From the NCBI GenBank assembly GCA_045542075.1, contig JAZQKI010000042.1, forward strand, positions 19,114-83,113: a stretch of 64,000 nt of DNA. The letters are read 5' to 3'. Of this stretch, positions 1-64,000 are shown piece by piece. The notes under the pieces were generated by a model. The model made no database searches. It was not told the DNA's origin and saw only the letters and a list, made by a program, of their open reading frames with translations. The stretch's first letter is position 1. Each line of letters starts with the position of its first letter. The DNA comes from Eubacteriales bacterium (GTDB lineage: Bacteria; Bacillota; Clostridia; Oscillospirales; CAG-272). Made by a program: the position numbers and the translations under genes.

Positions 1-1365
1 CCTACGTGCACGGAAAACGGATATACCGAGAATGTATGTGAGTGCGGGGACTCGTATCTTTCTGATTTTATCTCCCCCGCTGGCCATACGTACACAGGCG
101 AGACATTCCCTCCCACCTGTGAGGAGGGTGGATATACTGTATATACCTGTGAGTGCGGAGACACGTATTTATCAGACCGTGTCGCTCCCCTGGGACATAC
201 CTTTGTTCCCAATGTAACTCCCGCGACCTGTATGGAGGAAGGATATACTGATTATGTCTGCGCATGCGGAAGCACGTACCGTTCGGACTTTGTCGAGCCC
301 TTGGGACATATATTTGATGAAAAAATAAAATATCCGACCTTATCAAGCATGGGATACAGTGTATTTACCTGCTCTTGCGGATATTCATACACGGGTGACT
401 ATGTTTTCTATCAGAATACTGTGATAACTCCCACAGAGGGTGACAGCTCAAGTATTCTTTCGCGCGGAATCGACGTGTCAGTGCATCAGCATCAGAACAT
501 AGACGGTATCTTTCAGCCTCTTGATTGGGCGGCAATAAAGGCGGAGGGTGTTGATTTTGCGATACTTCGCGCATCCTACGGCTCTGCCGTTTGCCCTGTA
601 TTTGAAATGAATTATACCGATGCCAAGGCGGCGGGTATGCCGATCGGAGCATACTGCTATTCCACCGCAACTACAGTTGAGGGCATAAAGGCAGAGGCGA
701 TCGCTCTCCTTGAAATTCTTGACGGCAAGCAATTTGAATACCCCATTTATCTCGACCTTGAGGACCCCTCACAGCAAGAGCTTGCCCCGGAGCTTCTGAT
801 GGAAATGTGTATTACATTCTGTGAAACACTCCAAAAGCAGGGATATTACGTTGCTCTGTATATAAACAACGCGTGGCTGAAGGATATTCTTGATACAGAG
901 TTTATCTACAATAATCTGGATATCTGGTATGCAAGATATTCCGACAGCAATGACTTTGTATGGGGCGAGTCCGAGGATAAAGTATGGTCTGACACTTATG
1001 CTCCCAGTGTTGGAATGTGGCAATACACGTGTACGGGAGTGCTTGAGTCTATCCCCGGGATCTACGTTGATTTTAACTACTGTTATATAGACTATCCCGC
1101 GATAATCAAATCTCTCGGACTTAACGGCTACGGAGAGATACCCGAAATTGATAATATAGTTTATCTCTGGATAACGGCAAATGTGCTGAACGTGAGAAGC
1201 TCACCCGACTTTTCAGCGGATAACGTAATAGGCTATCTGACCTACGGCACGTGTGTTGAGGCTATTGAGATAACCGAGGATTACGTAAAGATACTTTATA
1301 ACGGCGCAGAGGCATACATAGGTACAAAGTATATATCTTATACCGAGGTAGCTTCTGAAATATAA
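1..1365 (+). CDS. Secreted GH25-family muramidase (lysozyme), 5' end cut by the window edge, with N-terminal Cys-rich repeats and a C-terminal SH3b-like domain
   Basis: Frame 1 is open from base 1 (PTCTENGYTENVCECGDSYLSDFISPAGH...), so the listed 232..1365 ORF is only the part after an internal Met. Three ~29-aa repeats (TC-x-E-x-GYT-x3-C-x-CG-x2-Y-x-SD-x-V-x-P-x-GH) precede a GH25-like core (GIDVSVHQHQ, DFAILRASYG, YLDLED). The tail is SH3b-like (NVLNVRSSPDFSADNVIGYLTYG). Confidence 0.8.
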   Translation, partial: PTCTENGYTENVCECGDSYLSDFISPAGHTYTGETFPPTCEEGGYTVYTCECGDTYLSDRVAPLGHTFVPNVTPATCMEEGYTDYVCACGSTYRSDFVEPLGHIFDEKIKYPTLSSMGYSVFTCSCGYSYTGDYVFYQNTVITPTEGDSSSILSRGIDVSVHQHQNIDGIFQPLDWAAIKAEGVDFAILRASYGSAVCPVFEMNYTDAKAAGMPIGAYCYSTATTVEGIKAEAIALLEILDGKQFEYPIYLDLEDPSQQELAPELLMEMCITFCETLQKQGYYVALYINNAWLKDILDTEFIYNNLDIWYARYSDSNDFVWGESEDKVWSDTYAPSVGMWQYTCTGVLESIPGIYVDFNYCYIDYPAIIKSLGLNGYGEIPEIDNIVYLWITANVLNVRSSPDFSADNVIGYLTYGTCVEAIEITEDYVKILYNGAEAYIGTKYISYTEVASEI

Positions 1366-1369
1366 TATA

Positions 1370-1405
1370 AAAACCGCAAGACTGCTGTCTTGCGGTTTAA
1401 TTTTA
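1370..1405. terminator. Bidirectional intrinsic terminator between the convergent GH25 gene and typA
   Basis: Hairpin accgcaagac-tgct-gtcttgcggt, with an A-run before and a T-rich run after. Confidence 0.7.
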
Positions 1406-3247
1406 TTTATTTTCCTGAGCAGCTCTTCTCGCTCTCATCATTTCCTTCATACGAAGCTCGGTGTTGAGTATCTTTTTGCGGAGTCTGATGGATTTGGGAG
1501 TGACTTCAATAAGCTCGTCGTCGGTTATAAACTCAATAGCCTCCTCAAGGCTGAATATTGTGGGAGGTGTGAGCAGGAGCTTTTCGTCCGCGCCCGCACT
1601 GCGTATAGCGGTAAGATGCTTTTCCTTACAGGGATTGACTGCGATATCGTCGTTCTTGGGGTTCTCGCCTACTATCATTCCCTCATATACGGGGGTTTGA
1701 GGACCAACAAACAGATTTCCTCTCTCCTGTGTGTTATACAGACCGTAACGGGTGGTTACTCCTGCCTCCGACGCAACGAGTGCGCCTGTAAATCTCATAA
1801 TTATACCGCCGCGGTAGGGCTCGTATCCTTCAAAGAGTGTATTGAGTACGCCCTCGCCGTGAGTTGCGGAAAGAAATTCCGAGCGATAACCGAAAAGACA
1901 TCTTGACGGAATGAGATACTCAATTCTCATACGGCTTCCCATGGGATTCATCTCAATAAGATCGCCCTTTCTCTGTCCGAGCTTTTCAATGACCGCGCCC
2001 ACGTATTCGGTGGGTACGTCAAGCGTGACCTTTTCCATAGGCTCGCATTTTACGCCGTCAATTTCCTTTATGATTACCTTGGGGTTTGAGCAGGTAAGCT
2101 CGTAGCCCTCGCGTCTCATGTTTTCAATAAGTATGGAAAGATGCATCTCTCCTCTACCGGAAACTATAAATTCATCTGTTGTCTCGCCGTCACGAACACG
2201 GAGAGAAACATCCTTGAGAAGCTCGCGGTAAAGTCTCTCACGAAGCTGACGGGAGGTGACAAATTTTCCCTCCTTGCCTGCCAAGGGGCTGTCATTTACC
2301 GAGAAGGTCATCTCAACAGTGGGCTCGCTTACCTTAACGAATTCGAGAGGCTCGGGGTTTGTGGTTGCAGTGATGGTATCACCTATGGATATATCACCTG
2401 CTCCCGAGAAGCATACTATATCGCCCATTTTTGCGTTTTCTACGGGCAAACGTCCAAGGCCGTCTATCTGATAAAGAGAAACGATCTTGCTCTTTATGGG
2501 CTTTTGATCGGGCTTGTGGAAGTTGCAGATGGCTACCTCCTGACCAACCTTTACAGATCCTCGCTCTATACGTCCGATTCCTATTCTTCCAACGTACTCG
2601 TTGTAGTCAATAGAAGAAACAAGAAGCTGAAGGTCCCCGTCGATATCGCCCTCGGGCGCGGGGATGTATTCAAGTATCTTTTCAAAAAGGGGTACGAGAT
2701 TTTCACCCGGTACGTCGGGATCCTCGGATGCGGTTCCTTCTCTGCCCGAGCAATAAAGCATGGGAGAGTCGAGCTGATCGTCAGATGCGCCAAGGTCGAT
2801 AAGAAGCTCAAGTATCTCGTCCTCAACTTCTCCGAGACGGGCATCGGGCTTGTCTATTTTGTTGAAGCACACGATGACTCTGTGATTAAGCTCAAGCGCA
2901 CGCTTAAGAACAAATCTTGTCTGAGGCATGGGACCTTCCGCAGCGTCAACAAGAAGAATAACACCGTTTACCATTTTAAGCACACGCTCAACCTCTCCGC
3001 CGAAGTCAGCGTGTCCGGGAGTGTCGACAATATTTATCTTTACGTCCTTGTAATGTACAGCTGTGTTTTTTGCAAGAATGGTAATACCTCTCTCACGTTC
3101 AATGTCTCCCGAGTCCATAACGCAGGTTACAGTTTCCTGATTTTCACGGTATATACCGCCCTGCTTTAGGAGACCGTCAACAAGTGTTGTTTTTCCATGG
3201 TCAACGTGCGCTATTATTGCGACGTTTCTTAAATCCTCTCTTACCAT
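1403..3247 (-). CDS. typA: Translational GTPase TypA/BipA
   Basis: 614 aa. N-terminus [29 protein letters not shown] and NKIDK G-motifs; EF-G-like domains throughout. Confidence 0.95.
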
Positions 3248-3366
3248 ACTTACCTCACATCTAAAAATTTTCCACTCATTATTATATCATAATTTTTTTC
3301 AATAATAAATCATAAAAACAACGATTATTTACAAATTTCGCATTATTTCATTGTGCAATTTGACAT

Positions 3367-3400
3367 AAAAAAAGCCTTCTTCGTTTTGAAGAAGGCTTTT
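3367..3400 (-). terminator. Intrinsic terminator downstream of trxA
   Basis: Stem gccttcttc/gaagaaggc with a 5-nt loop, followed by a T7 run on the minus strand. Confidence 0.75.
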
Positions 3401-3404
3401 GAAA

Positions 3405-3713
3405 TTATTTGAGCATCTCGAGTATTGCCTCAAGGGGTCTGTAGCCGACTGCCTTATCTGCAAGCTTGCCGTCCTTGAGCAATATAAGTGTGGGTATGCT
3501 GTGAACATCGTAAGCGTTTGCTATAGCGCCCGCCTCGTCAACGTCAACCTTGCATACTACAACGTCATTTCTCGTGTTTGCTATTTCCTCTATATGAGGG
3601 GCGATCATTTTACAAGGACCGCACCAGGTTGCGTAAAAATCAATAAGCACGGGTTTTTCGCTGTTCAAGGCGACCTGCTCAAAATTATCAACTGTTAATT
3701 TTACAATAGCCAT
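3405..3713 (-). CDS. trxA: Thioredoxin
   Basis: 102 aa with a WCGPC active site and typical thioredoxin length and pattern (VLIDFYATWCGPCKMIAP). Confidence 0.9.
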   Translation of the reverse strand: MAIVKLTVDNFEQVALNSEKPVLIDFYATWCGPCKMIAPHIEEIANTRNDVVVCKVDVDEAGAIANAYDVHSIPTLILLKDGKLADKAVGYRPLEAILEMLK

Positions 3714-3724
3714 ATCTGATCTCC

Positions 3725-3922
3725 TTATTTTTGTTTGTAATAAAGCATACAGTGACAGTATCCCTCAAAATCGGGATCCTTTATCTGCTCCTTGAATTCC
3801 TTACATACGCATTTGGTGTCCTCTGTTCTTTCGCGGCGGCAAGGACAGTAACCTCCCGTGCGTTCGAGTCCCTTGCGTATGGTTTCAACTATTTCCTTAT
3901 CGGGATTTTCTATTATTTTCAT
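3725..3922 (-). CDS. Small protein resembling the ferredoxin:thioredoxin reductase catalytic subunit (FTR-B-like)
   Basis: 65 aa with the Cys pattern CPC-x10-CVC-x15-CHC (GYCPCRRERTEDTKCVCKEF...EGYCHCMLY). This is the CPC/CxC/CHC signature of the FTR catalytic chain. It ends 11 nt upstream of the trxA start. Confidence 0.65.
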   Translation of the reverse strand: MKIIENPDKEIVETIRKGLERTGGYCPCRRERTEDTKCVCKEFKEQIKDPDFEGYCHCMLYYKQK

Positions 3923-3945
3923 ATTTTATCCTCTTTGTTCAAGTC

Positions 3946-4878
3946 TTATTTCAAAAATCCGTTTATTATTTCTTCCTCAGCTTCTTTTTCGCTGAGTCCG
4001 AGAGTCATAAGCTTGATAAGCTGCTCTCCCGCAATTTTTCCGATCGCCGCTTCGTGAATAAGCGATGCCTCAATGTTGTTTGCCTCTATCTCGGGAACCG
4101 CTTTTACAGACGCGTTATCCATAATTATAGCGTCACATTCGGTATGTCCGCTGCAGCGGGAGTTACCCTTGATATTGGATATAAAGAGCTGCTTTGACTC
4201 GTCCTTTGCGACTGAACGAGAGACAACGTGTGTGCCGCAGCCATCGCCGTTAAGCTCAACCTCAAATTCGGTGCGCGCGAACTGCTGTCCGTGAGTCATT
4301 ATCTTCTCATAAACGACGAGAGTCGAATCCTTGTCAAGCACAGCGCATGTCCTTCTGTCCGTTGAGTCAACACCCTTAATCTGCGTGGTTTCCATTTCAA
4401 GATACGCGCCCTCCGCAAGATATATCTGCGTTGTGGGATTCATTACGTTTCTGCCGTTTCCGTCGCCCTCGCCGTAATGCTTTTCAACGTACTTTATCTT
4501 GGCGTTTTTGCCAACGTAAAAGGTGTGTATTCCGCTATGCTCACTCATTTCAGTGCCGCAGTTGTGTATTCCGCAGCCCGCAACCACAACTACGTCCGCA
4601 TCCTCGCCAATATAGAAATCGTTATATACTGTCTCGGTTATTCCCGTTTCAGACAGAATTACAGGAATATGCACGCTCTCGTTTTTTGTGCCTGCCTTGA
4701 TATGGATCTCAATTCCGGGCTTGTCCGTCTTTTTCTCGATAACAATGTTATCAGATGAATTTTTACCTACAAGCTCACCGTTTACTCGGAGCGAATATGC
4801 TCCCTCGGGAACCTTATGAAGTCCCGCGATATTTTCAAGGAGGTCTTTTTCCATTTTGCTGAGTGTTTTCTGTGCCAT
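3946..4878 (-). CDS. SufB/SufD-family Fe-S cluster assembly protein
   Basis: 310 aa with beta-helix-like repeats and the C-terminal motif typical of SufBD proteins (EASLIHEAAIGKIAGEQLIKLMTLGLSEKEAEEEIINGFL). Overlaps the sufC stop by 1 nt. Confidence 0.8.
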   Translation of the reverse strand: MAQKTLSKMEKDLLENIAGLHKVPEGAYSLRVNGELVGKNSSDNIVIEKKTDKPGIEIHIKAGTKNESVHIPVILSETGITETVYNDFYIGEDADVVVVAGCGIHNCGTEMSEHSGIHTFYVGKNAKIKYVEKHYGEGDGNGRNVMNPTTQIYLAEGAYLEMETTQIKGVDSTDRRTCAVLDKDSTLVVYEKIMTHGQQFARTEFEVELNGDGCGTHVVSRSVAKDESKQLFISNIKGNSRCSGHTECDAIIMDNASVKAVPEIEANNIEASLIHEAAIGKIAGEQLIKLMTLGLSEKEAEEEIINGFLK

Positions 4879-5609
4879 CAGTTATCACCTCCCGCGGTAT
4901 ATCTGCAGCCTGCGCTGTGACTCAAAAGCTCGGGGAGGATCTCGTCCTTGGTGCCGTACGCCGCGATCTTGCCGCCTGCTATTACGACAACCTTATCCGC
5001 AATATCGAGAATTCTCTCCTGATGCGAGATTATGAGTATATTTCCCTGCGTTCTTTCATGCATTTTTTCGAATACCTTGATGAGATTGTTGAAGCTCCAA
5101 AGGTCGATGCCCGCCTCAGGCTCGTCAAATACGGAGAATTTAGTGCCTCTGGCGTTTATCATAGCGATCTCGATTCTCTTAAGCTCGCCGCCCGACAAGG
5201 ATGCGTTAACCTCACGGTTGATGTATTCCTTGGCGCAAAGTCCCACTTCGGACAGATACGAGCATGCCTCGGAAAAAGATATCTTTTTTCCTGCCGCAAG
5301 CGAAATAAGATCCTTTACTGTGATTCCCTTGAATCTTACGGGCTGCTGAAACGCATAGCTGATACCCGCGCGGGAGCGCTCGGTAATGCTCATATTTGTG
5401 ATGTCCACGCCGTCAAGAAGTATCTGACCGCAATCAGGTGTGATAATTCCCGCAATAAGCTTTGCCAACGTTGATTTTCCGCTTCCGTTAGGACCCGTGA
5501 CTGCAACAAATCTTTCGTTTATAGTTAAGTTTATGTCATCCAAAATACGGTTTTGCTTTCCCGTCGTTGGGTCTGTGACCGTATAAGTCAGATTTTTGAT
5601 TTCAAGCAT
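4878..5609 (-). CDS. sufC: SufC-like Fe-S assembly ABC ATPase
   Basis: 243 aa with Walker A GPNGSGKST, signature LSGGELKR and Walker B FSVFDEPEAGID. No membrane domain. Paired with the SufBD gene. Confidence 0.8.
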   Translation of the reverse strand: MLEIKNLTYTVTDPTTGKQNRILDDINLTINERFVAVTGPNGSGKSTLAKLIAGIITPDCGQILLDGVDITNMSITERSRAGISYAFQQPVRFKGITVKDLISLAAGKKISFSEACSYLSEVGLCAKEYINREVNASLSGGELKRIEIAMINARGTKFSVFDEPEAGIDLWSFNNLIKVFEKMHERTQGNILIISHQERILDIADKVVVIAGGKIAAYGTKDEILPELLSHSAGCRYTAGGDN

Positions 5610-5646
5610 TTATAAATAAGCCTTTCTTAAATTAAGTTCATTCATT

Positions 5647-5675
5647 ATTTTAGCACAAAACTTTGTTTTATTCAA
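5647..5675 (-). promoter_or_regulatory. Putative sigma-A promoter of the sufC-sufBD-FTR-like-trxA operon
   Basis: Minus strand reads TTGAAT-N17-TAAAAT, about 35 nt upstream of the sufC start. Confidence 0.45.
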
Positions 5676-5684
5676 TAGATATTT

Positions 5685-5729
5685 TGAAAAATTAAGGGCA
5701 TAAGAGTAGAAATTACTCTCTTATGCCCC
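5685..5729 (-). terminator. Intrinsic terminator downstream of the trxB homologue
   Basis: 11-bp stem gggcataagag/ctcttatgccc, followed on the minus strand by a T-rich tract (cttaattttt). Confidence 0.55.
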
Positions 5730-5736
5730 ATTTTTA

Positions 5737-6651
5737 TCATATATTACTATTATCAATATATCTGCAAGCGGCGAGAGCGGCAACCGCGCCGTCTCCGCAA
5801 GCCGTCGTGATCTGTCTTATTTCTTTGGTGCGACAGTCTCCTGCAACGAAAAGTCCCTCGGTTGAGGTGAGGCAGTTTTCATCGGATACGATATATCCTC
5901 TGTCTGAAAGCTCAACTAAGTTTGCGTACTGCTCGTTTTCGGGAACCTGGCCTATTGCGACAAAGATACCGTCAACGTCAAGTCTTTCCTTTTCTCCGCT
6001 ATGAACGTTCTTTATGATAATGCCCGCAAATTCATCCTCGGCATAAATGCTGTCAACTACAGCTCCCGTGATAAATTCAACGTTTTCCTTTTTTTCAAGC
6101 GAAGAGACAAGTCTCTCTTCGCCTGTCATAAAGTCAAGATTCTGGACTACGTAAACCTTCTGACATCCGTCTGAAAGCATCATAGCCTCAACGAGCGCAG
6201 AATTTCCTCCTCCTATGACAGCGACCTGCTTGCCGTTATAAAACGCGCCGTCGCAAACCGCGCAAAAGGAGATACCGTTACCGATAAATTCCTCTTCTCT
6301 GTCAATACCGAGGTGTCTGTGCTTGGAGCCGGTGGCAATTATCACGGATTTAGCAAGATACTGACCGTCATCACAGGAAATATAGAAAACTCCGTTGTTC
6401 TTTTCTATGCCCGTAACCTCTGCCATCTCTATTTCCGCTCCCATAGAGAGAGCCTGCTCCACCATTTTTTCGGCAAGCTCGTTTCCGCTTACCTGTGAAA
6501 ACGCGGGGTAATTTTCAATCTTTGGAGAAAATGTCATCTGTCCGCCAAAGGTAGCCTTTTCAATGACGAGTACGCTTTTTTCTGCTCTGCGAGCGTAGAC
6601 CGCCGCGGTAAGTCCCGCGGGGCCTGCGCCTACTATTATTACGTCATACAT
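5737..6651 (-). CDS. trxB: Thioredoxin-reductase-family flavoprotein (TrxB homologue lacking the NADPH HRRxxxR motif)
   Basis: 304 aa with FAD motif VIIVGAGPAGLTAA, redox CAVCDG and second Rossmann motif VAVIGGGNSA. At the position of the HRRxxxR motif it reads VYVVQNLDFMTGEE. Confidence 0.85.
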   Translation of the reverse strand: MYDVIIVGAGPAGLTAAVYARRAEKSVLVIEKATFGGQMTFSPKIENYPAFSQVSGNELAEKMVEQALSMGAEIEMAEVTGIEKNNGVFYISCDDGQYLAKSVIIATGSKHRHLGIDREEEFIGNGISFCAVCDGAFYNGKQVAVIGGGNSALVEAMMLSDGCQKVYVVQNLDFMTGEERLVSSLEKKENVEFITGAVVDSIYAEDEFAGIIIKNVHSGEKERLDVDGIFVAIGQVPENEQYANLVELSDRGYIVSDENCLTSTEGLFVAGDCRTKEIRQITTACGDGAVAALAACRYIDNSNI

Positions 6652-6677
6652 TCTGATACCTACCTGAATCTATTGTA

Positions 6678-9083
6678 TCAATTGCCCGAGCAGTCGATAA
6701 ACTTTCTTATATTGGAAAGGTTTACTGCCTTCTCTGTCTCAACTCCGTCAACTGTGACAACAAGAGTGGGAGCCTGCTTGATGCCAAATTTAGATACAAG
6801 AGCGGCATTGTCCTCCGCATATATCTTTTCATAAGCTATTCCCGCTTTGTCAAGGAACACGGCTGCCATCTTACAGTTAGGACAAGTCTTTGTGGCAAAG
6901 AGGTATATCTTTGTTCCCTCGTTTGTTTCGGGAGCAGCTGCCTCGGGTATGGACATAGCGATAGTTCTTATTCCGCCCGAGCCGATATTTATCTCGGGGT
7001 GAAGCTCTGTGGATCTCTCGATGTTATAGGTGCGTCTCTCCTTGAATTCCTGAGACTTACCGTCATTCCAAGCCTGAACGGGTCTGTAATAGCCTGTTAT
7101 ACGGCTATATACCTCGGTAGTCTTGCCGCAATGAGGACATGAATATACCTCACCTGCGATATATCCGTGGTCGGTACAAACGCTGTACGTGGGCGATAGA
7201 GTATAGTAAGGAAGCTTATAATTCTCCGCGATCTTGCGAACGAGAGTTGCTGCTGCCTTCCAGTCGGGGAGCTTTTCACCGAGGAACGCATGGAATACAG
7301 TACCCGAGGTGTAGAGTGTCTGAAGCTCGTCCTGGATCTCAAGAGCTGCAAAGATATCCTCTGTAAAGCTTACGGGAAGGTGCGAGGAGTTTGTATAATA
7401 GGGGCTGTTGCCCTTTTCGGTTGCGGTGATTATGTCGGGGTACTTCTTAAGGTCGTGCTTAGCAAAACGGAAGGACGTGGACTCAGCGGGAGTAGCCTCG
7501 AGGTTATAGAGGTCGCCGTATGCCTCCTGGTAGTCGGAAAGTCTTTCTCTCATATGGTTGAGGACCTTCTTGGAGAACTCCTGGGTTTCAGTCTGCGTCA
7601 TATCAGCGCGGAGCCATTTTGCGTTAAGACCTACCTCGTTCATACCAACAAGACCGATGGTCGAGAAGTGGTTATTGAACGTGCCGAGGTATCTCTTTGT
7701 ATAGGGATAGAGTCCTTCGTTGAGAAGCTTTGTGATAACGGTTCTCTTCATCTTGAGCGAGCGAGCCGAAATGTCCATAAGCTTGTCGAGTCTCTTGAAG
7801 AATTCCTCCTCTGTCTCGGAGAGATATGCGATTCTGGGCATGTTGATGGTTACAACGCCGACAGAACCTGTGGACTCACCTGAGCCAAAGTATCCGCCCG
7901 ACTTCTTACGAAGCTCACGGAGGTCAAGACGGAGACGGCAGCACATGGAACGAACGTCAGAGGGCTCCATATCCGAGTTGATATAGTTGGAGAAATAAGG
8001 TGTTCCGTACTTTGCTGTCATCTCAAAGAGAAGCTTGTTGTTCTCTGTCTCGGACCAGTCAAAGTCACGTGTGATGGAATACGTGGGGATAGGATACTGG
8101 AAGCCACGGCCGTTAGCGTCGCCCTCGATCATGATCTCGATGAACGCCTTATTGACCATATCCATCTCAGCCTTACAGTCCTTGTACTTGAAGTCCATCT
8201 CCTTGCCGCCAACTATACAGTTGAGCTCTGCGAGGTCGTTAGGAACAGTCCAGTCAAGCGTTATGTTCGTAAAGGGTGACTGAGTTCCCCAACGTGAGGG
8301 TGTGTTTACACCGTAGATAAAGGACTGGATGCACTGCTTTACTTCTTTATATGAAAGATTGTCAACCTTGACAAAAGGAGCAAGGTAAGTATCAAAGGAT
8401 GAGAATGCCTGTGCGCCTGCCCACTCGTTCTGCATGATACCGAGGAAGTTTACCATCTGGTTGCAGAGTGTGGAGAGATGAGCCGCGGGAGAGGATGTGA
8501 TCTTTCCTGTAACACCGCCAAGGCCCTCCTGGATGAGCTGCTTGAGGGACCAACCTGCGCAGTAGCCTGTAAGCATGGAGAGGTCATGGATGTGAATATC
8601 CGCGTTTCTGTGAGCGTTTGCTATCTCGTCGTCGTAGATCTCGGAGAGCCAGTAGTTTGCGGTAACTGCGCCCGAGTTTGAAAGGATAAGTCCGCCTACG
8701 GAGTACGTGACAGTAGAGTTTTCCTTAACTCTCCAGTCAAGAACCTTAAGGTATCCGTTTACTATCTCCTTATAGTCAACTGCCGTGGATTTGAGATTTC
8801 TGAGCTTCTCTCTCTGACGGCGGTAAAGAATATATGCCTTTGCAACGTCAGCGTAGCCTGCCTGAACAAGCACAGACTCAACGCTGTCCTGAATATCTTC
8901 AACTGTGATAAGCGAGTCCTTGATCTTGGGCTCAAAGTCCGCAGTGACCTTGAGAGCCAAAAAATCAATAGTGTCCTGATTGAACTGCTTTTCCTGTGCC
9001 TCAAATGCGCGCTTGATCGCATCCGAAATTTTTGAGATTGTAAAATCTACAATCTTTCCGTCTCTTTTTTGTACCTGATACAT
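6678..9083 (-). CDS. nrdD: Anaerobic (class III) ribonucleoside-triphosphate reductase with a C-terminal glutaredoxin/NrdH-like domain
   Basis: ATP-cone at the N-terminus (MYQVQKRDGKIVDF), Zn ribbon CPHCG and glycyl-radical motif SRITGYYRPV. A ~79-aa CPNC redoxin domain follows (KIYLFATKTCPNCKMAAVFL). Start moved to the Met at 9083, which follows AAAGGAGAG. The 9152 start has no RBS. Confidence 0.9.
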   Translation of the reverse strand: MYQVQKRDGKIVDFTISKISDAIKRAFEAQEKQFNQDTIDFLALKVTADFEPKIKDSLITVEDIQDSVESVLVQAGYADVAKAYILYRRQREKLRNLKSTAVDYKEIVNGYLKVLDWRVKENSTVTYSVGGLILSNSGAVTANYWLSEIYDDEIANAHRNADIHIHDLSMLTGYCAGWSLKQLIQEGLGGVTGKITSSPAAHLSTLCNQMVNFLGIMQNEWAGAQAFSSFDTYLAPFVKVDNLSYKEVKQCIQSFIYGVNTPSRWGTQSPFTNITLDWTVPNDLAELNCIVGGKEMDFKYKDCKAEMDMVNKAFIEIMIEGDANGRGFQYPIPTYSITRDFDWSETENNKLLFEMTAKYGTPYFSNYINSDMEPSDVRSMCCRLRLDLRELRKKSGGYFGSGESTGSVGVVTINMPRIAYLSETEEEFFKRLDKLMDISARSLKMKRTVITKLLNEGLYPYTKRYLGTFNNHFSTIGLVGMNEVGLNAKWLRADMTQTETQEFSKKVLNHMRERLSDYQEAYGDLYNLEATPAESTSFRFAKHDLKKYPDIITATEKGNSPYYTNSSHLPVSFTEDIFAALEIQDELQTLYTSGTVFHAFLGEKLPDWKAAATLVRKIAENYKLPYYTLSPTYSVCTDHGYIAGEVYSCPHCGKTTEVYSRITGYYRPVQAWNDGKSQEFKERRTYNIERSTELHPEINIGSGGIRTIAMSIPEAAAPETNEGTKIYLFATKTCPNCKMAAVFLDKAGIAYEKIYAEDNAALVSKFGIKQAPTLVVTVDGVETEKAVNLSNIRKFIDCSGN

Positions 9084-9208
9084 AGTCTCTCCTTTTTCCG
9101 ATAATGGTTTTATAATGAATTTTTCTTTACAATATAAGACATTTTTCGCCAAAATTTGCCTGAAACGTCAGAAATACGGCGCAAAGTACCCCTAAGCGCC
9201 GTATTTTG

Positions 9209-9237
9209 ATTATACTATATGTTGTGTTCACTGTCAA
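9209..9237 (-). promoter_or_regulatory. Sigma-A promoter of nrdD (consensus TTGACA-N17-TATAAT)
   Basis: The minus strand reads TTGACAgtgaacacaacatatagTATAAT. Confidence 0.65.
9212..9227 (-). promoter_or_regulatory. NrdR box 1 (overlaps the -10 and spacer of the nrdD promoter)
   Basis: atactatatgttgtgt matches the A/T-rich NrdR palindrome type (acaCwAtATaTwGtgt). Confidence 0.6.
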
Positions 9238-9244
9238 CTACCAA

Positions 9245-9260
9245 ACACAAGATATTGTGT
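9245..9260 (-). promoter_or_regulatory. NrdR box 2 (just upstream of the -35)
   Basis: acacaagatattgtgt is a near-perfect 16-bp palindrome, starting 33 bp from box 1. Confidence 0.65.
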
Positions 9261-9291
9261 TTTTCGTTAAAATTTGGCAGATTTAATAATT

Positions 9292-9996
9292 TTACATACC
9301 CCTTAATTGTGCATTTGGAACGAAAGACTTTAATGTGTTAAGAAATTCATGCATTTTTTCGTCTGAATAAGCTTCAAGACCCCTACCGATTACATCACCC
9401 GAATCAATAAACTTCTGAAGAAAGAACCTCTCATCCCCACTAAGCCACTCACCTATATGTTGGAAATCGTCTGTGTCGTGAAGCGGGTCAACAACTGTCG
9501 TGCGGAATTCAAAATCCACCGCTCCTGACATAAGATAGCTTGCGCTTTCTTCTATTTTTGATATATCGAAATTCTCGTCCAGTCCCGAGGTAAGAGCATA
9601 TTTCTCGCGGCTGTTTTTTATATCCATGGCAACGTAGTCGATAAGTCCCTCATTCACAAGATGCCTGAGTATTTCGGGGCGAGTACCGTTTGTATCAAGC
9701 TTTACAGCAAATCCGAGGTCTTTGACACTGCGTATAAATTCTTCAAGTCCCGGCATCAGTGTGGGTTCGCCTCCGCTGATACAAACACCTTCAATTATTC
9801 CCTGTCGCTTTTTCAAAAAATCAAGTATGTATTCCACAGAATATCCCTCGGTCTCGCCCGTATGGGTAACCAAGGACGCGTTATGACAGAATGGGCAACG
9901 GAAATTGCAGCCCTCTGTAAACACCGTGCAGGCAACCTTGCCGGGAAAATCAAGCAGAGTAAGCTTTTGCAGTCCCGCAATCTTAAATACTTTCAT
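9292..9996 (-). CDS. nrdG: Anaerobic RNR activating protein (radical SAM)
   Basis: CNFRCPFCHN radical-SAM cluster and GGEPT motif. Start moved to MKVFKIAGLQ at 9996, because the longer ORF would overlap lexA. Confidence 0.9.
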   Translation of the reverse strand: MKVFKIAGLQKLTLLDFPGKVACTVFTEGCNFRCPFCHNASLVTHTGETEGYSVEYILDFLKKRQGIIEGVCISGGEPTLMPGLEEFIRSVKDLGFAVKLDTNGTRPEILRHLVNEGLIDYVAMDIKNSREKYALTSGLDENFDISKIEESASYLMSGAVDFEFRTTVVDPLHDTDDFQHIGEWLSGDERFFLQKFIDSGDVIGRGLEAYSDEKMHEFLNTLKSFVPNAQLRGM

Positions 9997-10009
9997 AAAT
10001 TTATCCTTA

Positions 10010-10603
10010 TTATACGTAGTTTCTCTGTATGGCAACGACTCTGCCGAGTATAAGCACCTCGTCAACTATTATAGGCTGCATCATGTGATTTTCGGGCTGA
10101 AGTCTGTAATGTCCGTTTTCACGGAAAAATCTTTTAACAGTAGCCTCATTTTCTATAAGCGCAACGACTATTTCTCCACTCTCGGCATAGCAGGTGCTTT
10201 CGGCAATAATAATGTCTCCGTCAAGTATTCCCGCCTCTATCATGGACTCACCCTTTACGCGCAGCGCAAATAGGCTGTCTGCGGCGGAATTTCCCGCATA
10301 TCCTACGTAGCCCTCGCGGTTTTCCTCGGCAAGTATAGGCTCGCCCGCGGTAATTACACCCAAGAGCGGCACTGCGGTTATTTTGGGGGTATCTCCTACC
10401 AGCTTTAACGCGCGGCTCTTTCCGTCATCCTTGCTTATATATCCAAGCAGATCAAGACGGTTGAGGTACATATGCACTGTAGATGTGCTCTTATATCCAA
10501 GGTCGCGGCATATATCACGCACGGAGGGCGCATAGCCGTTCTCCCGCATGGATTTCGCTATATAGTCGTATATTTTTTGTTCTTTTGGCTTTAATTTTTC
10601 CAT
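10010..10603 (-). CDS. lexA: LexA SOS repressor
   Basis: 197 aa with an N-terminal wHTH (PSVRDICRDLGYKSTSTVHMYLNRL) and a C-terminal S24 peptidase (VKGESMIEAGILDGD...). Confidence 0.92.
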   Translation of the reverse strand: MEKLKPKEQKIYDYIAKSMRENGYAPSVRDICRDLGYKSTSTVHMYLNRLDLLGYISKDDGKSRALKLVGDTPKITAVPLLGVITAGEPILAEENREGYVGYAGNSAADSLFALRVKGESMIEAGILDGDIIIAESTCYAESGEIVVALIENEATVKRFFRENGHYRLQPENHMMQPIIVDEVLILGRVVAIQRNYV

Positions 10604-10630
10604 TGATGCGCTCCTGTTTCAGTCATTATA

Positions 10631-10664
10631 GAACTATTGTACCATATTTTTTTCACTTTGTCTA
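10631..10664 (-). promoter_or_regulatory. lexA promoter (TAGACA-N17-TACAAT) with an overlapping LexA (Cheo-type) box
   Basis: gaactattgtac (10631-10642) is GAAC-N4-GTAC, one mismatch from GAAC-N4-GTTC. It overlaps the -10 hexamer. Confidence 0.5.
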
Positions 10665-10747
10665 TATATATTGAAAATTTATTTGATGCTATCGGGTTTG
10701 AAGAAATATTGAAAATATTAACAAAATGAAACTTTTAGAATTTTCTC

Positions 10748-10776
10748 TTGCAAAAAATCAAAAAATATAGTAGAAT
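10748..10776 (+). promoter_or_regulatory. Putative promoter of the PEPCK gene
   Basis: TTGCAA-N17-TAGAAT, about 75 nt upstream of the start codon. RBS AAAGGAGAAAAAG. Confidence 0.45.
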
Positions 10777-10850
10777 ATATAATAGCGGAGAATTTATATT
10801 TTCGCTTATAAAAGTTAAAAAAATCCAAAAATATAAAGGAGAAAAAGACT

Positions 10851-12638
10851 ATGACACCCACAAACAATAAGTTTGTTCTTGATTGGATCAAGGAAATGGC
10901 TGATATGACCTGCCCCGATAAGATCGTATGGATCGACGGAACCGATGAGCAGGCTGAGGCACTTCGTGCAGAGGCATGCTCCACAGGCGAGATGATAAAG
11001 CTCAATCAGGACCTTCTTCCCAATTGCTACCTTCACAGAACAGCAGTTAACGACGTTGCTCGTGTTGAAGGAAGAACCTTTATCTGCACATCCAAGAAGG
11101 AGGATGCGGGTAATATCAACAACTGGATGGATCCCCAGGAGTGCTATGCTAAGCTTTCCAAGCTTTATGCCGGCTCTATGATGGGCAGAACAATGTACGT
11201 TATTCCCTACTCCATGAGTATCGTTGGCTCACCCTTTGCAAAGTACGGTATCGAGCTTACAGACTCCATCTACGTAGTTCTTAATATGCTTATTATGACA
11301 CGCGTTGGAAACAACGTGCTTGAGGCTCTTGGAGAGAGCAGCGACTTTATCAAGGGTCTCCACGCAAGAGCTGATATTGATGAAGAAAATCGCTACATCT
11401 GCCATTTCCCCGAGGATAACACCATCTGGTCTGTTAACTCCGGCTACGGCGGAAACGTTCTTCTCGGTAAGAAGTGCTTTGCTCTCCGTATCGCGTCCTA
11501 CCTCGGACGTAAGGAAGGTTGGATGGCTGAGCATATGCTTATCCTCGGCGTTGAATATCCTGACGGTGAGACAAAATACGTTTGCGCGGCATTCCCCTCC
11601 GCTTGCGGTAAGACAAACCTCGCAATGCTTATTCCCCCCGAGTACTACTCCAAGCAGGGCTACAAGGTATGGTGCGTAGGTGACGATATCGCATGGCTCC
11701 GCGTAGGTGAGGACGGCAGACTTTGGGCAGTTAACCCCGAAAACGGATTCTTCGGCGTTGCTCCCGGTACAAACGAAAAGTCCAACCCCAATGCTCTCCA
11801 CACCTGTCTTAAGGACACCATCTTCACAAACGTAGTTCATAACCTTGATACAAACACTGTTTGGTGGGAAGGCCTTGACAAGAATCCTCCCGCAAACGCT
11901 ATCGACTGGAAGGGCAACGTTTGGGATTACACCAAGTATGATAAGAAGGATAAGTCCACCTGCGGCGCTCATCCTAACTCCAGATTTACTGCTCTTGCAA
12001 AGAACTGTCCTTGCATCTCCTCCGAGTTCAACAATCCCGCGGGAGTTCCTATCTCCGCTATCGTATTCGGCGGACGTAGAGCAAAGACTGCTCCCCTTGT
12101 ATATCAGTCCACATCCTGGCAGAACGGCGCATTCGTCGGTTCTATCATGGCTTCCGAGACAACCGCTGCTGCGGCAGGCGCAGTAGGTGTAGTTCGCCGT
12201 GACCCCATGGCTATGAGACCCTTCGTAGGCTATGATATGGGTGACTACTGGGCACATTGGCTCAAGATGGGCACAACTATTCCCCACGCTCCCAAGATCT
12301 TCCACGTTAACTGGTTCCGCACCGACGACGAAGGCAACTTCATCTGGCCCGGATTTGGTGACAACATGAGAGTTCTTATGTGGATCCTCGCTCGTTGCGA
12401 GGGCAAGGTTGACGCTGATATTACTCCTATCGGATACGTTCCCAAGGCTGAGGACATCTGCATTGAGGGACTCACAGATGTCACTCTTGATACTATCAAG
12501 GAGCTTCTCACAGTTGATAAGGCTTCCTGGCTTGAGGATATTGAAAACATCAAGACCTTCTACGCACAGGTCGGAGAACGTGTTCCCCAGACAATGTATG
12601 ACGAGCTTGCAGCTCTTGAGGCAAGACTTAAGGCTTAA
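10851..12638 (+). CDS. pckG: Phosphoenolpyruvate carboxykinase (GTP-dependent)
   Basis: 595 aa with the GTP-PEPCK signature FPSACGKTN and kinase motifs (GDDIAWLR, NSRFT). Confidence 0.93.
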   Translation: MTPTNNKFVLDWIKEMADMTCPDKIVWIDGTDEQAEALRAEACSTGEMIKLNQDLLPNCYLHRTAVNDVARVEGRTFICTSKKEDAGNINNWMDPQECYAKLSKLYAGSMMGRTMYVIPYSMSIVGSPFAKYGIELTDSIYVVLNMLIMTRVGNNVLEALGESSDFIKGLHARADIDEENRYICHFPEDNTIWSVNSGYGGNVLLGKKCFALRIASYLGRKEGWMAEHMLILGVEYPDGETKYVCAAFPSACGKTNLAMLIPPEYYSKQGYKVWCVGDDIAWLRVGEDGRLWAVNPENGFFGVAPGTNEKSNPNALHTCLKDTIFTNVVHNLDTNTVWWEGLDKNPPANAIDWKGNVWDYTKYDKKDKSTCGAHPNSRFTALAKNCPCISSEFNNPAGVPISAIVFGGRRAKTAPLVYQSTSWQNGAFVGSIMASETTAAAAGAVGVVRRDPMAMRPFVGYDMGDYWAHWLKMGTTIPHAPKIFHVNWFRTDDEGNFIWPGFGDNMRVLMWILARCEGKVDADITPIGYVPKAEDICIEGLTDVTLDTIKELLTVDKASWLEDIENIKTFYAQVGERVPQTMYDELAALEARLKA

Positions 12639-12655
12639 GCTTCACTTTTATATAG

Positions 12656-12690
12656 AAAAACTCCACTGCATCGCAGTGGAGTTTTCTTTT
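12656..12690. terminator. Bidirectional terminator between pck and tadA
   Basis: Stem ctccactgc/gcagtggag, with an A-run before and a T-run after. Confidence 0.7.
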
Positions 12691-12702
12691 ATCTTTTATT
12701 TG

Positions 12703-13146
12703 CTATCTTTTATTTGCAAAAAAGTCCGAGAGAATGCTTTGACATTCAGTTTCCATAACACCGGACACTATTTCGGGCTTGTGATTGAACGGGTAGTTGT
12801 TAAGATTTATCACGCTTCCGCACGCGCCTGCCTTTGCGTCCTTCGCACCGAAAACAACTTTTTTTATTCTGGAGTTGATTATTGCGCCCATACACATGGG
12901 GCAAGGCTCAAGTGTGACGTAAAGCTCACAGCTATCAAGCCTCCAGGTGCCAAGCTCCTCACAAGCCTTGCGGATGGCAAGCGTTTCCGCATGTCCCGTT
13001 GCGTCGTGTGTCTCTTCCCTGTTATTTCTGCCTGTGGCGATGATTTTCCCGTCCTTGACAACAATCGCTCCTACGGGAACCTCATCGATTGCATAAGCAT
13101 TATTTGCCATCTCAAGGGCAATCTTCATATAATCTCTATCCATCAT
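12703..13146 (-). CDS. tadA: tRNA adenosine(34) deaminase
   Basis: 147 aa with HAETLAIRKA and PCPMCMGAI zinc motifs. Confidence 0.9.
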   Translation of the reverse strand: MMDRDYMKIALEMANNAYAIDEVPVGAIVVKDGKIIATGRNNREETHDATGHAETLAIRKACEELGTWRLDSCELYVTLEPCPMCMGAIINSRIKKVVFGAKDAKAGACGSVINLNNYPFNHKPEIVSGVMETECQSILSDFFANKR

Positions 13147-14108
13147 AAGAATAACATCATTATAGCCGTTCCGATCATACTGAGTACCGAAAGCGCGATA
13201 AATATGATCATAGTAGGTCTGAAAAATCCTTTTATTGCTGTGCCGTATGATAGCTCATCCTGAGTATAGAACAACCATTCGGGATCATTGAGCTTTTTTC
13301 TTCCGTGACGGAAATAATAGTATATTGCCGCTGCCGCGCCGAGAAGCACTATTGTAAGCTCAATTGCCGCGATTATAAAGTTTGCTCTTGCCTCGTGCTG
13401 AGTGTACATGATCGCATTCATTATTACCTGAGTGAAGTTATTTACAAAATGCAACACTATTGCGCCCCAAATAGATCCTGACTCAACGACGATATATCCA
13501 AGGACGAGTCCGAGAATAAACGTGTAGATTATCTGACCTACATTCTGGTGCATGAGGGCAAAAAGAAGCGCGGAAATAAATATCGCCTTTGCTCTGCCAA
13601 AGCGGTGAAGTCTGTCAAGTATAAGACCTCTGAAAAGCAGCTCCTCGCAAAACGCGGGAATTATAGCGATCTTTATTGTGTCAAGTACAAAATGATATGC
13701 GTGATAGCCGTTTGGATACTCAACAAGCATAAGGGATGACAAATCTATTCCCAACATTGCGACTAATATGGCATTTATATACGAAGCCAGGTAATTTATC
13801 GCAAGCCCTGCGAGCAATATCAGTGGGAAATGACGGGAAAACTTGAATTTACACGGCATTTCGCTGAAGCTGTAGTCCTTATCGAACTTTTTGTAAAAAA
13901 GCATTGGAATAAAGAACATACAGAAATACAGCACGCTGTATGCAAGCTCGTACACGACCTCATAAGCTATAGAGTCTGTAAAAATCTGCCCCACTGCCTG
14001 AAGTATGCCAAGCACGATTGATACTATGCTTGACGCTCCAAAAAATATCAGCAGTATTATTCCTATTTTTGTGTTTTGTTTCTTGTATTCTAAGTTGTTT
14101 TGATACAT
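13143..14108 (-). CDS. CPBP-family intramembrane glutamic endopeptidase (CAAX protease-like)
   Basis: Multi-TM protein with EELLFRG, FALMH and HFVNN motifs. 4-nt overlap with tadA. Confidence 0.8.
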   Translation of the reverse strand: MYQNNLEYKKQNTKIGIILLIFFGASSIVSIVLGILQAVGQIFTDSIAYEVVYELAYSVLYFCMFFIPMLFYKKFDKDYSFSEMPCKFKFSRHFPLILLAGLAINYLASYINAILVAMLGIDLSSLMLVEYPNGYHAYHFVLDTIKIAIIPAFCEELLFRGLILDRLHRFGRAKAIFISALLFALMHQNVGQIIYTFILGLVLGYIVVESGSIWGAIVLHFVNNFTQVIMNAIMYTQHEARANFIIAAIELTIVLLGAAAAIYYYFRHGRKKLNDPEWLFYTQDELSYGTAIKGFFRPTMIIFIALSVLSMIGTAIMMLFL

Positions 14109-14184
14109 ATTTATCTCCTGTATGCAGCTACTACAATACTACTATACCAAAAAACAGGAAAAATTTCAATAGTTTATCTGAATT

Positions 14185-15027
14185 TTATACTCTTGCGGTG
14201 TATTCTTCTACGCCAAGTATGGTCTCACCGTCTATCTGGAGAGATCTGGGTGCATCAAACTTAACCGTTATATTCTTGCCTGTATGTACTGTAACGTACT
14301 TCACGCTCTTTACGTGCTCTCCCTTGAATATTGAGGGGAAGATCATAAGAGTTTTGATAGCACTGGAGCCATGGAATACCATCAGTGACAGCTCGCCGTC
14401 CTCTGCTTCTCTTTTTTGATCGGGAGTAGGGATCATACCGCCTCCGTAGCGACGACCGTGCATTGTGGGTGCGATCCATACCTTTTCGTAATCATATTCC
14501 TTACCGTCGACTATAACCTTTGCATTTGTGGGCTTGTAGTGGAAAAGCAATCCTTTGATCGCTATACCGGTATAGTCTGCCTTTTTGCCCTCTGCATGAA
14601 GCTTATCACCCATTTCGCAGCAATAGCCGTCAATACCGAAGCCTACTCCGTTTATAAACTTATAATTATTGCCGTTTACCGTAACGGTGGGAAGGTTTTT
14701 AATATACTTGTTGATAAGAACGGGCTTTTTGTCCGACTCACCATTTACATCAGCATAGAAATCGTTTCCTGTGCCTGCGGGATAGTAATATACGGGGTTG
14801 CTTATCTCAATTCCGTCGATATCGTTGATAAATCTGTTCAGTGTGCCGTCTCCGCCGCAGATAACTACTTCATCCTCTGCGCAAAGTCCGTCAAAAAGCT
14901 CATTATAGTTTTTTATCTCGGTCATATTAACGACCTTATGATTCTGACCGAGCTCTTCAAAATAAGCCCTTACTTGATTTTCGCAATCACCGTTGCAGGA
15001 AAAGGGGTTGTACAGTACGTATTTCAT
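14185..15027 (-). CDS. Diacylglycerol/lipid kinase family protein (YegS/BmrU-like)
   Basis: GGDGTLN motif and DAGK catalytic-domain pattern. Start moved to MKYVLYNPF (GGAG RBS 9 nt upstream). Confidence 0.8.
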   Translation of the reverse strand: MKYVLYNPFSCNGDCENQVRAYFEELGQNHKVVNMTEIKNYNELFDGLCAEDEVVICGGDGTLNRFINDIDGIEISNPVYYYPAGTGNDFYADVNGESDKKPVLINKYIKNLPTVTVNGNNYKFINGVGFGIDGYCCEMGDKLHAEGKKADYTGIAIKGLLFHYKPTNAKVIVDGKEYDYEKVWIAPTMHGRRYGGGMIPTPDQKREAEDGELSLMVFHGSSAIKTLMIFPSIFKGEHVKSVKYVTVHTGKNITVKFDAPRSLQIDGETILGVEEYTARV

Positions 15028-15129
15028 ATTGCAGTCTCCGTTTCGTTCAAATTGTCTTTTGCCTGACTGTAATTCGTCAAACTTATACGTAATTCTACAC
15101 AATTAATATTAACTGAATGTTAAATTTAG

Positions 15130-15163
15130 TAAAAAAATGGCATCTTCGAATGAAGATGCCATT
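15130..15163 (-). terminator. Intrinsic terminator downstream of tsf
   Basis: 11-bp stem atggcatcttc/gaagatgccat, followed by a T7 run on the minus strand. Confidence 0.75.
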
Positions 15164-15177
15164 CAGTTATTTGTAAA

Positions 15178-16104
15178 TTACTTGTTTCCGCCTGCAAGCT
15201 TCTCGATCTCAGCAGCGAAGTCTTCCTGCTTCTTCTCGATACCCTCACCCTTCTCGAAACGAACGAAGGATGCGATCTCGATAGAACCGCCAAGAGCCTT
15301 AGCAGTGTTCTGAACGTACTTGGAAACCTTCTCGTGATCTTCTGCCTTAACGTATTCCATATCTACAAGGCAGTTGTTCTCATAGAACTTACCGATCTTA
15401 CCGAGAACCATCTTTTCCTTGATGTTGTCGGGCTTGTTAGCGTTTGCGGGATCGTTAGCGATCTGAGCAAGAAGAATTGCCTTCTCGTTCTCGATAACGG
15501 ATGCGGGAACACTCTCTCTGTTGAGGTAAGGTGTGGGATATGCGCCAACCTGAAGAGCGATGTTCTTTGCGAATTCAGCAAAGCCTTCCTTGTCTGCACA
15601 GTCGGTGTCGAACTTAACGATAACACCGATAGAGCCCATACCGTGAATATATGTGCTTGTTGTACCCTCAACTATTGCAAAACGGCGAACTGTGATCTTC
15701 TCACCGATCTGGAAAATGAGTTCCTTAAGCTTTGCGTCAACTGTTGTTCCCTCGTAGTCGGATGCGAGAAGAGCGTCAACGTCTGCAGGGCATGTTTCGA
15801 TGATGCACTTAAGAAGGTTCTTAACGAAAGCCTTGAATGTTTCGTTCTTTGCAACGAAGTCTGTCTCTGTATTTACCTCGATGATAGCGGTCTTGTTGCC
15901 CTCTGTGAGAACGTCAACGATACCGTCAGCAGCGATTCTTGTTGCCATCTTGGACTGTGCCTTAAGCTCACCCTTCTCACGAAGAATGGTTATTGCCTTG
16001 TCCATATCACCCTCGGCTTCAACGAGTGCCTTCTTGCACTCCATCATACCGATACCTGTCTTTGCGCGGAGAGCCGCAACGTCTTTAGCAGTAATTGTAG
16101 CCAT
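15178..16104 (-). CDS. tsf: Elongation factor Ts
   Basis: 308 aa with a UBA-like N-terminus (ITAKDVAALRAKTGIGMMECKKALVEAEGD). Confidence 0.95.
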   Translation of the reverse strand: MATITAKDVAALRAKTGIGMMECKKALVEAEGDMDKAITILREKGELKAQSKMATRIAADGIVDVLTEGNKTAIIEVNTETDFVAKNETFKAFVKNLLKCIIETCPADVDALLASDYEGTTVDAKLKELIFQIGEKITVRRFAIVEGTTSTYIHGMGSIGVIVKFDTDCADKEGFAEFAKNIALQVGAYPTPYLNRESVPASVIENEKAILLAQIANDPANANKPDNIKEKMVLGKIGKFYENNCLVDMEYVKAEDHEKVSKYVQNTAKALGGSIEIASFVRFEKGEGIEKKQEDFAAEIEKLAGGNK

Positions 16105-16137
16105 TTTTTTATCCTCGTTTAATCTGAATTTTTGGAA

Positions 16138-16887
16138 TTATGCGTTTTCTGCGTCTTCAGCAGCCTCTGCCTCGGTCTTTTCAGCCTCAGCCTCAACTGT
16201 CTGCTCGCCCTGCTTACCCTCGATAACTGCGTCAGCGATTACGGAGGAGATGAGCTTGATTGCACGGATAGCGTCGTCGTTACCGGGAATTACGTAGTCA
16301 GCATCGTCAGGATCACAGTTTGTATCAACGATAGCGATTACGGGAATACCAAGCTTCTTTGCTTCGAGAACTGCGTTTCTTTCCTTGCGGGGGTCAACGA
16401 TGAAGATCGCGTCGGGAAGTCTTTCCATGGTCTTGATACCGCCAAGGTTCTTCTCGAGGTCGAAGATCTCCTTCTGGAGAGCTGCAACTTCCTTCTTGGG
16501 AAGCATATCGAATGTGCCGTCCTCTGCCATCTTGTTAAGGCTGTTGAGACGAGCGATAGACTTCTTGATGGTCTTGAAGTTTGTCATCATACCGCCGGGC
16601 CAACGAACGTTAACATAGTACATGCCGCAACGGGTAGCTTCTTCCTTGATAGCCTCTGCCGCCTGCTTCTTTGTACCTACGAAAAGAACGTTACCGCCGT
16701 TTGCAGCGAGCTCACGAACGAACATGTAAGCTTCTTCAAACTTCTTAACTGTCTTCTGAAGGTCGATGATGTAGATGCCGTTTCTTTCTGTAAAGATGTA
16801 TTCCTGCATCTTAGGATTCCATCTTCTTGTGTGATGTCCGAAATGGACGCCTGCTTCAAGCAGCTGTTTGATTGAGATAATAGACAT
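16138..16887 (-). CDS. rpsB: 30S ribosomal protein S2
   Basis: 249 aa ([19 protein letters not shown]). Conserved rpsB-tsf order. Confidence 0.97.
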
Positions 16888-17026
16888 TTTTATGTCCTCC
16901 TTCGGTTTTTTCCACCACAGAAGCTGTGCGTCATAATCCTTGTCAGCATTGGCAAAGACACCGATTCCGCTTTCTGCATCTGTGTGTGTATTATTTTGTA
17001 GTCTGTGTTTTGCACACAGCCTTTAG

Positions 17027-17055
17027 ATTATAACATAGTCGATATTTTTATGCAA
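17027..17055 (-). promoter_or_regulatory. Putative rpsB promoter (TTGCAT-N17-TATAAT), implying a ~130-nt leader
   Basis: Hexamers read on the minus strand. The leader contains the hairpin ctgtgt-N5-acacag. Confidence 0.45.
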
Positions 17056-17162
17056 TATCTTTCGTCAATGTTTACAAATTATTTACAATATTTTTGTAAA
17101 AAAGTACCGCCTGCGCGCACCAGCTCTCAAAAAGTGAAAATTTATACCTTTGAGTTTTATTT

Positions 17163-17447
17163 TCAGCGTCTTTTTCTTGCTTTTTTGGAATTGCAGCATG
17201 ATGTCTCCACACCCGTTAGTCTGACAAGAATGGTGTCCTCCCCTATACATTCGATCTTGTTCCACGGAATTATTATATCCTGGCGTTTCCCAAATGATAA
17301 AAAGCCGTCGCATACGGGAACAATGAGCGCAAGTATCTGACCGCACTCCATATCAAATTCAAAATCCGTAGGGTACCCAAGCTTTTCCCCGTCGCAAAGG
17401 TTTACGACCTCAAGCTCCCGTAAATCCTTGGTGCTTATTCTGCGCAT
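17163..17447 (-). CDS. ylmC: YlmC/YmxH-family sporulation protein (PRC-barrel)
   Basis: LRELEVVNLCDGEKLGYPTDFEFD...IIPWNKIECIGEDTILV is typical of YlmC. The start at MRRIS has a GAGG RBS; the longer start has none. Confidence 0.8.
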   Translation of the reverse strand: MRRISTKDLRELEVVNLCDGEKLGYPTDFEFDMECGQILALIVPVCDGFLSFGKRQDIIIPWNKIECIGEDTILVRLTGVETSCCNSKKARKRR

Positions 17448-17455
17448 AAAAAGTC

Positions 17456-17494
17456 CTCGCTCTCTGTTTTTTTGCATTATATGCGAGAGCGAGG
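17456..17494 (-). terminator. Possible terminator hairpin after the ATPase-like gene
   Basis: 10-bp stem cctcgctctc/gagagcgagg with a long (19-nt) loop and a short T-run. It overlaps the ylmC RBS region. Confidence 0.35.
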
Positions 17495-17501
17495 CTTTTT
17501 A

Positions 17502-20303
17502 TTATTTTAATATTTTCATTTTTGCTTTGAGCCGCAGCTCGAACTTGTCGCAAATTATATCGATTACAAAACAGGCTACAAGAAATGCGGGTATAAGAAT
17601 CAGCGACCACACGTCGAATTCTCCGCCGCAAAACTCACCGATTATATTATTGGGCAACGAAAGCAGACTCTTGTATTCTCCCTTTGTTACAGCGTTTACG
17701 ATATACAGTCCCGCACTCGCGGTGAGCGGCAAGGCTACTGCTATCGTGGAAATTATCATAATCAGATTGAGCTTTGTATTTTTGGAGCTTGATTCCGAAT
17801 ACTCCTTTTTTGCGTTGAGCATATCGTATATGCACAAAACGAATGCGGACACAAATACCGCAAGCGCAATTCCCTCTCTGCTCACAATACCGCAAAGCAC
17901 GAGCACCAGCGCGATAATAAAGAACAGTACAAGTCCTATGCCGCGCGCAAATATATGCGGCAGGCTTGATTTTATCAAGGCTTCGGGGAGCGCGATAAAT
18001 CCTCGCTTTGTCTGGCGGAGTATCTCTCGCTTGGGATCACTGTGAGCAAAGCAGTAAAGTCCGAGAACGCAAGTAATCAGATACAGCGCGGAGATCTGCA
18101 AGGGATTTATAAGCATAAGTCCCGAGATCGCGGACAGCAGAACAAGAGTTGTCAGCGTAGCCGTCTGCATAGTGATAAATTTAAGATAATATGAAAGGTT
18201 TATATATGCTGAGGACGAAATATCCGCGGCGTTAAGTATTCCCTCAAGACCGCCGTCCTTGCGTTTGACAAGCATATCTGCTGCCACCCTGCTTCTCTGA
18301 GACGATATGTGTGACGTCTCGCCGCCCTCGTCGGGAAAGCTCTCGTAGAAGGAATCTTTATATTCTTCGCTATCATATTCTATATTGTTGCAGGTTACAA
18401 AGCAGTCCGTAAGAGTCATGAGGCTATTGAATCTGTCCTCTATTCCATAGGATACTATTACCTTGCCATGTGAGTGCATATAGCTTATCAGCGCAGAATA
18501 TTCACTCATATCAAAACCGAGATATGCTCTGTATCTGCCAAAGTCAGAGGTTATATTAAGTCCGTTTTGCCTGAAGTGAGACGCATAGGCAATTTTTTTG
18601 TCGTTGGGTGATGCGACTATCCCTGACTGTATAAGATATTTTATATTCTCTGCGCTCTCGTCCGCCATAAACGCAGTCAGCGAAATTCCCATTTCCCTGT
18701 ACTGCTCAAGTGCTTCCCCAAGGCGGTCAACGGTATGCTCCTCAAAGGCAATAATGCCCTCAAGCACAGTGCTTCTTGAATTACCGCTTGACTTACCCGC
18801 CTCCTCGGAAAGCACGAACATAAGCCTCTCACCCGATTCAATACACTCGTCAATATATGTAAGAATACGGTCCTTGAGGTTTTCGTCTATTTCCACCGTC
18901 ATATCTCCGACACTCAGGTATCTGCAGCTTGTCAGAACGGACTCGTCGGGAGAAAGAGTTATTCTCACGTTAGCTCCCGAGGATTCGGCACACGCCGAGC
19001 CCATAGAATCTGCCTCAAGATAATAAAGCGAGCTCAAACGGAGATCAGCCGCTTCTTTATCGTACCCCATCTGTGTTATAAACGCATCAAGACCCTTTCT
19101 GTACGTGTCTATCTGTGGGATGCTCCTGCTCTCTGCTACCTTGAGGTAGGTATATATGTACTCGCAAAGACGGTGAGCCCTGTCGGGCTTGGTTTCTATC
19201 ATCTGACGGTCAAGCTTTCTTCCCGAGACAAAAAGGCTTGAATGGTGCAGCTCGCCGTCGGTAATTCCCGCACGTCCGAGAAGAACAACATCTGAAAAGC
19301 CTGTGAATATATCAAATGCTTTATTCTTCTTGATGACGGTACCGCCCGTCAGCTTGTCCGCGGAGGACTTGAAGATAAATTTAGCGCAGACATCAGCGAG
19401 GGTGGGTGAAATAAACAGCAGGCTTGATACAGCCATAAGAAAAGCGACAAAAAAGTCAACTCTCTGCAGAGTGAACATTTCAAGAACCACAACCGCAAGA
19501 ATGAAAAGCGAGGCAAAGATACTGACCTTTCCAAGAAGAGACATTATCCTTGAAATTCCGAGAGGTCTTGGGATATCCCCCGTCATCTCACCGTTATTGA
19601 GGTGTCCCGCAAGCAGAGTGTCCTCCGCTACGGCTACTGCAACAGCGCTGCCGCTGCCGCTTATTACAACGCTTCCCGCAAGAATAATATTCTGCGCATC
19701 CTCAAAGGAGACGGAGGTATCCGTGCCGTATAGCTTCTGAGCGTTTTTGGCAACACGGCGGCGTATAAGCTTGCCGTCAGAGGTATCGAACACAAATTCG
19801 TCGACGACAAGGTCAACACTCTCATAAAGTCTTGCATCACAGGTTATGACGTCTCCCGCGGAGAAAACTATAATATCTCCCTGCGCGATATTTCTGCTGT
19901 CTGTATGCTTTGTCGCCTTTGAGCGTATGACCTTTACCGTGGGATTGGAGTACAGATCGGCTTTTTGCTTTGCTTTTGAGGAAATCAGATCAAGTATCCC
20001 CAAAAATATTCCTTGTGTCAGGAGCAATACAATTGCCCACGCTCCGAAATATACCTCGTTTTTGAAAAAGGCAAACAGAGCGATAACAAGATAAAGTATA
20101 TAGGTAATACTCGCAAACGGAGAAAATATACATCTGAGTATTTTTCTCGGCTTTTTAAGATAAAGCGGGGCACGGTTTTTCTTTCCGTCGAGTGTATCCC
20201 CCTCTATCCTATCCTCCGCTTGCTTTCGGGAAAGTCCGTTTTGAACGGAGGTATTCAGCTTTTGCTCTGTCTCTGCGACAGTTAAAGAATGCCACGCTTC
20301 CAT
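17502..20303 (-). CDS. P-type-ATPase-like membrane protein with degenerate catalytic motifs
   Basis: 933 aa. It has a cation-ATPase N-terminal domain (SLTVAETEQKLNTSVQNGLS) and about 10 TM segments in the P-type arrangement. DKTGT reads GRAGITDG, TGES reads DTSDGK, TGD reads MAD, and GDGxND reads GIEDRFN. Confidence 0.8.
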   Translation of the reverse strand: MEAWHSLTVAETEQKLNTSVQNGLSRKQAEDRIEGDTLDGKKNRAPLYLKKPRKILRCIFSPFASITYILYLVIALFAFFKNEVYFGAWAIVLLLTQGIFLGILDLISSKAKQKADLYSNPTVKVIRSKATKHTDSRNIAQGDIIVFSAGDVITCDARLYESVDLVVDEFVFDTSDGKLIRRRVAKNAQKLYGTDTSVSFEDAQNIILAGSVVISGSGSAVAVAVAEDTLLAGHLNNGEMTGDIPRPLGISRIMSLLGKVSIFASLFILAVVVLEMFTLQRVDFFVAFLMAVSSLLFISPTLADVCAKFIFKSSADKLTGGTVIKKNKAFDIFTGFSDVVLLGRAGITDGELHHSSLFVSGRKLDRQMIETKPDRAHRLCEYIYTYLKVAESRSIPQIDTYRKGLDAFITQMGYDKEAADLRLSSLYYLEADSMGSACAESSGANVRITLSPDESVLTSCRYLSVGDMTVEIDENLKDRILTYIDECIESGERLMFVLSEEAGKSSGNSRSTVLEGIIAFEEHTVDRLGEALEQYREMGISLTAFMADESAENIKYLIQSGIVASPNDKKIAYASHFRQNGLNITSDFGRYRAYLGFDMSEYSALISYMHSHGKVIVSYGIEDRFNSLMTLTDCFVTCNNIEYDSEEYKDSFYESFPDEGGETSHISSQRSRVAADMLVKRKDGGLEGILNAADISSSAYINLSYYLKFITMQTATLTTLVLLSAISGLMLINPLQISALYLITCVLGLYCFAHSDPKREILRQTKRGFIALPEALIKSSLPHIFARGIGLVLFFIIALVLVLCGIVSREGIALAVFVSAFVLCIYDMLNAKKEYSESSSKNTKLNLIMIISTIAVALPLTASAGLYIVNAVTKGEYKSLLSLPNNIIGEFCGGEFDVWSLILIPAFLVACFVIDIICDKFELRLKAKMKILK

Positions 20304-20333
20304 AGGCTTTCCCTTTCTAAAAGTTATTTTTTA

Positions 20334-22697
20334 TCAAAGACATTCAACAGCAAGCTCGCCATCGCGGACAAATATCTTTGCCACGCTTACAGTCTTATCA
20401 TAGTCGGATATTATCAGCTCAGAAAGCTTATCCTCTATATGCTTCTGAATATATCTTCTCATATTTCTTGCGCCGTACTTCTGAGAATAGGATTTCTCCG
20501 CGATATACGCCGCCGCTTCATCGGTATATTCAAGCTTTATTCCCTTATCGACCAGAAGCTCCGACAGCTGACCAAGCATAATCCTTGCTATCTTTGTGAA
20601 ATCTGCTTTTGTCAGACTGTTAAACGTGATTATCTCGTCAACACGGTTGATAAATTCGGGGCGTAGGAAGGTAGAAAGCGCCTTTTCGGTCTTTTCGGCA
20701 CTTCCCTTTGCCTCGTCGGGCAAAAATCCTACGACTCCCGCAGCCTTGTCAGAGCCCGCGTTTGTCGTCATAACGATCACGGTGTTCTCAAAATTCACCG
20801 TACGGCCGTGAGCGTCTGAAATTCGTCCGTCGTCAAGTATCTGCAACAGAATGTTGAGAACGTCGGGGTGAGCCTTCTCTATCTCATCGAAAAGCACGAC
20901 GGAATAAGGCTTACGTCTTATTTTCTCGGTGAGCTGTCCCGCATCGTCATATCCGAGATATCCGGGAGGAGAGCCGATAATGCGGGACACGGCATGCTTC
21001 TCCATAAACTCGGACATGTCAAGTCTTATAAGGTTTTCGGGTGAGTCAAACAGGTCTGCCGCGAGCGTCTTTACAAGCTCGGTCTTTCCCACTCCCGTAG
21101 GTCCTGCGAAAATAAAGGATACCGGCTTACGCTTGTAGGATATACCCGCTCTGTTTCTCTTTACGGCTCTCGCCACAGCCTCGACCGCGTGGTCCTGTCC
21201 TACAACGTGAGACTTGAGTCTCTCTGCGAGCATATCTATTCTCTTATATTCGTTTTCGGTAATGCTGGTTGCGGGAACACCCGTCCAGATCTCAATGACC
21301 TTAGCAAGATTTTCCTCGGAAAGCAGAATTTTTTCGCACTCAGCCTCAAGTTCCTTGAGACGGTTGGAGAGCTTTATCTCCTCAGACTGTATTTTTGCTA
21401 TTGTCTCATACTTCTTCTGGCTCTGCTTATCATCGTTTGTTATCTCGTTTTCGACAAGCTCTCTCTCCTGCTTGAGTCTGAGAAGTCTGTCGTGTATATC
21501 AAGAGACTCGTTTATTGACGAGCAGGACAATGAAAGCTGCGCCGCTGCCTCGTCAAGCAGGTCTATCGCCTTATCGGGAAGATATCTGTCCGTGATGTAT
21601 CTCTCGGAGAGTATTACCGCGCGGCGAAGAATGCCCTCGGGTATGTGTATTCTGTGGAACTGCTCGTAATAATGGCTTATGCCCTTAAGCATCTCGACTG
21701 CCTCAGAAATAGAGGGCTCGTTTACGGTTATAGGCTGGAATCTACGCTCAAGAGCAGAGTCCTTCTCTATATATTTACGGTATTCAGTAAGAGTAGTCGC
21801 GCCGATCACCCTTACCTCGCCGCGTGAGAGTGCGGGCTTTAAGATATTTGCCGCGTTTACGCTTCCCTCTCCTCCGCCCGTGCCGACGATGTTATGAAGC
21901 TCATCGATAACGAGAATGGCGTTTCCGTGATCCTTGACCTCAGAAAGAAGTCCGAGGATCCTGGACTCGAACTGTCCGCGGAACTGTGTGCCTGCGACAA
22001 GCGCGGTGAGATCGACAAGGAAAATCTCCTTATCCTTCAAAAGATAAGGCACGTTACCCTCGGCTATTCTTATTGCAAGTCCCTCGGCAATAGCCGTTTT
22101 ACCAACACCAGGCTCACCTATAAGGCAGGGGTTGTTCTTTTGTCTGCGGCAGAGTATCTGTATAACTCTGTCAGTCTCATTTTGTCTGCCGACTATTCTG
22201 TCGAGCTTGCCGCGCCTTGCGTACTCGGTGAGATTTCGACAGTATGACGTTAAAAATTTATACTGCTTCTTTGGAGGCGTGTTCTTATCCGCCTTGCCTC
22301 TTTGTCTTCTGGGAATATCCGCGTTTGGCTGTGCGGGAAGATTTCCGTTGCTTTGCGCGGGCAGATTTCCGCCCATCATTTCAGACAGACCGCTATCACG
22401 GAAGAGCTTTTGAAAATCTATTGCGGGCGCGGTAGCGTCTCCATTTTCATCGTATCCGTCGGAATCCTCGTCAAAATCCGCGTTTTCAAGCACCTCGCCA
22501 AGCTCGTTTTCAAGATTTTCGATCTGCTCGGGAGAAATACCCATCTTTTTATAGATATCCCCCATCATATTTTCAACGGGAAGTCCAAGCTCCTTGGCGC
22601 AAGGAGTACAAAGTCCTTCGGACTTTTTTTCACCCATTTCAACCTTTGTCACGAAAATTACTGCCATTCTCTTATGGCATCTGGAACATTTAATCAT
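20334..22697 (-). CDS. clpE: Clp/Hsp100 ATPase with an N-terminal zinc finger (ClpE-type)
   Basis: 787 aa with two AAA modules ([13 protein letters not shown]; [13 protein letters not shown]) and a ClpP-docking VGF loop. There is no Clp_N repeat. Instead it has CSRCHK...CTPC and a low-complexity linker with tandem GNLPAQ(S/P)N. Confidence 0.85.
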
Positions 22698-22710
22698 AAT
22701 CTTATCTCTT

Positions 22711-23205
22711 TCACATTAAAACATCTTTTATAAATCCAAAAATGTTGCTTTCATTTATAAATTTGAATACGTGCGAATTATTGTAGACCTCAATATAGGC
22801 CTGGTTATTTGAGATCCAGGTCATAGCCGACAGTAAACTGTTCAGCATTACTGCGATAAGCGAGACCGTAAGCACGCCAAGTGCCGCTCCTATAAGAATC
22901 CCAAGCAGCTTATCTATTTTGCTGACAAGCGGTATCCTGATCTGCCTGAATATATACATCAGGACCGTTGCCCCGACAAATGTCACGGCAAACACAGAAA
23001 TATATCCAAGCACTCGGGAGAAAAAGCCTCCGTTACCGAATGCATCTCCAATGGCAGGACCCAACGCGAGTGCCGACAAAAAAGACAAAATTATCCTCGC
23101 AAAACCAAGCACTACTCCCGTGAGTCCGCGCCGCCAACCCAAAAAGATTTGGAGAGCCAAAACCAAAATCAGAATAACGTCAATAATTCCACTCATATTA
23201 CTCAC
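22711..23205 (-). CDS. cvpA: CvpA-family membrane protein
   Basis: 164 aa, 4 TM, N-terminus IIDVILILVLALQIFLGWRRGL typical of CvpA. Confidence 0.75.
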   Translation of the reverse strand: MSNMSGIIDVILILVLALQIFLGWRRGLTGVVLGFARIILSFLSALALGPAIGDAFGNGGFFSRVLGYISVFAVTFVGATVLMYIFRQIRIPLVSKIDKLLGILIGAALGVLTVSLIAVMLNSLLSAMTWISNNQAYIEVYNNSHVFKFINESNIFGFIKDVLM

Positions 23206-24551
23206 TCCATATCAAAATAAATTCCACGTGAGTCTGTACAAAGAAGAACCTTATCTTTACTGCACACAAGAAGCTCTCCAAACGTGTCGGTGCTCTCCTT
23301 GAAGGCAGTTATTTTCGTTTTACTGTTAAATTTACAAATTCCGTTGTTTGTAAGCAGAAATACGTAGCTGCCGTACATTTCCATGTCCGTAAAGCTTCCG
23401 CTTATCTGCCCGCAATATACCTGTCTGCCGTTTTTGTTGAGAACCGCGAGAGTATTCTGACCGTTTATAAGGTCGTCCTCAAACAAAAGCGACACTCCGC
23501 CCTGCGTGTGGGATATGTATGCAAGCCTTGAGTCTGGATACATATATTCCCCTTTAAGCTTTCCACGGAGATTATACACGCAGACTCTATCGCTGTAAAA
23601 TACCGCGATACGGTTATCGGAAATAAATCCGCAGGTGTACGGCGAGAGATTTCCAACGTCTATTTGCGCGTGTATTTTTTTCTTATTTTTCTTAAGGACC
23701 GTGAGTGTTGACGTCATTTCGCCGTGATCAGCTGACGAGGATATCACCGCTGTGTATTTGCCGTTTTGCGACATCTCTGCCGCTATAACGTACTCGTTGG
23801 TCGCATAGGCACTTATTCGGTTGCATTCATCATCATAAATATGAGTGACCGAATTATAGTCCTGTGTTTTTTCAACAATAACAAAGCCGCCGTCCTCGGA
23901 CATAGACGCATAGGCTATCGTACCGTCAAGCGTTACGGTTTCTATTTTTTTGAAGGAATTATATACGGCAAATCTGCTTCCGCCAAGGTCATACACGATA
24001 ACGTATTTATTTGACGAGATTATGGCGGGATTTGCAAATATATCGCCCGAGGTGAGAGTCACTCTGCCTGTGGCGTTGAATATCTTTACCTCGCTTCCCG
24101 ACGCTGCTACAAGTCCGTTTTTATAAAGCGCAAAATCGTCGTTTGTTGATGCCTTGGTATAATTCAGAATATGGGACGAGGATTCGGAATAGGAGTTCAT
24201 ATGCCATATATCCATGGCTGAGTAATACAGGTTATTGATATCCAACCGACCCGCGCTGAAGATAACTCCCAAAAGTATGGTCAGTATCAATATAATGATC
24301 AATATTTTTTTGAAAATGTTGAGCTTGATCGCAAAGTCGGCATATCCCGTATCACTTCCGCATCGCGCCTTGACGTAGGCTGCCTCCCTGGATACTATTT
24401 TTTTTACGGGAGTCAGTTTTCTAAGCCTTTCAAAGTGAAATATTGCCTTGCCAAGAAGGCTTACGTCGCTCTCTGACTCTTGCTTTTGTACTTTTGCTTT
24501 ACTTTTTTTGAGAGCTTCGCGCTCATCTCTTTTCATAAAAGGCATAGCCAT
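23202..24551 (-). CDS. Membrane-anchored hypothetical protein (beta-rich ectodomain; DUF5711-like by recollection)
   Basis: 449 aa with a charged N-terminus, a single TM (IIILILTILLGVIFS), then repetitive beta-strand-like sequence. No catalytic motif seen. Confidence 0.5.
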   Translation of the reverse strand: MAMPFMKRDEREALKKSKAKVQKQESESDVSLLGKAIFHFERLRKLTPVKKIVSREAAYVKARCGSDTGYADFAIKLNIFKKILIIILILTILLGVIFSAGRLDINNLYYSAMDIWHMNSYSESSSHILNYTKASTNDDFALYKNGLVAASGSEVKIFNATGRVTLTSGDIFANPAIISSNKYVIVYDLGGSRFAVYNSFKKIETVTLDGTIAYASMSEDGGFVIVEKTQDYNSVTHIYDDECNRISAYATNEYVIAAEMSQNGKYTAVISSSADHGEMTSTLTVLKKNKKKIHAQIDVGNLSPYTCGFISDNRIAVFYSDRVCVYNLRGKLKGEYMYPDSRLAYISHTQGGVSLLFEDDLINGQNTLAVLNKNGRQVYCGQISGSFTDMEMYGSYVFLLTNNGICKFNSKTKITAFKESTDTFGELLVCSKDKVLLCTDSRGIYFDME

Positions 24552-24578
24552 ACCTCCCTTCTCAAAAATAATACAGAT

Positions 24579-25337
24579 TTAATACTGTACCCTGTTCAAA
24601 TACAAGCCGTGTGCGGGGGCGGTCATTCCCGCGCGGCTTCTGTCACATGAGCTGATTATATCGGATATCTCCTCGGGGGATATTTTATCCTCTGCGACCG
24701 AGATAAGAGTTCCTGTGAGTATCCTCACCATATTGTAGAGAAATCCGTCTGCCGCAACGCTGAAAATAATAATATCGCCCTTACGCTCGACACTTGCGTA
24801 ATGAATATTGCGCACTGTACTTTCCACATTTGAGCCCTGAGCCATAAATGCGGAAAAATCATGCTCACCGATCAGCATTTGCGCTGCCTTGTTCATATTG
24901 TCAAGCGCGGAGTCTGATATATATCTCGGATAATGCAGACTTCTGCCCTCCTCAAAGGGCTCGCGCTCGCGTCTGTTGTATATGCGGTAGATATATTCCT
25001 TGTATTTAACGTCATATCTTGGGTGAAAATCACTCTCACGCCATTCTGCTCTCCACACCGAAATGTCGGGCGGAAGATGTGCGTTAATAGCGCTTGGAAT
25101 CTTTTCTGTGCCGATATGAGTATCAAGCGTGTCCTCGCCCTTTTTGGTGACTGTGGCACAGAACATATTTGCGTGAACTCCGCTGTCTGTTCGGCTGCAT
25201 CCCGTAATATCGCAATCATAACCGAATAGCTCTTTTGCGGCACGGCAAAGCTCACCCTGTACCGTGCGGCGCCCGGGCTGCACCTGATAGCCGCAAAAGT
25301 CACTGCCAAGATAGGACAAATAAAGAAGTAATTTCAT
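24579..25337 (-). CDS. truA: tRNA pseudouridine(38-40) synthase
   Basis: 252 aa with YLGSDFCGYQVQ and the catalytic GCSRTDSGVHA motif. Confidence 0.93.
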   Translation of the reverse strand: MKLLLYLSYLGSDFCGYQVQPGRRTVQGELCRAAKELFGYDCDITGCSRTDSGVHANMFCATVTKKGEDTLDTHIGTEKIPSAINAHLPPDISVWRAEWRESDFHPRYDVKYKEYIYRIYNRREREPFEEGRSLHYPRYISDSALDNMNKAAQMLIGEHDFSAFMAQGSNVESTVRNIHYASVERKGDIIIFSVAADGFLYNMVRILTGTLISVAEDKISPEEISDIISSCDRSRAGMTAPAHGLYLNRVQY

Positions 25338-25349
25338 ATAGATCCTTTA

Positions 25350-26174
25350 TCAATTCATAGTATATCCAATGGAAATAATATTTATTACCACGATGCCGCC
25401 AATGAAGATGATCATTGTAGCAAGAGCAATAAAATCTCTGTACGAGAGCTTGAGGACCGTCATTCTTGTTCTTCCCTCGCCACCGCGATAGCAACGGCAG
25501 GTCATGGCTGTCGCAAGGTCTCCCGCACGTCTGAAAGCGGAGACAAACAGAGGTATTATAATGGGGATGAGCGCTTTTATACGCTTCATAAGCGGACCAT
25601 TGGAAAAGTCCGTGCCTCTCGCCTTCTGCGCAGCCATTATCTTTTCTGTTTCCTCAACTATCGTGGGGATAAAGCGCAATGCTATGGTCATCATCATAGC
25701 AAACTCATGAACAGGCACATGGAGCACCTTTAAGGGTGAGAAAAGCCTTTCAATAGCGTCCGTGAGCTGTATGGGCGTGGTCGTGTACGTCAGGAAAATG
25801 CTTGCGCCGATGATCATTGCAAGTATTCTTATAATGATAAACGCCGCGCTGTAAAGCCCGCTCTCATATATGGAGATAAATTTCCACGAGAACAAAAGCT
25901 CATGCTCCTCTCCCTTTGTTAAAAATATGTTGATTATAGCCGTAAAAATAATGATAAACGCTATTGCCTTTACAGACTTGAGAATTATTCTCATAGGTAT
26001 TTTGCTGAGCAGGATCAATGTGATCGTTGATGCAAAAAGCAAGCCGAAGGCTATGACGTTCTTGCAGAGAAATCCCGCTACGATATATGCTATCGCCAGA
26101 ATAAATTTCATTCTGGGGTCAAGGCGATGCAAAACTGATCCTGACGGATAATACTGACCTAAAGCTACGTTCAT
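25350..26174 (-). CDS. ecfT: ECF transporter transmembrane component
   Basis: 274 aa multi-TM protein with the conserved ARG...AMTCRCY coupling motifs. Lies in the ecfA-ecfA-ecfT-truA order. Confidence 0.9.
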   Translation of the reverse strand: MNVALGQYYPSGSVLHRLDPRMKFILAIAYIVAGFLCKNVIAFGLLFASTITLILLSKIPMRIILKSVKAIAFIIIFTAIINIFLTKGEEHELLFSWKFISIYESGLYSAAFIIIRILAMIIGASIFLTYTTTPIQLTDAIERLFSPLKVLHVPVHEFAMMMTIALRFIPTIVEETEKIMAAQKARGTDFSNGPLMKRIKALIPIIIPLFVSAFRRAGDLATAMTCRCYRGGEGRTRMTVLKLSYRDFIALATMIIFIGGIVVINIISIGYTMN

Positions 26175-27031
26175 TTTGCGTCACCTCCAAATATACTGAG
26201 AAGTGCGCTCTCCGCCGCCTCAACGGTGTATATATTACGACCAAGGCTTACTCCGAGGGCTTCAAGCTCAAGCACAAGCTCGGTTATCTGTGGAATATTG
26301 AGTCCCATTTTCTGAAGCTCCTCGCCTCTTGAAAATATCTCGTCCTTTGAGCCGCACATTGCGACCTCGCCCTGATTCATTACAATAAGCTCATCGCAGT
26401 ATTTAGCCATATCCTCCATACTGTGACTTACAATAATCACAGAGGCTTTATTCTCTTTTGCGTATCTGCGTATTCCGTCAAAAATGGCATTTCTTCCCGC
26501 TGGATCAAGACCCGCGGCGGGTTCGTCAAGCACAAGCACCTCGGGACTCATAGCCATAACTCCCGCTATAGCCGCGCGGCGCTTTTGTCCGCCCGACAGA
26601 TCAAAGGGAGATTTATCAAGCATAGACAACTCAAGACCCACAAAGTCTGCCGCAAGCATTACGCGACGCTTTATTTCCGAGTCATCAAGCCCCATATTCT
26701 TCGGGCCGTATGATATATCCTTAAATACGGTATCCTCGAAAAGCTGATATTCGGGATACTGCATTACAAGTCCGACCTTAAATCTTACTTTACCTATTTC
26801 CTTGGGGTTTTCCCATATATCCTTGCCGTCAAGCAAAATTCTGCCCTCTGTTGGTCTTACAAGTCCGTTGAACATCTGAACAAGCGTTGATTTTCCCGAG
26901 CCTGTGTGACCTATGATTCCCGTTATGCAATTCTCTTTTATCTCAGTATTTACGCTCTTGAGCGCCTTTACCTCAAAAGGAGTTTTCGGGCTATAAACGT
27001 AAGATACATTTTCAATTGTAAGCTTTGGCAT
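26171..27031 (-). CDS. ecfA: ECF transporter ATPase (EcfA2)
   Basis: Walker A GHTGSGKST, signature LSGGQKRR, Walker B LVLDEPAAGLD. Confidence 0.9.
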   Translation of the reverse strand: MPKLTIENVSYVYSPKTPFEVKALKSVNTEIKENCITGIIGHTGSGKSTLVQMFNGLVRPTEGRILLDGKDIWENPKEIGKVRFKVGLVMQYPEYQLFEDTVFKDISYGPKNMGLDDSEIKRRVMLAADFVGLELSMLDKSPFDLSGGQKRRAAIAGVMAMSPEVLVLDEPAAGLDPAGRNAIFDGIRRYAKENKASVIIVSHSMEDMAKYCDELIVMNQGEVAMCGSKDEIFSRGEELQKMGLNIPQITELVLELEALGVSLGRNIYTVEAAESALLSIFGGDAK

Positions 27032-27052
27032 TTATGCCGTTACCTCCTTGTG

Positions 27053-27922
27053 TCAGCTTTTTACTCCGAGCGCGTCGGCTAAAGCCTTGGCGCAATTTTG
27101 GGGGGTGTTTGACGTTCCCTTTATTTTTATTCCCTTTTTCTTAAGTCGCTCTGTCAGATCAATGCACTGCGGCAAATCAAGTCCTGCGGCGCGGAGTATC
27201 TCGGACTGAGCAAATACCTCTCCGGGTGTACCCTGAAGTATGACCGAGCCGTTGTTGAATACGATTATTCTGTCTGCTCTTGCCGCCTCGTCCATATAGT
27301 GAGTTATATTGACGGTGGTGATATTCATTTCTCTGTTGAGCTTTTCAATGGTTGAGATAACCTCGCGCCTGCCTATCGGATCAAGCATTGCGGTTGACTC
27401 GTCAAATATCATACACTCGGGCATCATTGCGATAATTCCCGCTATTGCGACTCTCTGCTTTTGTCCGCCCGAAAGTCTGTGAGGCTCATGGCGGGCAAAT
27501 TTTGTCATGCCCACGGTTGCGAGAGCATCATCAACACGGCGTCGTATCTCCTCTCTGGGCAGACCAAGATTTTCAGGGCCGAAGGCTACGTCCTCCTCCA
27601 CTATCGTGGCTACGAGCTGATTGTCGGGATTCTGGAATACCATTCCCACTCTCTTGCGTATCTCGTAGGTCTCGTCCTCGGTCATATCCTCGCTCAGAAT
27701 ATTCTTGCCGTCGATAAGTATGCTGCCGTCAAGATAATCATAATCGTCTATGACCATTGTAAGAAGCTTTGCAAACGTAGACTTTCCCGAGCCGTTATGA
27801 CCGAGAATTGCAACGTATTCACCCTTCTGGATCTCAAATGAGAGATTATTCAGGGCGCGGACAGGCGTGCCTTCGTTTTCACTGTATGCATAGCTTAAAT
27901 TTTTAACCTCTATAAAAGCCAT
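27053..27922 (-). CDS. ecfA: ECF transporter ATPase (EcfA1)
   Basis: Walker A GHNGSGKST, signature LSGGQKQR, Walker B MIFDESTAMLD. Confidence 0.9.
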   Translation of the reverse strand: MAFIEVKNLSYAYSENEGTPVRALNNLSFEIQKGEYVAILGHNGSGKSTFAKLLTMVIDDYDYLDGSILIDGKNILSEDMTEDETYEIRKRVGMVFQNPDNQLVATIVEEDVAFGPENLGLPREEIRRRVDDALATVGMTKFARHEPHRLSGGQKQRVAIAGIIAMMPECMIFDESTAMLDPIGRREVISTIEKLNREMNITTVNITHYMDEAARADRIIVFNNGSVILQGTPGEVFAQSEILRAAGLDLPQCIDLTERLKKKGIKIKGTSNTPQNCAKALADALGVKS

Positions 27923-27946
27923 TTTTCTCTCCGATAATAAACTTTA

Positions 27947-28825
27947 TTATTTTTTGAACCAACGCGAGCTTGCGCCGCACGGCAGGTATGCTCCCGTTTG
28001 TGTTACACGAAGTCCAAGCTCTCCCGATTCTATCTTTCCTCCGTAAACGCTTCTTACCTTGAGCTCAAGAATATAGCTCATAGTCAAGGGGGAGAGTCCT
28101 GTAGTGTAAGAATTTACAAGGAAGAACAGCGGGTCGTCCGAGAGAAGCTGAGCGGCAAGCGTTATAAACTCGTCAATGCTATCCTCAAGCTTCCAGATCT
28201 CGCCCGACGGGCCTCTGCCGTAGGACGGAGGGTCCATAATTATGCCGTCGTATTTGTTGCCACGTCTTATCTCGCGCTCAACAAATTTTTTGCAGTCATC
28301 TACGATATAGCGGATGGGTGCGCTCTCAAGCCCCGAGAGAGATGCGTTTTCTTTTGCCATAGCGACCATTCCCTTGGACGCGTCAACGTGTACCACCTGC
28401 GCACCCGCCTCAGCCGCCGCCATAGTAGCTCCGCCCGTATAAGCAAAGAGATTGAGAACCTTTATCTGTCTATTTGGCTCCTTTGCCTTTGCGCGCTTTA
28501 TTATATCGGAAAACCAATCCCAGTTAGCTGCCTGCTCGGGGAAAAGTCCCGTATGCTTAAAGCCCATAGGCTTCAACGCAAATCCGAGATTTTTGTAAGA
28601 TATATTCCAGGACTCGGGTGTTTTCTGCTTTACCCAGCCGCCGCCACCGTTGTTTGAACGGCGGTATATTCCGTCGGCATTCTTCCATGCGGGATGTCTT
28701 GCCGCGTTTTTCCATATTATCTGCGGGTCGGGACGGATGAGTATGTATTTACCCCACCTCTCGAGGCGCTCTCCGTCGGAGGCGTCAAGCAATTCGTAAT
28801 CTATCCAATTTTCACTGCACCACAT
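27947..28825 (-). CDS. Class I SAM-dependent methyltransferase (RlmI/YwbD-like)
   Basis: 292 aa with SAM motif VLNLFAYTGGATMAAA and a DPPSYGR catalytic-type motif. Confidence 0.75.
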   Translation of the reverse strand: MWCSENWIDYELLDASDGERLERWGKYILIRPDPQIIWKNAARHPAWKNADGIYRRSNNGGGGWVKQKTPESWNISYKNLGFALKPMGFKHTGLFPEQAANWDWFSDIIKRAKAKEPNRQIKVLNLFAYTGGATMAAAEAGAQVVHVDASKGMVAMAKENASLSGLESAPIRYIVDDCKKFVEREIRRGNKYDGIIMDPPSYGRGPSGEIWKLEDSIDEFITLAAQLLSDDPLFFLVNSYTTGLSPLTMSYILELKVRSVYGGKIESGELGLRVTQTGAYLPCGASSRWFKK

Positions 28826-28837
28826 ATATTTTCTCCA

Positions 28838-29341
28838 TTATTTCTTGTTATAGTATTGTGACAGCCGAGAGCATCCCGAATGGGCGTGGCAGACGGCTAT
28901 GGCGAGAGCGTCGGCGGTATCGTCGGGTTTTGGGGGCGCGGGCAGCCCTAAAAGGCTTGTTACCATTACTATTACCTGTTTTTTCTCGGCGCGTCCGTAT
29001 CCAACGACTGCCTGCTTTACCTGCAAAGGCGTATATTCCGCGATGGTAAGCCCCGCAAGCTTTGCGGAAAGCAGTATAACTCCTCTTGCCTCTGCGACAA
29101 GTATTGCCGTTGTAGTATTTGTGTTAAAGAACAGCTCCTCAACGGCTATCTGGTCGGGCTTGTACTTATTGATGATCTCGTTCATACCGCGATAAACCAT
29201 CAAAAGCCGTTCCGCAGGCTCAAGTCCCGCAGGGGTGTTTATTGACCCATATCCCAGTACCTTGAATTTTGAGCCGTTATATTCAATTACTCCCCAACCC
29301 ACTATTGCGTATCCGGGATCAATTCCGAGAATTATCATCAA
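28838..29341 (-). CDS. ruvC: Holliday junction resolvase RuvC
   Basis: 167 aa (ILGIDPGYAIVGWGVIE, ...DTADALAIAVCHA). Confidence 0.92.
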   Translation of the reverse strand: MMIILGIDPGYAIVGWGVIEYNGSKFKVLGYGSINTPAGLEPAERLLMVYRGMNEIINKYKPDQIAVEELFFNTNTTTAILVAEARGVILLSAKLAGLTIAEYTPLQVKQAVVGYGRAEKKQVIVMVTSLLGLPAPPKPDDTADALAIAVCHAHSGCSRLSQYYNKK

Positions 29342-29473
29342 ATTTCCTTTCCGAGCATTTTTTGCAATACTGCCCCATTTTCAATTCTCTATATTATAAC
29401 ACACTATTTTGATAATGTCAAATATATTTTTAATTATATTTGTTAATTAAAGAAAAATTTATCTTGAAAACCG

Positions 29474-29502
29474 TTTACAATCCCGAAATTTTGTGGTATA
29501 AT
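29474..29502 (+). promoter_or_regulatory. Promoter of the DUF951-yfhO-ruvAB operon (TTTACA-N17-TATAAT, TG-extended -10)
   Basis: The sequence reads TTTACAatcccgaaattttgtggTATAAT. Confidence 0.55.
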
Positions 29503-29538
29503 TTAGAATGTTGAAATATTGCTTACAGAGGGATAATT

Positions 29539-29724
29539 ATGAAGATACTCAAGCTTGACGTCGGAGACGTCATCGAACTGAAAAAGGAGCATCCCTGCGG
29601 ATGCAGGCTTTTTAAGATATTGCGTGTCGGCAGCGAGGTCCGTATTATTTGTCAGAATTGCGGACACGATATGACTCTCGGCCGTGAAAAGCTCGAAAAA
29701 GCAATAAAGAAAATCAATCCTTAA
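29539..29724 (+). CDS. DUF951-family small protein
   Basis: 61 aa (DVGDVIELKKEHPCGC...QNCGH), a pattern I recall for DUF951. Good RBS (GAGGGATAATT-ATG). Confidence 0.7.
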   Translation: MKILKLDVGDVIELKKEHPCGCRLFKILRVGSEVRIICQNCGHDMTLGREKLEKAIKKINP

Positions 29725-29744
29725 AAACAAGAGAAGGAAAACCG

Positions 29745-32700
29745 ATGAAACAAAGCAAAGTTAATTTGAATGTACAAAACAACATAGACACCACAGGCGC
29801 GCTCCCCCGTCAGTCACTTTGGGGACAAATTGTAAATAAGCTTAAGGAATATAGATATCTCGGTATTTCGGGACTTATATCCGCGGTAGCAGTCCTGCTT
29901 ATTTATATGATAGTTACAGGAGGTCTTTTTCCCTTTGGCAAGGGTACTACTCTTATTCTTGACCTGAACGCGCAGTACGTATATTTCTTCTCTGCACTCA
30001 GACGCGCCATATTTGGAGACGGAGAGCTTCTTTACTCCTTCTCGCGCTCGCTCGGCGGAGAATTTCTCGGAATATACGCATACTACCTTGCAAGCCCGCT
30101 TTCATACCTCGTATGCCTGTTTCCCGCGGATAAAATGCAGGAGTTCTCATTGCTTCTGCTCATGCTCAAGTCAGCTCTTTGCGGCATGACTATGGGATAT
30201 TACCTGCACAAGCATTCCGAGAAGCTGAACAAGCTCACGATAGTTGCCTTTTCACTTCTTTACTCTCTCTGCGCCTACTGTATAGTATATCAGACAAACC
30301 TGATGTGGATGGATGCGGTGATCTGGCTTCCCCTTCTTACTCTTGGCATTGAGTCGCTTATAAAGTACGGCAAGTATAAGCTTTTCGTTGTATCCCTTGC
30401 ACTCACGATAGCAAGCAACTATTATATCGGATATATGTGCTGTATATTCGTTGCGCTGTACTTTTTCTACTATATTTTTGCGCACAAGAATGATTTTGCA
30501 AACAATCCCCTCCGTGAAAAATCACATTTTATCAAGTCGCTCATAAGAATAGCCGTATTTTCCGCAATAGCAGTATGTATCGCGGCGGTTATTATATTTA
30601 GCGCATATTACTCGCTTTCATTCGGAAAGACCGAATTTTCCGACTCTGATCTTGATATTTCCACTCGAATAACCTTTTTCGACGTAATATTCAAGTTCTT
30701 CCCCGGCTCTTATGACACCATAGACAATATGAACGCAACGGCAACGTCGCCGTCAACAGGTGCGTTTCCCTTTATTTACTGCGGTGTAATAACCCTGATC
30801 CTCGCCCCCGCATACTTTTTATGCGGAAAGTTCTCTGTCAGAGAAAAGATCGCATCTGCAGTATTCGTTGGATTCTTTATTCTCAGCTTTATCATCTCAA
30901 CGCTTGACCTTATCTGGCACGGATTCCAATATCCCAACTGTCTGCAGAACAGATACAGCTTTATGCTCTGCTTCTTCCTGGTCATTCTGGCGTTCAAGGC
31001 TTTTGAAAACATTGAGGAACCTAACGTCAAGTGGGGCGTGTATATATCCGCGATTTTCTGGGGATCGTTTGCTGTAATAATTCAAAAGCTTGCTCCCGAG
31101 ATCACCGAGGGCATACAGAAGATAAACAGCAAGTTTGAGCTTGGAAATTTTCAGTTTGCACTCTTCGCTCTGATCATGATAGCCATTTACGTTATCATTA
31201 TCGCTATTGCCCGTACCACGACGAAAAAATCGCTTTTGTCTGCCGTTCTTCTTGTAATAATTACAGTTGAGCTTGTTCTCAACGGAATATCAAACGTTGA
31301 TGACTTTGGCGAGGATTTCGGATTTTCAACTTATTCAAGATACGATGATTTCCAGGACATTATGTATCCTGTAATTGACACCGTCAGGGACAATGATGAT
31401 TCCTTCTACCGTATGGAAAAAACGGTGTACCGTCAGCCTAACGACAATATGCAGTTTGGCATAAGGGGTGTGGCTAACAGCACATCTACTCTCAATACCT
31501 CGGCAATTCAGTTTATCCAGATGATGGGATACTCTGCCCGAGCGCAGTGGTCACTGTATCTTGGCGGAAACCCCGTCAGTGACTCCCTGCTTGGAATTAA
31601 GTATATCGTCACAGACAGAGATATGAGCGAGTTTTACGGTGAGCCTGTCTATACCGCGGAGGAATTCGCGGCTCATGAGGGTATATCCGTTGAGGAGCTT
31701 ATAGAACAAACTGTTGCGGATGAAACCGACTCGGGCAAATACAAGGGCAAATCCGCGGCAGATTACGTGGTATATAAAAATCCTTACGCACTTTCACTTG
31801 GATTTGCGTCTGATAAGGACGTTATTGACTTCAATATGAAGGTCTATAATACCTACGTTGCGCAGACAGACGAAAAATATAATAACGGCGGCTACACCAA
31901 TCCTTTTGAAAGACTCAACGCCCTTTATACAGCAATTCTCGGCGAGGACGAAACAGTACAGATTTTCAAACCCGCCACACAGGATCAGGTCATCTATTCA
32001 AGCAATATAACCTACGGAGTTTCCAGCGGCTCGCTTGACGACTCAATAATCCATCACAGATACACGGGCGAGAACGGTACTGTCACGTATGATTATACCG
32101 TGCCCGAAAACACAACGCTTTATCTGTATCTTCCCGCTTACTATACCCGTAACGTCAAGCTTTCGGCTACCAGCCCGATCGCTGACGGCACGAACAATTT
32201 TGGAAGCAACGTCTCGACCAACCCCACGCTCCGTATAGTCGAGCTTGGAAAGTCAAAGACGAGCGATTATCAGTTTACCGTAAAGATCGATAATTCCTAC
32301 AATCAATTTTACGTTCAGGACCAGGAATCCTATATCTACTATATCGACACTCAGCTTCTCGCTGAGGTGACTCAAAGACTCCAGAAAAACCAGCTTGTTA
32401 TTGATGAGTACACGGAAAGCAGCTTTGAAGGCAGTATTTCCACGGAAAACAACAATCAGGTCATACTCACCACCATAACCTACGATAAGTACTGGGACGT
32501 TTACGTTGACGGTAAAAAGGTTGAGACATTTGACGCGGTGGATACAACTCCCGGCAAGGACGGCGGCGGAGCTTTGCTTGCATTTGAAATAGCGGATGCG
32601 GGCGAGCATAGTATTAAAATCGTGTACAAGCCGAGGATCGTGACGGTTGGACTTATCATCTCGTGCGTGGCGATCACAGTCTTTGTGCTGATATGGGTAT

Positions 32701-32840
32701 TTGAAAAGAAGCTTATCCGAATAAAGCCCGTAAGACCCCTGCTCTGCATCGAGGATAACTCTGATGATGCCGATCTTAATGTAAAAGATAAAAAGGATTC
32801 TCCACCCGCTAAAAAATCAAAGAATAAGGGAAAGGACTGA
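29745..32840 (+). CDS. YfhO-family membrane protein (putative glycosyl transferase/flippase-like)
   Basis: 1031 aa with about 13 N-terminal TM segments, a large extracytoplasmic domain, a C-terminal TM and a Lys-rich tail. Architecture typical of YfhO. Confidence 0.75.
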   Translation: MKQSKVNLNVQNNIDTTGALPRQSLWGQIVNKLKEYRYLGISGLISAVAVLLIYMIVTGGLFPFGKGTTLILDLNAQYVYFFSALRRAIFGDGELLYSFSRSLGGEFLGIYAYYLASPLSYLVCLFPADKMQEFSLLLLMLKSALCGMTMGYYLHKHSEKLNKLTIVAFSLLYSLCAYCIVYQTNLMWMDAVIWLPLLTLGIESLIKYGKYKLFVVSLALTIASNYYIGYMCCIFVALYFFYYIFAHKNDFANNPLREKSHFIKSLIRIAVFSAIAVCIAAVIIFSAYYSLSFGKTEFSDSDLDISTRITFFDVIFKFFPGSYDTIDNMNATATSPSTGAFPFIYCGVITLILAPAYFLCGKFSVREKIASAVFVGFFILSFIISTLDLIWHGFQYPNCLQNRYSFMLCFFLVILAFKAFENIEEPNVKWGVYISAIFWGSFAVIIQKLAPEITEGIQKINSKFELGNFQFALFALIMIAIYVIIIAIARTTTKKSLLSAVLLVIITVELVLNGISNVDDFGEDFGFSTYSRYDDFQDIMYPVIDTVRDNDDSFYRMEKTVYRQPNDNMQFGIRGVANSTSTLNTSAIQFIQMMGYSARAQWSLYLGGNPVSDSLLGIKYIVTDRDMSEFYGEPVYTAEEFAAHEGISVEELIEQTVADETDSGKYKGKSAADYVVYKNPYALSLGFASDKDVIDFNMKVYNTYVAQTDEKYNNGGYTNPFERLNALYTAILGEDETVQIFKPATQDQVIYSSNITYGVSSGSLDDSIIHHRYTGENGTVTYDYTVPENTTLYLYLPAYYTRNVKLSATSPIADGTNNFGSNVSTNPTLRIVELGKSKTSDYQFTVKIDNSYNQFYVQDQESYIYYIDTQLLAEVTQRLQKNQLVIDEYTESSFEGSISTENNNQVILTTITYDKYWDVYVDGKKVETFDAVDTTPGKDGGGALLAFEIADAGEHSIKIVYKPRIVTVGLIISCVAITVFVLIWVFEKKLIRIKPVRPLLCIEDNSDDADLNVKDKKDSPPAKKSKNKGKD

Positions 32841-32844
32841 TTTT

Positions 32845-33465
32845 ATGTTTCACTATATATCCGGAGAGCTTGCATACTCCTCTCCCGCAACGGCAGTGAT
32901 TGACGTGTGCGGAGTGGGGTATAAGCTCACAATAAGCGGCAACACCTACGAAGGTCTTGCTCGATCCACGTCGCAAAAGGTAAAGCTATATACTTATCTT
33001 GCGGTGCGCGAGGATGGTATCGAGCTTTTTGGCTTTGGAAGCGAGATAGAGCTTTCGACCTTTAAGATGCTCCTTACTGTGTCGGGCGTAGGTCCCAAGG
33101 CGGCAATATCCATCCTCTCTCTGCTCACACCCGAAAAGTTTGCTCTTGCGGTCTGCACCGACGATAAAAAGACTATATCTAAAGCGAGCGGTATAGGTCC
33201 CAAGACCGCCGCAAGAATAATTCTCGAGCTTAAGGACAAGCTCTCAAAGGAGACCAGCCTTGACACGTCTCTTGCAAGCGCGGTGTCCGCGGGCGGAGGA
33301 GCAGTTGCTCCTACCTCAAGCGGAAAGATGTCCGAGGCGCAGGATGCTCTTATGGTGCTTGGCTACAGCAGAGCCGAGGCACAAAGAGTTCTCTCCTCGC
33401 TTGATACACAGAATATGAGCCTTGAGCAGATCATCAAGGAAGCTCTCAAGCAGCTTATGAGATAA
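32845..33465 (+). CDS. ruvA: Holliday junction DNA helicase RuvA
   Basis: 206 aa (GVGYKLTIS, HhH motifs VSGVGPKAAISIL / ASGIGPKTAARII). Confidence 0.93.
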   Translation: MFHYISGELAYSSPATAVIDVCGVGYKLTISGNTYEGLARSTSQKVKLYTYLAVREDGIELFGFGSEIELSTFKMLLTVSGVGPKAAISILSLLTPEKFALAVCTDDKKTISKASGIGPKTAARIILELKDKLSKETSLDTSLASAVSAGGGAVAPTSSGKMSEAQDALMVLGYSRAEAQRVLSSLDTQNMSLEQIIKEALKQLMR

Positions 33466-33480
33466 TTATTGGAGGCAGTT

Positions 33481-34539
33481 ATGGATTTTACAGAAGATTT
33501 TGACTTTGAAAGCCGAATAGTGTCAACCTCCTATTCCGCAGAGGATTCCGACACCGACAGCTCCCTTCGCCCTAAAAATCTTGACGAGTACATAGGTCAG
33601 GACAAGGCAAAGGAAAATCTGAAGGTGTATATGGATGCGGCAAAGTTCAGAGGTGAGTCTCTTGACCACGTTCTGCTCTACGGCCCTCCCGGTCTCGGTA
33701 AGACGACACTTTCAAATATTGTCGCCGCCGAAATGGGGGTAAATATAAGAGTTACTTCGGGTCCCGCTATTGAGAAGCAAGGTGACCTTGCGGCTTTGCT
33801 TACGAATCTGAGCGAGGGCGACGTGCTTTTCATTGACGAGATACACCGTCTTTCCCGCTCGGTTGAGGAAATTCTTTATCCTGCCATGGAGGACTTTGCG
33901 CTTGATATAATTATCGGCAAGGGCCCGTCCGCCAGAAGCATAAGAATTGATCTGCCTAAATTCACACTTATCGGTGCGACCACACGCGCAGGTCAGCTTA
34001 CCACTCCCCTTCGCGACCGTTTTGGAGTACTGCTCAAGCTTGAGCTTTACACTCCCGAGCAGCTTGCGACTATCGTTAAGCGAAGCGCAGCCATACTTGG
34101 CATCGGCATCAATGAAAACGGAGCGTATGAGATAGCGTCCCGCTCTCGCGGAACGCCTCGAATTGCTAACAGACTCCTCAAGCGTGTTCGTGATTTCGCT
34201 CAGGTGTCGGGCAAGGAGATAATCGACGAGGAGATAGCGTCCTACGCTCTCGGCAAGCTTGAAATAGACGAGCTTGGACTTGACAATACCGACAGACGCA
34301 TGCTTGAAACTATAATCAAATTCTACGACGGAGGCCCCGTCGGTCTTGAAACTCTCGCGGCGACTATCGGCGAGGAAGCAGTCACAATCGAGGACGTTTA
34401 CGAGCCGTATCTTATGCAGATAGGATTCCTCTCCCGTACTCCCCGAGGCCGTTGCGTGACCAGACTTGCGTATGAGCATCTCGGAATACCTATGAAAAGA
34501 AAAAACAACTCCTCACAGATAGATATTTTTGAGGAATAA
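33481..34539 (+). CDS. ruvB: Holliday junction DNA helicase RuvB
   Basis: [12 protein letters not shown], Walker [10 protein letters not shown], Walker [12 protein letters not shown] at 33481 preferred (GGAGG 5 nt upstream) over the TTG at 33469. Confidence 0.95.
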
Positions 34540-34540
34540 T

Positions 34541-34576
34541 AAAAAAGCCTTCCCCCTGTGAGGGGAAGGCTTTTTC
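34541..34576. terminator. Bidirectional terminator between ruvB and the ABC exporter gene
   Basis: Stem gccttcccc/ggggaaggc flanked by A6 and T5 runs. Confidence 0.75.
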
Positions 34577-36339
34577 TATTCAAACTGACTGTTCCAGAGA
34601 TCCGCATAGAAGCCGCCTTTGTCGAGAAGCTCCGCATGATTTCCCTTTTCGATTATCTTTCCGTTATTCATAACGAGAATTATATCCGCTTCCTTGATGG
34701 TGGAAAGTCGGTGCGCAACGATAAACGACGTTCTGCCCTTCATCATAAGCGCAAAGGAATTCTGTATTTTTATCTCCGTGCGTGTATCTATTGAGGAGGT
34801 TGCCTCGTCAAGAATAAGCATCGGAGGCAGGCACAGAAGCACTCTTGTGATACACAAAAGTTGCTTTTGTCCTTGCGAGAGCGAGCCTCCGTCCTCTCCT
34901 ATCACAGTATCGTAGCCCTGCGGCAAACGGCGTATAAAACTATGCGCGTGGGTGAGCTTTGCAGCCGCAATTATCTCCTCATCGGTGGCATCGGGCTTGC
35001 CCATCGTGATATTTTCTCGTATCGTGCCGCTCTTGAGCCACGTCTCCTGAAGCACCATACCGTAGGAGCTACGGAGCGAGCTGCGCGTAAGATCTCTTAT
35101 ATCGTGACCGCTGACCTTGATCTTTCCGCTGTCAACGTCGTAAAATCTCATAAGCAGATTTATCACGGTGGTCTTTCCACAGCCCGTAGGGCCGACGATT
35201 GCCACTCTCTGCCCGTTCTCGATCGACAGGTTAAAGTCACGTATAAGCTCACGGTCGGGAGTGTAAGAAAAGCTTACATCCTCTATATTTACCTTGCCGT
35301 CCACCTCGTCTCCTGTGAGAATGTGCGCGTCGGGGGCGTCAGGTGTCTGTGAGGGCTGGTCTATAAGCTCAAACAGACGCGAGGCGCAGGCGAGCGAGTT
35401 CTGAAGCTCGGTAACAACGCCCGAAATCTCATTGAAGGGCTTGGTGTATTGGTTTGCGTAATTCAAAAGCGAGAAAAGTCCGCCGACAGTAAGGCCGCCT
35501 TCCACGTTTCCCTGCCTGATACATATCATAGCGCCAACAAACGCTACCGCTGCATAAACGAGGTTATTTACAAAACGAGTTGATGGGTTTGTGAGAGATG
35601 AATAAAACAGAGCCTTGAGAGACGTCTTTTCAAGTCTGCCGTTTATCTCGTCAAATTTAGCCAATGCCTCATCCTCATGCGAGAATGCTGCCACGACCTT
35701 GTGCTCGCCTATCATTTCATCAATAAATGCCGTCTGCTCGGCTCTGGTCTCGGACTGCGCCTTGAATAGCGAGAAGGTATTTTTTGCGATAAACGCAGCC
35801 ACAAAAAGCGACAGAGGGGTTATCAGCACGACCACCGCGGTAATGGGGAGACTTATGGAGATCATGAACCCGATAGTGCCGATAATAGTCAGCACTCCCG
35901 TGAAGAACTGTGAAAATCCCATAAGCAGTCCGTCACCGAACTGGTCAACGTCCGTGATAACTCTACTGACCGTGTCACCTACGGGCTTTGTGTCAAGATA
36001 CGAGAGCGGAAGCTCCTGTATCTTCACAAACGCGTCGCGTCTGAGTTTTTTGACGATACCAAAGGTGATACGGTTGTTTATGACGTTCATTATCCATTGG
36101 CACAGCGCGGTAGCTCCGCAGACTACGCCTATGATGATCAAAATTCTGAAAATGCCTTCAAAATCAACGTTATCCTTCCCTATGGCGAGGTCTATTGCCT
36201 GACCTGCGAGAATGGGAATATAAAGCGTACCTACGACTATAAGTGCCGCTAAAATCAGAGATATAGCGAAAAGAACTCTGTAGCCCTTCATATATCTGAG
36301 CACCTTAGAAAAGGTGGTTTTGCGGGAGATCTTAGCCAT
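34576..36339 (-). CDS. ABC exporter half-transporter (TMD-NBD), subunit with a non-canonical signature motif
   Basis: Walker A GPTGCGKTT, Walker B LILDEATSSID, signature LSQGQKQ instead of LSGGQ. Start moved to MAKISRK (GGGAGGTGAG RBS). 8-nt overlap with the upstream partner. Confidence 0.88.
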   Translation of the reverse strand: MAKISRKTTFSKVLRYMKGYRVLFAISLILAALIVVGTLYIPILAGQAIDLAIGKDNVDFEGIFRILIIIGVVCGATALCQWIMNVINNRITFGIVKKLRRDAFVKIQELPLSYLDTKPVGDTVSRVITDVDQFGDGLLMGFSQFFTGVLTIIGTIGFMISISLPITAVVVLITPLSLFVAAFIAKNTFSLFKAQSETRAEQTAFIDEMIGEHKVVAAFSHEDEALAKFDEINGRLEKTSLKALFYSSLTNPSTRFVNNLVYAAVAFVGAMICIRQGNVEGGLTVGGLFSLLNYANQYTKPFNEISGVVTELQNSLACASRLFELIDQPSQTPDAPDAHILTGDEVDGKVNIEDVSFSYTPDRELIRDFNLSIENGQRVAIVGPTGCGKTTVINLLMRFYDVDSGKIKVSGHDIRDLTRSSLRSSYGMVLQETWLKSGTIRENITMGKPDATDEEIIAAAKLTHAHSFIRRLPQGYDTVIGEDGGSLSQGQKQLLCITRVLLCLPPMLILDEATSSIDTRTEIKIQNSFALMMKGRTSFIVAHRLSTIKEADIILVMNNGKIIEKGNHAELLDKGGFYADLWNSQFE

Positions 36340-38065
36340 TCGACTCACCTCCCTTGAACTGCGATTCATAAATTTCACGGTACACGGGGCAGCTATCAAG
36401 AAGCTCATTGTGCTTTCCGATGCCGACTACTGCTCCGTCGTCAAGCACGAGAATAATGTCTGCGTGTGAGATGGATGAGGTCCTTTGAGAAATTATGAAA
36501 ACACAGGGATCATAGTCAAGATTTTTTATTTCATGGCGGAGTCTTGCTTCGGTGGCAAAGTCAAGCGCAGACGCGGAGTCGTCAAGTATCAGAACAGGTG
36601 ATTTTGCCACTACCGCGCGAGCTATACAAAGTCTTTGTCTTTGTCCGCCCGAGAAGTTTCTTCCCTTTTGCTCGACCTTTGCGTCAAGTCCGCCGTTCTT
36701 TTCGCGGACAAAATCAGCCGCCTGCGCTATTTCGAGCGCGTGCCAAAGCTCATCGTCGGTGGCACTCTCCTTACCCCAACAGAGATTTGAGCGTACCGTT
36801 CCCTTGAAAAGTACCGCCTTTTGCGGAACTATTCCAATCTGCGAGCGCAAAAATTCAAGGTCATATTCGGAAACGTCACGGCCCATAAATCTTACTTGTC
36901 CCTCGGTTGCGTCGTAAAATCTGGGGATCATATTTACAAGGGTAGTCTTACCGCTTCCTGTTCCGCCTATAATACCAACAGTCATGCCGCGATACGCCTT
37001 GAAATTCACTCCCTGAACGGATTGAGCGGAGGCGGTGGAATAAGTCAGCGCTGCATTTTCAAATTCAACTACGGGAGAATTTTCGTTGCCCTCGGTTGCG
37101 GGTTGTTTTGGAACATTCATTCCCGTGGGAGTATCAAATACTGCCTGGATACGCTTACTGCACGCGAGTGCCTTTGTCACAAGGAATATAGTATTTGCAA
37201 GCTTTATAAGCTCGACGAGTATCTGCGTCATATAGTTATACATCGCGACAAGCTCGCCCTGTGACATATTACCCGAATTTACCTCGGGCGCGGAGAAATA
37301 AATTATTGCGATTATACCGAGATTGACTACAACGTACGTGAGCGGATTCATAAGAGCAGTTATTCTGCCCGTAAAGTTCTGAATTTTAGTATGCTCTCTG
37401 TTGGCAACCTCGAAGCCTTCTATCTCCTCGCTCTCCTTGTTGAAAGCGCGGATAACTCGCACGCCCGAGAGACTTTCGCGAGTACGCGAGGTGACATTAT
37501 CGAGCTTTTGCTGTACCTTTTTGTAAAGAGGGATTCCCGCAAGAATTATGCTGAAAACTATAACCGCAAGCACGGGAATGACTACCACGAATACAAGCGC
37601 AATATCCTTGTTTACGAGAAACGCCATGATCATCGCGCCAAACACGATTATGGGAGAGCGCAAAAACAGACGGAGCGTCATATTAACTCCCGACTGAAGC
37701 TGGTTTACGTCGCTCGTCATTCGGGTTATCATTGACGACGTGCCAAGCTTGTCCGTCTCGGAATAAGAAAATCTGCCGAGATGGGCAAAAAGCGAATGTC
37801 TCATTCCCGTAGCCATGCCTACCGCCGCCTTTGCGGCAAAATACTGCGCTATCACGGCGCAAGCCAGACCGATTATTCCAAGCGCTACAAGCACAAGACA
37901 CATTTTTATAATATGACTGCTGTCACCGTTTGCTATTCCCTTGTCTATTATTGACTGGACAACAAGCGGCACCAAAAGATCAAAGCAAGCCTCGAGCAGT
38001 TTGAACAGAGGCGCTATGATACATTCAAGCTTATATTTCTTCAAAAAACGTAGAACCGTTTTCAT
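36332..38065 (-). CDS. ABC exporter half-transporter (TMD-NBD), subunit with a non-canonical Walker B residue
   Basis: Walker A GGTGSGKTT, signature FSGGQRQR, Walker B LILDDSASALD (Asp in place of the catalytic Glu). Together with its partner this predicts one degenerate ATP site, as in heterodimeric exporters. Confidence 0.88.
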   Translation of the reverse strand: MKTVLRFLKKYKLECIIAPLFKLLEACFDLLVPLVVQSIIDKGIANGDSSHIIKMCLVLVALGIIGLACAVIAQYFAAKAAVGMATGMRHSLFAHLGRFSYSETDKLGTSSMITRMTSDVNQLQSGVNMTLRLFLRSPIIVFGAMIMAFLVNKDIALVFVVVIPVLAVIVFSIILAGIPLYKKVQQKLDNVTSRTRESLSGVRVIRAFNKESEEIEGFEVANREHTKIQNFTGRITALMNPLTYVVVNLGIIAIIYFSAPEVNSGNMSQGELVAMYNYMTQILVELIKLANTIFLVTKALACSKRIQAVFDTPTGMNVPKQPATEGNENSPVVEFENAALTYSTASAQSVQGVNFKAYRGMTVGIIGGTGSGKTTLVNMIPRFYDATEGQVRFMGRDVSEYDLEFLRSQIGIVPQKAVLFKGTVRSNLCWGKESATDDELWHALEIAQAADFVREKNGGLDAKVEQKGRNFSGGQRQRLCIARAVVAKSPVLILDDSASALDFATEARLRHEIKNLDYDPCVFIISQRTSSISHADIILVLDDGAVVGIGKHNELLDSCPVYREIYESQFKGGESNG

Positions 38066-38152
38066 CCCGAGACTCCTTTCTCTCTAAATTCCTTATAATT
38101 ATATCACCTAATCAAAATAAAATCAATAGCCTTGGGGAAAATATTATATACG

Positions 38153-38182
38153 TAAAAGCACCCGCGGATATCCGCGGGTGCT
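38153..38182 (-). terminator. Intrinsic terminator downstream of the esterase lipoprotein gene
   Basis: 10-bp GC-rich stem gcacccgcgg/ccgcgggtgc with loop atat and a T4 run on the minus strand. Confidence 0.7.
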
Positions 38183-38203
38183 TGGGATCAATGTAAGTTT
38201 TTA

Positions 38204-40483
38204 TCAGGCATACAGAGCTTCAATGAACATTAAGCCCTCGCCCATCAAAAGTCCGAGCTTGAACATATCGGGGCCGCAAAGATGCGCAAAGTCTCGATCT
38301 TCTCCTGTGGAGCCCTTGCTCAGGAAATTGTCAGCCAATATTATGTAAGAATTTTCAAGATCAGGTTTATCGTTGATTATAATCTCACCGTCATTGTCAT
38401 AATCATACCAATATTCGCAGTTTGCCTTCTTGCCGTTGTTTACTGTCTCGGCATGTGTCCACGTGGTGTAGTCATAGGGGAACGTACCGGTGGGATTACC
38501 CTCGGTAGCTTCCTGGATTGCATAGTTTATAAATGTAATTCCATTCTCAGCAGAATACTCGTCGAAATCCGAACGGATAGAGTTTACAAGCAGCTGCTCG
38601 TACTCCGCGTAAGCCTGCGCAACGTCGGGCATGTGAGATGCATCAGATTCTCCCTGAACCCAGAAGAAGCCTGTGATCTGAGGATTATAGTCATTGGATA
38701 TCATAGCCAACGATTCGTATACGTATGACAGCATCTGATTGTAGAGATAATCTCCCATATCCTCAACAAGATCCTCGGGGTCAAGATCGTAATTTGTGTC
38801 TGTCGGGAACCACTGACCGTTAAGGTAGGTTCCTGCAGCTGTAAACTTAATAATGCCAAGAGGCGCGTCGTCGGCATATCCGTTAGCGGTTAGGTATTCA
38901 ACTATACCGAGCTCGGGACCGATAAAGCCGGGCGCTCCGCCTCCCTTTCCGCCTCTGTAAGCCTCAAATCCGTTGTTCTTCGTAATGCTTTGCCAAACAC
39001 CGTTCAAAACGTTAATGTTATTGTAGTGGATGTAGACGTTGTCATATGTCTTATTGTTATACTTGGGATCAACGTTTGTAATCGGGCTTGCGCCGAATGC
39101 GTTGGACTGACCTGCTATAATAATTATGTTAGCTATGGGCTTATCCTCGGACTCTTCTCTGCCGACTATATTGATATTCCACGTTGTAAGATCAACGTAA
39201 ATTCCCTTACTGAACTCAGCAAAGAAGGTGATCGTATGCTCGCCTGTCGAAAGTCCGGCGGTCTGAGCGGTTATATTGAACGCCTTTGCTCTTTTTCCTA
39301 CAGCATCCTTCATCTCGTCGGTAGGATCAAGCGCGGGAGATATTTGAGCGTTAGCATAGTCATCGTCAATATAATATCCGAAATTGACGATATTAGCGTC
39401 AAATCCCGCATATCCGGTTATAGAAACGCTCATTCCTGCAAAGAGACTCGAAAATTCAACAATTCCGCTTGCGCTGTCAACAGAGCTTATAGCAGCTCCA
39501 GTGAACTCACCGGAGGTGAAGCTCGCGAATGACTTTACGTTGCTGTGTCCGACCCTGAAGGTATCAAAGAAGGGGTCTGCCTCAAATTCGGGTGCGGTTC
39601 TAGGGCCTTCTCCGCAAACGCTGCAATTAAGCACATAGGGGGTATCATAACGGTGACCAAGCTTTTGCACAAGAACTGTAAAACAAACGGTACACTTCTG
39701 GGATTTTGTACATGTGGGCTCATCTCCGGGGGTGTGGGGGAGCTTATCAACATCTACGGGAGCAACGAGTATTTCTCCGCAAACGGAGCACTTTTTACCC
39801 TCACTCTTTCCAGCCATTTTGCAGGAAACAGTTGCAGGAATGAGCTCCTCTGTATGTCCAACAGCCTCAACAACTGTCTGCTCAACAAGGACCTCGCCGC
39901 AATCCGCGCACTTGCTTCCCTCGGTAAGACCGGGTTCGGTACAGGTGGGATCAACTGCCTCTATTGGCTCTGTGTTCTCATGCTCGCATATTTTTGTAAT
40001 AACGATAACGATAGACGTTTCTCCGCTTGCAAACATTGTATATTCATCGGTAAACTCATAGCCGTCAGCCTTGCTTACCTTGCCCTTGTATCCGTCCGCG
40101 GGCTCAAGCTTCATGCTTGCAACACCGTCTTCGTTGGTGACTATAGGATTAAAGCACGTGTCATCCATGCATATAACCACTCTTATTCCCGATACAGCAT
40201 TGCCATCAGCATCCTTGACGGTCACGGTATATTCAACCTTTGTGTCAACGGGGGGCTCGGTAGGAGTTTCCGTAGGCTTTTCTGTGGGTGTGGTAGGAGT
40301 CTCGGTGGGAGTCTCCGTAGGTGTTTCTGAGGGTGTTTCTGTGGGTGTGGTAGGAGCTTCCGTGGGTGTGATCGAGGGAGTTTCCGAGGGCTTATCATCA
40401 TTGTTACATCCAACAATAAGAGCCATACAGGAAAGAAGAAGCACAATCACGAGAGCGATTCCTAAAAATCTTTTGAACTGCAT
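38204..40483 (-). CDS. Surface lipoprotein: PT linker, Ig-like domain, Cys3-His repeats, and a C-terminal SASA-type (GQSN) carbohydrate O-acetylesterase domain
   Basis: Signal peptide with lipobox LIVGC. TPTE-rich linker. Cys repeats (PTCTEPGLTEGSKCADCGEV...GH; SCKMAGKSEGKKCSVCGEI...PH; PTCTKSQKCTVCFTV...GH). Esterase motifs IIIAGQSNAFG and FFWVQGESDA. Confidence 0.75.
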   Translation of the reverse strand: MQFKRFLGIALVIVLLLSCMALIVGCNNDDKPSETPSITPTEAPTTPTETPSETPTETPTETPTTPTEKPTETPTEPPVDTKVEYTVTVKDADGNAVSGIRVVICMDDTCFNPIVTNEDGVASMKLEPADGYKGKVSKADGYEFTDEYTMFASGETSIVIVITKICEHENTEPIEAVDPTCTEPGLTEGSKCADCGEVLVEQTVVEAVGHTEELIPATVSCKMAGKSEGKKCSVCGEILVAPVDVDKLPHTPGDEPTCTKSQKCTVCFTVLVQKLGHRYDTPYVLNCSVCGEGPRTAPEFEADPFFDTFRVGHSNVKSFASFTSGEFTGAAISSVDSASGIVEFSSLFAGMSVSITGYAGFDANIVNFGYYIDDDYANAQISPALDPTDEMKDAVGKRAKAFNITAQTAGLSTGEHTITFFAEFSKGIYVDLTTWNINIVGREESEDKPIANIIIIAGQSNAFGASPITNVDPKYNNKTYDNVYIHYNNINVLNGVWQSITKNNGFEAYRGGKGGGAPGFIGPELGIVEYLTANGYADDAPLGIIKFTAAGTYLNGQWFPTDTNYDLDPEDLVEDMGDYLYNQMLSYVYESLAMISNDYNPQITGFFWVQGESDASHMPDVAQAYAEYEQLLVNSIRSDFDEYSAENGITFINYAIQEATEGNPTGTFPYDYTTWTHAETVNNGKKANCEYWYDYDNDGEIIINDKPDLENSYIILADNFLSKGSTGEDRDFAHLCGPDMFKLGLLMGEGLMFIEALYA
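39600..39990 (-). repeat. Coding region of 3-4 Cys3-His repeat units
   Basis: Repeated C-x5-10-C-x2-C-x10-14-(G/P)H pattern in the translation. Confidence 0.6.
40250..40390 (-). repeat. Pro/Thr/Glu linker-coding short tandem repeat (TPTE periodicity)
   Basis: Encodes PSETPSITPTEAPTTPTETPSETPTETPTETPTTPTEKPTETPTEPP. The DNA shows a 12-nt periodicity (gtgggtgt/ggtaggag variants). Confidence 0.8.
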
Positions 40484-40712
40484 AATTTCCTCCTTGGTTT
40501 GAGTGGCGCTTCATTACGCCAAAAAAAAATTACCACAATAATTTTATCACGAAAATTACATTTTGTCAACATACCGAGACAAAGAATAAAAATATATTTA
40601 TCAGAAACAAAATATCACAAAAAAACCCTTTATCCTTCACATTCAGTTTACAAAAGGATGATAGAATTGTTTTGAATTATTTTTTGAAACTTTTTCCAAA
40701 GGAGAAAAATAG

Positions 40713-43700
40713 ATGCTTCAATTAAAAAATATCATCAAGGTGTACTCCTCGGGCGCAGAAAAGGTAGAAGCACTCAAGGGTGTGGATCTTGAGTTCCGCA
40801 AAAATGAGTTTGTCTCTATTCTCGGACAGTCTGGTTGCGGTAAAACAACACTTTTGAACATCATCGGCGGACTCGACAGATATACCGACGGAGACCTTGT
40901 GATAAACGGAAAGTCAACAAAGACCTTCAAGGACTCGGATTGGGACACATACAGAAATCACTCTATAGGATTCGTATTCCAGAGCTACAATCTTATCCCC
41001 CATCAGACAGTTCTCGCAAACGTTGAGCTTGCGCTTACCCTCTCGGGCGTATCAAAAACAGAGCGAAGACAGCGAGCAATAGCTGCGCTTGAAAGCGTAG
41101 GACTTGCGGACCAGATAAACAAAAAGCCAACGCAGATGTCGGGCGGACAGATGCAGAGAGTTGCAATAGCGCGCGCACTCGTAAATAATCCCGATATTCT
41201 TCTCGCTGACGAGCCCACGGGAGCGCTTGACACCAAGACCAGCGTTCAGATAATGGAAATCCTCAAGGATGTTGCCAAGGATCGCCTTGTTATCATGGTT
41301 ACTCACAACCCCGATCTCGCGGACGAATATTCCACGCGTATAGTAAAGCTCAGCGACGGACTTGTTATAGATGACTCCAATCCCTACGACAGCTCAGCGG
41401 AGGATACAGTAGCTGCGCCTGTCGCTCCCGTCAATAAAAAGGAGATTAAAAAGGCGGAAAAAAAGCGCAGAATGTCATTTGCTACCGCGCTTTCCCTTTC
41501 TATGAATAACCTCTTCACCAAAAAAGGACGTACGGTTATGACGTCTCTTGCGGGAAGCATAGGTATTATAGGAATCGCCCTTATTCTCTCGCTTTCAAAC
41601 GGTATTCAGCTGTTCATAAATCAGGTTCAGGAGGACACCCTCTCCACGTATCCCCTTTCCATTTATAAGGAAACTCAGGATATGTCCGCAATGCTTTCGG
41701 CAATGACCAATTCCTCCGCATCTACAGACTACTCGGATTCGGGAATGATCTACGTTGACGACTCGCTCGGAACAATGATGTCTGCTATGACCTCAACGGT
41801 AGAAAACAATCTCGAAGCCTTCAAGCAGCATATTGACGCAAACAGAGACACTCTTGACGAGTACGTAAGCGATATTCAATATACCTACGATTATGATCTT
41901 CAGGTCTTCAATACGGCAAACGGTACGGTCAAGGTTGGAATGGAGGTTGTGTTCGATCATATGGGAGACGCCTTCTCGGGAATGACCGAAATGATGGAGC
42001 TTGGCGGATCCTCGATCAATATATTCTCAGAAATGATAGACAACCGAGAGCTTCTTGATCAGCAGTACGAGGTCGTGGCAGGAAATTGGCCTGCTGCCGA
42101 TGCCGCTGACGAGGTGGTTTTGGTAGTCAATTCCAACAATCAGATCAGTAAAATGACTCTTTATATGCTCGGCATTCTTGATCCCAATGAAATTGATCAG
42201 GAAATGGCTGATCTTATGAACGGAAAATATGAATCCAAGGAGCTTCCTCCCTACACCTACGAGGACATCCTCAATATGAGATTCAAGCTGCTCACGACAT
42301 CTGATTTCTTTGAGAAAAACCCCGACGCGTCAAAGGGATACACCGTTGGAGACAAGCAGTACAGCAGTTGGATCGATATAAGAGAATATCCCGGCTACGA
42401 TCAGGAAAAATTCGTCACCGAAAACGGTATGGACGTAAAGATCGTGGGAATAATCCGTCCCAGAGCTGACGCGACAGCAACATCTATTTCGGGTGCTGTC
42501 GGCTACACCAAGGCTCTTACCAACTATATTCTTGAGAAGAACGAAACCAGTGAGGTTATAAATCAGCAAAAGGAAACTCCCGATGTAAACGTTCTTACGG
42601 GACTTGCGTTTGAGAGAACGCACTATACTCCCGAGACCATAGACCAGCTCGTTGCAAAGATAGATTCCGCGACAATGGATATGTTCTACGCATATATGAC
42701 CGAGCAGATCCTCACAAACGAGGAGTTTGAGGGCAGGATCAACGTCAAGGATCTTGAATCCTTCCTCGGCGTGTATATGCTCCTCCCCGCTGATAAGCAG
42801 GCAGAGGTACTTACCGCTGTTCTTGATGCAGTCAATGAAAATCCCATGTCGGCAGCTATGGCAGACAACCTCTTGAAGATGATATCACAGACCACGGGCG
42901 GAATAGAGATCACTCGTCAGAATTTCGTGAAGCTTCTTCCCGCTCTTGATACTCAGTCACACGTAATGCTTTCCTTCATCGGCTTCCAGCAGAGCGAGCA
43001 AATACCCATCACTATGCCCGGACTCGTTGAGCTTGCGGGAGAAGAAAAAATGTCCGCTATATACGAAAAAATGACCGCTGACATAAAGACTATGACTGTC
43101 AACGAGGATATTTTCGTGACCATACTCGGCACGATGACGGCAGATGACCCCGCATTTATTCAGCTTGAGGAAACTCTTTACGGAATGGCTCCCGGAATAG
43201 ATGCAACATATGACAGTGTCCTTGAGGAGCTTGACGATGCTCAAAAGGCCTCTCCCGCCTCTATAAACTTCTACGCAAAGGACTTTGCTTCCAAGGAGTA
43301 TGTCGAGCAGTTTATTAAAGATTACAATAATTCCGTTGAGAAAAAGGATCAGCTTCAGTACAGCGATCTTGTCGGAGCTATGATGTCCTCGGTGTCCACG
43401 ATAATTGACGTTATCTCCTACGTTCTCATCGCTTTCGTTGCTATATCCCTTGTGGTATCCTCTATAATGATCGGAATTATTACAAACATCTCGGTTCTTG
43501 AAAGAACAAAGGAGATAGGTATTCTCCGCGCCATCGGCGCGTCCAAGAAGGATGTATCCCGTGTATTCAATGCAGAGACCTTTATTATCGGTACATGCGC
43601 GGGCATACTCGGTATACTGATAACAATCCTTCTCTGCATACCCACAAACGCGATCATTCAGGCTCTCTCGGGCTTCTCAAACGTAAAGGCGACTCTTCCC

Positions 43701-43817
43701 GTTGCCGCTGCGTTCATTCTCATCGCAATAAGTATGGGACTGACGCTTATAGCGGGACTTATTCCCTCCCGTGCTGCGGCTAAGAAGGATCCCGTTGAAG
43801 CGCTCAGAAGCGAATAA
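40713..43817 (+). CDS. Fused MacB/FtsX-type ABC transporter (NBD + 4-TM permease) with a very large extracytoplasmic domain
   Basis: N-terminal NBD (GQSGCGKTTLLN, MSGGQMQR, LLADEPTGALD), TM1 near aa 275-295, then about 600 aa of non-membrane sequence. The C-terminus is FtsX-like (ERTKEIGILRAIGASKKDV...PSRAAAKKDPVEALRSE). Confidence 0.85.
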   Translation: MLQLKNIIKVYSSGAEKVEALKGVDLEFRKNEFVSILGQSGCGKTTLLNIIGGLDRYTDGDLVINGKSTKTFKDSDWDTYRNHSIGFVFQSYNLIPHQTVLANVELALTLSGVSKTERRQRAIAALESVGLADQINKKPTQMSGGQMQRVAIARALVNNPDILLADEPTGALDTKTSVQIMEILKDVAKDRLVIMVTHNPDLADEYSTRIVKLSDGLVIDDSNPYDSSAEDTVAAPVAPVNKKEIKKAEKKRRMSFATALSLSMNNLFTKKGRTVMTSLAGSIGIIGIALILSLSNGIQLFINQVQEDTLSTYPLSIYKETQDMSAMLSAMTNSSASTDYSDSGMIYVDDSLGTMMSAMTSTVENNLEAFKQHIDANRDTLDEYVSDIQYTYDYDLQVFNTANGTVKVGMEVVFDHMGDAFSGMTEMMELGGSSINIFSEMIDNRELLDQQYEVVAGNWPAADAADEVVLVVNSNNQISKMTLYMLGILDPNEIDQEMADLMNGKYESKELPPYTYEDILNMRFKLLTTSDFFEKNPDASKGYTVGDKQYSSWIDIREYPGYDQEKFVTENGMDVKIVGIIRPRADATATSISGAVGYTKALTNYILEKNETSEVINQQKETPDVNVLTGLAFERTHYTPETIDQLVAKIDSATMDMFYAYMTEQILTNEEFEGRINVKDLESFLGVYMLLPADKQAEVLTAVLDAVNENPMSAAMADNLLKMISQTTGGIEITRQNFVKLLPALDTQSHVMLSFIGFQQSEQIPITMPGLVELAGEEKMSAIYEKMTADIKTMTVNEDIFVTILGTMTADDPAFIQLEETLYGMAPGIDATYDSVLEELDDAQKASPASINFYAKDFASKEYVEQFIKDYNNSVEKKDQLQYSDLVGAMMSSVSTIIDVISYVLIAFVAISLVVSSIMIGIITNISVLERTKEIGILRAIGASKKDVSRVFNAETFIIGTCAGILGILITILLCIPTNAIIQALSGFSNVKATLPVAAAFILIAISMGLTLIAGLIPSRAAAKKDPVEALRSE

Positions 43818-43826
43818 TTATAAGAT

Positions 43827-43859
43827 AAAAAATCCGACTCACAAGAGTCGGATTTTTTA
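43827..43859. terminator. Bidirectional terminator between the ABC gene and rubredoxin
   Basis: Stem atccgactc/gagtcggat with loop acaa, flanked by A6 and T6 runs. Confidence 0.75.
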
Positions 43860-44033
43860 TCAGTAATCCTCGGGATATACAGGCTCGAACTCGTCCTTTG
43901 CCGCTCCGCACACGGGACATACCCAATCGTTTGGAATATCCGCAAATTCAACACCCGCAGCTATACCGCCTGCCGCGTCACCCTCGTTTTGGATGTACTC
44001 ATATCCGCAAATCGCACAAGCATACACACACAT
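43860..44033 (-). CDS. Rubredoxin
   Basis: 57 aa from MCVYACAICGYEY...WVCPVCGAAKDEF (two CxxCG knuckles). Start moved to the Met preceded by GGGGAGGTG. Confidence 0.9.
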   Translation of the reverse strand: MCVYACAICGYEYIQNEGDAAGGIAAGVEFADIPNDWVCPVCGAAKDEFEPVYPEDY

Positions 44034-44186
44034 AGTTACACCTCCCCGGTAAATATATTTCGGTATGACCGCTACCTCTAATATAATATTACGTCTTCTT
44101 AATATTGCCAATATATATTGCAAAATCATAAAAATTTTCCCGCGTCATATATTTGATATATAAATGATATGCGAAGGGCTTGTAAT

Positions 44187-45731
44187 ATGTCATCAAGAAC
44201 AAGAAGATTTTTTTTAAATTTTTTGTCGTTGACCGCCACTGCGCTCATAATCCGCGGTGTGGGAGTGGCATTTAATATTTACGTCTCTAATACCGCGGGT
44301 GCGGAGGCTATGGGACTGTACTCGCTTATGGGCGGTATTTATGCGTTTGCGGTTACAATTGGGTGCGCGGGAATAAATCTCGGCACTACCCGCGCGGTGT
44401 CCGACGCCATGGGTGTGGGCGACAGAGAGTTGGCGCGCAGAACCGCTAAAAAAGCTCTTGTATGCGCGTTTGTGTCAAGTCTTGCGGCAACTGTTCTTCT
44501 CTTTTTTCTATCGGGCATGCTTGGTGAAGACATGCTTGGAGACACAAGAGTTATCCGCTCACTGAAAATTCTTGCCCTATCGCTTATTCCCGTATCCCTC
44601 AGCTCCTGTCTGTCGGGATATTTTACTGCTGTCAAGCGTGTGCGCGCAAGCTCATTAATACAGATCATTGCGCAAGGAATAAAGATAATTCTCACTATTA
44701 TTTTTTTGAGAAAATTTGTTCAAAGGGGCGCGGAATACGCTTGCATCGCGCTTGTGCTTGGAGCGGTGCTTGCCGAATTTTTTTCCTTGATCGCCGCATT
44801 TATTCTTTATAAATATGACAGCAAAAAGCATTTGATAAGTCCTCTGACACGTAAAGGCTCAAACAGCGGAATAACAAAAAAGCTGCTTTCAATAACTGTT
44901 CCTGTCACCATAAGTGCGACCGTACGGTCGGGACTTACAACGATCCAGCACATACTTATTCCAAAAGGACTTAAAGCAAGCGGAAAGTCGTGGTCGTCAG
45001 CGCTCGCCTCCTACGGTATTCTTCACAGTATGGTAATGCCGCTCATACTGTTCCCCTCGGCATTTATCACCTCATTTTCAGGTCTGCTTATACCCGAGGT
45101 CACGGAATGCAGAGTACAAAACAATCCCGAAAGGCTCCGTCGCATTTCATACAGAATACTCACTCTCGCGCTTATTTTTTCCATTGGAACGTCGGGGATT
45201 ATGATATTTTACTCCTACGGACTCGGCACAACCGTATATAACAGCGAGGAAGCGGCGCACTACATAAGACTCATGGCACCGCTTATTCCCATAATGTACA
45301 TTGACAGCTCTGTAGACGCCATTCTCAAGGGCATGGGGCATGAGGTCTACTCAATGAACGTCAACATAGCTGACGCCTTGACTGCCTGTATTTTCGCCCT
45401 TCTTCTTATTCCGAAAATGGGGCTTATGGGATACGTTATCTCAATATACGCTACCGAAATGCTCAACACGTTTTTGAGCCTTTGGAAAATGGTATCGGTG
45501 ACAAAAATGAAATTCAGGATATTTCATCAGATATTTATGCCCGTTGTATGTATTCTCTGCGCGACAAACGCCGCATATTTTTCCCTTCGTATTTTCGACA
45601 TCAAAGGACAGATACTTGACATAACTCTTCACATTATTCTGTCAATATTCTTTTATATCGCCTTCCTCTACCTTACAAAAACTATTGGCAAGGACGAAAA
45701 GGAGGTCATTTTCTTCGCACTGAAAAAATAA
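44187..45731 (+). CDS. MOP-superfamily polysaccharide/lipid-II flippase, SpoVB-like
   Basis: About 14 TM segments. The N-terminus (RFFLNFLSLTATALIIRGVGVAFNIYVSNTAGAEAMGLYSL) resembles stage V sporulation protein B. The start is ambiguous (44169 or 44187). Confidence 0.72.
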   Translation: MSSRTRRFFLNFLSLTATALIIRGVGVAFNIYVSNTAGAEAMGLYSLMGGIYAFAVTIGCAGINLGTTRAVSDAMGVGDRELARRTAKKALVCAFVSSLAATVLLFFLSGMLGEDMLGDTRVIRSLKILALSLIPVSLSSCLSGYFTAVKRVRASSLIQIIAQGIKIILTIIFLRKFVQRGAEYACIALVLGAVLAEFFSLIAAFILYKYDSKKHLISPLTRKGSNSGITKKLLSITVPVTISATVRSGLTTIQHILIPKGLKASGKSWSSALASYGILHSMVMPLILFPSAFITSFSGLLIPEVTECRVQNNPERLRRISYRILTLALIFSIGTSGIMIFYSYGLGTTVYNSEEAAHYIRLMAPLIPIMYIDSSVDAILKGMGHEVYSMNVNIADALTACIFALLLIPKMGLMGYVISIYATEMLNTFLSLWKMVSVTKMKFRIFHQIFMPVVCILCATNAAYFSLRIFDIKGQILDITLHIILSIFFYIAFLYLTKTIGKDEKEVIFFALKK

Positions 45732-45737
45732 GGGTGA

Positions 45738-46406
45738 TCACTCACCCTTATCTTGACTTATATCATCTTCTATATGAACTCGAGGTAAGCTCCAACGGAA
45801 TTTTGCCGCGAGCATTCTCAGAGTCACAATTGTTACGACCGGAATAGCTATGGAAATTACAGATTCTCCGAGGTTAAGTCTGAGAATATAATACATAAGG
45901 CTTCCGAATATTGAAACCAATGCGTAAACGTGTTTTTTTAATATATAAGGAGTATCGTTGACAAGCACGTCGCGTATAAGTCCTCCGCCGACGCCCGTCA
46001 GAACTCCCAACGTGACCGAAAGAAGTATCTTATCATCAAGACCGCAGACAAACGCTGTTTCCGTACCCATTACGGAAAACGCGGCGAGCCCAAGCGCGTC
46101 AAAAAGATTGTTTATATGCTCTATCCTCTTTCGCATTTCCGTGAAATTACGGCGTCTTATATACGATACGATAAATACCACCACCGACACAAACACAGCT
46201 ATTAAAATTATGTAAGACCTTGAAAATACCGCCGGAGGTGTTCGTCCTATTATAAGGTCCCTTATAATTCCTCCGCCAACCGCGGTAATGCCTCCGAGAA
46301 GAATTACTCCCAGCATATCAAGCTTTGCCTTTATCGACACAAGCGCCCCCGACACCGCAAATGCCACGGTGCCGACTATTTCAAGAATAAGTAATGCAAT
46401 ATCCAT
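45738..46406 (-). CDS. UPF0126/YadS-family (TRIC-like) membrane protein
   Basis: Two internal repeats with GGGxxRD motifs (GGITAVGGGIIRD; GVLTGVGGGLIRD). Start moved to MDIALLILE. Confidence 0.8.
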   Translation of the reverse strand: MDIALLILEIVGTVAFAVSGALVSIKAKLDMLGVILLGGITAVGGGIIRDLIIGRTPPAVFSRSYIILIAVFVSVVVFIVSYIRRRNFTEMRKRIEHINNLFDALGLAAFSVMGTETAFVCGLDDKILLSVTLGVLTGVGGGLIRDVLVNDTPYILKKHVYALVSIFGSLMYYILRLNLGESVISIAIPVVTIVTLRMLAAKFRWSLPRVHIEDDISQDKGE

Positions 46407-46483
46407 ATATTTTTCCTTTGATAATTTGATATTTGATGACTGTCTCACCTATTATATCATATACAAAAACATAAGTCAAGCGC

Positions 46484-46517
46484 AAAAAAACGGACAAACA
46501 CTCTTGTCCGTTTTTTG
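46484..46517 (-). terminator. Intrinsic terminator downstream of the zinc-ribbon gene
   Basis: Stem acggacaa/ttgtccgt flanked by A7 and T6 runs. Confidence 0.7.
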
Positions 46518-46589
46518 ATTTTTATCAACTATATGTAACCGAAGTTAAAAGCGCAACTTTTTGTTATTATAGCAGATTACAGCAATATC

Positions 46590-46925
46590 TTATCTGGATC
46601 TTCTTGCCTCAAAGCACTTGCTGCAGTAAACGGGTCTGTCGCTTGAAGGCTGGAAAGGAAGCTTTGCTTCGCCGCCGCACTCGCTGCAAACAGCTATAAA
46701 GGTCTCGCGCTCAGGCTTATCTGCGTTCTTTCTCTTATCGCGGCAAGCCTTGCAAGCCTTGGGCTGATTCTTGAAGCCCTTTTCAGCATAGAACTGCTGC
46801 TCGCCTGCGGTGAATGTGAATTCCTGTCCGCAGTCCTTACATGTGAGAACTATGTCCTCATAAACAGTCTCTACTGCCTCAGCCTCTGCAACTTCGCCTT
46901 CAACTTTTACTTCTTCTTCGTACAT
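46590..46925 (-). CDS. Soluble double zinc-ribbon protein with an acidic N-terminus
   Basis: 111 aa with CKDCG...CKACRDKRK and CSECGG...CSKCFEARR, i.e. two CxxC-Xn-CxxC units. Confidence 0.7.
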   Translation of the reverse strand: MYEEEVKVEGEVAEAEAVETVYEDIVLTCKDCGQEFTFTAGEQQFYAEKGFKNQPKACKACRDKRKNADKPERETFIAVCSECGGEAKLPFQPSSDRPVYCSKCFEARRSR

Positions 46926-47018
46926 TGTTTTAATACCTCACTTTTGATAATGATACCTGCCACTCCGCTTTTACAGTGGCCTATATATAAACTCTCTTTG
47001 AGAATTTACCTTGTGTGA

Positions 47019-47618
47019 TCAGTCAGACAACAGCTGTCTGAGCTTTTTGCGTATTCTGTATATTGCGTTATTGACGGAACGCGTGTCACATCCGACCTTG
47101 CCCGCAATTGCCTTGGCGGACATTCCGGTGGTGTAAAGCCACCACACCTTTGCCTCGTAGGCAGAAAGATTGCTCTGTATTCTGTCAACGAGAGCTCTGA
47201 TCTTTTCGTCCTCAATCACCTGCTCGAGCGGGTCGGTCTGTCCGTCCTGCGGGATGAACTGCGAAAGCTCATCAAGAGATGCCACGCTACGTGTAACACC
47301 GGAATTGTACTTACGTATAAAGGTTATAAGTCTGTTATTGATGCACACCTTCGCATACAGTCCAAACTCGACCTGCGGCTCCTCGCAGTTATAATTACAT
47401 ACAGCAATGACAAACGCACTGACCGCTTCGTCATACAGGTCCTCACGGTCCTGATTGGACATGTAGTCGGCATAAGCGCGGCTTACCTGCGATTCGATAA
47501 GAGGATGATATTTACTTTTTAGAATGTCCAAGGCGTCAAGGCTGCCCTCTCTCGCCCTCTGAATCAGGGAAATTACATCCTCCCTTGACTCGATTGCATT
47601 TCTGTTTTCCGAATTCAT
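47019..47618 (-). CDS. Sigma-70-family RNA polymerase sigma factor (group 3/4-like)
   Basis: 199 aa. Region 2-like segment (YHPLIESQVSRAY...DREDLYDEAVSAFVIAV) and region 4 HTH (MSAKAIAGKVGCDTRSVNNAIYRIRKKL). Confidence 0.8.
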   Translation of the reverse strand: MNSENRNAIESREDVISLIQRAREGSLDALDILKSKYHPLIESQVSRAYADYMSNQDREDLYDEAVSAFVIAVCNYNCEEPQVEFGLYAKVCINNRLITFIRKYNSGVTRSVASLDELSQFIPQDGQTDPLEQVIEDEKIRALVDRIQSNLSAYEAKVWWLYTTGMSAKAIAGKVGCDTRSVNNAIYRIRKKLRQLLSD

Positions 47619-47666
47619 TTCTCTCCTACCGACTTGTAAAAATAAGACTTACAAATACACAAGTTA

Positions 47667-47695
47667 ATTGTATCATTATTTTTCCCAAAAGTCAA
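47667..47695 (-). promoter_or_regulatory. Putative promoter of the sigma-factor gene (TTGACT-N17-TACAAT)
   Basis: Hexamers read on the minus strand, about 50 nt upstream of the start. Confidence 0.5.
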
Positions 47696-47874
47696 CACTG
47701 ATTTTTGCAATTTTTTGTTGCACTTTTACAAAAAATCTTGTTGATGGGCGGTTTTGAACAAATTGTTATGTTCTTTGTTGTGCATTTTAATCAACATTTT
47801 TGATTTTGTTGTTGATTATGCACATTGATTTTATTAAAAGTTTGTTAACTTTTTTCTAAAGAATATTGAATAAA

Positions 47875-48426
47875 TTATTCAAACAGGAAGTTAATGTTGC
47901 CCGCAACAAGAGAAACTATGCCTCTGTAAACTATCTCGGGGTGCTCTCTGAAGTTGTCCTCCATCTTCTGCGCAAACTTGAGGTTATCTACAACAAGAGT
48001 GGTCGTGAGTATCGGCTCGCCCTTCTCGTTCACCTTGCAGATAACGTCGTATCTGCCGTCCTCTCTCTTCTCTATCTTGCAGGAAATGGTTATGCCGCGC
48101 TTTCTGAAATCGAGATATCTGAGCGCGCAGGAAAGGCTTTTCTGCAAAAGCGCCATGTGTATCTCCCCGTGAAGCTCGGTAGCGACGAGTCTGCCCCTTG
48201 AGCTGACAATATAGAGATCGTCTCCGTCCTCGTTCTGTCCGTAAACTTCAACAAGCCCTGCGTCAAGCATTTCGTGGAAGCTCTCCGCAAAGTCAAGATA
48301 AAGCACGTAATCGTTCTGCATAACGATGTCGTTTATAGTGATATAATCCATAGGATAATTTATATTCTGCATAAGGTAAAGCACAAAAATTTTTACGTTC
48401 TGCTTACCGCCTACAAGTGATCCCAT
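47875..48426 (-). CDS. DUF4364-like hypothetical protein
   Basis: 183 aa from MGSLVGGKQNVKIFVLYLM (AAGGAGGAAATAAT RBS). wHTH-like N-terminus. The family assignment is by recollection only. Confidence 0.6.
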   Translation of the reverse strand: MGSLVGGKQNVKIFVLYLMQNINYPMDYITINDIVMQNDYVLYLDFAESFHEMLDAGLVEVYGQNEDGDDLYIVSSRGRLVATELHGEIHMALLQKSLSCALRYLDFRKRGITISCKIEKREDGRYDVICKVNEKGEPILTTTLVVDNLKFAQKMEDNFREHPEIVYRGIVSLVAGNINFLFE

Positions 48427-48578
48427 ATTATTTCCTCCTTTTTTCAGTTCTACTGATATTTTACCATAAATATTATTTTTTTTCAATAGTATGGTTGCAT
48501 TTTCTGAAAAAATGTGGTATTATATACTCATATTATTTTAACATGTTAAAATATCCAATCTTGAAAGGACCCTTGATA

Positions 48579-49775
48579 ATGGCAAAAATAGCTATTCTTG
48601 GCTTCGGCACCGTAGGTTCGGGTGTTGCGGAGGTCATAACTCAGAACAACAATATTATAACTAAGAAAATAGGCGAAAGCCTTGATATCAAATACATTCT
48701 CGATCTGCGCGACTTTCCCGGAAGCCCCTTTGAGAGCCTTGTAATTCACGATTTTAATATCATACTGAATGACCCCGAGGTCTCCATTGTCGCGGAGATG
48801 ATGGGCGGCTCGCACCCTGCTTACGACTTTTCCAAGGCGTGTCTTGAAGCGGGTAAGAGTGTTGTCACCTCCAACAAGGAGGTCGTCGCAAAATTCGGCG
48901 CGGAGCTGCTTGAGATCGCTAAGGCTCACGGCGTTTCATATTTGTTTGAGGCGAGCGTTGGCGGCGGTATTCCGATAATCCGTCCTATGTGCAATGACCT
49001 GTCCTCCAACAATCTCTGCGAGGTCAGCGGAATTCTGAACGGAACGACAAACTTTATCCTTACCAAAATGGACAAGGAGGGCGCGGAGTTCTCCGACGTG
49101 CTCCGCGAGGCGCAGAAGCTCGGTTATGCTGAGGCAAATCCCACGGCTGACGTTGAGGGCATCGACGCGGCGAGAAAGATAGTTATCCTCGCGGCGCTTT
49201 CATTCGGTAAGCTCGCAAGCCCCGACAGTATTCACACCGAGGGTATTACGAAGATATCCAAAACTGCGGTAGAGGTTGCAAAGAAGCTCGGATATTCGGT
49301 TAAGCTCATCGGTCATACAAGAAATATTGACGGCAAAATGCTTTGTATGGTATCTCCCAGACTTATTCCCTCCACCAATCCCCTCTCAAGCATTGACGGT
49401 GTGTTCAACGGAATACTCGTCTCGGGCGATATGGTAGGTCAGGTAATGTTCTACGGCCCAGGCGCGGGCAAGCTTCCCACGGCGAGTGCGGTCTGCGCGG
49501 ATATAGTTGACATCGCGGAGCATAAGGGCAAGATACAGCTTCCCTCCTTTGCGGTTGCGACAGCGGATGATATGGCTGATTTTGAGTCCTACACCTGCGA
49601 CAGACTGTTCATTCTTAATAATGACTCTGCTCTTTCCCGCTTTGGCGATATACAGACAACTGTGTGCGAGGGTGAATATACCTGCATAATTGCCAAGAAT
49701 ATGAGCGAAGCGGATGCGACGGCTCTTATCTCGGACGAGAGCGCAGGAATTTGCGAGTCAATAAGACTTCTTTGA
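48579..49775 (+). CDS. hom: Homoserine dehydrogenase
   Basis: MAKIAILGFGTVGSG Rossmann start, catalytic region FEASVGGGIPII, C-terminal ACT-like domain. The upstream part of the listed ORF overlaps the neighbouring gene and was discarded. Confidence 0.92.
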   Translation: MAKIAILGFGTVGSGVAEVITQNNNIITKKIGESLDIKYILDLRDFPGSPFESLVIHDFNIILNDPEVSIVAEMMGGSHPAYDFSKACLEAGKSVVTSNKEVVAKFGAELLEIAKAHGVSYLFEASVGGGIPIIRPMCNDLSSNNLCEVSGILNGTTNFILTKMDKEGAEFSDVLREAQKLGYAEANPTADVEGIDAARKIVILAALSFGKLASPDSIHTEGITKISKTAVEVAKKLGYSVKLIGHTRNIDGKMLCMVSPRLIPSTNPLSSIDGVFNGILVSGDMVGQVMFYGPGAGKLPTASAVCADIVDIAEHKGKIQLPSFAVATADDMADFESYTCDRLFILNNDSALSRFGDIQTTVCEGEYTCIIAKNMSEADATALISDESAGICESIRLL

Positions 49776-49835
49776 TAAAGCATACGGGGTTGTTCTTGTG
49801 ACAACCCCGTCAAAATATAAAATCAAGGTGATAAA

Positions 49836-50585
49836 ATGAAAAAAAATACCTTTCTTTTGACTATAATCGGAACGGTTGCGTCAATTGTTCTGACGGTAAT
49901 TTATACGTTGCTGATGAATTTGACAGCAAGCCTTAGCTTTGCGGCATTTGCTCCCGATGCTCCCGTCATAGCTCTGCGCGAGCATACAACGATTTTTATT
50001 ATTGGCGCATTTCTTGTGTTTGAGGTAATCTTCTTTATCTATCTTTTCTCTGCTATGGCAAAGGAAAAGAGCGATAAGCAAGACGGTGTGCTGCTCGGCG
50101 GTAGGTCAATTGATGATAAGAAGAAATCTAAAATAACTCTTTCAAAAACAACAAAAATCGCGGGTATTGTTGGAATAGCTCTGCTTGTCGGAATGCTTGC
50201 CTTCAATGCGGGCGTTTATACCGAGGTGTCCAAGGACTCCATAAAGAAAAAGACATTTATAACCACACAAGAGTACACGTGGGATGACGTTTATAGATAT
50301 ACCTTCTCCTGCGACGAAAATGCCGAGCTTAAATATTCCGTGCAAATGACCGACGGAAAGTCCTTCCAGATACTTGTTTCATCAAATTCCTGCTCCGAGG
50401 AGTTTACAGAGGAGTTTGGCGACGTGTTGACCTTTGCATACTACCTCTCGTGTGAATTTGAAAGCAGTGACAGGCAGATCATAAAGGATATTGTGGGACT
50501 TGAATATATGGAGCAATACTATAAATCCAACGAGACAAATTGGTCGAAAATTGAGAAAATAATCAACGCGGGAGATACCCCGTAA
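49836..50585 (+). CDS. Hypothetical membrane protein (3 TM)
   Basis: 249 aa with RBS AAGGTGATAAA. No recognisable motif. Confidence 0.5.
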   Translation: MKKNTFLLTIIGTVASIVLTVIYTLLMNLTASLSFAAFAPDAPVIALREHTTIFIIGAFLVFEVIFFIYLFSAMAKEKSDKQDGVLLGGRSIDDKKKSKITLSKTTKIAGIVGIALLVGMLAFNAGVYTEVSKDSIKKKTFITTQEYTWDDVYRYTFSCDENAELKYSVQMTDGKSFQILVSSNSCSEEFTEEFGDVLTFAYYLSCEFESSDRQIIKDIVGLEYMEQYYKSNETNWSKIEKIINAGDTP

Positions 50586-50588
50586 CAT

Positions 50589-50622
50589 AAAAATCCGATG
50601 ACGCTTGTCATCGGATTTTTGT
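50589..50622. terminator. Bidirectional intrinsic terminator
   Basis: 10-bp stem atccgatgac/gtcatcggat with loop gctt, flanked by A and T runs. Confidence 0.75.
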
Positions 50623-50663
50623 TATTCTCCCTTTATCTTTTTCCAATATTCCTCTGCCGCGCG
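50622..50663 (-). pseudogene. Orphan duplicate of the last ~13 codons of rarA (...AAEEYWKKIKGE*)
   Basis: ctccctttatctttttccaatattcctctgccgcgcg (50627-50663) matches 51857-51893 with one mismatch. The frame and stop codon are retained, with a 3-nt deletion removing the final Gln codon. Confidence 0.7.
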
Positions 50664-50700
50664 AGGTTTTTCTCACCCCCGCCGTCACGGCGGGGGGATA

Positions 50701-51564
50701 TTATTCTTCCATAATAATAAACCTAATTCTTTCATTTCGTTCAACAATATACTCTCCTTGGTAATGAATACCCTTAATTTCGGCAGAACAGAAAAGAGCA
50801 TATTTTCCCTCTTCTGTCTTTGTTAGAGTATATTCTATATTTTCATACTTAAATTCATCGTAATTTTCTGCGACATTACCATATATCTCGTTAAGTCTTG
50901 TTTCAACCAGCTTACCCACGGTATCCATGTCAAAGTTGATTTTAACGTCTTCCTCTATTTGTCCAAACATAAATGAGGAATAGCTGTACAAACTTCCATC
51001 CCGATTAACACTGACAGTTGCAGTGTCCACCGTTTCTGTTTCATTAACAAATTTGGTAAATTTCACATCATAAGTCTTTGAAACTTTATTAATATTAACT
51101 TCTACGTTGTAATGTGTCACATCTCCAATAGATGACAGGAATTTTTTTGCTATACTAACATATTCATCTTCTGTCAATTCTGTGTCGCCTTTTATTTCGC
51201 TATTACCCCAAAAAAATGACGTTAGCTTCCCATCTGACGACACCGAAAATATGTTGTTTTCATCATCCATATACATATGTGTTGCATAGCAGTTTGGACT
51301 TTGTACTTTTGATTTCAGATATGTGGCGTTTATTGTTGTCCCATTCACCTCTATAGTAATGTCTTTATCTGCCTTTGAATCATAATATGATTTTCCGGTC
51401 CATTTATCGTATTCCACTTCACAGTCAACTCCAGGTATTGAATCTGTATATCCACAGATTTGAATGGAATATTTATCAGAAGTTGATGAATGTGACCTCG
51501 CTTCGCATGAGCAAAGCAATCCAATCAATAGAAAAATTATTATTAAACACGTTATTTTTTTCAT
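50701..51564 (-). CDS. Hypothetical lipoprotein on an AT-rich insert
   Basis: Start MKKITCLIIIFLLIGLLCSC (AAAGGAG RBS, lipobox-like LLCSC). No known motif. Hand-counted 60-nt samples give 27% and 38% GC, against 55% in a rarA sample. Confidence 0.6.
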   Translation of the reverse strand: MKKITCLIIIFLLIGLLCSCEARSHSSTSDKYSIQICGYTDSIPGVDCEVEYDKWTGKSYYDSKADKDITIEVNGTTINATYLKSKVQSPNCYATHMYMDDENNIFSVSSDGKLTSFFWGNSEIKGDTELTEDEYVSIAKKFLSSIGDVTHYNVEVNINKVSKTYDVKFTKFVNETETVDTATVSVNRDGSLYSYSSFMFGQIEEDVKINFDMDTVGKLVETRLNEIYGNVAENYDEFKYENIEYTLTKTEEGKYALFCSAEIKGIHYQGEYIVERNERIRFIIMEE

Positions 51565-51848
51565 TACGATGCTCCTTTCACAAAAAATCAAACATCTGCG
51601 GTACTTATAGACAAAAAATATTCTCTTCAACTATATTAGTCGCTAAAAAATCACTTTGGTTACAGAAAAAACGCATAGGTATGGCAGACCCGCCAATCTA
51701 TGCGTAAATTACCTTTTGTCAATAAACTCGGCAACTGCTTGTTGTCGGGCGATATTGCTTATAATTTATTTTACCATATTTTTACATTAAATATGTGAAC
51801 TATGTGTAAATCCTATATAATAGAACTGCTCACGGGTATGCCGAGCAT

Positions 51849-53069
51849 TTATTGCTCTCCCTTTATCTTCTTCCAATATTCCTCTGCCGCGCGCTCGGTC
51901 TTATTTTCTCCGTAGCGGTAGTATTTTTTACCCTTTATATCACTTGGCAGATACTGCTGCTTGACATAATGATTGGGGTAATCGTGAGGGTATTTATAGC
52001 CCTTGAAAAGCGGACTTTGGAGATGAATAGGAGGCTCAAGTCCAAGCCCTGCCTTGATATCCTCGTCTGCCGCCGCAAGCGCCATATATGCCGAGTTAGA
52101 TTTGGGCGCGGTCGCGAGCATCAAAGCTGCGTGAATCAGCGGAAGTCTTGCCTCAGGCATACCAAGCTCGCGCGCAGAGTCACAGCAAGCCTTGACTATT
52201 GCGGGGGCTATGGGATACGCGAGCCCTATATCCTCGCTGGCTATGACCTGAAGTCTTCGACACAAAGATATTATATCTCCCTGCTCAAGCATTTTCGCAA
52301 CGTAAAACGCCGTCGCATCGGGGTCAGAGCCACGGATGGACTTTTGCAGACATCCAAGCATATCGTAGTGGGTATCGTCATTGAAATTGCCCACACCCGC
52401 CGAAAACTGACTTGCGGAGTCTACCGTAATTATATCGTCCGACGCAAAATACGCGTTCTCAAAGAGTCCTATTGAGCGGCGCACGTCTCCCCTTGCTGCC
52501 TTGGAGATAAACTCAAGCGCATCGGGGGCGACTGATTTTTGCGTGTTGTTCTCAGTATTGAGGTAATCAAGCGCACGCAGGAGCATTTTTTGTATTTCGG
52601 TATGCTCGACGGGCTTGAACTCAAAGAGTGACGAGCGGGATATGACCGCGTTATATACGTAAAAATGCGGATTTTCGGTGGTGGACGCGATAAGCGTGAC
52701 GCGGCCGTCCTCGATATATTCAAGGAGTGCCTGCTGCTGCTTGCGGTTAAAATACTGTATCTCGTCTATGTAAAGAAGTATTCCCGACGCGCCAAAGAGG
52801 TTTGATGAGGAATTAAGCACCTCTTTTACGTCCGAGAGGCTTGCGCTGGTCGCGTTAAAACGATGGAACGACATTCCCGACATCTTCGCGATTACTCCCG
52901 CGGCGGTGGTCTTTCCCGTGCCCGGAGGGCCGTAGAATATCATATTGGTTATTCTTCCGCCCGAGAGCATTCTTCGGATTATTCCTTTTTCACCGAAAAG
53001 GTGGGACTGACCCACTATTTCGTCCATATTCTGCGGTCTTAATATATCCGCAAGCTGTGCGTTTCTCAT
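51849..53069 (-). CDS. rarA: Replication-associated recombination protein A (AAA+)
   Basis: 406 aa (LRPQNMDEIVGQ, Walker A GPPGTGKTT, Walker B LYIDEIQYFN), with a MgsA C-terminal domain. Confidence 0.92.
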   Translation of the reverse strand: MRNAQLADILRPQNMDEIVGQSHLFGEKGIIRRMLSGGRITNMIFYGPPGTGKTTAAGVIAKMSGMSFHRFNATSASLSDVKEVLNSSSNLFGASGILLYIDEIQYFNRKQQQALLEYIEDGRVTLIASTTENPHFYVYNAVISRSSLFEFKPVEHTEIQKMLLRALDYLNTENNTQKSVAPDALEFISKAARGDVRRSIGLFENAYFASDDIITVDSASQFSAGVGNFNDDTHYDMLGCLQKSIRGSDPDATAFYVAKMLEQGDIISLCRRLQVIASEDIGLAYPIAPAIVKACCDSARELGMPEARLPLIHAALMLATAPKSNSAYMALAAADEDIKAGLGLEPPIHLQSPLFKGYKYPHDYPNHYVKQQYLPSDIKGKKYYRYGENKTERAAEEYWKKIKGEQ

Positions 53070-53082
53070 TTATTTCTCCAAT

Positions 53083-54012
53083 TCAGTCACAAAACATATC
53101 TGTTGAGAGGTATCGCTCGCCCGTATCGGGAAGCAGTACCACTATTTTTTTGCCTTTATTCTCTTGCCTTTGCGCCAATCTTTTTGCAGCAGAAAGCGCC
53201 GCGCCCGAGGATATTCCTACAAGTATTCCCTCCGTGCGCGCCAGGCTTCTGCCCTCGGTGTATGCCTCGTCCTCGCTCACGGTAATTATCTCGTCGTAAA
53301 CACTCGTATCAAGAGCCTTGGGGATAAATCCCGCGCCGATGCCCTGAAGTCCGTGCGCACCCGCAATTTTCTTTGTAAGATAAGGGGATTTTGAGGGTTC
53401 AACACCCACTATTCTTATATTCGGATTTTTCTCTTTGAGGTATTTTCCTATGCCGCTTATAGTGCCGCCCGTACCGATACCACAGACGAAAATATCAAGG
53501 TCACCGTTTGTATCCTGCCAGATTTCAACACCCGTAGTTTCGTAGTGCGCTCGGGGATTGTCGGTGTTTTCAAACTGCCCCATTACTATGCTGCCGTATA
53601 TTTCCACGGCGAGCTGATTTGCTTTGTCAATCGCGCCTGCCATACCCAAAGCGCCGTCAGTCAGTACCAGCTCCGCGCCGTACGCCTTCATAAGAAGCTG
53701 TCTTTCTATTGACATATTATCGGGCATAACTATTATAACTCTGTATCCGCGAGATACACCGAGAGCCGCAAGTCCAATTCCCGTGTTTCCCGAGGTGGGC
53801 TCAATTATTGTCGAGCCGACTTTCAGTCTGCCGTCGCGCTCCGCTCCGTCTATCATATAAAGCGCCGCTCTGTCCTTGACTGAGCCCGCGGGATTGAGGC
53901 ACTCAAGCTTTGCATATAACGTCGCGCCAAGGGAATTTTTGTTGCAATAATTTGCAATCTCAAGCAGCGGAGTGTTCCCCACAAGCTCGGACACCGACTT
54001 ATAAATCGCCAT
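53083..54012 (-). CDS. cysK: Cysteine synthase A (O-acetylserine sulfhydrylase)
   Basis: MAIYKSVSELVGNTPLLEI, PLP-lysine region NPAGSVKDR, TSGNTGIGLA. Confidence 0.92.
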   Translation of the reverse strand: MAIYKSVSELVGNTPLLEIANYCNKNSLGATLYAKLECLNPAGSVKDRAALYMIDGAERDGRLKVGSTIIEPTSGNTGIGLAALGVSRGYRVIIVMPDNMSIERQLLMKAYGAELVLTDGALGMAGAIDKANQLAVEIYGSIVMGQFENTDNPRAHYETTGVEIWQDTNGDLDIFVCGIGTGGTISGIGKYLKEKNPNIRIVGVEPSKSPYLTKKIAGAHGLQGIGAGFIPKALDTSVYDEIITVSEDEAYTEGRSLARTEGILVGISSGAALSAAKRLAQRQENKGKKIVVLLPDTGERYLSTDMFCD

Positions 54013-54161
54013 ACCGCACCTCCAAAAATTACTGATATTATTATACCACACGCAAATTATACTGTCAACACAAATTTGTTTAATAGCGTCTGCGCCTATT
54101 GACTGTAAAATTTTTTTGTGATATAATTACTATGTATAATTATGAGAAAGTGAGAGTTTTT

Positions 54162-54971
54162 ATGTCACAAAGCGCAATAAAGCGCACGCATCTTATCTAC
54201 GGGATATGCTTGTCCGTAGTTATAGTGATCACGGCGCTAAGTATAATATTATCGTGCTATGCCATATACGGTGGCGGAGACGGAGAGTTTTCACGTCAGA
54301 TCGTAGCGGAGCAGTTTTCAAAAATTGCCGCTCTTGTTTATTTCTGCCTTGCGGGTATTGTCGGCGGTGTTATCCTGTCTATCTGCCTCCCTGTCATAAA
54401 GGAGTCGGCCGCTAAGGAGAATATCAAAAGCCTTAAGGCGCATCCGAATTATTTTATGACTCGCGAGAGACTTGCGCAGAAGGTATCTCTTGACAGCTGT
54501 GAGCCTATGCTTGCTAAAAAAATAAAAAACGAGCGTGTCAAGAGAGTAATATATGCCTGCGCTTGCTCGGTCCTTTGCGTAGCTTGCGCTGTTCCTTTGC
54601 TGCTTGAGATCTGCAATCCCGCAAATTACGACAAATATCTTATAAATCAAAGCATTATTCCTGCGGTGGTTCTCACTCTCATCTGGTGCTTGTGCGCTTT
54701 GATATTCTGTCTTGGACTAAGTATCATAACCCGTATAAGTCAAAAAGCTGAAATAGCTTATCTTAAGGAGGCAATATCCCTTGGGGCATCCGCTCCCAAG
54801 AAGGTGGATACCGCCAAGGCAAAAAAAGAGACCATTGTTTTGTGGTGCGTGCGAGGTGTTATTCTTGCGTTTGCGATAGTATTTGCTATTGTGGGTATTG
54901 TCAACGGCGGAATGGCTGACGTTCTTGGAAAGGCTATAAGACTCTGTACAGAGTGCATAGGATTGGGGTGA
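54162..54971 (+). CDS. Five-TM membrane protein ending in a CxxC motif (…LCTECIGLG*)
   Basis: The stop lies 4 nt before the next start. It is Cys-rich within its TM helices. The C-terminal CTEC motif resembles small CXXC proteins I recall (unverified) as partners of 4Fe-4S membrane proteins in Clostridia. The start is ambiguous (54099 or 54162). Confidence 0.6.
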   Translation: MSQSAIKRTHLIYGICLSVVIVITALSIILSCYAIYGGGDGEFSRQIVAEQFSKIAALVYFCLAGIVGGVILSICLPVIKESAAKENIKSLKAHPNYFMTRERLAQKVSLDSCEPMLAKKIKNERVKRVIYACACSVLCVACAVPLLLEICNPANYDKYLINQSIIPAVVLTLIWCLCALIFCLGLSIITRISQKAEIAYLKEAISLGASAPKKVDTAKAKKETIVLWCVRGVILAFAIVFAIVGIVNGGMADVLGKAIRLCTECIGLG

Positions 54972-54975
54972 TATT

Positions 54976-56853
54976 ATGGGCAAGATAAAAAATTGGTTTA
55001 TAGCTCACAAGCCCTCAAAGCGTAGAATAATTCAGCTCTACGCGGCACTTCTTTTCAATGCTAATATAAAGGGCTTTATCAAGGGAAGCATTTACACGGG
55101 ACCGCTGAAGAACGTCTGCACTCCCGGTCTTAACTGTTATTCCTGCCCGGGTGCTTCGGGAGCCTGTCCTCTTGGCGCGCTTCAGAATTCACTTGCAAGC
55201 TCAAATAAGCGACTTCCCTATTATATGTTTGGAATCATACTGCTTTACGGTATAATTTTCGGCAGGTGGATATGCTCGTTTTTGTGTCCTTTCGGACTTA
55301 TTCAGGAGCTTTTACATAAGATCAAGACTCCCAAGCTCAAGAAAAACCGCTTTACAAGAGTTCTCTCATACTTAAAATACGTCATACTCGTTGTGTTCGT
55401 ATTCATATTCCCGCTTATGTATATGCTCAAGAGCGTTCCTCTACCCGGATTTTGCAAGTATATTTGTCCTGCGGGAACACTTGAGGGCGCGATGGGCTTG
55501 CTTGCGAACAAGGTAAATTCAAGCTGGTTCTCAATGCTTGGTCCTCTGTTTACCTGGAAATTCATTTTACTTGTAAGCTTTGTGACCGGAGCGATATTTA
55601 TTTTCAGATTTTTCTGCCGTTTCTTCTGTCCTCTCGGAGCGATATACGGATTGTTCAACAAAATATCATTCTTTGGCGTAAAGCTTGATAAGTCCAAGTG
55701 TACAAGCTGTAACATCTGCGTAAGTAAGTGTAAGATGGATATTCACCACGTTGGCGACCAGGAATGTATAAGCTGCGGCGAGTGTATTGACTCCTGCCCT
55801 ACGGGAGCGATCTCCTGGAAGGGCTCAAAGATAATCCTTCACGCAAACGAAATTGATATAGACGAGAATACAACTCCCATCGGTACTCCCGAGCGCGAGG
55901 CTCTCGTGGCGAAAAAGAAAGCGAAGATCGATAAACGGAATAAGATCATTAAGATCAGTGTTATTGTTGCTATGGCGGCGCTTCTTATCGGAGCTCTTCT
56001 CCACTACAACGTATTCTACGACGACGGAAGCAAAACAACTCCTCCCGTAGAAAATCCCACAGAAACACCAACAGAGCCTATAATCCCCGAAACTCACGGC
56101 CTTGATATGACGCTTGATACTACAACAAACACATATATTGTGACAGGCATCGGTGACGTCACAGACACGGAGATAGCAATTCCCTCCGAATATGAGGGTG
56201 TTGCAGTCACAGGTATAGGCGCGGAGGCATTCAAGGATTGCACAACGCTTACTGCCGTCACCATTCCCGAGAGCATTACGTTTATTGGCGAAAATGCTTT
56301 TAGTGGTTGCGATAATATTGTTATCAACTGCAGAATACTCAAGGCTGACAAGCCTTCGGGTTGGGCTGAAAACTGGTGCTCAGATAAAGCAACTGTGACA
56401 TGGCTGCTTCCCCCCGTCGGAAATGCGGTCGGCAGTCTTTGTCCCACCATGACGCTTGACACGTACTCGGGCGGAACATTCAGCATCGAGCAGACTAAAG
56501 GCAAGATCACCGTACTTAATTTCTGGGGTACCTGGTGTACTCCCTGCGTTCAGGAGCTTCCTCATTTTAATGAGATAGCAAATGAATATAAGGACAGCGT
56601 TGCAGTCGCTGTAATACATTCCAATCTTGACGTTGAGACGGGCGGAGATTATATAAACGAGACATTCCCGTCAACAAATATGATAGTTCCTCACGATACT
56701 CAGAATGACGATTATTACATCACCCTGGGCGGAACGATATCCTACCCCATGACAGTTATAATTGACGAGGACGGAATTATAATTTTCTCCAAGGTTGGAA
56801 GTGTGACCTATAATGAACTTAAGAGCGTTATTGACTCCGCTCTTTCAGACTGA
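54976..56853 (+). CDS. Fusion protein: NapH/CcoG-like polyferredoxin membrane domain, TM anchor, PT linker, BspA-type LRR, and a TlpA/ResA-like thioredoxin domain
   Basis: Five CPxG motifs in or near TM helices (CPGASGACPLG, CPFG, CPAG, CPLG). Two ferredoxin clusters (CTSCNICVSKC, CISCGECIDSCP). Late TM IIKISVIVAMAALLIGALL and linker PVENPTETPTEP. LRR segment IAIPSEYEGVAVTGIGAEAFKDCTTLTAVTIPESITFIGENAFSGC. Thioredoxin fold VLNFWGTWCTPCVQELP (WCTPC at 56533-56547). Confidence 0.8.
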   Translation: MGKIKNWFIAHKPSKRRIIQLYAALLFNANIKGFIKGSIYTGPLKNVCTPGLNCYSCPGASGACPLGALQNSLASSNKRLPYYMFGIILLYGIIFGRWICSFLCPFGLIQELLHKIKTPKLKKNRFTRVLSYLKYVILVVFVFIFPLMYMLKSVPLPGFCKYICPAGTLEGAMGLLANKVNSSWFSMLGPLFTWKFILLVSFVTGAIFIFRFFCRFFCPLGAIYGLFNKISFFGVKLDKSKCTSCNICVSKCKMDIHHVGDQECISCGECIDSCPTGAISWKGSKIILHANEIDIDENTTPIGTPEREALVAKKKAKIDKRNKIIKISVIVAMAALLIGALLHYNVFYDDGSKTTPPVENPTETPTEPIIPETHGLDMTLDTTTNTYIVTGIGDVTDTEIAIPSEYEGVAVTGIGAEAFKDCTTLTAVTIPESITFIGENAFSGCDNIVINCRILKADKPSGWAENWCSDKATVTWLLPPVGNAVGSLCPTMTLDTYSGGTFSIEQTKGKITVLNFWGTWCTPCVQELPHFNEIANEYKDSVAVAVIHSNLDVETGGDYINETFPSTNMIVPHDTQNDDYYITLGGTISYPMTVIIDEDGIIIFSKVGSVTYNELKSVIDSALSD

Positions 56854-56854
56854 T

Positions 56855-56893
56855 AAAAAACCCTTGTGTTCGATTGAACACAAGGGCTTTTTA
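56855..56893. terminator. Bidirectional terminator between convergent genes
   Basis: 11-bp stem cccttgtgttc/gaacacaaggg with loop gatt, flanked by A6 and T5 runs. Confidence 0.75.
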
Positions 56894-56894
56894 T

Positions 56895-59800
56895 TTATGC
56901 TACTGTGGGTGTGAGGGTTATCTCTCCACCCGAATTGTTTATGATCGCAAAATAGTTGGGCTCGGTGTACTCTATCGCTCCCGGCTGGGACGCGAATTTA
57001 ATTTTAATAACACCGCTTGCATTTGCACTATAGGTCTGACCGTTGTATATGACTGTCACGCCCTTTGCATTGTTGATAGTCATAGTCATTCCTGCGGAAC
57101 GGGGATACGAACAATATATTGTCGCTCCCGACGCTACGGTGACCGATCCTCCCTCAAGAGGGACATTATAGGGATGGTCCTCGTCTCTGCCGTCATAAAC
57201 AAAATCCGCCGCATTCGCTATCTCTATTGTACATTCAAAGCCGTACAGTCCCGATTCCTCTCCGACAAGGAACGCTTCATCATTGATAAAGCCCTCGGGA
57301 AGATTTTTTATTCTTATAGTAACCGTGGAGGATACCTTGGTTATCAGTCCAACAAAGCCTTTGCTGTTCGTTGTCTTTACTGCAAAGGGCTCTTCAGCCT
57401 CTGAGGAAGCATAGAACTCTATGGTAACACCCGCCAAGGGCTTTCTGTTTGAGGCGTCTACAAACGTGAGCTTGAACGCGCTTTCAGGCTTAATATATCC
57501 GCAAACTGTGCATATGTAGCTCGCATTATACTCATGTCCGAGCGCGGGTACTACCTCATATCCGCAGGCGGTACATGTCTGAGCCGTTGTACAGGTCGCC
57601 TCCTGAGCTCCGGGTGTGTGGGGCTTGAATTCCTCAAGGACTTCATAGCACACAATACACATTTTTCTGTACGCGCAGCTGGACTCCTCACGATTGGGGG
57701 TGTGTCCTGTGGCAGCTGCGATAACTGTATTACATACCGTGCATATCTGATCCTCGGTACAAGTGGGTGTTTTCTTATCAGGCGCGTGCTTTCCTGTCGC
57801 GGCTACAAGCACTTCCTTGCATACGGTACATATCTGATCATCAATACACGTTGCCGCGGGACCGGGTGTATGTTTTGCGGCTACAAGCACTTCCTTACAT
57901 ACTGTACAAATCTGATCTGTGGTACAGGTTGCGGCATCGCCCGGGGTATGTCCCAGAGCGGCTACAATAACTGCTTTACATACCGTACACTTCTGTGCCT
58001 CGGTACAAGTCGCCTCGTCGCCGGGTGTGTGGGGCTTCTTTTCGACTGCTCTGCTCTGAGTCACCGCGCCGCAGTCTGCGCATATAAGACCCTCTGTTCC
58101 CTCTTCAGCGCAGGTCGATTCCTTTGTAACCTTCCATTCAACCGTCTCGTGACTGCATCCAAATCCGCATGTACACCAGCCGTTACTGTCAAGGCTGTGT
58201 GCCTCGGGCTGACTTGTGACATCGGGGCATTTTGTGCAGATCTGCCAGTGAGAGTTCTCATCATACTGATACGCATCCGACCAATCATGACCAAGAGCGT
58301 CTATTGTTTCCTGCTCCTTTATAATGGTGCCGCAGACTGAGCATTTCTCTCCGTCCGTAAGACCCGTATTTACACAATCGGGTGCTTTACCCACTACTGT
58401 TTCGGGAGTATGAGGCAGAGCTTCAAGTGTCTCCTGCGCTACTATGATCTCTCCGCAAACCGAGCATTTGATGCCCGAGGTAAGTCCTGTATTTGAACAG
58501 GTTGCTTGAACTGCGGGTATTTCTTCCTCCGTGTGAGTCGTATATCTTTCACTTCCACACTTATTACAGATAGCGGCACACTCGTTATCATACGTATGTT
58601 CACAGGTAAATCTGTCGGGAAGTGTTGTGATCTCGGTGTCAAAGCTTGCCGTAAAGCTTACGGGCTTTGTTGCATTGTCAAACAAATTCAAGGTTTCTAT
58701 ATAAACGTCAACCTTATCCCCCGCTGACAAAAATACATACGGAAGCGGATTGTATTGGTCATCCTGTACCATTATTCCGTTTACATGTATAATTATTGCC
58801 GCATCCAGGCTGTCTATCCAGAAAAATCCGCTTTCGGACGCGTCAAAGACGTAGCAATATCTGCTTATTCCGGGGTCCGCAAGCGACGTTCCGATAATAA
58901 ATTCGGGAGTTACTGTTTCCTCTCCAAGTGATACCTCAAAGGGATTTGATTCAGATCCGAGGACGTCATTTGCGTCAATTATTGAAAGCTTTATGCTGAC
59001 GTTTGAACTGCCTGAATTTACAATTGCAAAATCGTTGGGAATTGAGTAATAAATATCAACGGGATTTCCGTTTTCATCAAGCTGGGCATCAAACTGTACG
59101 GTTATTTCTCCGCTATCGGACAAATATTCAACGCCGTTATAAATAACCTTAAGAGTTCCCGTTAAATCAGTAATTTTCAAAACAAAGCCGGGCGTTCTGG
59201 GCGCTCTGCAATAAAGAGTTTTATGAGCCTCGACTGTGATGACGTCTCTGTTCTGAACTATAAGGGGAGTTTCTGCTCTTGAGCCGTTTGCCTCGTAGTC
59301 AGCGGGATCAGCGATCGTAATCGTTATTTCATGCTGATTACTGTCAAGCAAATACGAATCGTTATTAGGATATTTTGCGGGAAGCCCTGAAAGGACCACG
59401 GTATATGACCTCTCCGCCGCCCAAACGGACGCAACACCGTCAGCATCCGTCACACCTGTATTTACAAGATTTCCCGACGAGGTATAAAACTCAACCGTAA
59501 CTCCTACGATCGCCTGCTCTGTGAACTGGTCAAGAATAGTTATTTTATATTCAACTGCCACCTCAACGGTAAATTCAACCTTGGTTTCATTCTCAAAGGC
59601 AAGCTCTTCGTCCTCAAAAACGTATCCCTCTGCCTCTACTATCCTTGCGGTGTAGCCGTCCGATTCTTCAAGCTCTGCTGTAAACTTGCCCTTGGAATTA
59701 GTATTTCCCGACGCTACGCAGGTCTCACCCTGATATATTTCAACCACAGCGCCTGACACCTTATTGCCGTCAAAATCCTCAACCGTGACAGTATACGTCA

Positions 59801-60026
59801 CCTTTGTCACGGGCGGTTCAGTGGGCTTTTCGGTAGGATTCTCTGTAGGAGTTTCCGTGGGAGTTTCCGTAGGTGCTCCGCTTGGCGCCTCGGTGGGAGT
59901 GCTATCTGTGTTCTCCGTGGGTGTTTTTGTGGGTGTTTCATTTCTGTCACATGATACTGCGAAGATCAGGGTTGCAAGTGCAATACAGACACACAGTATC
60001 AGCGATATTATTCTTTTCAAATTCAT
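56895..60026 (-). CDS. Giant surface lipoprotein: PT linker, Ig-like domains, PPC-like beta-sandwiches and about 10 Cys3-His repeats
   Basis: Lipobox FAVSC and a TPTE linker. The N-terminal domain is paralogous to those at 38204 and 60153 (YTVTVEDFDGNKVSGAVVEIYQGETC...). The central array includes HTPGDEATCTEAQKCTVCKAVIVAALGHTPGDAATCTTDQICTVCKEVLVAAKHTPGPAATCIDDQICTVC... Confidence 0.8.
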   Translation of the reverse strand: MNLKRIISLILCVCIALATLIFAVSCDRNETPTKTPTENTDSTPTEAPSGAPTETPTETPTENPTEKPTEPPVTKVTYTVTVEDFDGNKVSGAVVEIYQGETCVASGNTNSKGKFTAELEESDGYTARIVEAEGYVFEDEELAFENETKVEFTVEVAVEYKITILDQFTEQAIVGVTVEFYTSSGNLVNTGVTDADGVASVWAAERSYTVVLSGLPAKYPNNDSYLLDSNQHEITITIADPADYEANGSRAETPLIVQNRDVITVEAHKTLYCRAPRTPGFVLKITDLTGTLKVIYNGVEYLSDSGEITVQFDAQLDENGNPVDIYYSIPNDFAIVNSGSSNVSIKLSIIDANDVLGSESNPFEVSLGEETVTPEFIIGTSLADPGISRYCYVFDASESGFFWIDSLDAAIIIHVNGIMVQDDQYNPLPYVFLSAGDKVDVYIETLNLFDNATKPVSFTASFDTEITTLPDRFTCEHTYDNECAAICNKCGSERYTTHTEEEIPAVQATCSNTGLTSGIKCSVCGEIIVAQETLEALPHTPETVVGKAPDCVNTGLTDGEKCSVCGTIIKEQETIDALGHDWSDAYQYDENSHWQICTKCPDVTSQPEAHSLDSNGWCTCGFGCSHETVEWKVTKESTCAEEGTEGLICADCGAVTQSRAVEKKPHTPGDEATCTEAQKCTVCKAVIVAALGHTPGDAATCTTDQICTVCKEVLVAAKHTPGPAATCIDDQICTVCKEVLVAATGKHAPDKKTPTCTEDQICTVCNTVIAAATGHTPNREESSCAYRKMCIVCYEVLEEFKPHTPGAQEATCTTAQTCTACGYEVVPALGHEYNASYICTVCGYIKPESAFKLTFVDASNRKPLAGVTIEFYASSEAEEPFAVKTTNSKGFVGLITKVSSTVTIRIKNLPEGFINDEAFLVGEESGLYGFECTIEIANAADFVYDGRDEDHPYNVPLEGGSVTVASGATIYCSYPRSAGMTMTINNAKGVTVIYNGQTYSANASGVIKIKFASQPGAIEYTEPNYFAIINNSGGEITLTPTVA
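57490..58615 (-). repeat. Coding array of Cys3-His repeat units (long form C-x9-C-x2-CG; short form TC-x5-C-x2-C; each followed by GH/PH)
   Basis: About 10 units are visible in the translation. Near-identical 41-mers at 57799-57839 and 57877-57917 (78-bp period) show recent unit duplication. Confidence 0.7.
59811..59936 (-). repeat. PT(E) linker-coding short tandem repeat
   Basis: Encodes TPTKTPTENTDSTPTEAPSGAPTETPTETPTENPTEKPTEPP. Confidence 0.8.
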
Positions 60027-60109
60027 AGTCGCAAGACCTCCGTTTTCGGATAGATAAGTATATTATATCATTTGAATTTATTTATTGCAATAGGTTTTAA
60101 TTTTTGTTT

Positions 60110-60146
60110 ACAAAAAACAGCGTTCTGAAATCAAAACGCTGTTTTT
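60110..60146 (-). terminator. Intrinsic terminator downstream of the 60153 lipoprotein gene
   Basis: Stem cagcgtt/aacgctg, extended by A:T pairs, followed by a T6 run on the minus strand. Confidence 0.6.
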
Positions 60147-60152
60147 GTGCAT

Positions 60153-61829
60153 TTATTCTGCGTATTCGTAAGAATACGTGACTTCAAGCTCACCCTCAAG
60201 GCTTTCGCTTGCATTTATGGTAAAGCTCTTATCCTGTGTGACATTGATGACTATCTTTCCGTTCTCGTCAGGGGTATAGGTCTCTCCGCCATAAGTCACG
60301 GTTATTCCCTCGCCCGCATTTACGGTAAGAGTCACGTTTACTGCTTCCTTTTCATTGATCTTGAAGTAAACCGTATCAGCCGCTCCGACAAGTGAGGTCG
60401 AGCCCTCGGGGTTTATCTTAAGCGCGCCGTCCGCATTTGTGCCTGTGTCCTTTACCTCGACCGTGCAAGCGGCAAAGAGCCAAGCATTCTTCACGGGAGG
60501 CTTTTCAACCCCGTATATATCATACAGGTTGTTTTCGGATTCGTAATTCCACCAGCCTGCATGCTCACCGTGCTGCTTAATGATATACTCAAGCATCTCG
60601 TCAAGAGGATATATTCCCGATGCGTCCGCAGCCTCCGCATATTTCTCAATTATCTCGTTATAGCTTTCCTTTTTCAAGGGATTGCCGTCCTCATCAGAGA
60701 AATAACGGCACATTCTTCCTGTCTCGATTATGGTTGCAAAAGACGCCATATTGGGCTTTTGTAATCCGCTTTCCTCATCGGTATAGAAGCCAAAGTAATC
60801 TACGTTTGCAAAAATACGCACGTAAATTATAGGTCCGTTTGCGTCTCCAAGGTGATAAAATCCGTCATCACCGAGAACCAACGTAAGATCCTCATCCATA
60901 AGGTCAAGATTGTTGAGAGTCACAGTCTTATTCTGATACGTGAGACGGTGCTCCGCAAGCTCTCCGTTAAGGCTGGGTATTTCCCATGCAATATCCGCAA
61001 ACGTAAGGGGCATATCCGCAACTCTTTCAATAACCAGCACTGCGTCCTTTGCGGATCCGTCCGTGGTGAGTCCTATAACGCACACAACACTGCTATCGGC
61101 ACCTATACTTGACTTATGTATGGGATACTCGACAGTATTGTCGACGACGTCAAGAAGCGAGTTAGGAAATACTGTCAGCACGCTTCCGCCGTAATATCCG
61201 ACCGTGACCTCCTTATCGGAGATAACGCTGATCTTATATATTCCGTCTCTCTGGGGCTTGAAGATAAAGAAGGATCTCTCACCCTCGTACTCGCTTGAGG
61301 TAACTCCGCGGAGCTTTACATACGTTGCGCCCTCATTTACGTATCCTGCGCCGTATTCGCTTGCGTAAAAGTCCTTGTTGGTATTTGTAACTCTGCTGTA
61401 AACAGAAATTGTAGCCTGGTTATTTTCTGCTGTAAGGGTGCATTCCTCCTCAAACTCATAGCCGTCCGCAGACGTAATGTCAAAGCTCAGATCATACTCG
61501 CCGGCAACAGCCTCAAAGGACGCTTTGCCCTGTGTCACAACAGCGGCAACCGCACCGTCGGAAAACGTAACTACACCCGAGAAATCTGTCATTGTATTTC
61601 CCTTGTAATCAACAAATTCTACCGAATAAGCTATCTTTTCATCAACCGGGGGCTGTGTTGTAGGCTTCTCTGTGGGAGTCTCCGTGGGCTTTTCGGTAGG
61701 GGCCTCAGTAGGTGTGCTTGTGGGTTGAATTGTGGGAGTTTCATTCTTATCGTCACAAGCGACAAGAGCAATCACGCACGTAAGCATCAGTGCAATTGCA
61801 ATTATACTGAGATATCTTCTTGATTTCAT
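60153..61829 (-). CDS. Surface lipoprotein paralogue (PT linker, Ig-like domain, PPC-like domains, one DG-x-YH module)
   Basis: Lipobox ALVAC and a TPTE linker. N-terminal domain YSVEFVDYKGNTMTDFSGVV... Module LVLGDDGFYHLGDANGPIIYV...LDEMLEYIIKQHG...NAWLFAC is shared with the next gene. Confidence 0.75.
   Translation of the reverse strand: MKSRRYLSIIAIALMLTCVIALVACDDKNETPTIQPTSTPTEAPTEKPTETPTEKPTTQPPVDEKIAYSVEFVDYKGNTMTDFSGVVTFSDGAVAAVVTQGKASFEAVAGEYDLSFDITSADGYEFEEECTLTAENNQATISVYSRVTNTNKDFYASEYGAGYVNEGATYVKLRGVTSSEYEGERSFFIFKPQRDGIYKISVISDKEVTVGYYGGSVLTVFPNSLLDVVDNTVEYPIHKSSIGADSSVVCVIGLTTDGSAKDAVLVIERVADMPLTFADIAWEIPSLNGELAEHRLTYQNKTVTLNNLDLMDEDLTLVLGDDGFYHLGDANGPIIYVRIFANVDYFGFYTDEESGLQKPNMASFATIIETGRMCRYFSDEDGNPLKKESYNEIIEKYAEAADASGIYPLDEMLEYIIKQHGEHAGWWNYESENNLYDIYGVEKPPVKNAWLFAACTVEVKDTGTNADGALKINPEGSTSLVGAADTVYFKINEKEAVNVTLTVNAGEGITVTYGGETYTPDENGKIVINVTQDKSFTINASESLEGELEVTYSYEYAE
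61647..61739 (-). repeat. PT(E) linker-coding short tandem repeat
   Basis: Encodes TPTIQPTSTPTEAPTEKPTETPTEKPTTQPP. Confidence 0.8.
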
Positions 61830-61853
61830 AATTATCTCCTTTTCTCAAAACTT

Positions 61854-61893
61854 CAAAACGTCGGTTCTTGCGAGAACCGCAAAAACCGACGTA
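61854..61893 (-). terminator. Possible terminator with two mutually exclusive stems
   Basis: The minus-strand RNA is ACGUCGGUU-uuug-CGGUUCU-cgca-AGAACCGACGU-UUUG. The 3' arm can pair with either upstream segment. It is followed by UUUUgaagUUUU. Confidence 0.4.
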
Positions 61894-61902
61894 GATGATC
61901 AA

Positions 61903-64000
61903 TTATTCTGCGGCTACGGTAGGTCCATAGTGCTTGTAATAGAAGCAAAGCTTTGTCCAGCTATGCTCAACACCCTCGAGGGAATATCTGTCCATAAACA
62001 TCTGAAGAATTTCTGCAAGCTCCTCGGTCATCTCGATACAACCGTTGAGCTCTTCATTCTCGTTATTGGTAATTACCTGATCAAGATATGCCTGCATTTG
62101 CTCGGTGTAATCACCTGCGCCGTGGTAAATACCGTTTTTTACCTCCTCGATAAGCTCGACTCTTTGAGCGTAGAGGTATTCGCCCCAAGCCTCCTTGAAG
62201 CCCTGAGCCTCATCAATGCCCGCAGCCTCGAATTCCTCAATAAAGCCCTCTATCTCAACATCAAGAGAGGTTTTGTCAAAGTTGAAGCCGTCAAGCTTAA
62301 TCGCATCCTCAATGGAATGGCTGAACAGACCTGTACGCGTCCAGAAATCAGCATAGAGCACAGGGCCCTGCGTGCCGTCCTCGTTCTTTACGTAATACTT
62401 GCCGTCAACGAGCATTACGTCAACACCTGTTGCCTCGGGAGTTGCGCCGTAGTCTATCTCTCCGTCACCGTCATCGGGCATTGTGAAGGGCCCGGGGGAT
62501 GCGTGAGTAAATATGTCGGCAACATCGCCTTCTCTTTCAATTCTGAAGGTAAAGGATCCGGACGCATATATATCATAGTATGCGAGGTCCATATAACAGG
62601 TTTCGCCTGCTTTTATATACACAAGCATGGAAACATTCTTGGTATCCTGCCACATCTTTTCAGCATGCTCGTAGGTATAGATAAGCTCGTGATTTTCATC
62701 AAACAACCAAGCGTCAATAGCATAATCAACGCCGTCCACTATTCCCTCTGCCGTGCTGTACGAGGTAATGCGGTATACGCCCGACTCCTCGGGGGTAAAC
62801 GCATAGAGATAACCTCTTGGCATTACTATCTGGGTATAGGTCACCTCGTTTGCAATATCAAGCTTTGCTTCAAACGCGGAGAAAATCGCAAGTCCCTTTA
62901 TGGGGTCCATCATTTGCTCGCCGTTTGTGCCGTATGCATCATAGTAAACGCACATCTGAAGCCACTCGTTCGGGTTGTCTGCCTCGGTACCGACCGCCTC
63001 GCAAACTATCTCAAGAAGCTCGCGGAGCTCCTCATTTACACTACAATAGCCGTACATTCTGGAGTTTACAGAATAGTTGGAATACTCCTCAAACTGATCA
63101 ACGTAATCAATGCCGTTGAGCTTGATAAGACCGTTATAAGCCATCATCCATACGGACATGGTATTGCTGAATCGGGTGTATCCCATAAGGTTAGCAAGAA
63201 GGATAGGTCCGTCCGCCGTACCTACGTGGTAGTAGCCGTCCTCACCGAGAACAACCTCAACGTAGCTGTTGTAGCCTGAGCCAAGATCATTGAAATCGTT
63301 TGCGGCGTGTCTGAAAATATAGGTCTCCTTGTCTATTTCACTTGCGTCAACGATCCTGAGATCCTTGATATACATAGTATCGTCGCCAACGTCAGAACCG
63401 GAATCCTTTATATAGCAGAGCGCAAGCTCGTACGTGCCGTCTTCAAGAGCTACATAAGGATATACTGTGTCCCAATCGTCTCCGTCGCCCGAAAGCTGAT
63501 ACATATCCTGTCTGTCAACAAGAATATAAAGAATATCTGCTCCAAGCTCGGTAGAAGCCCAGTAATCAAAGGCTATTGCCTGTCCTGCCTTGAGCTCTAC
63601 GTCAGCATAAATTATAGAATACGTGGAATGCTTGAACGCGTTTGAGGTTTTAATGCAAGTCTCTCCGTTCTTTTCGCCGATTATAAAGGGCCAAGCGTAT
63701 TCCGCATCCTCGGGATTAGCCTCTCCGCGGTATGTGACACTTATATCGCCCTTGTTAAGCACCGCGCCTATCTCCTCGGATGAAGGCATTGAAACGTTTG
63801 GCTTGGCAACGGGAGTAAGAATAGAGGGGTCAGATATAAGCTGCTGCTGATAATCATCACCTGTGAAATAATCAAATATTGCCTGGAACTGATGCGCGGA
63901 CATAGCGCCCTCAATAACAAAGCAAATAACTCCATATCTGTCAACAACAATTGACGTGGGCGCGCCCGAGGGATTGAAGTTTGCGATAATTCCCTGGTCA
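61903..64000 (-). CDS. Large exported protein, 5' end outside the window: ResA/TlpA-like domain tail, beta-sandwich, two DG-x-YH modules and a PPC-like domain
   Basis: The frame stays open upstream of the listed Met at 63903 to base 64000 (DQGIIANFNPSGAPTSIVVDRYGVICFVIEGAMSAHQFQAIFDYF). This resembles the C-terminal strands and helix of ResA/TlpA thioredoxin folds. The modules VVLGEDGYYHVGTADGPILLA...NEWLQMCVYY and VMLVDGKYYVKNEDGTQGPVLYA...HSWTKLCFYY are internal repeats. Confidence 0.75.
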   Translation of the reverse strand, partial: DQGIIANFNPSGAPTSIVVDRYGVICFVIEGAMSAHQFQAIFDYFTGDDYQQQLISDPSILTPVAKPNVSMPSSEEIGAVLNKGDISVTYRGEANPEDAEYAWPFIIGEKNGETCIKTSNAFKHSTYSIIYADVELKAGQAIAFDYWASTELGADILYILVDRQDMYQLSGDGDDWDTVYPYVALEDGTYELALCYIKDSGSDVGDDTMYIKDLRIVDASEIDKETYIFRHAANDFNDLGSGYNSYVEVVLGEDGYYHVGTADGPILLANLMGYTRFSNTMSVWMMAYNGLIKLNGIDYVDQFEEYSNYSVNSRMYGYCSVNEELRELLEIVCEAVGTEADNPNEWLQMCVYYDAYGTNGEQMMDPIKGLAIFSAFEAKLDIANEVTYTQIVMPRGYLYAFTPEESGVYRITSYSTAEGIVDGVDYAIDAWLFDENHELIYTYEHAEKMWQDTKNVSMLVYIKAGETCYMDLAYYDIYASGSFTFRIEREGDVADIFTHASPGPFTMPDDGDGEIDYGATPEATGVDVMLVDGKYYVKNEDGTQGPVLYADFWTRTGLFSHSIEDAIKLDGFNFDKTSLDVEIEGFIEEFEAAGIDEAQGFKEAWGEYLYAQRVELIEEVKNGIYHGAGDYTEQMQAYLDQVITNNENEELNGCIEMTEELAEILQMFMDRYSLEGVEHSWTKLCFYYKHYGPTVAAE

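Follow-up and report, generated by a model that had tools for sequence, protein, structure and literature searches.

The window, a stretch of 64,000 nucleotides from a gut bacterium, encodes a class III ribonucleotide reductase (RNR), NrdD, that ends in a small CxxC redoxin domain and is followed by a flavoprotein of the thioredoxin reductase (TrxR) family. It is probable that this is a thiol-dependent reductase of the NrdD2 type that carries its own disulfide reductant, recharged by the adjacent flavoprotein. A preliminary description had proposed a thiol-dependent NrdD with its own reductant module, and the beta-A Cys, MCCR finger loop and Glu, when aligned to the NrdD of T. maritima, support that proposal.

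Domain architecture of the fused NrdD

The nrdD::redoxin gene lies on the minus strand at 6678..9083 and encodes 801 amino acids, as established from the open frame, Pfam and NCBIfam matches, and alignments. The frame is open over 6678-9152 of the minus strand; the probable start is the ATG at 9083, which has AAGGAGAG 5 nt upstream and is the Met at which homologues also start, and the stop is at 6678-6680. An ATP-cone (residues 3-92; 8808..9077, minus strand; PF03477, 82 bits) precedes the class III core and glycyl-radical domain (residues 121-686; 7026..8723, minus strand; PF13597, the Pfam NRDD family, 636 bits). The protein passes the curated cut-offs of two class III ribonucleotide reductase family models, NF006126 (residues 1-688 against a 684-position model, 1140 bits with a cut-off of 548) and TIGR02487 (523 bits with a cut-off of 326). 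It is the sole RNR found in the genome.

Core residues were located by alignment to 4coi and 8p23. The glycyl-radical motif SRITGYYRPV spans residues 660-669, with the radical site at G664 (nt 7092-7094), and the Zn site of this domain (C636/H639/C649/C652) aligns to those of T. maritima and Prevotella NrdD. C175, MCCR, E529, the Zn-site residues, and G664 show no variation across 60 homologues.

The core is joined to the redoxin by a linker (residues 687-722; 6918..7025, minus strand) that has no Cys in the window's protein and differs among homologues in both length and sequence. Some homologues have a CxC or CC pair in this linker, a candidate shuttle comparable to the C-terminal tails of class I and II enzymes. 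A length of about 35 residues had been suggested, and the distance from the end of the NrdD model (~688) to the first redoxin strand (723) is indeed about 35-36. The full-length AlphaFold model is poor overall (pLDDT 56.7) and falls below 50 over residues 666-722, so that the linker is predicted to be disordered and flexible. The redoxin was likewise found where it had been described, with residue 723 beginning at nt 6917 and CPNC at residues 734-737. That the fusion is no accident of assembly follows from the invariance of CPNC and of the cis-Pro loop APTL (residues 771-774) in 60/60 full-length homologues, and from the 882 clusters (90% identity) that match the C-terminal region inside proteins of NrdD length.

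Active site and reductant class

Subtypes of NrdD have been defined by their active-site residues (PMC4493059; PMC9669993), with Glu and a third Cys defining the thiol type (PMC4493059). The finger loop of the window's NrdD, MCCR (residues 380-383; nt 7935-7946), aligns with SCCR 328-331 of T. maritima NrdD; likewise, Y174-C175 of beta-A aligns with Y124-C125, and E529, within NLEATPAE, with E495. The formate-type Prevotella NrdD differs, with an MGCR finger loop and a Leu at the position equivalent to E529 in the alignment. All the residues that mark NrdD2 (the third Cys of a double-Cys finger loop, the beta-A Cys, and the active-site Glu) are thus present; those that mark NrdD1 (a single-Cys MGCR, no third Cys, no Glu) are replaced by MCCR and E529, and the Met alone is common. 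MCCR, NLEATPAE, YC, and CPNC each occur in 60/60 fused homologues. The residues therefore support assignment to the thiol (NrdD2) type and are not those of a formate-dependent enzyme.

Formate use is nevertheless conceivable, since the finger loop keeps the Met (Met380) and a homologue of pyruvate formate-lyase is present in the genome (TIGR01255; 919 bits, on a partial cut). The thiosulfuranyl radical of the formate mechanism forms on the finger-loop Met (PMC9669993), and Burnim et al. found that 83% of double-Cys NrdDs keep it, apparently equipped for either reductant (PMC9669993). The enzyme could then be formate-dependent or dual, with the redoxin as an auxiliary that either undoes a disulfide formed adventitiously by C175 and the extra Cys or comes to the rescue when formate is scarce. 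We consider this unlikely. Glu and the third Cys mark the thiol type (PMC4493059); T. maritima NrdD had no activity with formate and required a protein fraction of >10 kDa (PMC4493059); and in the N. bacilliformis enzyme, as relayed in PMC9669993, a finger-loop Cys and the beta-A Cys form a disulfide that thioredoxin reduces. The invariant CPNC and the co-inherited reductase also argue for a role of the redoxin in every turnover.

The redoxin domain

The redoxin (residues 723-801; 6681..6917, minus strand) has a thioredoxin fold, as seen from Pfam matches, its structural model, and related PDB folds. CPNC is encoded at nt 6873-6884. In the full-length product a Glutaredoxin/Thioredoxin match covers residues 725-791; the domain alone matches both PF00462 (28.5 bits, cut-off 22.9) and PF00085 (26.5 bits, cut-off 23.5). 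GSH-dependent glutaredoxins have a CPYC-type site and GSH-binding residues. All NCBIfam Grx models score well under their cut-offs, and TIGR02194, the NrdH-redoxin model, gives 21.8 bits where its cut-off is 85.75. NrdH-redoxins carry the motifs C(V/M)QC and WSGFRP; the redoxin domain has no WSGFRP, and its CxxC motif is CPNC. The model of the isolated domain (pLDDT 90.8) shows the order strand-helix-strand-helix-strand-strand-helix, and its closest PDB folds are thioredoxins. Of the earlier designation as a glutaredoxin/NrdH-like domain, the redoxin part stands. The domain is assignable to neither Grx nor NrdH in particular, and the most fitting name for it is a minimal CxxC redoxin with a thioredoxin fold. 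The genome has no Grx-family domain other than that of the fusion.

Distribution of the fusion

Two samples were surveyed, 201 genomes from the order to which the organism belongs and 300 from the class. Every NrdD of at least 73% identity in the order sample carries the C-terminal domain, which is therefore present in the close orthologues, and it is absent only from a separate clade at ~50% identity. In the class sample the fusion was found in at least 53 of 107 NrdD-bearing genomes. Among the matches listed, 59 of 78 fused genes are followed within 450 nt by a trxB gene of the same orientation and 16 have no listed trxB on their contig; this linkage extends to other orders. On these comparisons, the redoxin-fused design is common in gut Clostridia.

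Most candidates for separated forms did not hold up. Apparent splits between nrdD and redoxin, flagged as containing one TAA, were terminal stops read through; a 122-aa frame in one genome (G469) was a fragment at a contig end; and short redoxin matches that might have been stand-alone forms were mostly partial NrdDs on short contigs. A census at 50% identity gave 631 representatives at E 1e-10 or better, the entries listed being mostly proteins of 75-390 aa in which the domain comes last. When six were scanned, two (P0269, P0344) were NrdD fragments and four (P0198, P0199, P0201, P0228) had no NrdD match; this census mixes in NrdD fragments and is unusable as a count of stand-alone redoxins.

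The linked thioredoxin reductase-like flavoprotein

The trxB-like gene (5737..6651, minus strand) encodes a low-Mr flavoprotein of 304 aa, identified through TIGR01292, PDB alignments, and comparison with paralogues. Its ATG at 6651 leaves a gap of 26 nt to the nrdD stop, as previously described. The TIGR01292 score, 334.7 bits, is slightly below the cut-off of 343.45. The protein has the motifs GAGPAG, CAVC, and GGGNSA, but where NADPH-type TrxB carries HRRxxxR, for the 2'-phosphate of NADPH, it reads QNLDFMTGE. The position and family given for this gene are thus borne out, but it is not a canonical NADPH-type enzyme.

Most NrdD-linked TrxRs, including that of the window, have QNLDF(L/M)TGE instead of HRRxxxR, with HRR kept in three linked exceptions. 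A branch with support 100/98 sets the NrdD-linked TrxRs apart in the tree, and the QNL-type TrxRs form a single group (100/96); the linked TrxRs are a clade of their own by sequence. In genomes with two TrxRs, the unlinked paralogue keeps HRRxxFR. The best PDB match, 7jyp, also has a QNL-type motif (VQNLPYLT). The protein is much nearer to NADPH-type, NTR-like chains (E 1e-66 to 1e-71) than to the FFTR chains 6gna, 6gnc, and 6gnd (E 1e-36 to 1e-37), and GGGNSA is kept, features that set it apart from FFTR. Low-Mr TrxRs without HRRxxxR include those of T. maritima and D. vulgaris TR3 (NADH), clostridial FFTR (ferredoxin), and DvTRi (PMC5627308; PMC10880999). These share the fold, FAD site, and CxxC of the window's protein, and in both the Arg triad for the 2'-phosphate has been lost; they differ in that the window's protein keeps GGGNSA and that its replacement motif is itself conserved. 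No description of a nrdD linkage of QNL-type TrxRs was found in the papers searched. Because the three Arg residues for the 2'-phosphate are lost and the pyrophosphate motif GGGNSA is kept, NADH is the most likely electron donor, with ferredoxin or flavodoxin less likely. That the QNL-type NrdD-linked flavoprotein takes its electrons from ferredoxin or flavodoxin and none from NAD(P)H is a reading with something in its favor, but we regard it as doubtful.

Complex prediction weakly supports a pairing of the TrxB-like protein with the redoxin. The ipSAE was 0.43 (best control, 0.01), the runs agreed in at least 93% of contacts, and partner pLDDT was at least 84. Of 80 solved complexes, 58 pass the mark applied, as do 2 of 110 mismatched pairs; only 7 of the 80 solved complexes, but both passing mismatches, have an ipSAE of 0.60 or below. 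The pass may reflect likeness to known structures, since TrxR-Trx complexes have already been solved.

Transcription of the nrdD-trxB module

Upstream of nrdD is a promoter-like site, TTGACA-17-TATAAT (9209..9237, minus strand), which matches the consensus at 12/12 positions and is the top site of the scanned region. Two NrdR-box-like 16-bp palindromes accompany it, an upstream box matching the pattern exactly (9245..9260, no strand assigned) and a second over the -10 and spacer with one mismatch (9212..9227, no strand assigned). The pattern matches nowhere else in the 64 kb; the two boxes lie 33 bp apart, and the genome has an NrdR gene. Directly after the -10 is a stable hairpin (9165..9208, minus strand; -20.2 kcal/mol, z -5.3) that may be a 5'-UTR element or the terminator of lexA-nrdG; an Rfam search of 3300-10800, which included it, gave no match. 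The activase gene nrdG (9292..9996, minus strand) encodes a radical SAM protein (TIGR02495 NrdG2, 218.5 bits, cut-off 131). Its ATG is 13 nt past the lexA stop, and its position upstream of nrdD is kept in 10 of 11 related loci.

The preliminary description placed no terminator before the end of trxB, and a scan of the minus strand from 9083 to 5737 agrees, giving no terminator-like site. Just past the trxB stop is an intrinsic terminator, a strong hairpin (5686..5729, minus strand; -22.8 kcal/mol, z -5.9) followed by the U-rich tail UUAAUUUUUC. We propose that nrdD and trxB form one predicted transcript under the control of NrdR.

This arrangement bears on the possibility that the redoxin serves not as the catalytic electron donor but to sense redox state or protect the enzyme, for instance by keeping Zn-site or finger-loop thiols reduced after exposure to oxygen, with the adjacency of trxB a matter of general thiol housekeeping. 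Oxygen sensitivity is a property of class III RNRs, and the genome has no TrxR besides the linked one, which must serve TrxA too; the reductase is hence not exclusive to NrdD in this organism, a canonical trxA lying 2 kb away. Such a role is nonetheless highly improbable, in view of the separate paralogue that remains with nrdD where two TrxRs exist, the NrdR boxes ahead of the operon, as for dNTP-supply genes, and the need of an NrdD2 active site for a disulfide reductant in any case.

Adjoining trxA, at 3725-3922, is a 65-aa ORF resembling the catalytic subunit of FTR (PF02943, 26.3 bits, cut-off 22), and its homologues lie directly 3' of unfused or divergent NrdDs in two genomes (G164 and G101). 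It is scarcely probable at all that this protein, with ferredoxin, or some other reductase is what mainly recharges the redoxin, in the style of Methanosarcina FDR/NrdH, since FTR-like proteins were found in only 55 of the 201 order genomes and, in most genomes, not on the nrdD contig, and the linkage to trxB is far stronger. A conserved link of the nrdD module to the suf/FTRc-like/trxA cluster was also considered and rejected, that cluster not being 3' of trxB in six same-family relatives.

A proposed electron route

From these features we infer a route for the thiol-dependent enzyme. NrdG and SAM would generate the glycyl radical on G664, and catalysis would begin with a thiyl radical on either C381 or C382 of the finger loop. 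The two electrons would come from the remaining finger-loop Cys and C175 of beta-A, with E529 as the proton source and a disulfide as product. The CPNC domain, tethered by its disordered linker of about 36 residues, could swing in to reduce this disulfide. Oxidised CPNC would be recharged in turn by the CAVC/FAD flavoprotein, whose gene follows nrdD after 26 nt in one putatively NrdR-controlled transcript.

Comparison with known systems

The closest counterparts are the NrdD2 enzymes of N. bacilliformis, with TrxA/TrxB/NADPH, and of T. maritima, which have the same beta-A Cys, double-Cys finger loop, and Glu (Wei et al. 2014, as relayed in PMC9669993, PMC4493059, and PMC9176816). As described in those sources, they likewise have a glycyl-radical domain with a Zn site and an NrdG activase, and their reductant is a protein dithiol. 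Unlike them, the window's enzyme carries its redoxin on its own chain, and its operon includes a dedicated TrxR paralogue; its finger loop is MCCR instead of SCCR, and its reductase is without the motif for the 2'-phosphate of NADPH.

The NrdD3 of Methanosarcina barkeri is likewise encoded together with a small redoxin of Grx size and a reductase of its own (Wei et al. 2015, as cited in PMC9176816). From that account its chain is self-contained and independent of NADPH, as proposed for the module described here, but it is without the Glu, its redoxin is separate, and its reductase is of the Fe-S FTR type, whereas that of the window is a flavoprotein. A redoxin is fused to an RNR subunit in the class I Grx::ATP-cone::NrdB of Facklamia ignava as well, and experiments showed that the fused Grx reduces the RNR (PMC6187632). 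In that case, however, the fusion is N-terminal, to the radical subunit, the domain is a true GSH-dependent Grx, and a Cys pair at the C-terminus of NrdA acts as shuttle (PMC6187632). The same study listed one grx::nrdD fusion in RefSeq, from Lachnospiraceae bacterium TWA4 (PMC6187632), and this passing mention was the single such fusion found in our literature search.

Implications

To our knowledge, just a handful of class III enzymes have been tested for their reductant, be it formate or protein thiols. Most double-Cys enzymes keep the formate-type Met, which makes their reductant ambiguous (Burnim et al., PMC9669993). The combination of an MCCR NrdD-redoxin fusion with a dedicated TrxR lineage, in many families of Clostridia, is strong comparative evidence that this large group runs on thiols. 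The module would be a variant of thiol-dependent class III RNR. The fusion also offers a handy single-polypeptide system for the question of reductant. If the proposed reading is correct, Rosetta-stone logic would suggest that the MCCR class III group, to which 83% of double-Cys enzymes belong, is thiol-dependent.

For the organism, the sole source of dNTPs found in the genome is a class III RNR, and the exchange of the NADPH pocket for another conserved motif may tie anaerobic supply of DNA precursors to a different electron pool. Should the donor prove to be ferredoxin or flavodoxin, gut Clostridia would possess, hard-wired by fusion, a flavin-based bacterial equivalent of the chain that in methanogens runs from ferredoxin through disulfide reductase and redoxin to NrdD.

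Architecture and active site of the NrdD-redoxin fusion

The 801-residue class III ribonucleotide reductase (RNR) NrdD encoded at 6678-9083 (minus strand) has an ATP-cone match at residues 3-92 and a Pfam NRDD match at residues 121-686, and residues 1-688 match NCBIfam NF006126 end to end. The protein runs on for 113 residues past that match, and Glutaredoxin and Thioredoxin models match residues 725-791, with CPNC inside. The fused CPNC redoxin of the preliminary description is confirmed, and its coordinates, linker of about 35 residues and 26-nt gap to the trxB homologue were all correct.

Active-site residues were placed by HMMER alignments to solved NrdDs. Y174-C175 lies opposite Y124-C125 of T. 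maritima NrdD, MCCR (380-383) aligns to SCCR (328-331), and E529, within NLEATPAE, aligns to E495, whereas the formate-type Prevotella NrdD (8p23) has MGCR at the finger loop and Leu at the Glu position. The third Cys and the Glu define the thiol-dependent subtype NrdD2, some members of which also keep the Met (PMC4493059), and by this definition the site is of the NrdD2 type with Met retained. The comparison of these residues, which had been proposed as a check, supports the earlier suggestion that this is probably a thiol-dependent enzyme. According to PMC9669993, a finger-loop Cys and the beta-A Cys of N. bacilliformis NrdD form a disulfide that thioredoxin reduces. That the enzyme uses formate as well as thiols is a live alternative: the Met is kept in 83% of double-Cys NrdDs, which look competent for either reductant (PMC9669993), and formate is probably available in the source organism, which encodes a pyruvate formate-lyase homologue. 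Formate did not drive T. maritima NrdD, for which a protein fraction of >10 kDa was needed (PMC4493059).

Reductant supply in the source genome

A search of the source assembly (1.64 Mb, completeness 96.65%) for the barrel domain of class I or II RNRs gave no match, so the NrdD-redoxin fusion is the only RNR found there; it is also the only Grx-family match, and the nrdD-linked flavoprotein is the single thioredoxin-reductase (TrxR) homologue. Since the genome has one TrxR and a canonical trxA (3405-3713, minus strand), the reductase must also serve TrxA. Besides NrdD, two glycyl-radical enzymes are encoded outside the window (G000:C48:29795-31555 and G000:C16:37616-39694), the pyruvate formate-lyase homologue and a member of the PFL2/glycerol-dehydratase group. 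In this genome, then, a likely formate source exists alongside a thiol-type NrdD.

Adjoining trxA is a 65-residue ORF (3725-3922, minus strand) with CPC..CxC..CHC and a match to PF02943, the catalytic chain of ferredoxin:thioredoxin reductase (26.3 bits; cut-off 22). Of 201 genomes in the order, 55 have homologues, and in two genomes (G164 and G101) these lie directly 3' of unfused or divergent NrdD genes; in six relatives from the window's family they do not adjoin the nrdD-trxB module.

The redoxin domain and its linker

The model of the redoxin domain, folded from a 12-sequence alignment (pLDDT 90.8), runs strand-helix-strand-helix-strand-strand-helix, without the N-terminal strand and helix present in full thioredoxins, and thioredoxins head its PDB matches (TM 0.72-0.77 over the query). 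Taken alone, the domain exceeds the cut-off of PF00462 (28.5 bits) and that of PF00085 (26.5 bits), and every NCBIfam equivalog for Grx, NrdH or Trx scores far under its own. This makes it a minimal CxxC redoxin of the thioredoxin fold, assignable neither to NrdH nor to GSH-dependent Grx. In the full-length NrdD model, otherwise poor, pLDDT is 77-87 at residues 723-800 and below 50 at residues 666-722, a predicted profile that fits a flexible tether.

A Cys pair is present in the linker of 35 of 60 fused homologues (alignment columns for window residues 687-727, nt 6903-7025), in most cases CxC or CC among acidic residues (EECACE, for example); no such pair occurs in the window's protein or in 18 further homologues. 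These pairs recall the shuttle cysteines at the C-termini of RNRs of class I and class II, and may form an optional relay from redoxin to active site, or a metal site.

Organization of the locus

The TrxB homologue (304 residues; 5737-6651, minus strand) follows nrdD with no terminator-like site on that strand from nrdD start to trxB stop, as first described, and a hairpin with a U-rich tail (-22.8 kcal/mol) lies 3' of trxB. A sigma-70-like promoter with 12 of 12 consensus matches precedes nrdD, flanked or overlapped by two palindromes resembling the NrdR-box consensus, the only two in the 64 kb; an NrdR gene is encoded in the source genome. Directly past the -10 of this promoter is a stable hairpin (9165-9208, minus strand; -20.2 kcal/mol, z -5.3) that has no match in Rfam and could be a 5'-UTR element or a lexA-nrdG terminator. 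Within the lexA-nrdG pair (9292-10603, minus strand; lexA 10010-10603, nrdG 9292-9996), 13 nt separate the lexA stop from the nrdG ATG, and nrdD's own promoter lies between nrdG and nrdD, so the activase may be transcribed with lexA rather than with nrdD.

Spread of the fusion

The C-terminal region was matched in 882 clusters (90% identity) of NrdD-length proteins, and CPNC, the APTL cis-Pro loop, MCCR, YC and NLEATPAE are invariant across the 60 aligned homologues. The survey that had been advised found this NrdD in 93 of 201 genomes of the same order, 78 of the 82 tabulated matches at ≥73% identity extending to residue 770 or further. Three seemed to end at residue 689, and the one inspected (genome G006) has the CPNC domain on a shorter linker; the remaining match (genome G133) reaches residue 741 in an 817-residue open frame. 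In a class sample of 300 genomes, the glycyl-radical end was matched in 107 and the redoxin in the same frame in at least 53, from many families. A separate clade of about 50% identity is unfused yet has the same MCCR/YC/Glu site, so the thiol-type site predates the fusion.

Comparison across families and even orders (loci L011-L021 and L047-L051) gives 83-89% identity for the NrdD core, just 48-62% for the adjacent TrxR and 46-64% for the redoxin, which suggests that the core is very strongly constrained or that the module has spread laterally. Two database proteins may represent assembly chimeras or additional variants of the fusion: P0201 (255 residues), in which the initial 180 residues of a TrxR-like protein run straight into the redoxin domain, and P0198 (309 residues), with two redoxin matches.

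The linked thioredoxin-reductase homologue

Of the 78 fused genes, 59 have a same-strand TrxB homologue no more than 450 nt downstream and 3 more have one inside 1.5 kb, and the arrangement recurs at loci of other orders. The window's protein retains the FAD motif, CAVC and GGGNSA, and carries QNLDFMTG at the position of HRRDxLRA in the TrxRs of L. lactis and S. aureus; a motif of this kind also occurs in 7jyp, its best match in the PDB. In nine two-TrxR genomes the linked copy has QNL(D/P)F(L/F)TGE, or QDMDYFTGE (genome G174), and the unlinked copy H/Y/N-RR..(F/L)R. In a maximum-likelihood tree one branch (support 100/98) has every linked TrxR to the same side, and those of the QNL type group together (100/96). 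Three linked TrxRs, one from the window's own family, keep HRR, so in this midpoint-rooted tree nrdD linkage appears older than the change of pocket. TrxRs without HRR include NADH-, ferredoxin-, F420-dependent and unknown-donor enzymes, and pyrophosphate sites are degraded in the ferredoxin- and F420-dependent ones (PMC5627308). Because GGGNSA is invariant here, we infer NADH as the favoured donor.

Complex prediction weakly suggests that the flavoprotein pairs with the redoxin domain (score 0.43, best control 0.01; partner pLDDT ≥84; runs agreeing in ≥93% of contacts). In the benchmark, scores ≤0.60 occurred in only 7 of 80 solved complexes and in both mismatched pairs that passed, and, as similar complexes have already been solved, the pass may reflect likeness.

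Proposed mechanism and relation to known systems

In the proposed electron-transfer cycle, with steps taken from the published NrdD2 scheme and a parts list and its conservation from this analysis, the glycyl radical would generate a thiyl radical at one of the two finger-loop Cys; C175 and the second of these Cys, with E529, would reduce the substrate and form a disulfide; the tethered CPNC domain would reduce that disulfide; and the CAVC/FAD flavoprotein would recharge the CPNC domain with electrons from NADH or some other donor. Among known systems the nearest is NrdD2, which pairs with free thioredoxin and NADPH-TrxR, and the nearest self-contained chain, according to the table in PMC9176816, is Methanosarcina NrdD3 with an NrdH-like redoxin and FDR. 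For a fused reductant the nearest precedent is Facklamia's class I Grx::NrdB, reported in a study that also names one grx::nrdD fusion in RefSeq but takes it no further (PMC6187632). No paper found describes how widely the fusion occurs, how it is tied to MCCR-type sites, or a dedicated HRR-less TrxR lineage. The NrdD-redoxin fusion is an uncharacterised yet widespread variant of a known enzyme type.

Follow-up and report, generated by a model that had tools for sequence, protein, structure and literature searches.

Do the genes at positions 54162 to 64000 of this DNA form a single system, and what would such a system do at the cell surface? The window that we analyzed, a 64,000-nt stretch from a Eubacteriales bacterium (GCA_045542075.1 JAZQKI010000042.1:19114-83113), ends within the locus, which an initial annotation had described as six adjacent genes; we count five. 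Genes A (54162..54971, 269 aa) and B (54976..56853) lie on the + strand, downstream of a promoter-like site (TTGACT-17-TATAAT with TG; 54099..54127, + strand) recognized as a consensus match at 11 of 12 positions. Genes C (56895..60026), D (60153..61829), and E (61903..64000) lie on the - strand, convergent to A-B, and the convergent terminator that had been noted between the two units corresponds to a strandless stem-loop with an 11-bp stem (56861..56886) between B and C. C and D encode lipoproteins of 1,043 and 558 aa, respectively. A second promoter-like site, between D and C (60062..60090, - strand; a consensus match at 10 of 12 positions, with TG) implies that C may also have its own transcript. 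E is open at the window edge, such that aa 262-959 of 959 are encoded within the window, and the full-length protein was taken from contig L001, in which B is 98% identical and which comes from the same strain or a close relative. Our analyses indicate that uncultured gut Clostridia carry a conserved, undescribed gene set that probably sends electrons outward to surface thioredoxin-type proteins. The gene combination had been put forward as a candidate undescribed system, and a literature search across 8.3 million papers found no description of this locus or of any NapH-thioredoxin fusion.

As first described, A is a membrane protein with five hydrophobic segments and the C-terminal sequence ...LCTECIGLG, and 4 nt separate its stop codon from the ATG of B. 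Its four N-terminal transmembrane (TM) segments are poorly conserved, with a median identity of 30% across 54 homologues; the median homologue length is 268 aa. The last TM helix and the C-terminal tail (...NGGMADVLGKAIRLCTECIGLG-COOH; 54846..54968, + strand) are predicted to face outward and constitute a CXXC module of the CD1871A family, since NCBIfam model NF040920 matches aa 233-269 with 36.5 bits (cutoff, 32) over model positions 2-38 of 38. The tail K-A-x-x-I-C-[TSK]-E-C-I/V-G-L/M-G is kept in 62 of 62 homologues, and the protein invariably ends 4 residues past the second Cys. These matches identify A, at the sequence level, as a long form with the CD1871A family module at its C terminus. 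A small (~40-aa) CD1871A protein consisting of the TM helix and CxxC tail only was considered and ruled out, given the 269-aa length and the four additional TM segments.

The description of B as a polyferredoxin-TM-PT linker-LRR-thioredoxin (WCTPC) fusion was borne out by Pfam matches that all exceed their cutoffs, namely, Fer4_5 (twice), Fer4, LRR_5, and Redoxin/AhpC-TSA with WCTPC. The NapH-like membrane core (54976..55674, + strand; Fer4_5, 1.8e-16) contains an N-terminal C48-x5-C54-x2-C57P-x5-C64P motif and three CX3CP motifs (C100/C104, C160/C164, and C214/C218). C100x3C104P and C214x3C218P are placed after TM helices, and two CxxCxxCxxxC motifs lie downstream, in keeping with the four-TM pattern of NapH. 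Nevertheless, since B scores below the NapH cutoffs (71.4 bits against TIGR02163 [napH], cutoff 213; 57.3 bits against NF007013, cutoff 234), we regard it as a NapH homologue rather than NapH itself. The two CxxCxxCxxxC motifs define a 2x[4Fe-4S] ferredoxin domain (55675..55854, + strand), which is predicted to be cytoplasmic and matches polyferredoxins in the PDB; a K/R-rich flank precedes the next TM helix. This extra helix (55945..56001, + strand), recognized by hydropathy and charge, would lead the C-terminal half outward and is followed by a PT-rich linker. A BspA-type LRR_5 insert (56098..56385, + strand) is limited to the close clade, with PF13306 appearing in the Pfam lists of only the nearest ~14 B homologues. 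The protein ends in a TlpA/ResA-like thioredoxin domain with the active site WCTPC (56425..56835, + strand), for which Redoxin (PF08534) scores 50.4 bits (cutoff, 26.6) and AhpC-TSA (PF00578) 49.5 bits (cutoff, 26). B was rejected as a ResA, StoA, or DsbE equivalog (68.6 bits versus 170, 56.5 versus 210, and 41.3 versus 123, respectively), and the vicinity of the locus showed neither ccm nor res genes.

In the B alignment, the ten Cys of the membrane core, the eight Cys of the ferredoxin domain, and the CxxC of the thioredoxin active site (C521 and C524) are all invariant. At least 593 stretches of species-representative genomes encode a B relative; Fer4_5 and Redoxin occur together in all of the best 120 of >5,500 B matches, with one to three thioredoxin domains each, which points to a NapH-thioredoxin fusion that is ancient and obligate. 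In every one of the 80 species-representative loci, which come from Oscillospiraceae, Lachnospiraceae, and Acholeplasmatales, the A tail is encoded immediately upstream of the B homologue.

The topology of B is a prediction from hydropathy and the positive-inside rule, and its first TM helix (aa 18-36) is weakly hydrophobic. The extra TM helix is flanked by KKKAKIDKRNK on the predicted inside and DDGS on the predicted outside, the Fe-S domain is flanked by K/R-rich loops, and the C-terminal half, with its PT linker, is acidic. E, whose N terminus we read from L001, carries a lipobox (...AFVGC/D), a PT linker, an Ig-like domain, and a CGYC thioredoxin domain. Inspection of the sequences also revealed lipoboxes in C (...IFAVSC/D) and D (...ALVAC/D), and in all three proteins the lipobox is preceded by a K/R-rich start and a hydrophobic helix. 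The charge bias, PT linker, and lipobox predict that the thioredoxin domains of both B and E are extracytoplasmic, consistent with the earlier suggestion of two exported thioredoxin folds alongside a plausible transmembrane conduit formed by A and B. That suggestion had also included three lipoproteins of one architecture; the third is indeed E, albeit only the N termini of C and D lie inside the window. The same protein accounts for the large product whose N terminus had been seen to run off the window and to end like a ResA/TlpA domain, since the window edge coincides with the end of the E thioredoxin fold.

C201 and C204 of E are invariant in its family alignment, and CGYC is the motif of DsbC. 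ResA is the top PDB match of E (1.4e-24), with a TM-score of 0.86-0.88 to ResA structures. Beyond the thioredoxin domain, a body of ~650 aa comprises beta-sandwich binding modules followed by DGxYH modules, two of each. The AF2 model reaches a pLDDT of 87 over full-length E and 84.5 within the body; Foldseek searches with E placed the DipZ Trx+CBM structures (5cyy and 2hyx) at the top, along with ResA and Etrx2 (4hqz and 2yp6), and searches with the body returned ColG collagen-binding/PPC, CBM, and CUB modules. D, which matched no known family, combines its lipobox with a PT linker, an Ig-like domain, and a DGxYH module common to E.

Could these five genes nevertheless be chance neighbors with no functional link? 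The convergent arrangement of the two units, with a terminator between them, would allow it. However, these units form one co-directional string in seven other loci (L107, L032, L036, L041, L048, L052, and L022). E homologues occur in 21 of the 36 B loci with full flanks, D homologues in 15, and genes for a giant cell-envelope protease of the S8 type in 18; E or the S8 protease is present in 24. Thus, 58% of the full-flank loci have an E homologue no more than 10 kb away, whereas we estimate that roughly 1 to 2% would do so by chance if the gene were present once or twice in a genome of 2 to 3 Mb. In 15 E-centered loci, the gene immediately downstream of E is a D homologue. Gene order and strand differ by lineage, with strings such as E-A-B and A-B-E-D-x-S8. 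The linkage of A with B, of E with D, and of A-B with E, D, or S8 is far beyond chance, and, together with the 80 of 80 A-B pairs, it makes chance proximity highly improbable, the least credible of the readings that we weighed. The conserved functional linkage that the initial annotation had proposed thus held up across genomes. None of the outcomes that this annotation had named as refuting was borne out, since the linkage is conserved, both thioredoxin domains are predicted to lie outside, and the two units are joined in other genomes. The two tiers of redox proteins, A-B and E/D, appear to be separable, since 12 of the 36 full-flank B loci lack E, D, and S8; A-B is also absent within 10 kb in two of three long E-centered loci (L105 and L108).

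In the reading favored by the initial annotation, the system would serve to maintain surface Cys or metal sites, here those of the Cys-rich lipoprotein C, in a reduced or properly assembled state. C consists of its lipobox, a PT linker, Ig-like domains, and a Cys-repeat insert, and a jelly-roll-like unit occurs twice (aa ~157-341 resembles the C-terminal part). The insert (57501..58604, - strand; aa 475-842) holds about a dozen Cys3-His units, and C has 46 Cys in total, in line with the ~10 repeats and >35 Cys first reported. Both here and in L003, C belongs to the operon of E and D, and a single lipoprotein in L007 combines the Cys-repeat, Ig, and thioredoxin domains, both of which would suit a client relationship. 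The comparative data nonetheless argue against it: the repeat occurs in only 3 of 80 related loci, which places the linkage of the Cys-repeat protein to the locus no higher than chance, and the same operon position, itself conserved, is usually occupied by an Ig-domain lipoprotein of 140-590 aa without the repeat. Nor are such Cys-rich surface proteins as extraordinary as had been supposed, since the repeat matches 17,340 representative clusters and is found in thousands of unrelated large proteins. The Cys3-His array is, from its distribution, a generic extracellular repeat rather than a conserved part of the system, and we consider upkeep of C very doubtful.

The neighbors of the locus point elsewhere. 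Just past base 64000 of the window, L001 encodes an S8 protease (20085-21878: Peptidase_S8, 5e-30; PA, 3e-16) of the cell-envelope type represented by PrtP and C5a-peptidase. These proteases are 2,400-2,950 aa long, and the full proteins contain fn3_5 and LRR_5 in precomputed Pfam data. In L105 and L108, SBP_bac_5 is encoded on the far side of the S8 gene. In Acholeplasmatales, E-A-B are encoded on one strand with no S8 gene within 10 kb, and an Opp peptide transporter comes next in some; downstream of E-A-B, L036 carries a complete Opp operon, and L052 has the same predicted gene order. This company of S8 protease and peptide-uptake genes suggests a role in proteolysis and peptide acquisition, or in maturation of the protease, rather than in the upkeep of C.

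Since the giant S8 protease adjoins the locus and Opp-type genes are present in some lineages, we propose that the locus is a two-tier extracytoplasmic thiol-disulfide reducing system that opens disulfides in extracellular proteins and peptides for their cleavage and import, a proposal to which we give an even chance of being correct. In the first tier, the translationally coupled A and B would form a single membrane complex. B would expose its 2x[4Fe-4S] domain and two CX3CP motifs of the NapH-type core on the cytoplasmic face and six more invariant Cys (C48, C54, C57, C64, C160, and C164) on the outer face, with the added TM helix holding the TlpA-like thioredoxin domain outside and A contributing its invariant outward C-terminal CTEC-IGLG tail. 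A cytoplasmic low-potential donor would pass electrons into the Fe-S domain, from which they would cross via the Cys motifs, whether these ligate clusters or relay electrons by dithiol/disulfide exchange in the style of ferredoxin:thioredoxin reductase or DsbD, and reduce the thioredoxin domain of B. NapH-like proteins have been proposed as modular transmembrane electron conduits (PMC8238504), and redox disulfide formation has been suggested for CX3CP motifs (PMC5928378). In the second tier, B would keep E reduced, and E, a surface lipoprotein joining a second thioredoxin domain (CGYC) to collagen-binding/PPC/CBM-like beta-sandwiches, would act on bound macromolecular substrates. D is, in this model, a thioredoxin-less relative of E, with the E-like N-terminal architecture and one DGxYH module, and C a lineage-specific decorated form of the third lipoprotein. 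There is precedent on keratin, where proteases are known to work together with the reduction of disulfides (PMC6906142). Counting against this model are the apparent separability of its two tiers and the difficulty of assembling cofactors, if there are any, on the exterior side of the membrane in a Gram-positive cell. In addition, an Fe-S cluster carries one electron and disulfide reduction takes two, so a step like that of ferredoxin:thioredoxin reductase or heterodisulfide reductase (Hdr) must be assumed.

The same linkage would fit a role for E, recycled by A-B, as a foldase or disulfide isomerase/reductase that matures or maintains the S8 protease and other Cys-containing surface proteins, because the S8 proteases themselves carry 17-35 Cys. 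E would then resemble a thioredoxin-based counterpart of PrtM of lactococcal prtP, or DsbC kept reduced by DsbD. The lactococcal prtM lipoprotein gene is divergent from prtP, as E is from the S8 gene next to it in L001, L105, and L108 and on several short contigs; the E of the window has the DsbC motif, and the LRR insert of B is homologous to the LRR_5 of the neighboring S8 proteases. This role is hard to reconcile with the S8-free Acholeplasmatales strings and with the 12 full-flank B loci lacking E, D, and S8, and the collagen-binding/CBM-like modules of E are more typical of substrate capture. We therefore consider it a rather unlikely alternative.

The direction of electron flow that we propose is reductive because CGPC, the classical thioredoxin motif, is the commonest in the B family (29, followed by CTPC with 17) and because the nearest solved relatives are the reductive ResA, TlpA, Etrx, and DipZ. 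If A-B instead formed disulfides, as DsbB or VKOR-thioredoxin proteins do, electrons would run from exported Cys-rich proteins, those with Cys3-His repeats included, inward to the Fe-S domain. In favor of this direction, extracellular proteins with Cys-rich repeats are plentiful and appear in a few loci (C of the window, L007, L015, and L022), and NapH is, in the classical view, a redox protein linked to quinol (PMC5928378). The CGPC/CTPC motifs and the TlpA/ResA-like fold are typical of reductants, however, and the Cys repeat is missing from 77 of 80 loci. Moreover, low-potential ferredoxin-type clusters are poor acceptors of thiol electrons. We judge the oxidative direction to be quite improbable. 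Defense against oxidative stress, in which the exported thioredoxins would repair oxidized Cys/Met or detoxify oxidants at the cell surface in the manner of pneumococcal CcdA-Etrx-MsrAB2, is improbable as well. The presence of Etrx2 among the nearest structures, the significant AhpC-TSA/Redoxin matches, and the strictly anaerobic gut lifestyle of these bacteria are consistent with it, but no Msr, peroxidase, or catalase-type partner was found in any neighborhood inspected, the CxxC is of the TlpA type rather than a peroxiredoxin active site, and the link to S8, peptide uptake, and binding modules would be left unexplained.

How does the proposed reducing system compare with known ones? A-B is best read as an Fe-S/cysteine-motif transmembrane conduit analogous to DsbD/CcdA/DipZ. 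In DsbD/CcdA with TlpA/ResA/CcmG, and in DipZ, the reductant for an extracytoplasmic TlpA-like thioredoxin domain likewise comes through a membrane conduit. DipZ (M. tuberculosis Rv2874) comprises a CcdA-like TM domain, a thioredoxin, and a CBM-like domain; B resembles it in fusing a thioredoxin to the conduit, and E in joining a thioredoxin to a beta-sandwich binding module. Unlike these proteins, B lacks a DsbD_2/CcdA membrane domain (no Pfam match to DsbD_2 [PF02683] was found in A or B) and has a NapH-type one with CX3CP motifs and 2x[4Fe-4S]; its donor would thus be of the Fe-S/ferredoxin type, not cytoplasmic thioredoxin as in DsbD/CcdA, and a separate CxxC-tailed subunit, A, appears to be needed.

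The Fer4_5 core of B is homologous to that of NapH, NosR, and PceC (RdhC), with which it shares two cytoplasmic-face CX3CP motifs (PMC8238504 and PMC5928378), and NapH and NosR, like B, carry a 2x[4Fe-4S] domain at the C terminus. NapH-like modules have been proposed to act as modular suppliers of electrons to a redox head outside the cytoplasm, as we propose for B. In B, however, this head is a C-terminal thioredoxin past an extra TM helix, in contrast with an N-terminal ApbE-flavinylated FMN-binding domain; FMN_bind and ApbE had no Pfam match in A-E or in the precomputed-Pfam neighbors of L001 and L105-L108. B also differs in its additional invariant outer-face Cys and its obligatory CD1871A-type partner, and it falls far under the NapH and NosR equivalog cutoffs. 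No Nap, Nos, or Rdh enzyme is encoded nearby, with no Nap-type genes among the annotated neighbors in the window region, L001, L105, L107, and L108.

Streptococcus pneumoniae CcdA-Etrx1/Etrx2-MsrAB2 also comprises Gram-positive surface TlpA-like lipoproteins fed by a membrane conduit, but no CcdA or Msr was seen near our locus, E has a binding body of ~650 aa, and the neighborhood is one of protease and peptide uptake. In ferredoxin:thioredoxin reductase and heterodisulfide reductase, a [4Fe-4S] cluster beside a Cys pair allows electrons delivered one at a time to reduce a disulfide. A-B would need chemistry of this kind, which is the extent of the likeness that we draw, and these enzymes are soluble or on the cytoplasmic face, whereas A-B would be transmembrane. 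Finally, the PrtP/PrtM/Opp systems of lactic acid bacteria likewise combine a giant S8+PA(+fn3_5) protease, a divergent lipoprotein gene, and SBP_bac_5/Opp in the vicinity; the divergent lipoprotein at our locus, however, is a thioredoxin with binding modules rather than a PrsA-like prolyl isomerase, and it is accompanied by a membrane redox module.

The initial annotation had counted six adjacent, apparently linked genes, where five were called across positions 54162 to 64000. Gene A (54162 to 54971, forward strand) encodes a 269-aa membrane protein with five hydrophobic helices and the C terminus ...LCTECIGLG. Gene B (54976 to 56853, forward strand), which encodes a 625-aa NapH-like/thioredoxin fusion, starts 4 nt past the A stop codon and has its ribosome-binding site within the final codons of A; the five membrane segments, terminal sequence and 4-nt spacing first reported for A were all borne out. 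A stem-loop terminator with an 11-bp stem (56861 to 56886) divides B from three lipoprotein genes on the reverse strand, namely, C (56895 to 60026), D (60153 to 61829; 558 aa) and E (61903 to beyond 64000). D was 100% identical to a 558-aa cluster (P0241, on a 239,718-bp contig), though an exact-sequence look-up had returned "no gene on record." Upstream of the locus, a low-GC stretch (0.35 to 0.40, versus ~0.46 elsewhere) carries a lipoprotein-like ORF (...LLCSC...; 50701 to 51630, reverse strand) and a membrane-protein ORF (49836 to 50585, forward strand), neither of which was related to the locus in any search made.

ORF calling returned E as a closed 666-aa frame from an internal ATG at 63903, yet the frame was open to the window edge. 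The missing start was provided by L001, a contig from this strain or one closely related to it, which was reached via the B homologue P0001 and has a 98% identical B; it places the true start of E ~780 nt beyond the window and, with the N-terminal part taken from L001, gives a full length of 959 aa. Like C and D, E begins with a lipobox, a PT-rich linker and an Ig-like domain, which are followed by a thioredoxin domain (CGYC active site) and a 650-aa body. The three lipoproteins of shared architecture noted at the outset do exist, but the third is the large protein running off the window that had been listed separately. Past base 64000, L001 continues from the start of E into a divergent gene for a giant Peptidase_S8 cell-envelope protease (L001 20085 to 21878).

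In NCBIfam, A exceeds the cut-off of the "CD1871A family CXXC motif-containing protein" model through its C-terminal 37 residues. When one genome was scanned for each GTDB species, at least 593 stretches proved to encode B relatives, and the 80 best loci, flanked by no more than 10 kb on either side, were kept for analysis. They derive from Oscillospiraceae-type "Eubacteriales" metagenome-assembled genomes, from Lachnospiraceae, among them the isolate Butyrivibrio sp. VCD2006, and from Acholeplasmatales/Anaeroplasma. By tblastn, the A tail lay directly upstream of B in 79 of these loci, and the protein upstream of B in the 80th (L041) also ends in ...KAINICTECIGLG. The tail, K-A-x-x-I-C-[TSK]-E-C-[IV]-G-[LM]-G, was conserved in the 62 A homologues called, which invariably stop four residues past the second Cys, and identity outside it was ~30%. 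In most loci the stop codon of A overlaps the start of B or is no more than ~12 nt away from it. These data demonstrate that A and B form an obligate gene pair with an invariant CxxC tail.

B matched Fer4_5 (twice), Fer4, LRR_5, Redoxin and AhpC-TSA in Pfam, all above cut-off; its resemblance to the NCBIfam NapH, NosR, ResA and StoA models fell far below every equivalog cut-off. More than 5,500 proteins matched B, and Fer4_5 and Redoxin were both present in all of the best 120. In an alignment of twelve diverse members (44 to 100% identity over the matched parts), a highly conserved N-terminal half of ~330 aa is followed by a transmembrane helix, a linker that varies among members and then between one and three thioredoxin domains; the LRR insert is limited to the closest clade. 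Invariant among the twelve were the N-terminal cysteines C48, C54, C57 and C64 (C-x5-C-x2-CP-x5-CP), the CX3CP pairs C100/104, C160/164 and C214/218, two CxxCxxCxxxC ferredoxin motifs and the thioredoxin CxxC. Among 76 homologues from species-representative genomes, the N-terminal Cys motif was found in 72, and CGPC (29) and CTPC (17) were the commonest thioredoxin motifs. PDB sequence searches matched the ferredoxin domain alone and found no solved structure for the membrane core. We rejected the idea that B is a peroxiredoxin, given that its AhpC-TSA matches accompany a TlpA-type CxxC rather than a peroxiredoxin active site. Taken together, these results demonstrate that a NapH-type Fe-S membrane module was anciently fused to thioredoxin domains that look exported. 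In databases, the proteins are entered as "4Fe-4S binding protein," "redoxin family protein" or "hypothetical."

Based on hydropathy and the positive-inside rule, the K/R-rich loops of A (residues 80 to 125 and 184 to 228) are predicted to be cytoplasmic, which would place the CTEC tail outside. In B, the very basic N terminus, the loop at residues 104 to 135 and the Fe-S domain (215 to 323, ending KKKAKIDKRNK) would likewise lie inside, and the acidic C-terminal 283 residues, comprising the PT linker, LRR and thioredoxin domain, would lie outside. The outer face would then carry six more invariant B cysteines in addition to the two of A. The first helix of B (residues 18 to 36) is weakly hydrophobic. 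This predicted topology agrees with the plan published for NapH, in which two CX3CP motifs on the cytoplasmic side precede cytoplasmic clusters (PMC5928378). Export of the Fe-S domain by the Tat pathway was considered and rejected, as B has no twin-arginine motif and a strongly positive flank precedes the helix at 324 to 342.

Analysis of C upheld its reported extreme Cys content and repeats: it contains 46 Cys, and some twelve H-x(5-8)-C-x5-C-x2-C units form an array at residues 475 to 842 (57501 to 58604, reverse strand). The only Pfam domains of C are Ig-like, and the Cys3-His repeat is without a Pfam, NCBIfam or PDB model. When 1.84 billion cluster representatives were searched exhaustively, 17,340 proteins carried the repeat, 8,618 of them at E ≤ 1e-10, and many were giants of up to 7,169 aa with as many as 46 matched stretches; in those sampled, the repeat was joined to LRR_5, Big_2, dockerin, NAGPA or Ig-like domains. 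It appears to be an abundant extracellular repeat family that has gone unannotated. Since the repeat occurs in only 3 of the 80 related loci and in thousands of other proteins, it is generic rather than a hallmark of the system, contrary to the importance first attached to the Cys-rich lipoprotein. The slot of C is usually filled elsewhere by an Ig-domain lipoprotein of 140 to 590 aa without the repeat. The repeat recurs in a few thioredoxin-linked lipoproteins, such as one in L007. C is also internally duplicated, in that residues ~157 to 341 resemble the C-terminal ~240 (37% identity, seen via the homologue in locus L003), so the Cys array looks like an insertion between two Ig plus jelly-roll units.

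D and E share, besides their N-terminal architecture, a "DGxYH" module. Pfam gave nothing credible at E ≤ 1 for the E body, D or the jelly-roll unit of C, NCBIfam gave nothing for C or E and one chance-level match for D, and all D homologues are "hypothetical." AlphaFold2 modeled E confidently, with a pLDDT of 87 at full length and of 84.5 when its body was predicted by itself. The best PDB matches of whole E in Foldseek were the C-terminal thioredoxin plus CBM part of Mycobacterium tuberculosis DipZ and then ResA, Etrx2, StoA and CcmG, in keeping with the ResA/TlpA-like domain suspected in the initial annotation. Thioredoxin matches dominated this search, and the body was therefore re-predicted alone to reveal other domains. 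It matched tandem beta-sandwich binding modules, namely, ColG collagen-binding domains (1nqj; TM-score on target, 0.78), a collagenase PPC domain (5sv5; 0.69) and CBM51, CBM22, CBM61, CUB and MAM domains; no structural match emerged for the two DGxYH alpha/beta modules, and a PDB sequence search found no relative of the body. The CxxC of E is invariant, reads C-[STG]-[WY]-C in most relatives and is CGYC, the DsbC motif, in the window. Each DGxYH module of E also contains one conserved Cys pair with the same 31-residue spacing, 580/611 (~62941 to 63042) and 915/946 (~61942 to 62037; both reverse strand). Conservation reaches at least 90% for C580 and is complete for C611, C915 and C946, and D keeps the second Cys only; the pair might form a disulfide, either structural or redox-active.

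Among the 36 loci with full flanks, A was found in 35 by a stricter count, an E homologue (28 to 49% identity) in 21, a D homologue in 15, an S8 protease in 18, and E or S8 in 24; a gene for a conserved ~460-aa protein lay 3' of the S8 gene in 17. By our estimate, a gene present once or twice in a genome of 2 to 3 Mb would be expected by chance in ~1 to 2%. Gene order is variable and membership kept: the usual Oscillospiraceae-type order is S8(-) A(+) B(+) x(-) D(-) E(-), locus L107 has A-B-E-D-x-S8 on a single strand, and Acholeplasmatales have E-A-B on a single strand. A metagenome scan with the E body gave mostly short contigs, informative for E-D and E-S8 adjacency only, in which D directly followed E in 15 loci and the S8 gene adjoined wherever the contig extended far enough; A-B was absent within 10 kb in two of the three long E-centred loci (L105 and L108). 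Genuine Opp components lay within 10 kb in only ~7 of the 80 loci. In L036, SBP_bac_5, OppB, OppC and OppD/F genes follow the E-A-B string, with the same predicted order in L052. L105 and L108 have an SBP_bac_5 gene immediately past the S8 gene (2334 to 9722 and 2271 to 9704, respectively) and the 460-aa gene, a position that the flanks of S8-bearing loci usually do not reach. A broader Opp linkage, drawn from an ABC-ATPase cluster in 17 loci, was rejected, as Opp-specific segments leave only the ~7. These results demonstrate that A-B is linked non-randomly to E, D and S8 protease or peptide-uptake genes, and for these genes, though not for the Cys-repeat protein C, the co-occurrence proposed at the outset exceeds chance across genomes. 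Near E-A-B in Acholeplasmatales-type loci, a pair of proteins with von Willebrand factor A domains (~610 and ~890 aa) also recurs (L036 3 to 4488, L052 142 to 4630 and L048 18363 to 21114).

Where E is missing, a different thioredoxin lipoprotein often lies just upstream of A-B, such as a Cys3-His repeat, Ig and thioredoxin protein in L007 (2231 to 3859, forward strand) or a 480-aa thioredoxin and Ig-like lipoprotein in Butyrivibrio sp. VCD2006 (L065 8075 to 9517, forward strand). A second exported thioredoxin may therefore be a general partner of A-B.

Given the A-B pair, the fusion and the linkage to E, D, S8 and peptide uptake, we infer a reducing pathway. Electrons would pass from a cytoplasmic donor through the Fe-S domain and cysteine motifs of B to the CxxC of A, the B thioredoxin and E; a reductive direction fits both the CGPC/CTPC motifs and the low potential that ferredoxin-type clusters are expected to have. 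The S8 neighbor in L001 comprises 2,956 aa (Peptidase_S8, PA, fn3_5 and LRR_5); the S8 neighbors at large have 2,400 to 2,950 aa, and their catalytic part is 58 to 70% identical across many species. These proteases contain 17 to 35 Cys and are encoded divergently from E in an arrangement like that of prtP-prtM, so E and A-B might instead serve maturation or maintenance of the protease itself. We lean away from this main alternative because the Acholeplasmatales loci, which lack S8, retain E-A-B. With protease, Opp genes and binding modules in one neighborhood, the most economical purpose of the pathway would be the opening of disulfides in extracellular proteins or peptides, a parallel to the known synergy between disulfide reduction and proteases on keratin (PMC6906142). 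Tentatively, and as a possibility we would not call probable, A-B may represent an unrecognized class of transmembrane disulfide reductase, in which a NapH-type Fe-S/CX3CP protein and its CxxC partner would carry low-potential electrons from the cytoplasm to a tethered thioredoxin and fill the DsbD/CcdA job in many Clostridia and Acholeplasmatales. E and D would add "reductive proteolysis," by which gut anaerobes would reductively unlock disulfide-bonded host or dietary proteins for the giant surface protease and Opp.

A literature search found no account of the NapH/thioredoxin fusion or the gene set, in agreement with the initial annotation, and "CD1871A" in no paper. If the proposal is true, a NapH-type Fe-S module with a thioredoxin head would be a third route for moving reducing power across the membrane, with the fusion and its invariant CxxC-tailed partner present in at least several hundred species-level genomes. 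The link to S8 and transporter genes suggests that abundant uncultured gut Oscillospiraceae may reduce disulfides extracellularly to feed on proteins, which would bear on turnover of gut mucin, antibodies and dietary protein. The idea is testable because cultured carriers such as Butyrivibrio sp. VCD2006 exist, and the fusion would offer an experimental handle on the role of CX3CP motifs, relevant to NosR, NapH and PceC.

Extracytoplasmic reducing pathways are known almost solely as DsbD/CcdA relays fed by cytoplasmic thioredoxin, and flavin heads and respiratory enzymes are the known or proposed recipients of electrons from NapH-like modules. A NapH-like conduit with flavin heads was described by Méheust et al. 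(PMC8238504), and the idea of CX3CP motifs as redox disulfides was raised by Buttet et al. (PMC5928378). Since both halves belong to known kinds, the system is not categorically new. The proposed pathway would be a functional analogue of DsbD/CcdA with TlpA/DsbC and of the fused DipZ, from all of which it differs in using a NapH-like conduit instead.

Follow-up and report, generated by a model that had tools for sequence, protein, structure and literature searches.

To our knowledge, the characterised routes by which reductant reaches extracytoplasmic thioredoxin-like proteins all use the DsbD/CcdA thiol relay, which is fed by cytoplasmic thioredoxin. In ferredoxin:thioredoxin reductase (FTR), disulfides are reduced through cysteines beside a [4Fe-4S] cluster. 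The NapH-like module (PF12801) has already been proposed to serve as a building block that conducts electrons across the membrane to redox domains outside the cytosol (PMC8238504), and PceC and NosR are precedents for such a module (PMC5928378). Here we describe a gene pair from a Eubacteriales bacterium, found in a 64,000-nucleotide stretch of DNA (the window), in which a NapH-like module is fused to a ResA-type thioredoxin head and is accompanied by a small membrane partner (Table 1). The operon is widespread in gut anaerobes and uncharacterised. Literature searches on CD1871A, on NapH-like, PF12801 or polyferredoxin proteins together with thioredoxin, and on CcdA/DsbD together with 4Fe-4S returned no account of the system, and no published function was found for the fused form or for the split form described below. 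In the literature that uses the CD1871 locus tag, the region is listed once, as a conjugative transposon. On balance we favour, with moderate confidence, the view that the two genes encode a two-subunit membrane reductase that would pass cytoplasmic reducing equivalents to a surface-tethered thioredoxin.

Table 1. Features of the gene pair and its surroundings, in window coordinates
Feature	Position	Strand	Remarks
Sigma-70-type promoter, TTGACT-17-TATAAT	54099..54127	+	TG extension; 11/12 matches
Partner gene, 269 aa, five TM, C-terminal CxxC tail (…NGGMADVLGKAIRLCTECIGLG*)	54162..54971	+	Upstream of fusion gene
Partner TM5 and conserved tail	54834..54968	+	C262 (54945..54947), C265 (54954..54956); predicted to face outward
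Fusion gene	54976..56853	+	625 aa, ATG start; second gene of two-gene operon
N-terminus and helix 1, residues 1-35	54976..55080	+	K/R-rich; helix weakly hydrophobic; RRxxQ motif common to NapH
Loop 1 motif C48-x5-C54-x2-C57P-x5-C64PLG	55117..55176	+	Predicted outer face; invariant in 121 sequences
TM2, then C100x3C104PFG (Fer4_5 repeat 1)	55216..55296	+	Fer4_5 residues 84-117; cytoplasmic face by NapH homology
TM3, then C160x3C164PAG in loop 3	55348..55476	+	Predicted outer face; whole insert missing from E. coli NapH
TM4, then C214x3C218PLG (Fer4_5 repeat 2)	55540..55638	+	Cytoplasmic face
Ferredoxin domain, two [4Fe-4S] motifs	55678..55845	+	Fer4, Fer4_7, Fer4_18 matches; cytoplasmic
TM5 of fusion protein, residues 321-345	55936..56010	+	Extra helix; Kyte-Doolittle 2.64; AF2 helix 305-347
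Pro/Thr/Glu-rich linker, residues 346-385	56011..56130	+	From translation; low AF2 pLDDT
Short BspA-type LRR insert, residues ~386-470	56131..56385	+	LRR_5 and PDB matches; AF2 pLDDT >90
ResA/TlpA/CcmG-type thioredoxin domain	56413..56850	+	Active site W-C521-T-P-C524 at 56533..56547
Intrinsic terminator, 11-bp stem then CTTTTTATTT	56861..56886	+	Closes operon
Large secreted thioredoxin-domain protein	61903..64000	-	Cut by window end; possible client or associate

The domain order of the fusion protein is a NapH-like polyferredoxin module, an extra TM helix, a Pro/Thr linker, a BspA-type LRR and a ResA/TlpA-like thioredoxin, with five TM helices in all if the weakly hydrophobic first one is included. 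The preliminary description had proposed this layout, with WCTPC as the thioredoxin active site, and the open reading frame, the Pfam matches and the motifs bear it out. Fer4_5 (PF12801) matched two stretches with 60.3 bits against a Pfam gathering score of 22, Fer4 scored 37.7 bits, which is also above its gathering score, and residues 485-611 matched Redoxin (PF08534; 50.4 bits, gathering score 26.6) and AhpC-TSA (PF00578; 49.5 bits). That the fusion might be an assembly or frameshift artefact is refuted, because the same fusion recurs in hundreds of genomes: relatives are encoded in at least 594 stretches of species-representative genomes, and Fer4_5 and Redoxin are both present in all of the 120 best homologues. 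With close homologues at E = 0 and near-invariant motifs in the 121 sequences that we aligned for conservation, the architecture is, at the level of sequence, far beyond chance. In a sequence search of the PDB only the LRR and thioredoxin parts of the protein found matches and the membrane module found none; likewise, Foldseek with the full AF2 model, in which the membrane/Fe-S half is poor (pLDDT 45-70), returned matches to the thioredoxin domain only. Antisense open reading frames over the fusion gene (for example 55302..55715 and 56094..56510, minus strand) were rejected, since where they reappear in relatives they only shadow the conserved sense gene.

The membrane module shares 30% identity with E. 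coli NapH, and all 12 of the CX3CP and Fe-S cysteines align between the two; R16 and Q20 are invariant, E. coli NapH included. The [4Fe-4S] motifs are C242xxCxxCxxxC252 (C242, C245, C248 and C252) and C264xxCxxCxxxC274P (C264, C267, C270 and C274), and their eight cysteines are invariant in the 121 sequences; the module is predicted to bind [4Fe-4S] clusters. Whether the CPxG and Fe-S motifs would hold up among homologues had been left as a question by the preliminary description, and they do: all 18 cysteines of the module and the thioredoxin CxxC are near-invariant, and the motifs deviate in just two cases, a single Tyr in place of C160 and a single Asn in place of P275. The [4Fe-4S] motifs and the two CX3CP motifs shared with NapH lie on the K/R-rich side of the membrane. 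Six further invariant cysteines, which had been overlooked before and which E. coli NapH does not have, lie in two loops on the opposite, predicted outer side. Four of them make up the loop 1 motif, where E. coli NapH has no Cys at all, and this motif is retained in stand-alone relatives of the module.

Membrane quinol, the proposed electron source of NapH, could instead feed the same outward conduit, with the cytoplasmic Fe-S clusters in a side or regulatory role. Apart from the identity to E. coli NapH, this is suggested by the view of NapH as a quinol dehydrogenase subunit and by the statement that the electrons of NapH-like proteins come "probably from a quinol in some cases" (PMC8238504; PMC5928378). 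The invariance of the eight Fe-S cysteines, however, argues for a central role of the clusters, and the hosts, fermentative gut Clostridia and Acholeplasmatales/Anaeroplasma MAGs, also speak against a quinol donor. Quinone synthesis is missing in many hosts of this type and menaquinol is, by established redox potentials, a poor reductant for a thioredoxin-type CxxC. We therefore consider a quinol-driven conduit unlikely.

On which side of the membrane the thioredoxin lies depends on TM5. The preliminary description had taken a segment at about residues 325-345 to be membrane-spanning and the thioredoxin to be outside; the first point is upheld and the second is supported. Residues 321-345 are the most hydrophobic segment of the protein, and a TM-like segment was found here in 121 of 121 homologues, preceded by 15 residues that hold 2-9 K/R and followed by 0-3 K/R, with a D/E-rich stretch beyond. 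This positive-inside bias, with which the loop charges across the fusion family agree, predicts that TM5 places the C-terminal half of the protein outside, and the sister family encodes its thioredoxin apart from the module, as a lipoprotein. The linker that follows is poorly modelled by AF2 (pLDDT about 43-52 over residues 351-370 and below 50 at 350-364). Helix 1 (residues 15-35 in the AF2 model) is less clear: across the fusion family its hydropathy peak is 1.05, with a K+R of 3.6 in residues 1-14. Because this helix is only weakly hydrophobic, it is the charge bias and the homology to NapH that place loops 1 and 3 outside. An inverted or single-sided topology, or an artefact, with all domains on one side of the membrane, takes what support it has from the same weak helix. 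If the protein were inverted, the K/R-rich loop 2 and the segment before TM5 would end up outside, as would an Fe-S ferredoxin domain without an export signal, and the BspA-type LRR would be inside. Since, in addition, the thioredoxin of the sister family is a lipoprotein and the same open reading frame is present in many independent assemblies, this explanation is highly improbable.

The best Foldseek matches of the thioredoxin domain are ResA, CcmG, TlpA, Etrx and DipZ. TM-scores to single-domain structures are 0.66-0.89 (0.8-0.89 for ResA), and those to DipZ are 0.37-0.38 when normalised on its chain of about 330 residues. The domain has what is expected of TlpA/ResA/CcmG-type extracytoplasmic thioredoxins: the thioredoxin fold, the CxxC, a cis-Pro loop and, three residues past the CxxC, an acidic side chain. 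In the alignment to ResA NFWGTWCEPCKKEFPYM (WCxPCxxE.P and the Pro loop), E527 falls on the ResA Glu and P591 in the cis-Pro loop; C521, C524, E527 and P591 are invariant in the family. Among the 121 sequences, X1 of the active site is G in 71 and X2 is P in 97, and the family consensus is WCGPC. Scores on the named subfamilies are below their cutoffs (ResA, NF002854, 68.6 against 170 bits; TlpA, NF047696, 41.9 against 230). The AhpC-TSA match does not make the domain a peroxiredoxin: it has the W-CxxC active site of ResA/TlpA and lacks the peroxidatic PxxxTxxC context. Structurally the domain is nearest to extracytoplasmic reductases, and a low redox potential and reductase activity are predicted.

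The flow could also run in reverse, with the exported thioredoxin oxidising secreted proteins to form disulfides and electrons passing inward through the module, as in DsbB-DsbA or in VKOR-thioredoxin fusions. A membrane redox module with a tethered thioredoxin is formally the same arrangement as a VKOR-Trx fusion, and Cys-rich surface proteins are encoded nearby. The consensus WCGPC/WCTPC, however, is typical of reductants and the oxidase-type CPHC was not seen in the family; the nearest structures are all ResA/CcmG/TlpA/Etrx reductases and the Glu that follows the CxxC in ResA is present without exception. Low-potential [4Fe-4S] clusters would also be unlikely electron sinks in strict anaerobes. 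An oxidative role is therefore quite unlikely.

The LRR insert matched LRR_5 (PF13306) with 34.5 bits (gathering score 27.7) over residues 411-448, which covers 37 of the 127 model positions, and in the PDB it matched 4fs7 and TpLRR 6mlx. It had been suggested that the LRR docks substrates or partners, but as a general docking device it does not stand, since it is confined to about 15 closest relatives and a homologue that is 88% identical over the aligned part (P0012) lacks it. By this distribution the LRR is a lineage-specific accessory.

The gene upstream of the fusion gene, also overlooked in the preliminary description, encodes the partner. BLAST places it ahead of the fusion gene in 83 of 84 loci, and a search by tail motif recognises it, with an almost identical tail, in 75 of 83 loci. 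The tail is an almost invariant KAIxxCTECIGLG, and only C262 and C265 are invariant among 76 partner sequences, all of which are annotated as hypothetical. The NCBIfam model NF040920, "CD1871A family CXXC motif-containing protein", matched the partner with 36.3 bits against a cutoff of 32 (model positions 2-38 of 38 on the last 37 residues, 254-290 of the TTG-started open reading frame), a Pfam search found no match, and a homology search with the 45-aa tail found 15 short fragments only. Hydropathy has five peaks with long K/R-rich loops, and AF2 models five TM helices and a terminal helix (pLDDT 79). The idea of a hidden CcdA, DsbB or VKOR was rejected, because Foldseek of this model against the PDB found no structural relative. 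The tail is predicted to be on the same outer face as the thioredoxin. With a CxxC-tailed membrane partner so regularly linked to it, the earlier proposal that one polypeptide carries the electrons is probably wrong.

The TTG start of the partner frame overlaps the promoter, and therefore the real start is the ATG given in Table 1. The fusion gene starts 4 nt past the partner stop codon, which is overlapped by a Shine-Dalgarno-like sequence, GGGGTGA. The promoter, the 4-nt junction and the terminator mark the pair as a single operon. An Rfam search of 53000..58000 detected no RNA element.

A sister family has the same components in split form. Its modules stand alone (about 290 aa) and are preceded in 77 of 80 loci by a mini CxxC-tail peptide of 36-65 aa that consists only of the TM5 and tail element of the partner. 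In 70 of the 80 loci a separate Redoxin-domain lipoprotein with a lipobox is encoded on the same strand, usually directly downstream. In Peptoclostridium acidaminophilum, RefSeq annotates a "CD1871A family CXXC motif-containing protein", a "4Fe-4S binding protein" and a "TlpA family disulfide reductase" side by side. The sister operon is common in gut metagenomes and adjoins a two-component system. Fused in one family and split in the other, module and extracytoplasmic thioredoxin are thereby tied together, and the separate lipoprotein is independent support for their functional link as well as for a thioredoxin that lies outside.

If there were no electron path between the two parts, the thioredoxin would be reduced elsewhere, for example by CcdA, the module would serve in metal reduction or redox sensing, and the fusion would merely co-localise them. 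CcoG-type relatives of NapH are cupric reductases, TlpA/Sco-type thioredoxin folds serve copper delivery (PDB 4txo is among the Foldseek matches), and the sister operon lies beside a two-component system. On the other hand, the frequency of the lipoprotein in the sister loci and of the fusion in hundreds of genomes points to a direct functional partnership, and the loci examined show no recurrent CcdA-like or copper-related gene close to the pair. Mere co-localisation would also leave the outer-face cysteines and the CxxC of the partner without an obvious role. We assign this explanation a low probability.

The system is abundant in Clostridia of the rumen and gut. What recurs around the pair in the 84 loci is the CxxC partner, together with surface proteins and proteins with a thioredoxin domain; nitrate reductase genes were not seen among these neighbours. 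The thioredoxin-domain proteins, like S8 proteases, accompany only a minority of the loci, and the partner aside there is no other conserved neighbour. The large protein at the end of the window, whose frame is open to the window edge, contains a Trx cis-Pro loop and is 48% identical over 659 aa to a protein of another locus (L032:9823-12657); proteins of this type are found in about 24 of the 84 loci, and a Pfam search with its 650-aa domain found no match. It is possible that it is a client or an associate of the system.

Taken together, the most likely function of the operon, as read from its sequences, would be transmembrane delivery of reductant. The donor, the direction of flow and the replacement of CcdA/DsbD are what we infer here. 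A low-potential cytoplasmic donor, most likely reduced ferredoxin, would load the two [4Fe-4S] clusters, from which electrons would pass to the CX3CP cysteines on the cytoplasmic face. They would then traverse the membrane to the outer-face cysteines of loop 1, loop 3 and the partner CxxC, which may form a dithiol/disulfide relay or may bind additional clusters, and from there reach the CxxC of the tethered thioredoxin. The thioredoxin would reduce disulfides or oxidised cysteines of surface proteins, possibly including the secreted thioredoxin-domain proteins encoded nearby. Several points count against this explanation. NosR is reported with only about 8 Fe per protein (PMC5928378). The membrane half is poorly modelled and helix 1 is weakly hydrophobic, and among the loci examined no ferredoxin, Rnf or oxidoreductase gene that could point to a donor is consistently linked to the pair.

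More tentatively, the CD1871A-type CxxC subunit and the polyferredoxin with its four CPxG motifs might be an unrecognised class of transmembrane disulfide reductase, that is, a membrane-spanning analogue of FTR that is independent of CcdA/DsbD and of cytoplasmic thioredoxin, and the main route of reductant to the surface in many gut Clostridia and wall-less Bacilli; we hold this broader claim to be possible but doubtful. In such an enzyme low-potential cytoplasmic Fe-S clusters would drive reduction of the extracytoplasmic thioredoxin via the family-specific outer-face cysteines, which would be extra Fe-S sites (4 + 2 + 2 Cys) or a dithiol relay. If the operon does supply the thioredoxin from Fe-S clusters, it would be a second and mechanistically different route, linked to ferredoxin and not to NADPH, which suits strict fermenters. 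It would also explain concretely what the enigmatic CX3CP motifs of the NapH/NosR/RdhC superfamily are for, and give a role to the widespread "hypothetical" micro-protein family CD1871A, and it may matter for the protection or maturation of surface proteins in gut anaerobes under oxygen or host oxidants. Since cultured carriers exist of the fused form (Butyrivibrio sp. VCD2006) and of the split form (P. acidaminophilum), the idea is directly testable.

Among described proteins, the module most resembles NapH, MauN, NosR and RdhC (PceC; COG0348, "polyferredoxin"), with which it shares the four-helix core and two CX3CP motifs after TM helices. The C-terminal cytoplasmic domain with two [4Fe-4S] motifs is common to the module, NapH, MauN and NosR but not to RdhC, and an extracytoplasmic redox domain is attached to the module, as is the case in NosR and PceC. 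The fusion protein nevertheless falls far below the cutoffs for NapH/MauN (TIGR02163, 71.4 against 213.05 bits; NF007013, 57.3 against 234) and NosR (33.7 against 1000 bits). Unlike NosR and RdhC (PceC) it has no FMN_bind match and its exported head is a thioredoxin; unlike NapH, MauN, NosR and RdhC it has the six additional invariant outer-loop cysteines, an obligatory CxxC-tailed partner and a C-terminal fifth TM, and nap, nos and rdh genes are absent nearby. Compared with the split CD1871A triad, the partner is a 269-aa five-helix protein and not a peptide of about 45 aa, and the thioredoxin is fused via TM5 instead of being a separate lipoprotein. The proposed job, electrons to an extracytoplasmic ResA/TlpA-type thioredoxin, is that of DsbD/CcdA with ResA, TlpA, CcmG or Etrx, and the layout resembles DipZ, in which a CcdA-like membrane transporter carries an exported TlpA-like thioredoxin at its C-terminus (Foldseek matched this domain of DipZ in 5cyy and 2hyx). 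The membrane part, however, is unrelated to DsbD/CcdA (PF02683), as neither the fusion protein nor the partner has a DsbD-family Pfam match. The likeness to FTR is conceptual only, lying in the coupling of one-electron Fe-S chemistry to two-electron disulfide reduction, whereas FTR is soluble, unrelated in sequence and does not cross a membrane. The cytoplasmic entry point, too, would differ from that of DsbD/CcdA, as it is predicted to be a pair of Fe-S clusters and not thiol exchange with thioredoxin.

The open reading frame at 54976..56853 (+ strand) is real, begins with ATG and encodes a 625-aa protein whose domains and motifs are collected in the table. The preliminary description had read it as a polyferredoxin membrane domain fused through an extra TM helix and a Pro/Thr linker to a thioredoxin, with CPxG motifs, two CxxCxxCxxxC sites and WCTPC. 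All of these motifs are present as described, and the fusion is borne out by the reading frame, the Pfam matches and residues 321-345, which are the hydrophobicity maximum of the whole protein and are followed by a Pro/Thr/Glu-rich linker. The N-terminal membrane module belongs to the NapH-like PF12801 superfamily. Since the best NCBIfam matches of the whole protein, NapH/MauN (71 bits) and ResA (69 bits), are both far below their curated cutoffs, no named family claims it. NapH, NosR and RdhC were rejected as identities, since neither the family score nor the gene context fits and the FMN domain is missing.

Features of the operon, its products and the neighboring genes (residue numbers refer to the fusion protein)
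Feature	Location	Strand	Remarks
Near-consensus promoter	54099..54127	+	11/12 match; serves operon
Partner gene	54162..54971	+	269 aa
Fusion gene	54976..56853	+	625 aa
Strong terminator	56861..56886		Closes operon
Predicted surface protein, 1043 aa	56895..60026	-	Between operon and 61903..>64000 gene; convergent with operon
ORF, 558 aa	60153..61829	-	Between the two surface-protein genes; no Pfam match
Large secreted thioredoxin-domain protein	61903..>64000	-	Leaves window at edge; 48% identity over 659 aa
Fer4_5 (PF12801)	Two stretches		Pfam, 60.3 bits, above gathering score
Di-cluster ferredoxin region	Residues 239-290		Pfam, above gathering scores
LRR_5	Residues 411-448		Pfam, 34.5 bits, above gathering score
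Redoxin/AhpC-TSA/Thioredoxin domain	Residues 485-611		Pfam, above gathering scores
N-terminal Cys cluster	C48-x5-C54-x2-C57P-x5-C64P		Additional to the motifs first described
CPxG motifs (four)	C64PLG, C100x3C104PFG, C160x3C164PAG, C214x3C218PLG		
CxxCxxCxxxC sites (two)	Module		
Thioredoxin active site	WC521TPC524		

The homologue search with the fusion protein covered 5.8 billion proteins and gave 5574 matches at E <= 1e-5. All of the best 120 (494-927 aa) combine PF12801 with a Redoxin-type domain, and their sources call them nothing more specific than '4Fe-4S binding protein' or 'redoxin family protein'. The Redoxin domain was still present in 7 of 10 long family members that a regular-expression search had missed. 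In species-representative genomes relatives are encoded by at least 594 stretches, and the best 80 of these all align through the thioredoxin domain; their hosts are gut and rumen Clostridia (Oscillospiraceae, 'Eubacteriales' and Lachnospiraceae, the last including the isolate Butyrivibrio sp. VCD2006) and Acholeplasmatales/Anaeroplasma. The closest genome match among those listed is an uncultured Eubacteriales MAG (93%). This recurrence speaks strongly against an origin of the fusion in assembly or a frameshift. In the alignment of the query and the best 120 homologues, the 18 module cysteines and the CxxC pair do not vary except for one Tyr at C160, in keeping with the conservation expected of the CPxG/Fe-S motifs; the consensus active site is WCGPC. 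One hydrophobic helix separates the ferredoxin and thioredoxin domains in all 121 sequences, with 2-9 K/R before it, 0-3 after it and then many D/E, which supports the extra helix (321-345) as a membrane-spanning segment. The LRR described earlier does exist, but a wider role for it did not hold, because among the best 120 homologues only the ~15 closest relatives have it and P0012, a homologue 88% identical over the aligned part, is without it. With a family core of ~500 aa, the LRR is, judging from these alignments, accessory.

E. coli NapH is 30% identical to the fusion protein and shares CX3CP after TM2 and TM4 and both [4Fe-4S] motifs, but it has no Cys at positions 48, 54, 57 or 64 and lacks the entire loop-3 insert bearing C160x3C164P. 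By family-wide charge counts, the K/R-rich side, predicted to be the cytoplasm, takes in the N-terminus, loop 2 and the pre-TM5 segment, and loops 1 and 3 lie opposite; the published NapH/NosR topology (PMC5928378) agrees. Since loops 1 and 3 would lie outside, the predicted outer face holds six family-specific cysteines, the two of the partner and the thioredoxin CxxC. This placement is tempered by helix 1 (15-35), which is only moderately hydrophobic, and by the weak module half of the AF2 model (pLDDT 45-70). A wrong topology or an artefact is very improbable. Helix 1 is immediately preceded by an RRxxQ motif (residues 15-20, 55018..55035; R16 and Q20 invariant) that is common to the fusion family and E. 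coli NapH (L084:2716-3576) and is reminiscent of a twin-arginine signal-anchor.

Residues 370-625 were modeled well (AF2 pLDDT ~90), and the best PDB matches in Foldseek were ResA, CcmG, TlpA, StoA, pneumococcal Etrx1/2, DsbF and the C-terminal domain of DipZ, all of them extracytoplasmic thiol-disulfide reductases. TM-scores on the target were 0.66-0.89 for single-domain matches and fell to 0.37-0.38 for DipZ, the deposited chain of which has about double the length. The HMMER alignment to ResA spans NFWGTWC-x-PC-xx-E-x-P and the cis-Pro loop, and E527 and P591 are invariant across the fusion family. This alignment, the invariant residues and the CGPC/CTPC active site point to a putative reductant rather than a DsbA-like oxidant; a reverse, oxidising flow through the system is improbable. 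A single Cys just N-terminal to the thioredoxin fold, C489 (56440..56442), is kept in 110 of 121 homologues and could be a relay or resolving cysteine.

The promoter and terminator enclose exactly two genes, the fusion gene and that of a membrane partner. The end of the partner ORF and the fusion-gene ATG are 4 nt apart, and a Shine-Dalgarno-like GGGGTGA overlaps the stop codon of the partner; given the promoter, the start codon of the partner is ATG 54162 rather than TTG 54099. Back-to-back near-consensus promoters occupy 54040..54127, and the minus-strand one (12/12; 11/12 on the plus strand) serves a cysteine synthase gene (cysK; 53083..54051, PALP); locus L001 shares this adjacency, and more distant relatives do not. 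The partner has five hydrophobic segments, and since its two long loops are K/R-rich it is predicted to be N-in, C-out. Its AF2 model (pLDDT 79) has five TM helices and a terminal helix, and Foldseek found no PDB relative for it; CcdA-, DsbB- and VKOR-like identities were rejected on this account. Its body diverges to ~30% identity, but there is almost no variation in the final 22 residues (NGGMxDVLxKAIxxCTECIGLG), and its only conserved cysteines are the two of this tail, which matches the NCBIfam 'CD1871A family CXXC motif-containing protein' (36.3 bits vs a cutoff of 32). A same-strand ORF with the tail lies upstream of the fusion gene in 75 of 83 loci, mostly 1-30 nt away, and by BLAST clustering 83 of 84 loci including the window encode a member of the partner family, the exception carrying a 42-aa mini version. 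The single-polypeptide path proposed at first probably gives way to one with a partner subunit. In L085 a 44-aa mini partner precedes a 520-aa fusion and a separate redoxin gene. P0198, P0200 and P0207, CxxC-tail micro-proteins of 43-44 aa, are named 'thioredoxin' by NCBI, which is a misnomer for one TM helix with a CD1871A-type tail; some such entries probably stem from the long partner through truncated gene calling.

When 1.84 billion representatives were searched exhaustively by phmmer for relatives of residues 1-320, 444 clusters matched at E <= 1e-30. The top ~55 are mostly 500-820 aa, and the lower tier consists of stand-alone proteins of 270-310 aa, 40-50% identical, which retain the loop-1 motif together with all four CPxG motifs and the two Fe-S sites and terminate just past the ferredoxin domain. 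Among 80 metagenome loci with stand-alone modules (L086-L165, e.g. L127:2802-4854), 77 have directly upstream a 36-65-aa peptide with one TM helix and the tail …KAIKLC[LM]EC[VI]GIG, and 70 have, mostly directly downstream, a same-strand ~307-aa lipoprotein with a lipobox Cys and a Redoxin/AhpC-TSA/Thioredoxin_8 domain. Independently of the fusion, this shows that the thioredoxin of the split system is a predicted extracytoplasmic protein, as had been proposed for the fused one. RefSeq names the triad in Peptoclostridium acidaminophilum DSM 3953 'CD1871A family CXXC motif-containing protein', '4Fe-4S binding protein' and 'TlpA disulfide reductase family protein'. From this, the protein of the window amounts to a fused form of a three-component system. 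Many stand-alone loci have a divergent OmpR-type response regulator and histidine kinase. Because the CD18710 region of C. difficile 630 is listed as a conjugative transposon (PMC12772354), the split system may be mobile.

We consider it somewhat likelier than an even chance that the operon encodes a two-subunit transmembrane reductase that feeds a tethered thioredoxin. Co-localisation without an electron path, the module serving for example in CcoG-like metal reduction or sensing, is unlikely. In the proposed reductase, the two cytoplasmic [4Fe-4S] clusters would receive electrons, with reduced ferredoxin as the probable source; quinol as the donor is rather unlikely. The electrons would then pass to the inner CX3CP cysteines and cross, through a dithiol relay or additional clusters, to the cysteines of the outer face and the CxxC of the partner, and the tethered thioredoxin, once reduced, would act on surface proteins. 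The preliminary interpretation is supported in part: the architecture and, by charge bias, the sidedness stand, the LRR has become accessory, and the partner, the outer-face cysteines and the split sister system are added. Conservation, the operon layout and the fusion/fission relation are likewise shown, and the donor, the direction in which electrons flow, the crossing chemistry and the clients are inferred.

No other universally linked gene was found in the 84 loci, nor any RNA element in the operon region with Rfam. Within 6 kb of the operon, ~24 of the 84 loci encode a large secreted protein that contains a ResA-like thioredoxin domain of its own (NFWYTTCSWCVKEFP) as well as a ~650-aa domain that has no Pfam match or annotation. 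Homologues of the one in the window are lipoproteins that join a CarboxypepD_reg-like domain to these two. The 1043-aa surface protein has Big_1/CarboxypepD_reg-like domains and a run of ~30-aa Cys-rich repeats (HTPG..ATCT..Q.CTVC..V), and its orthologues are confined to the closest relatives. Both proteins are, speculatively, candidate clients of the exported thioredoxin. L001 has an unannotated 575-aa gene at a place similar to that of the 558-aa ORF.

It has been proposed that the PF12801 superfamily conducts electrons across the membrane as a module, with extracytosolic FMN domains attached to it in NosR, PceC and numerous uncharacterised systems (PMC8238504, PMC5928378). In a literature search that left most subscription journals outside, we found no description of a NapH-like module coupled to thioredoxin or of the CD1871A family. 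The operon system is widespread and uncharacterised, is assembled from known module types with a function that is proposed only, and could plausibly be a second answer to a classic problem. DsbD/CcdA with ResA/TlpA is alike in proposed function and DipZ is alike as a fusion, but in both the membrane part is unrelated.
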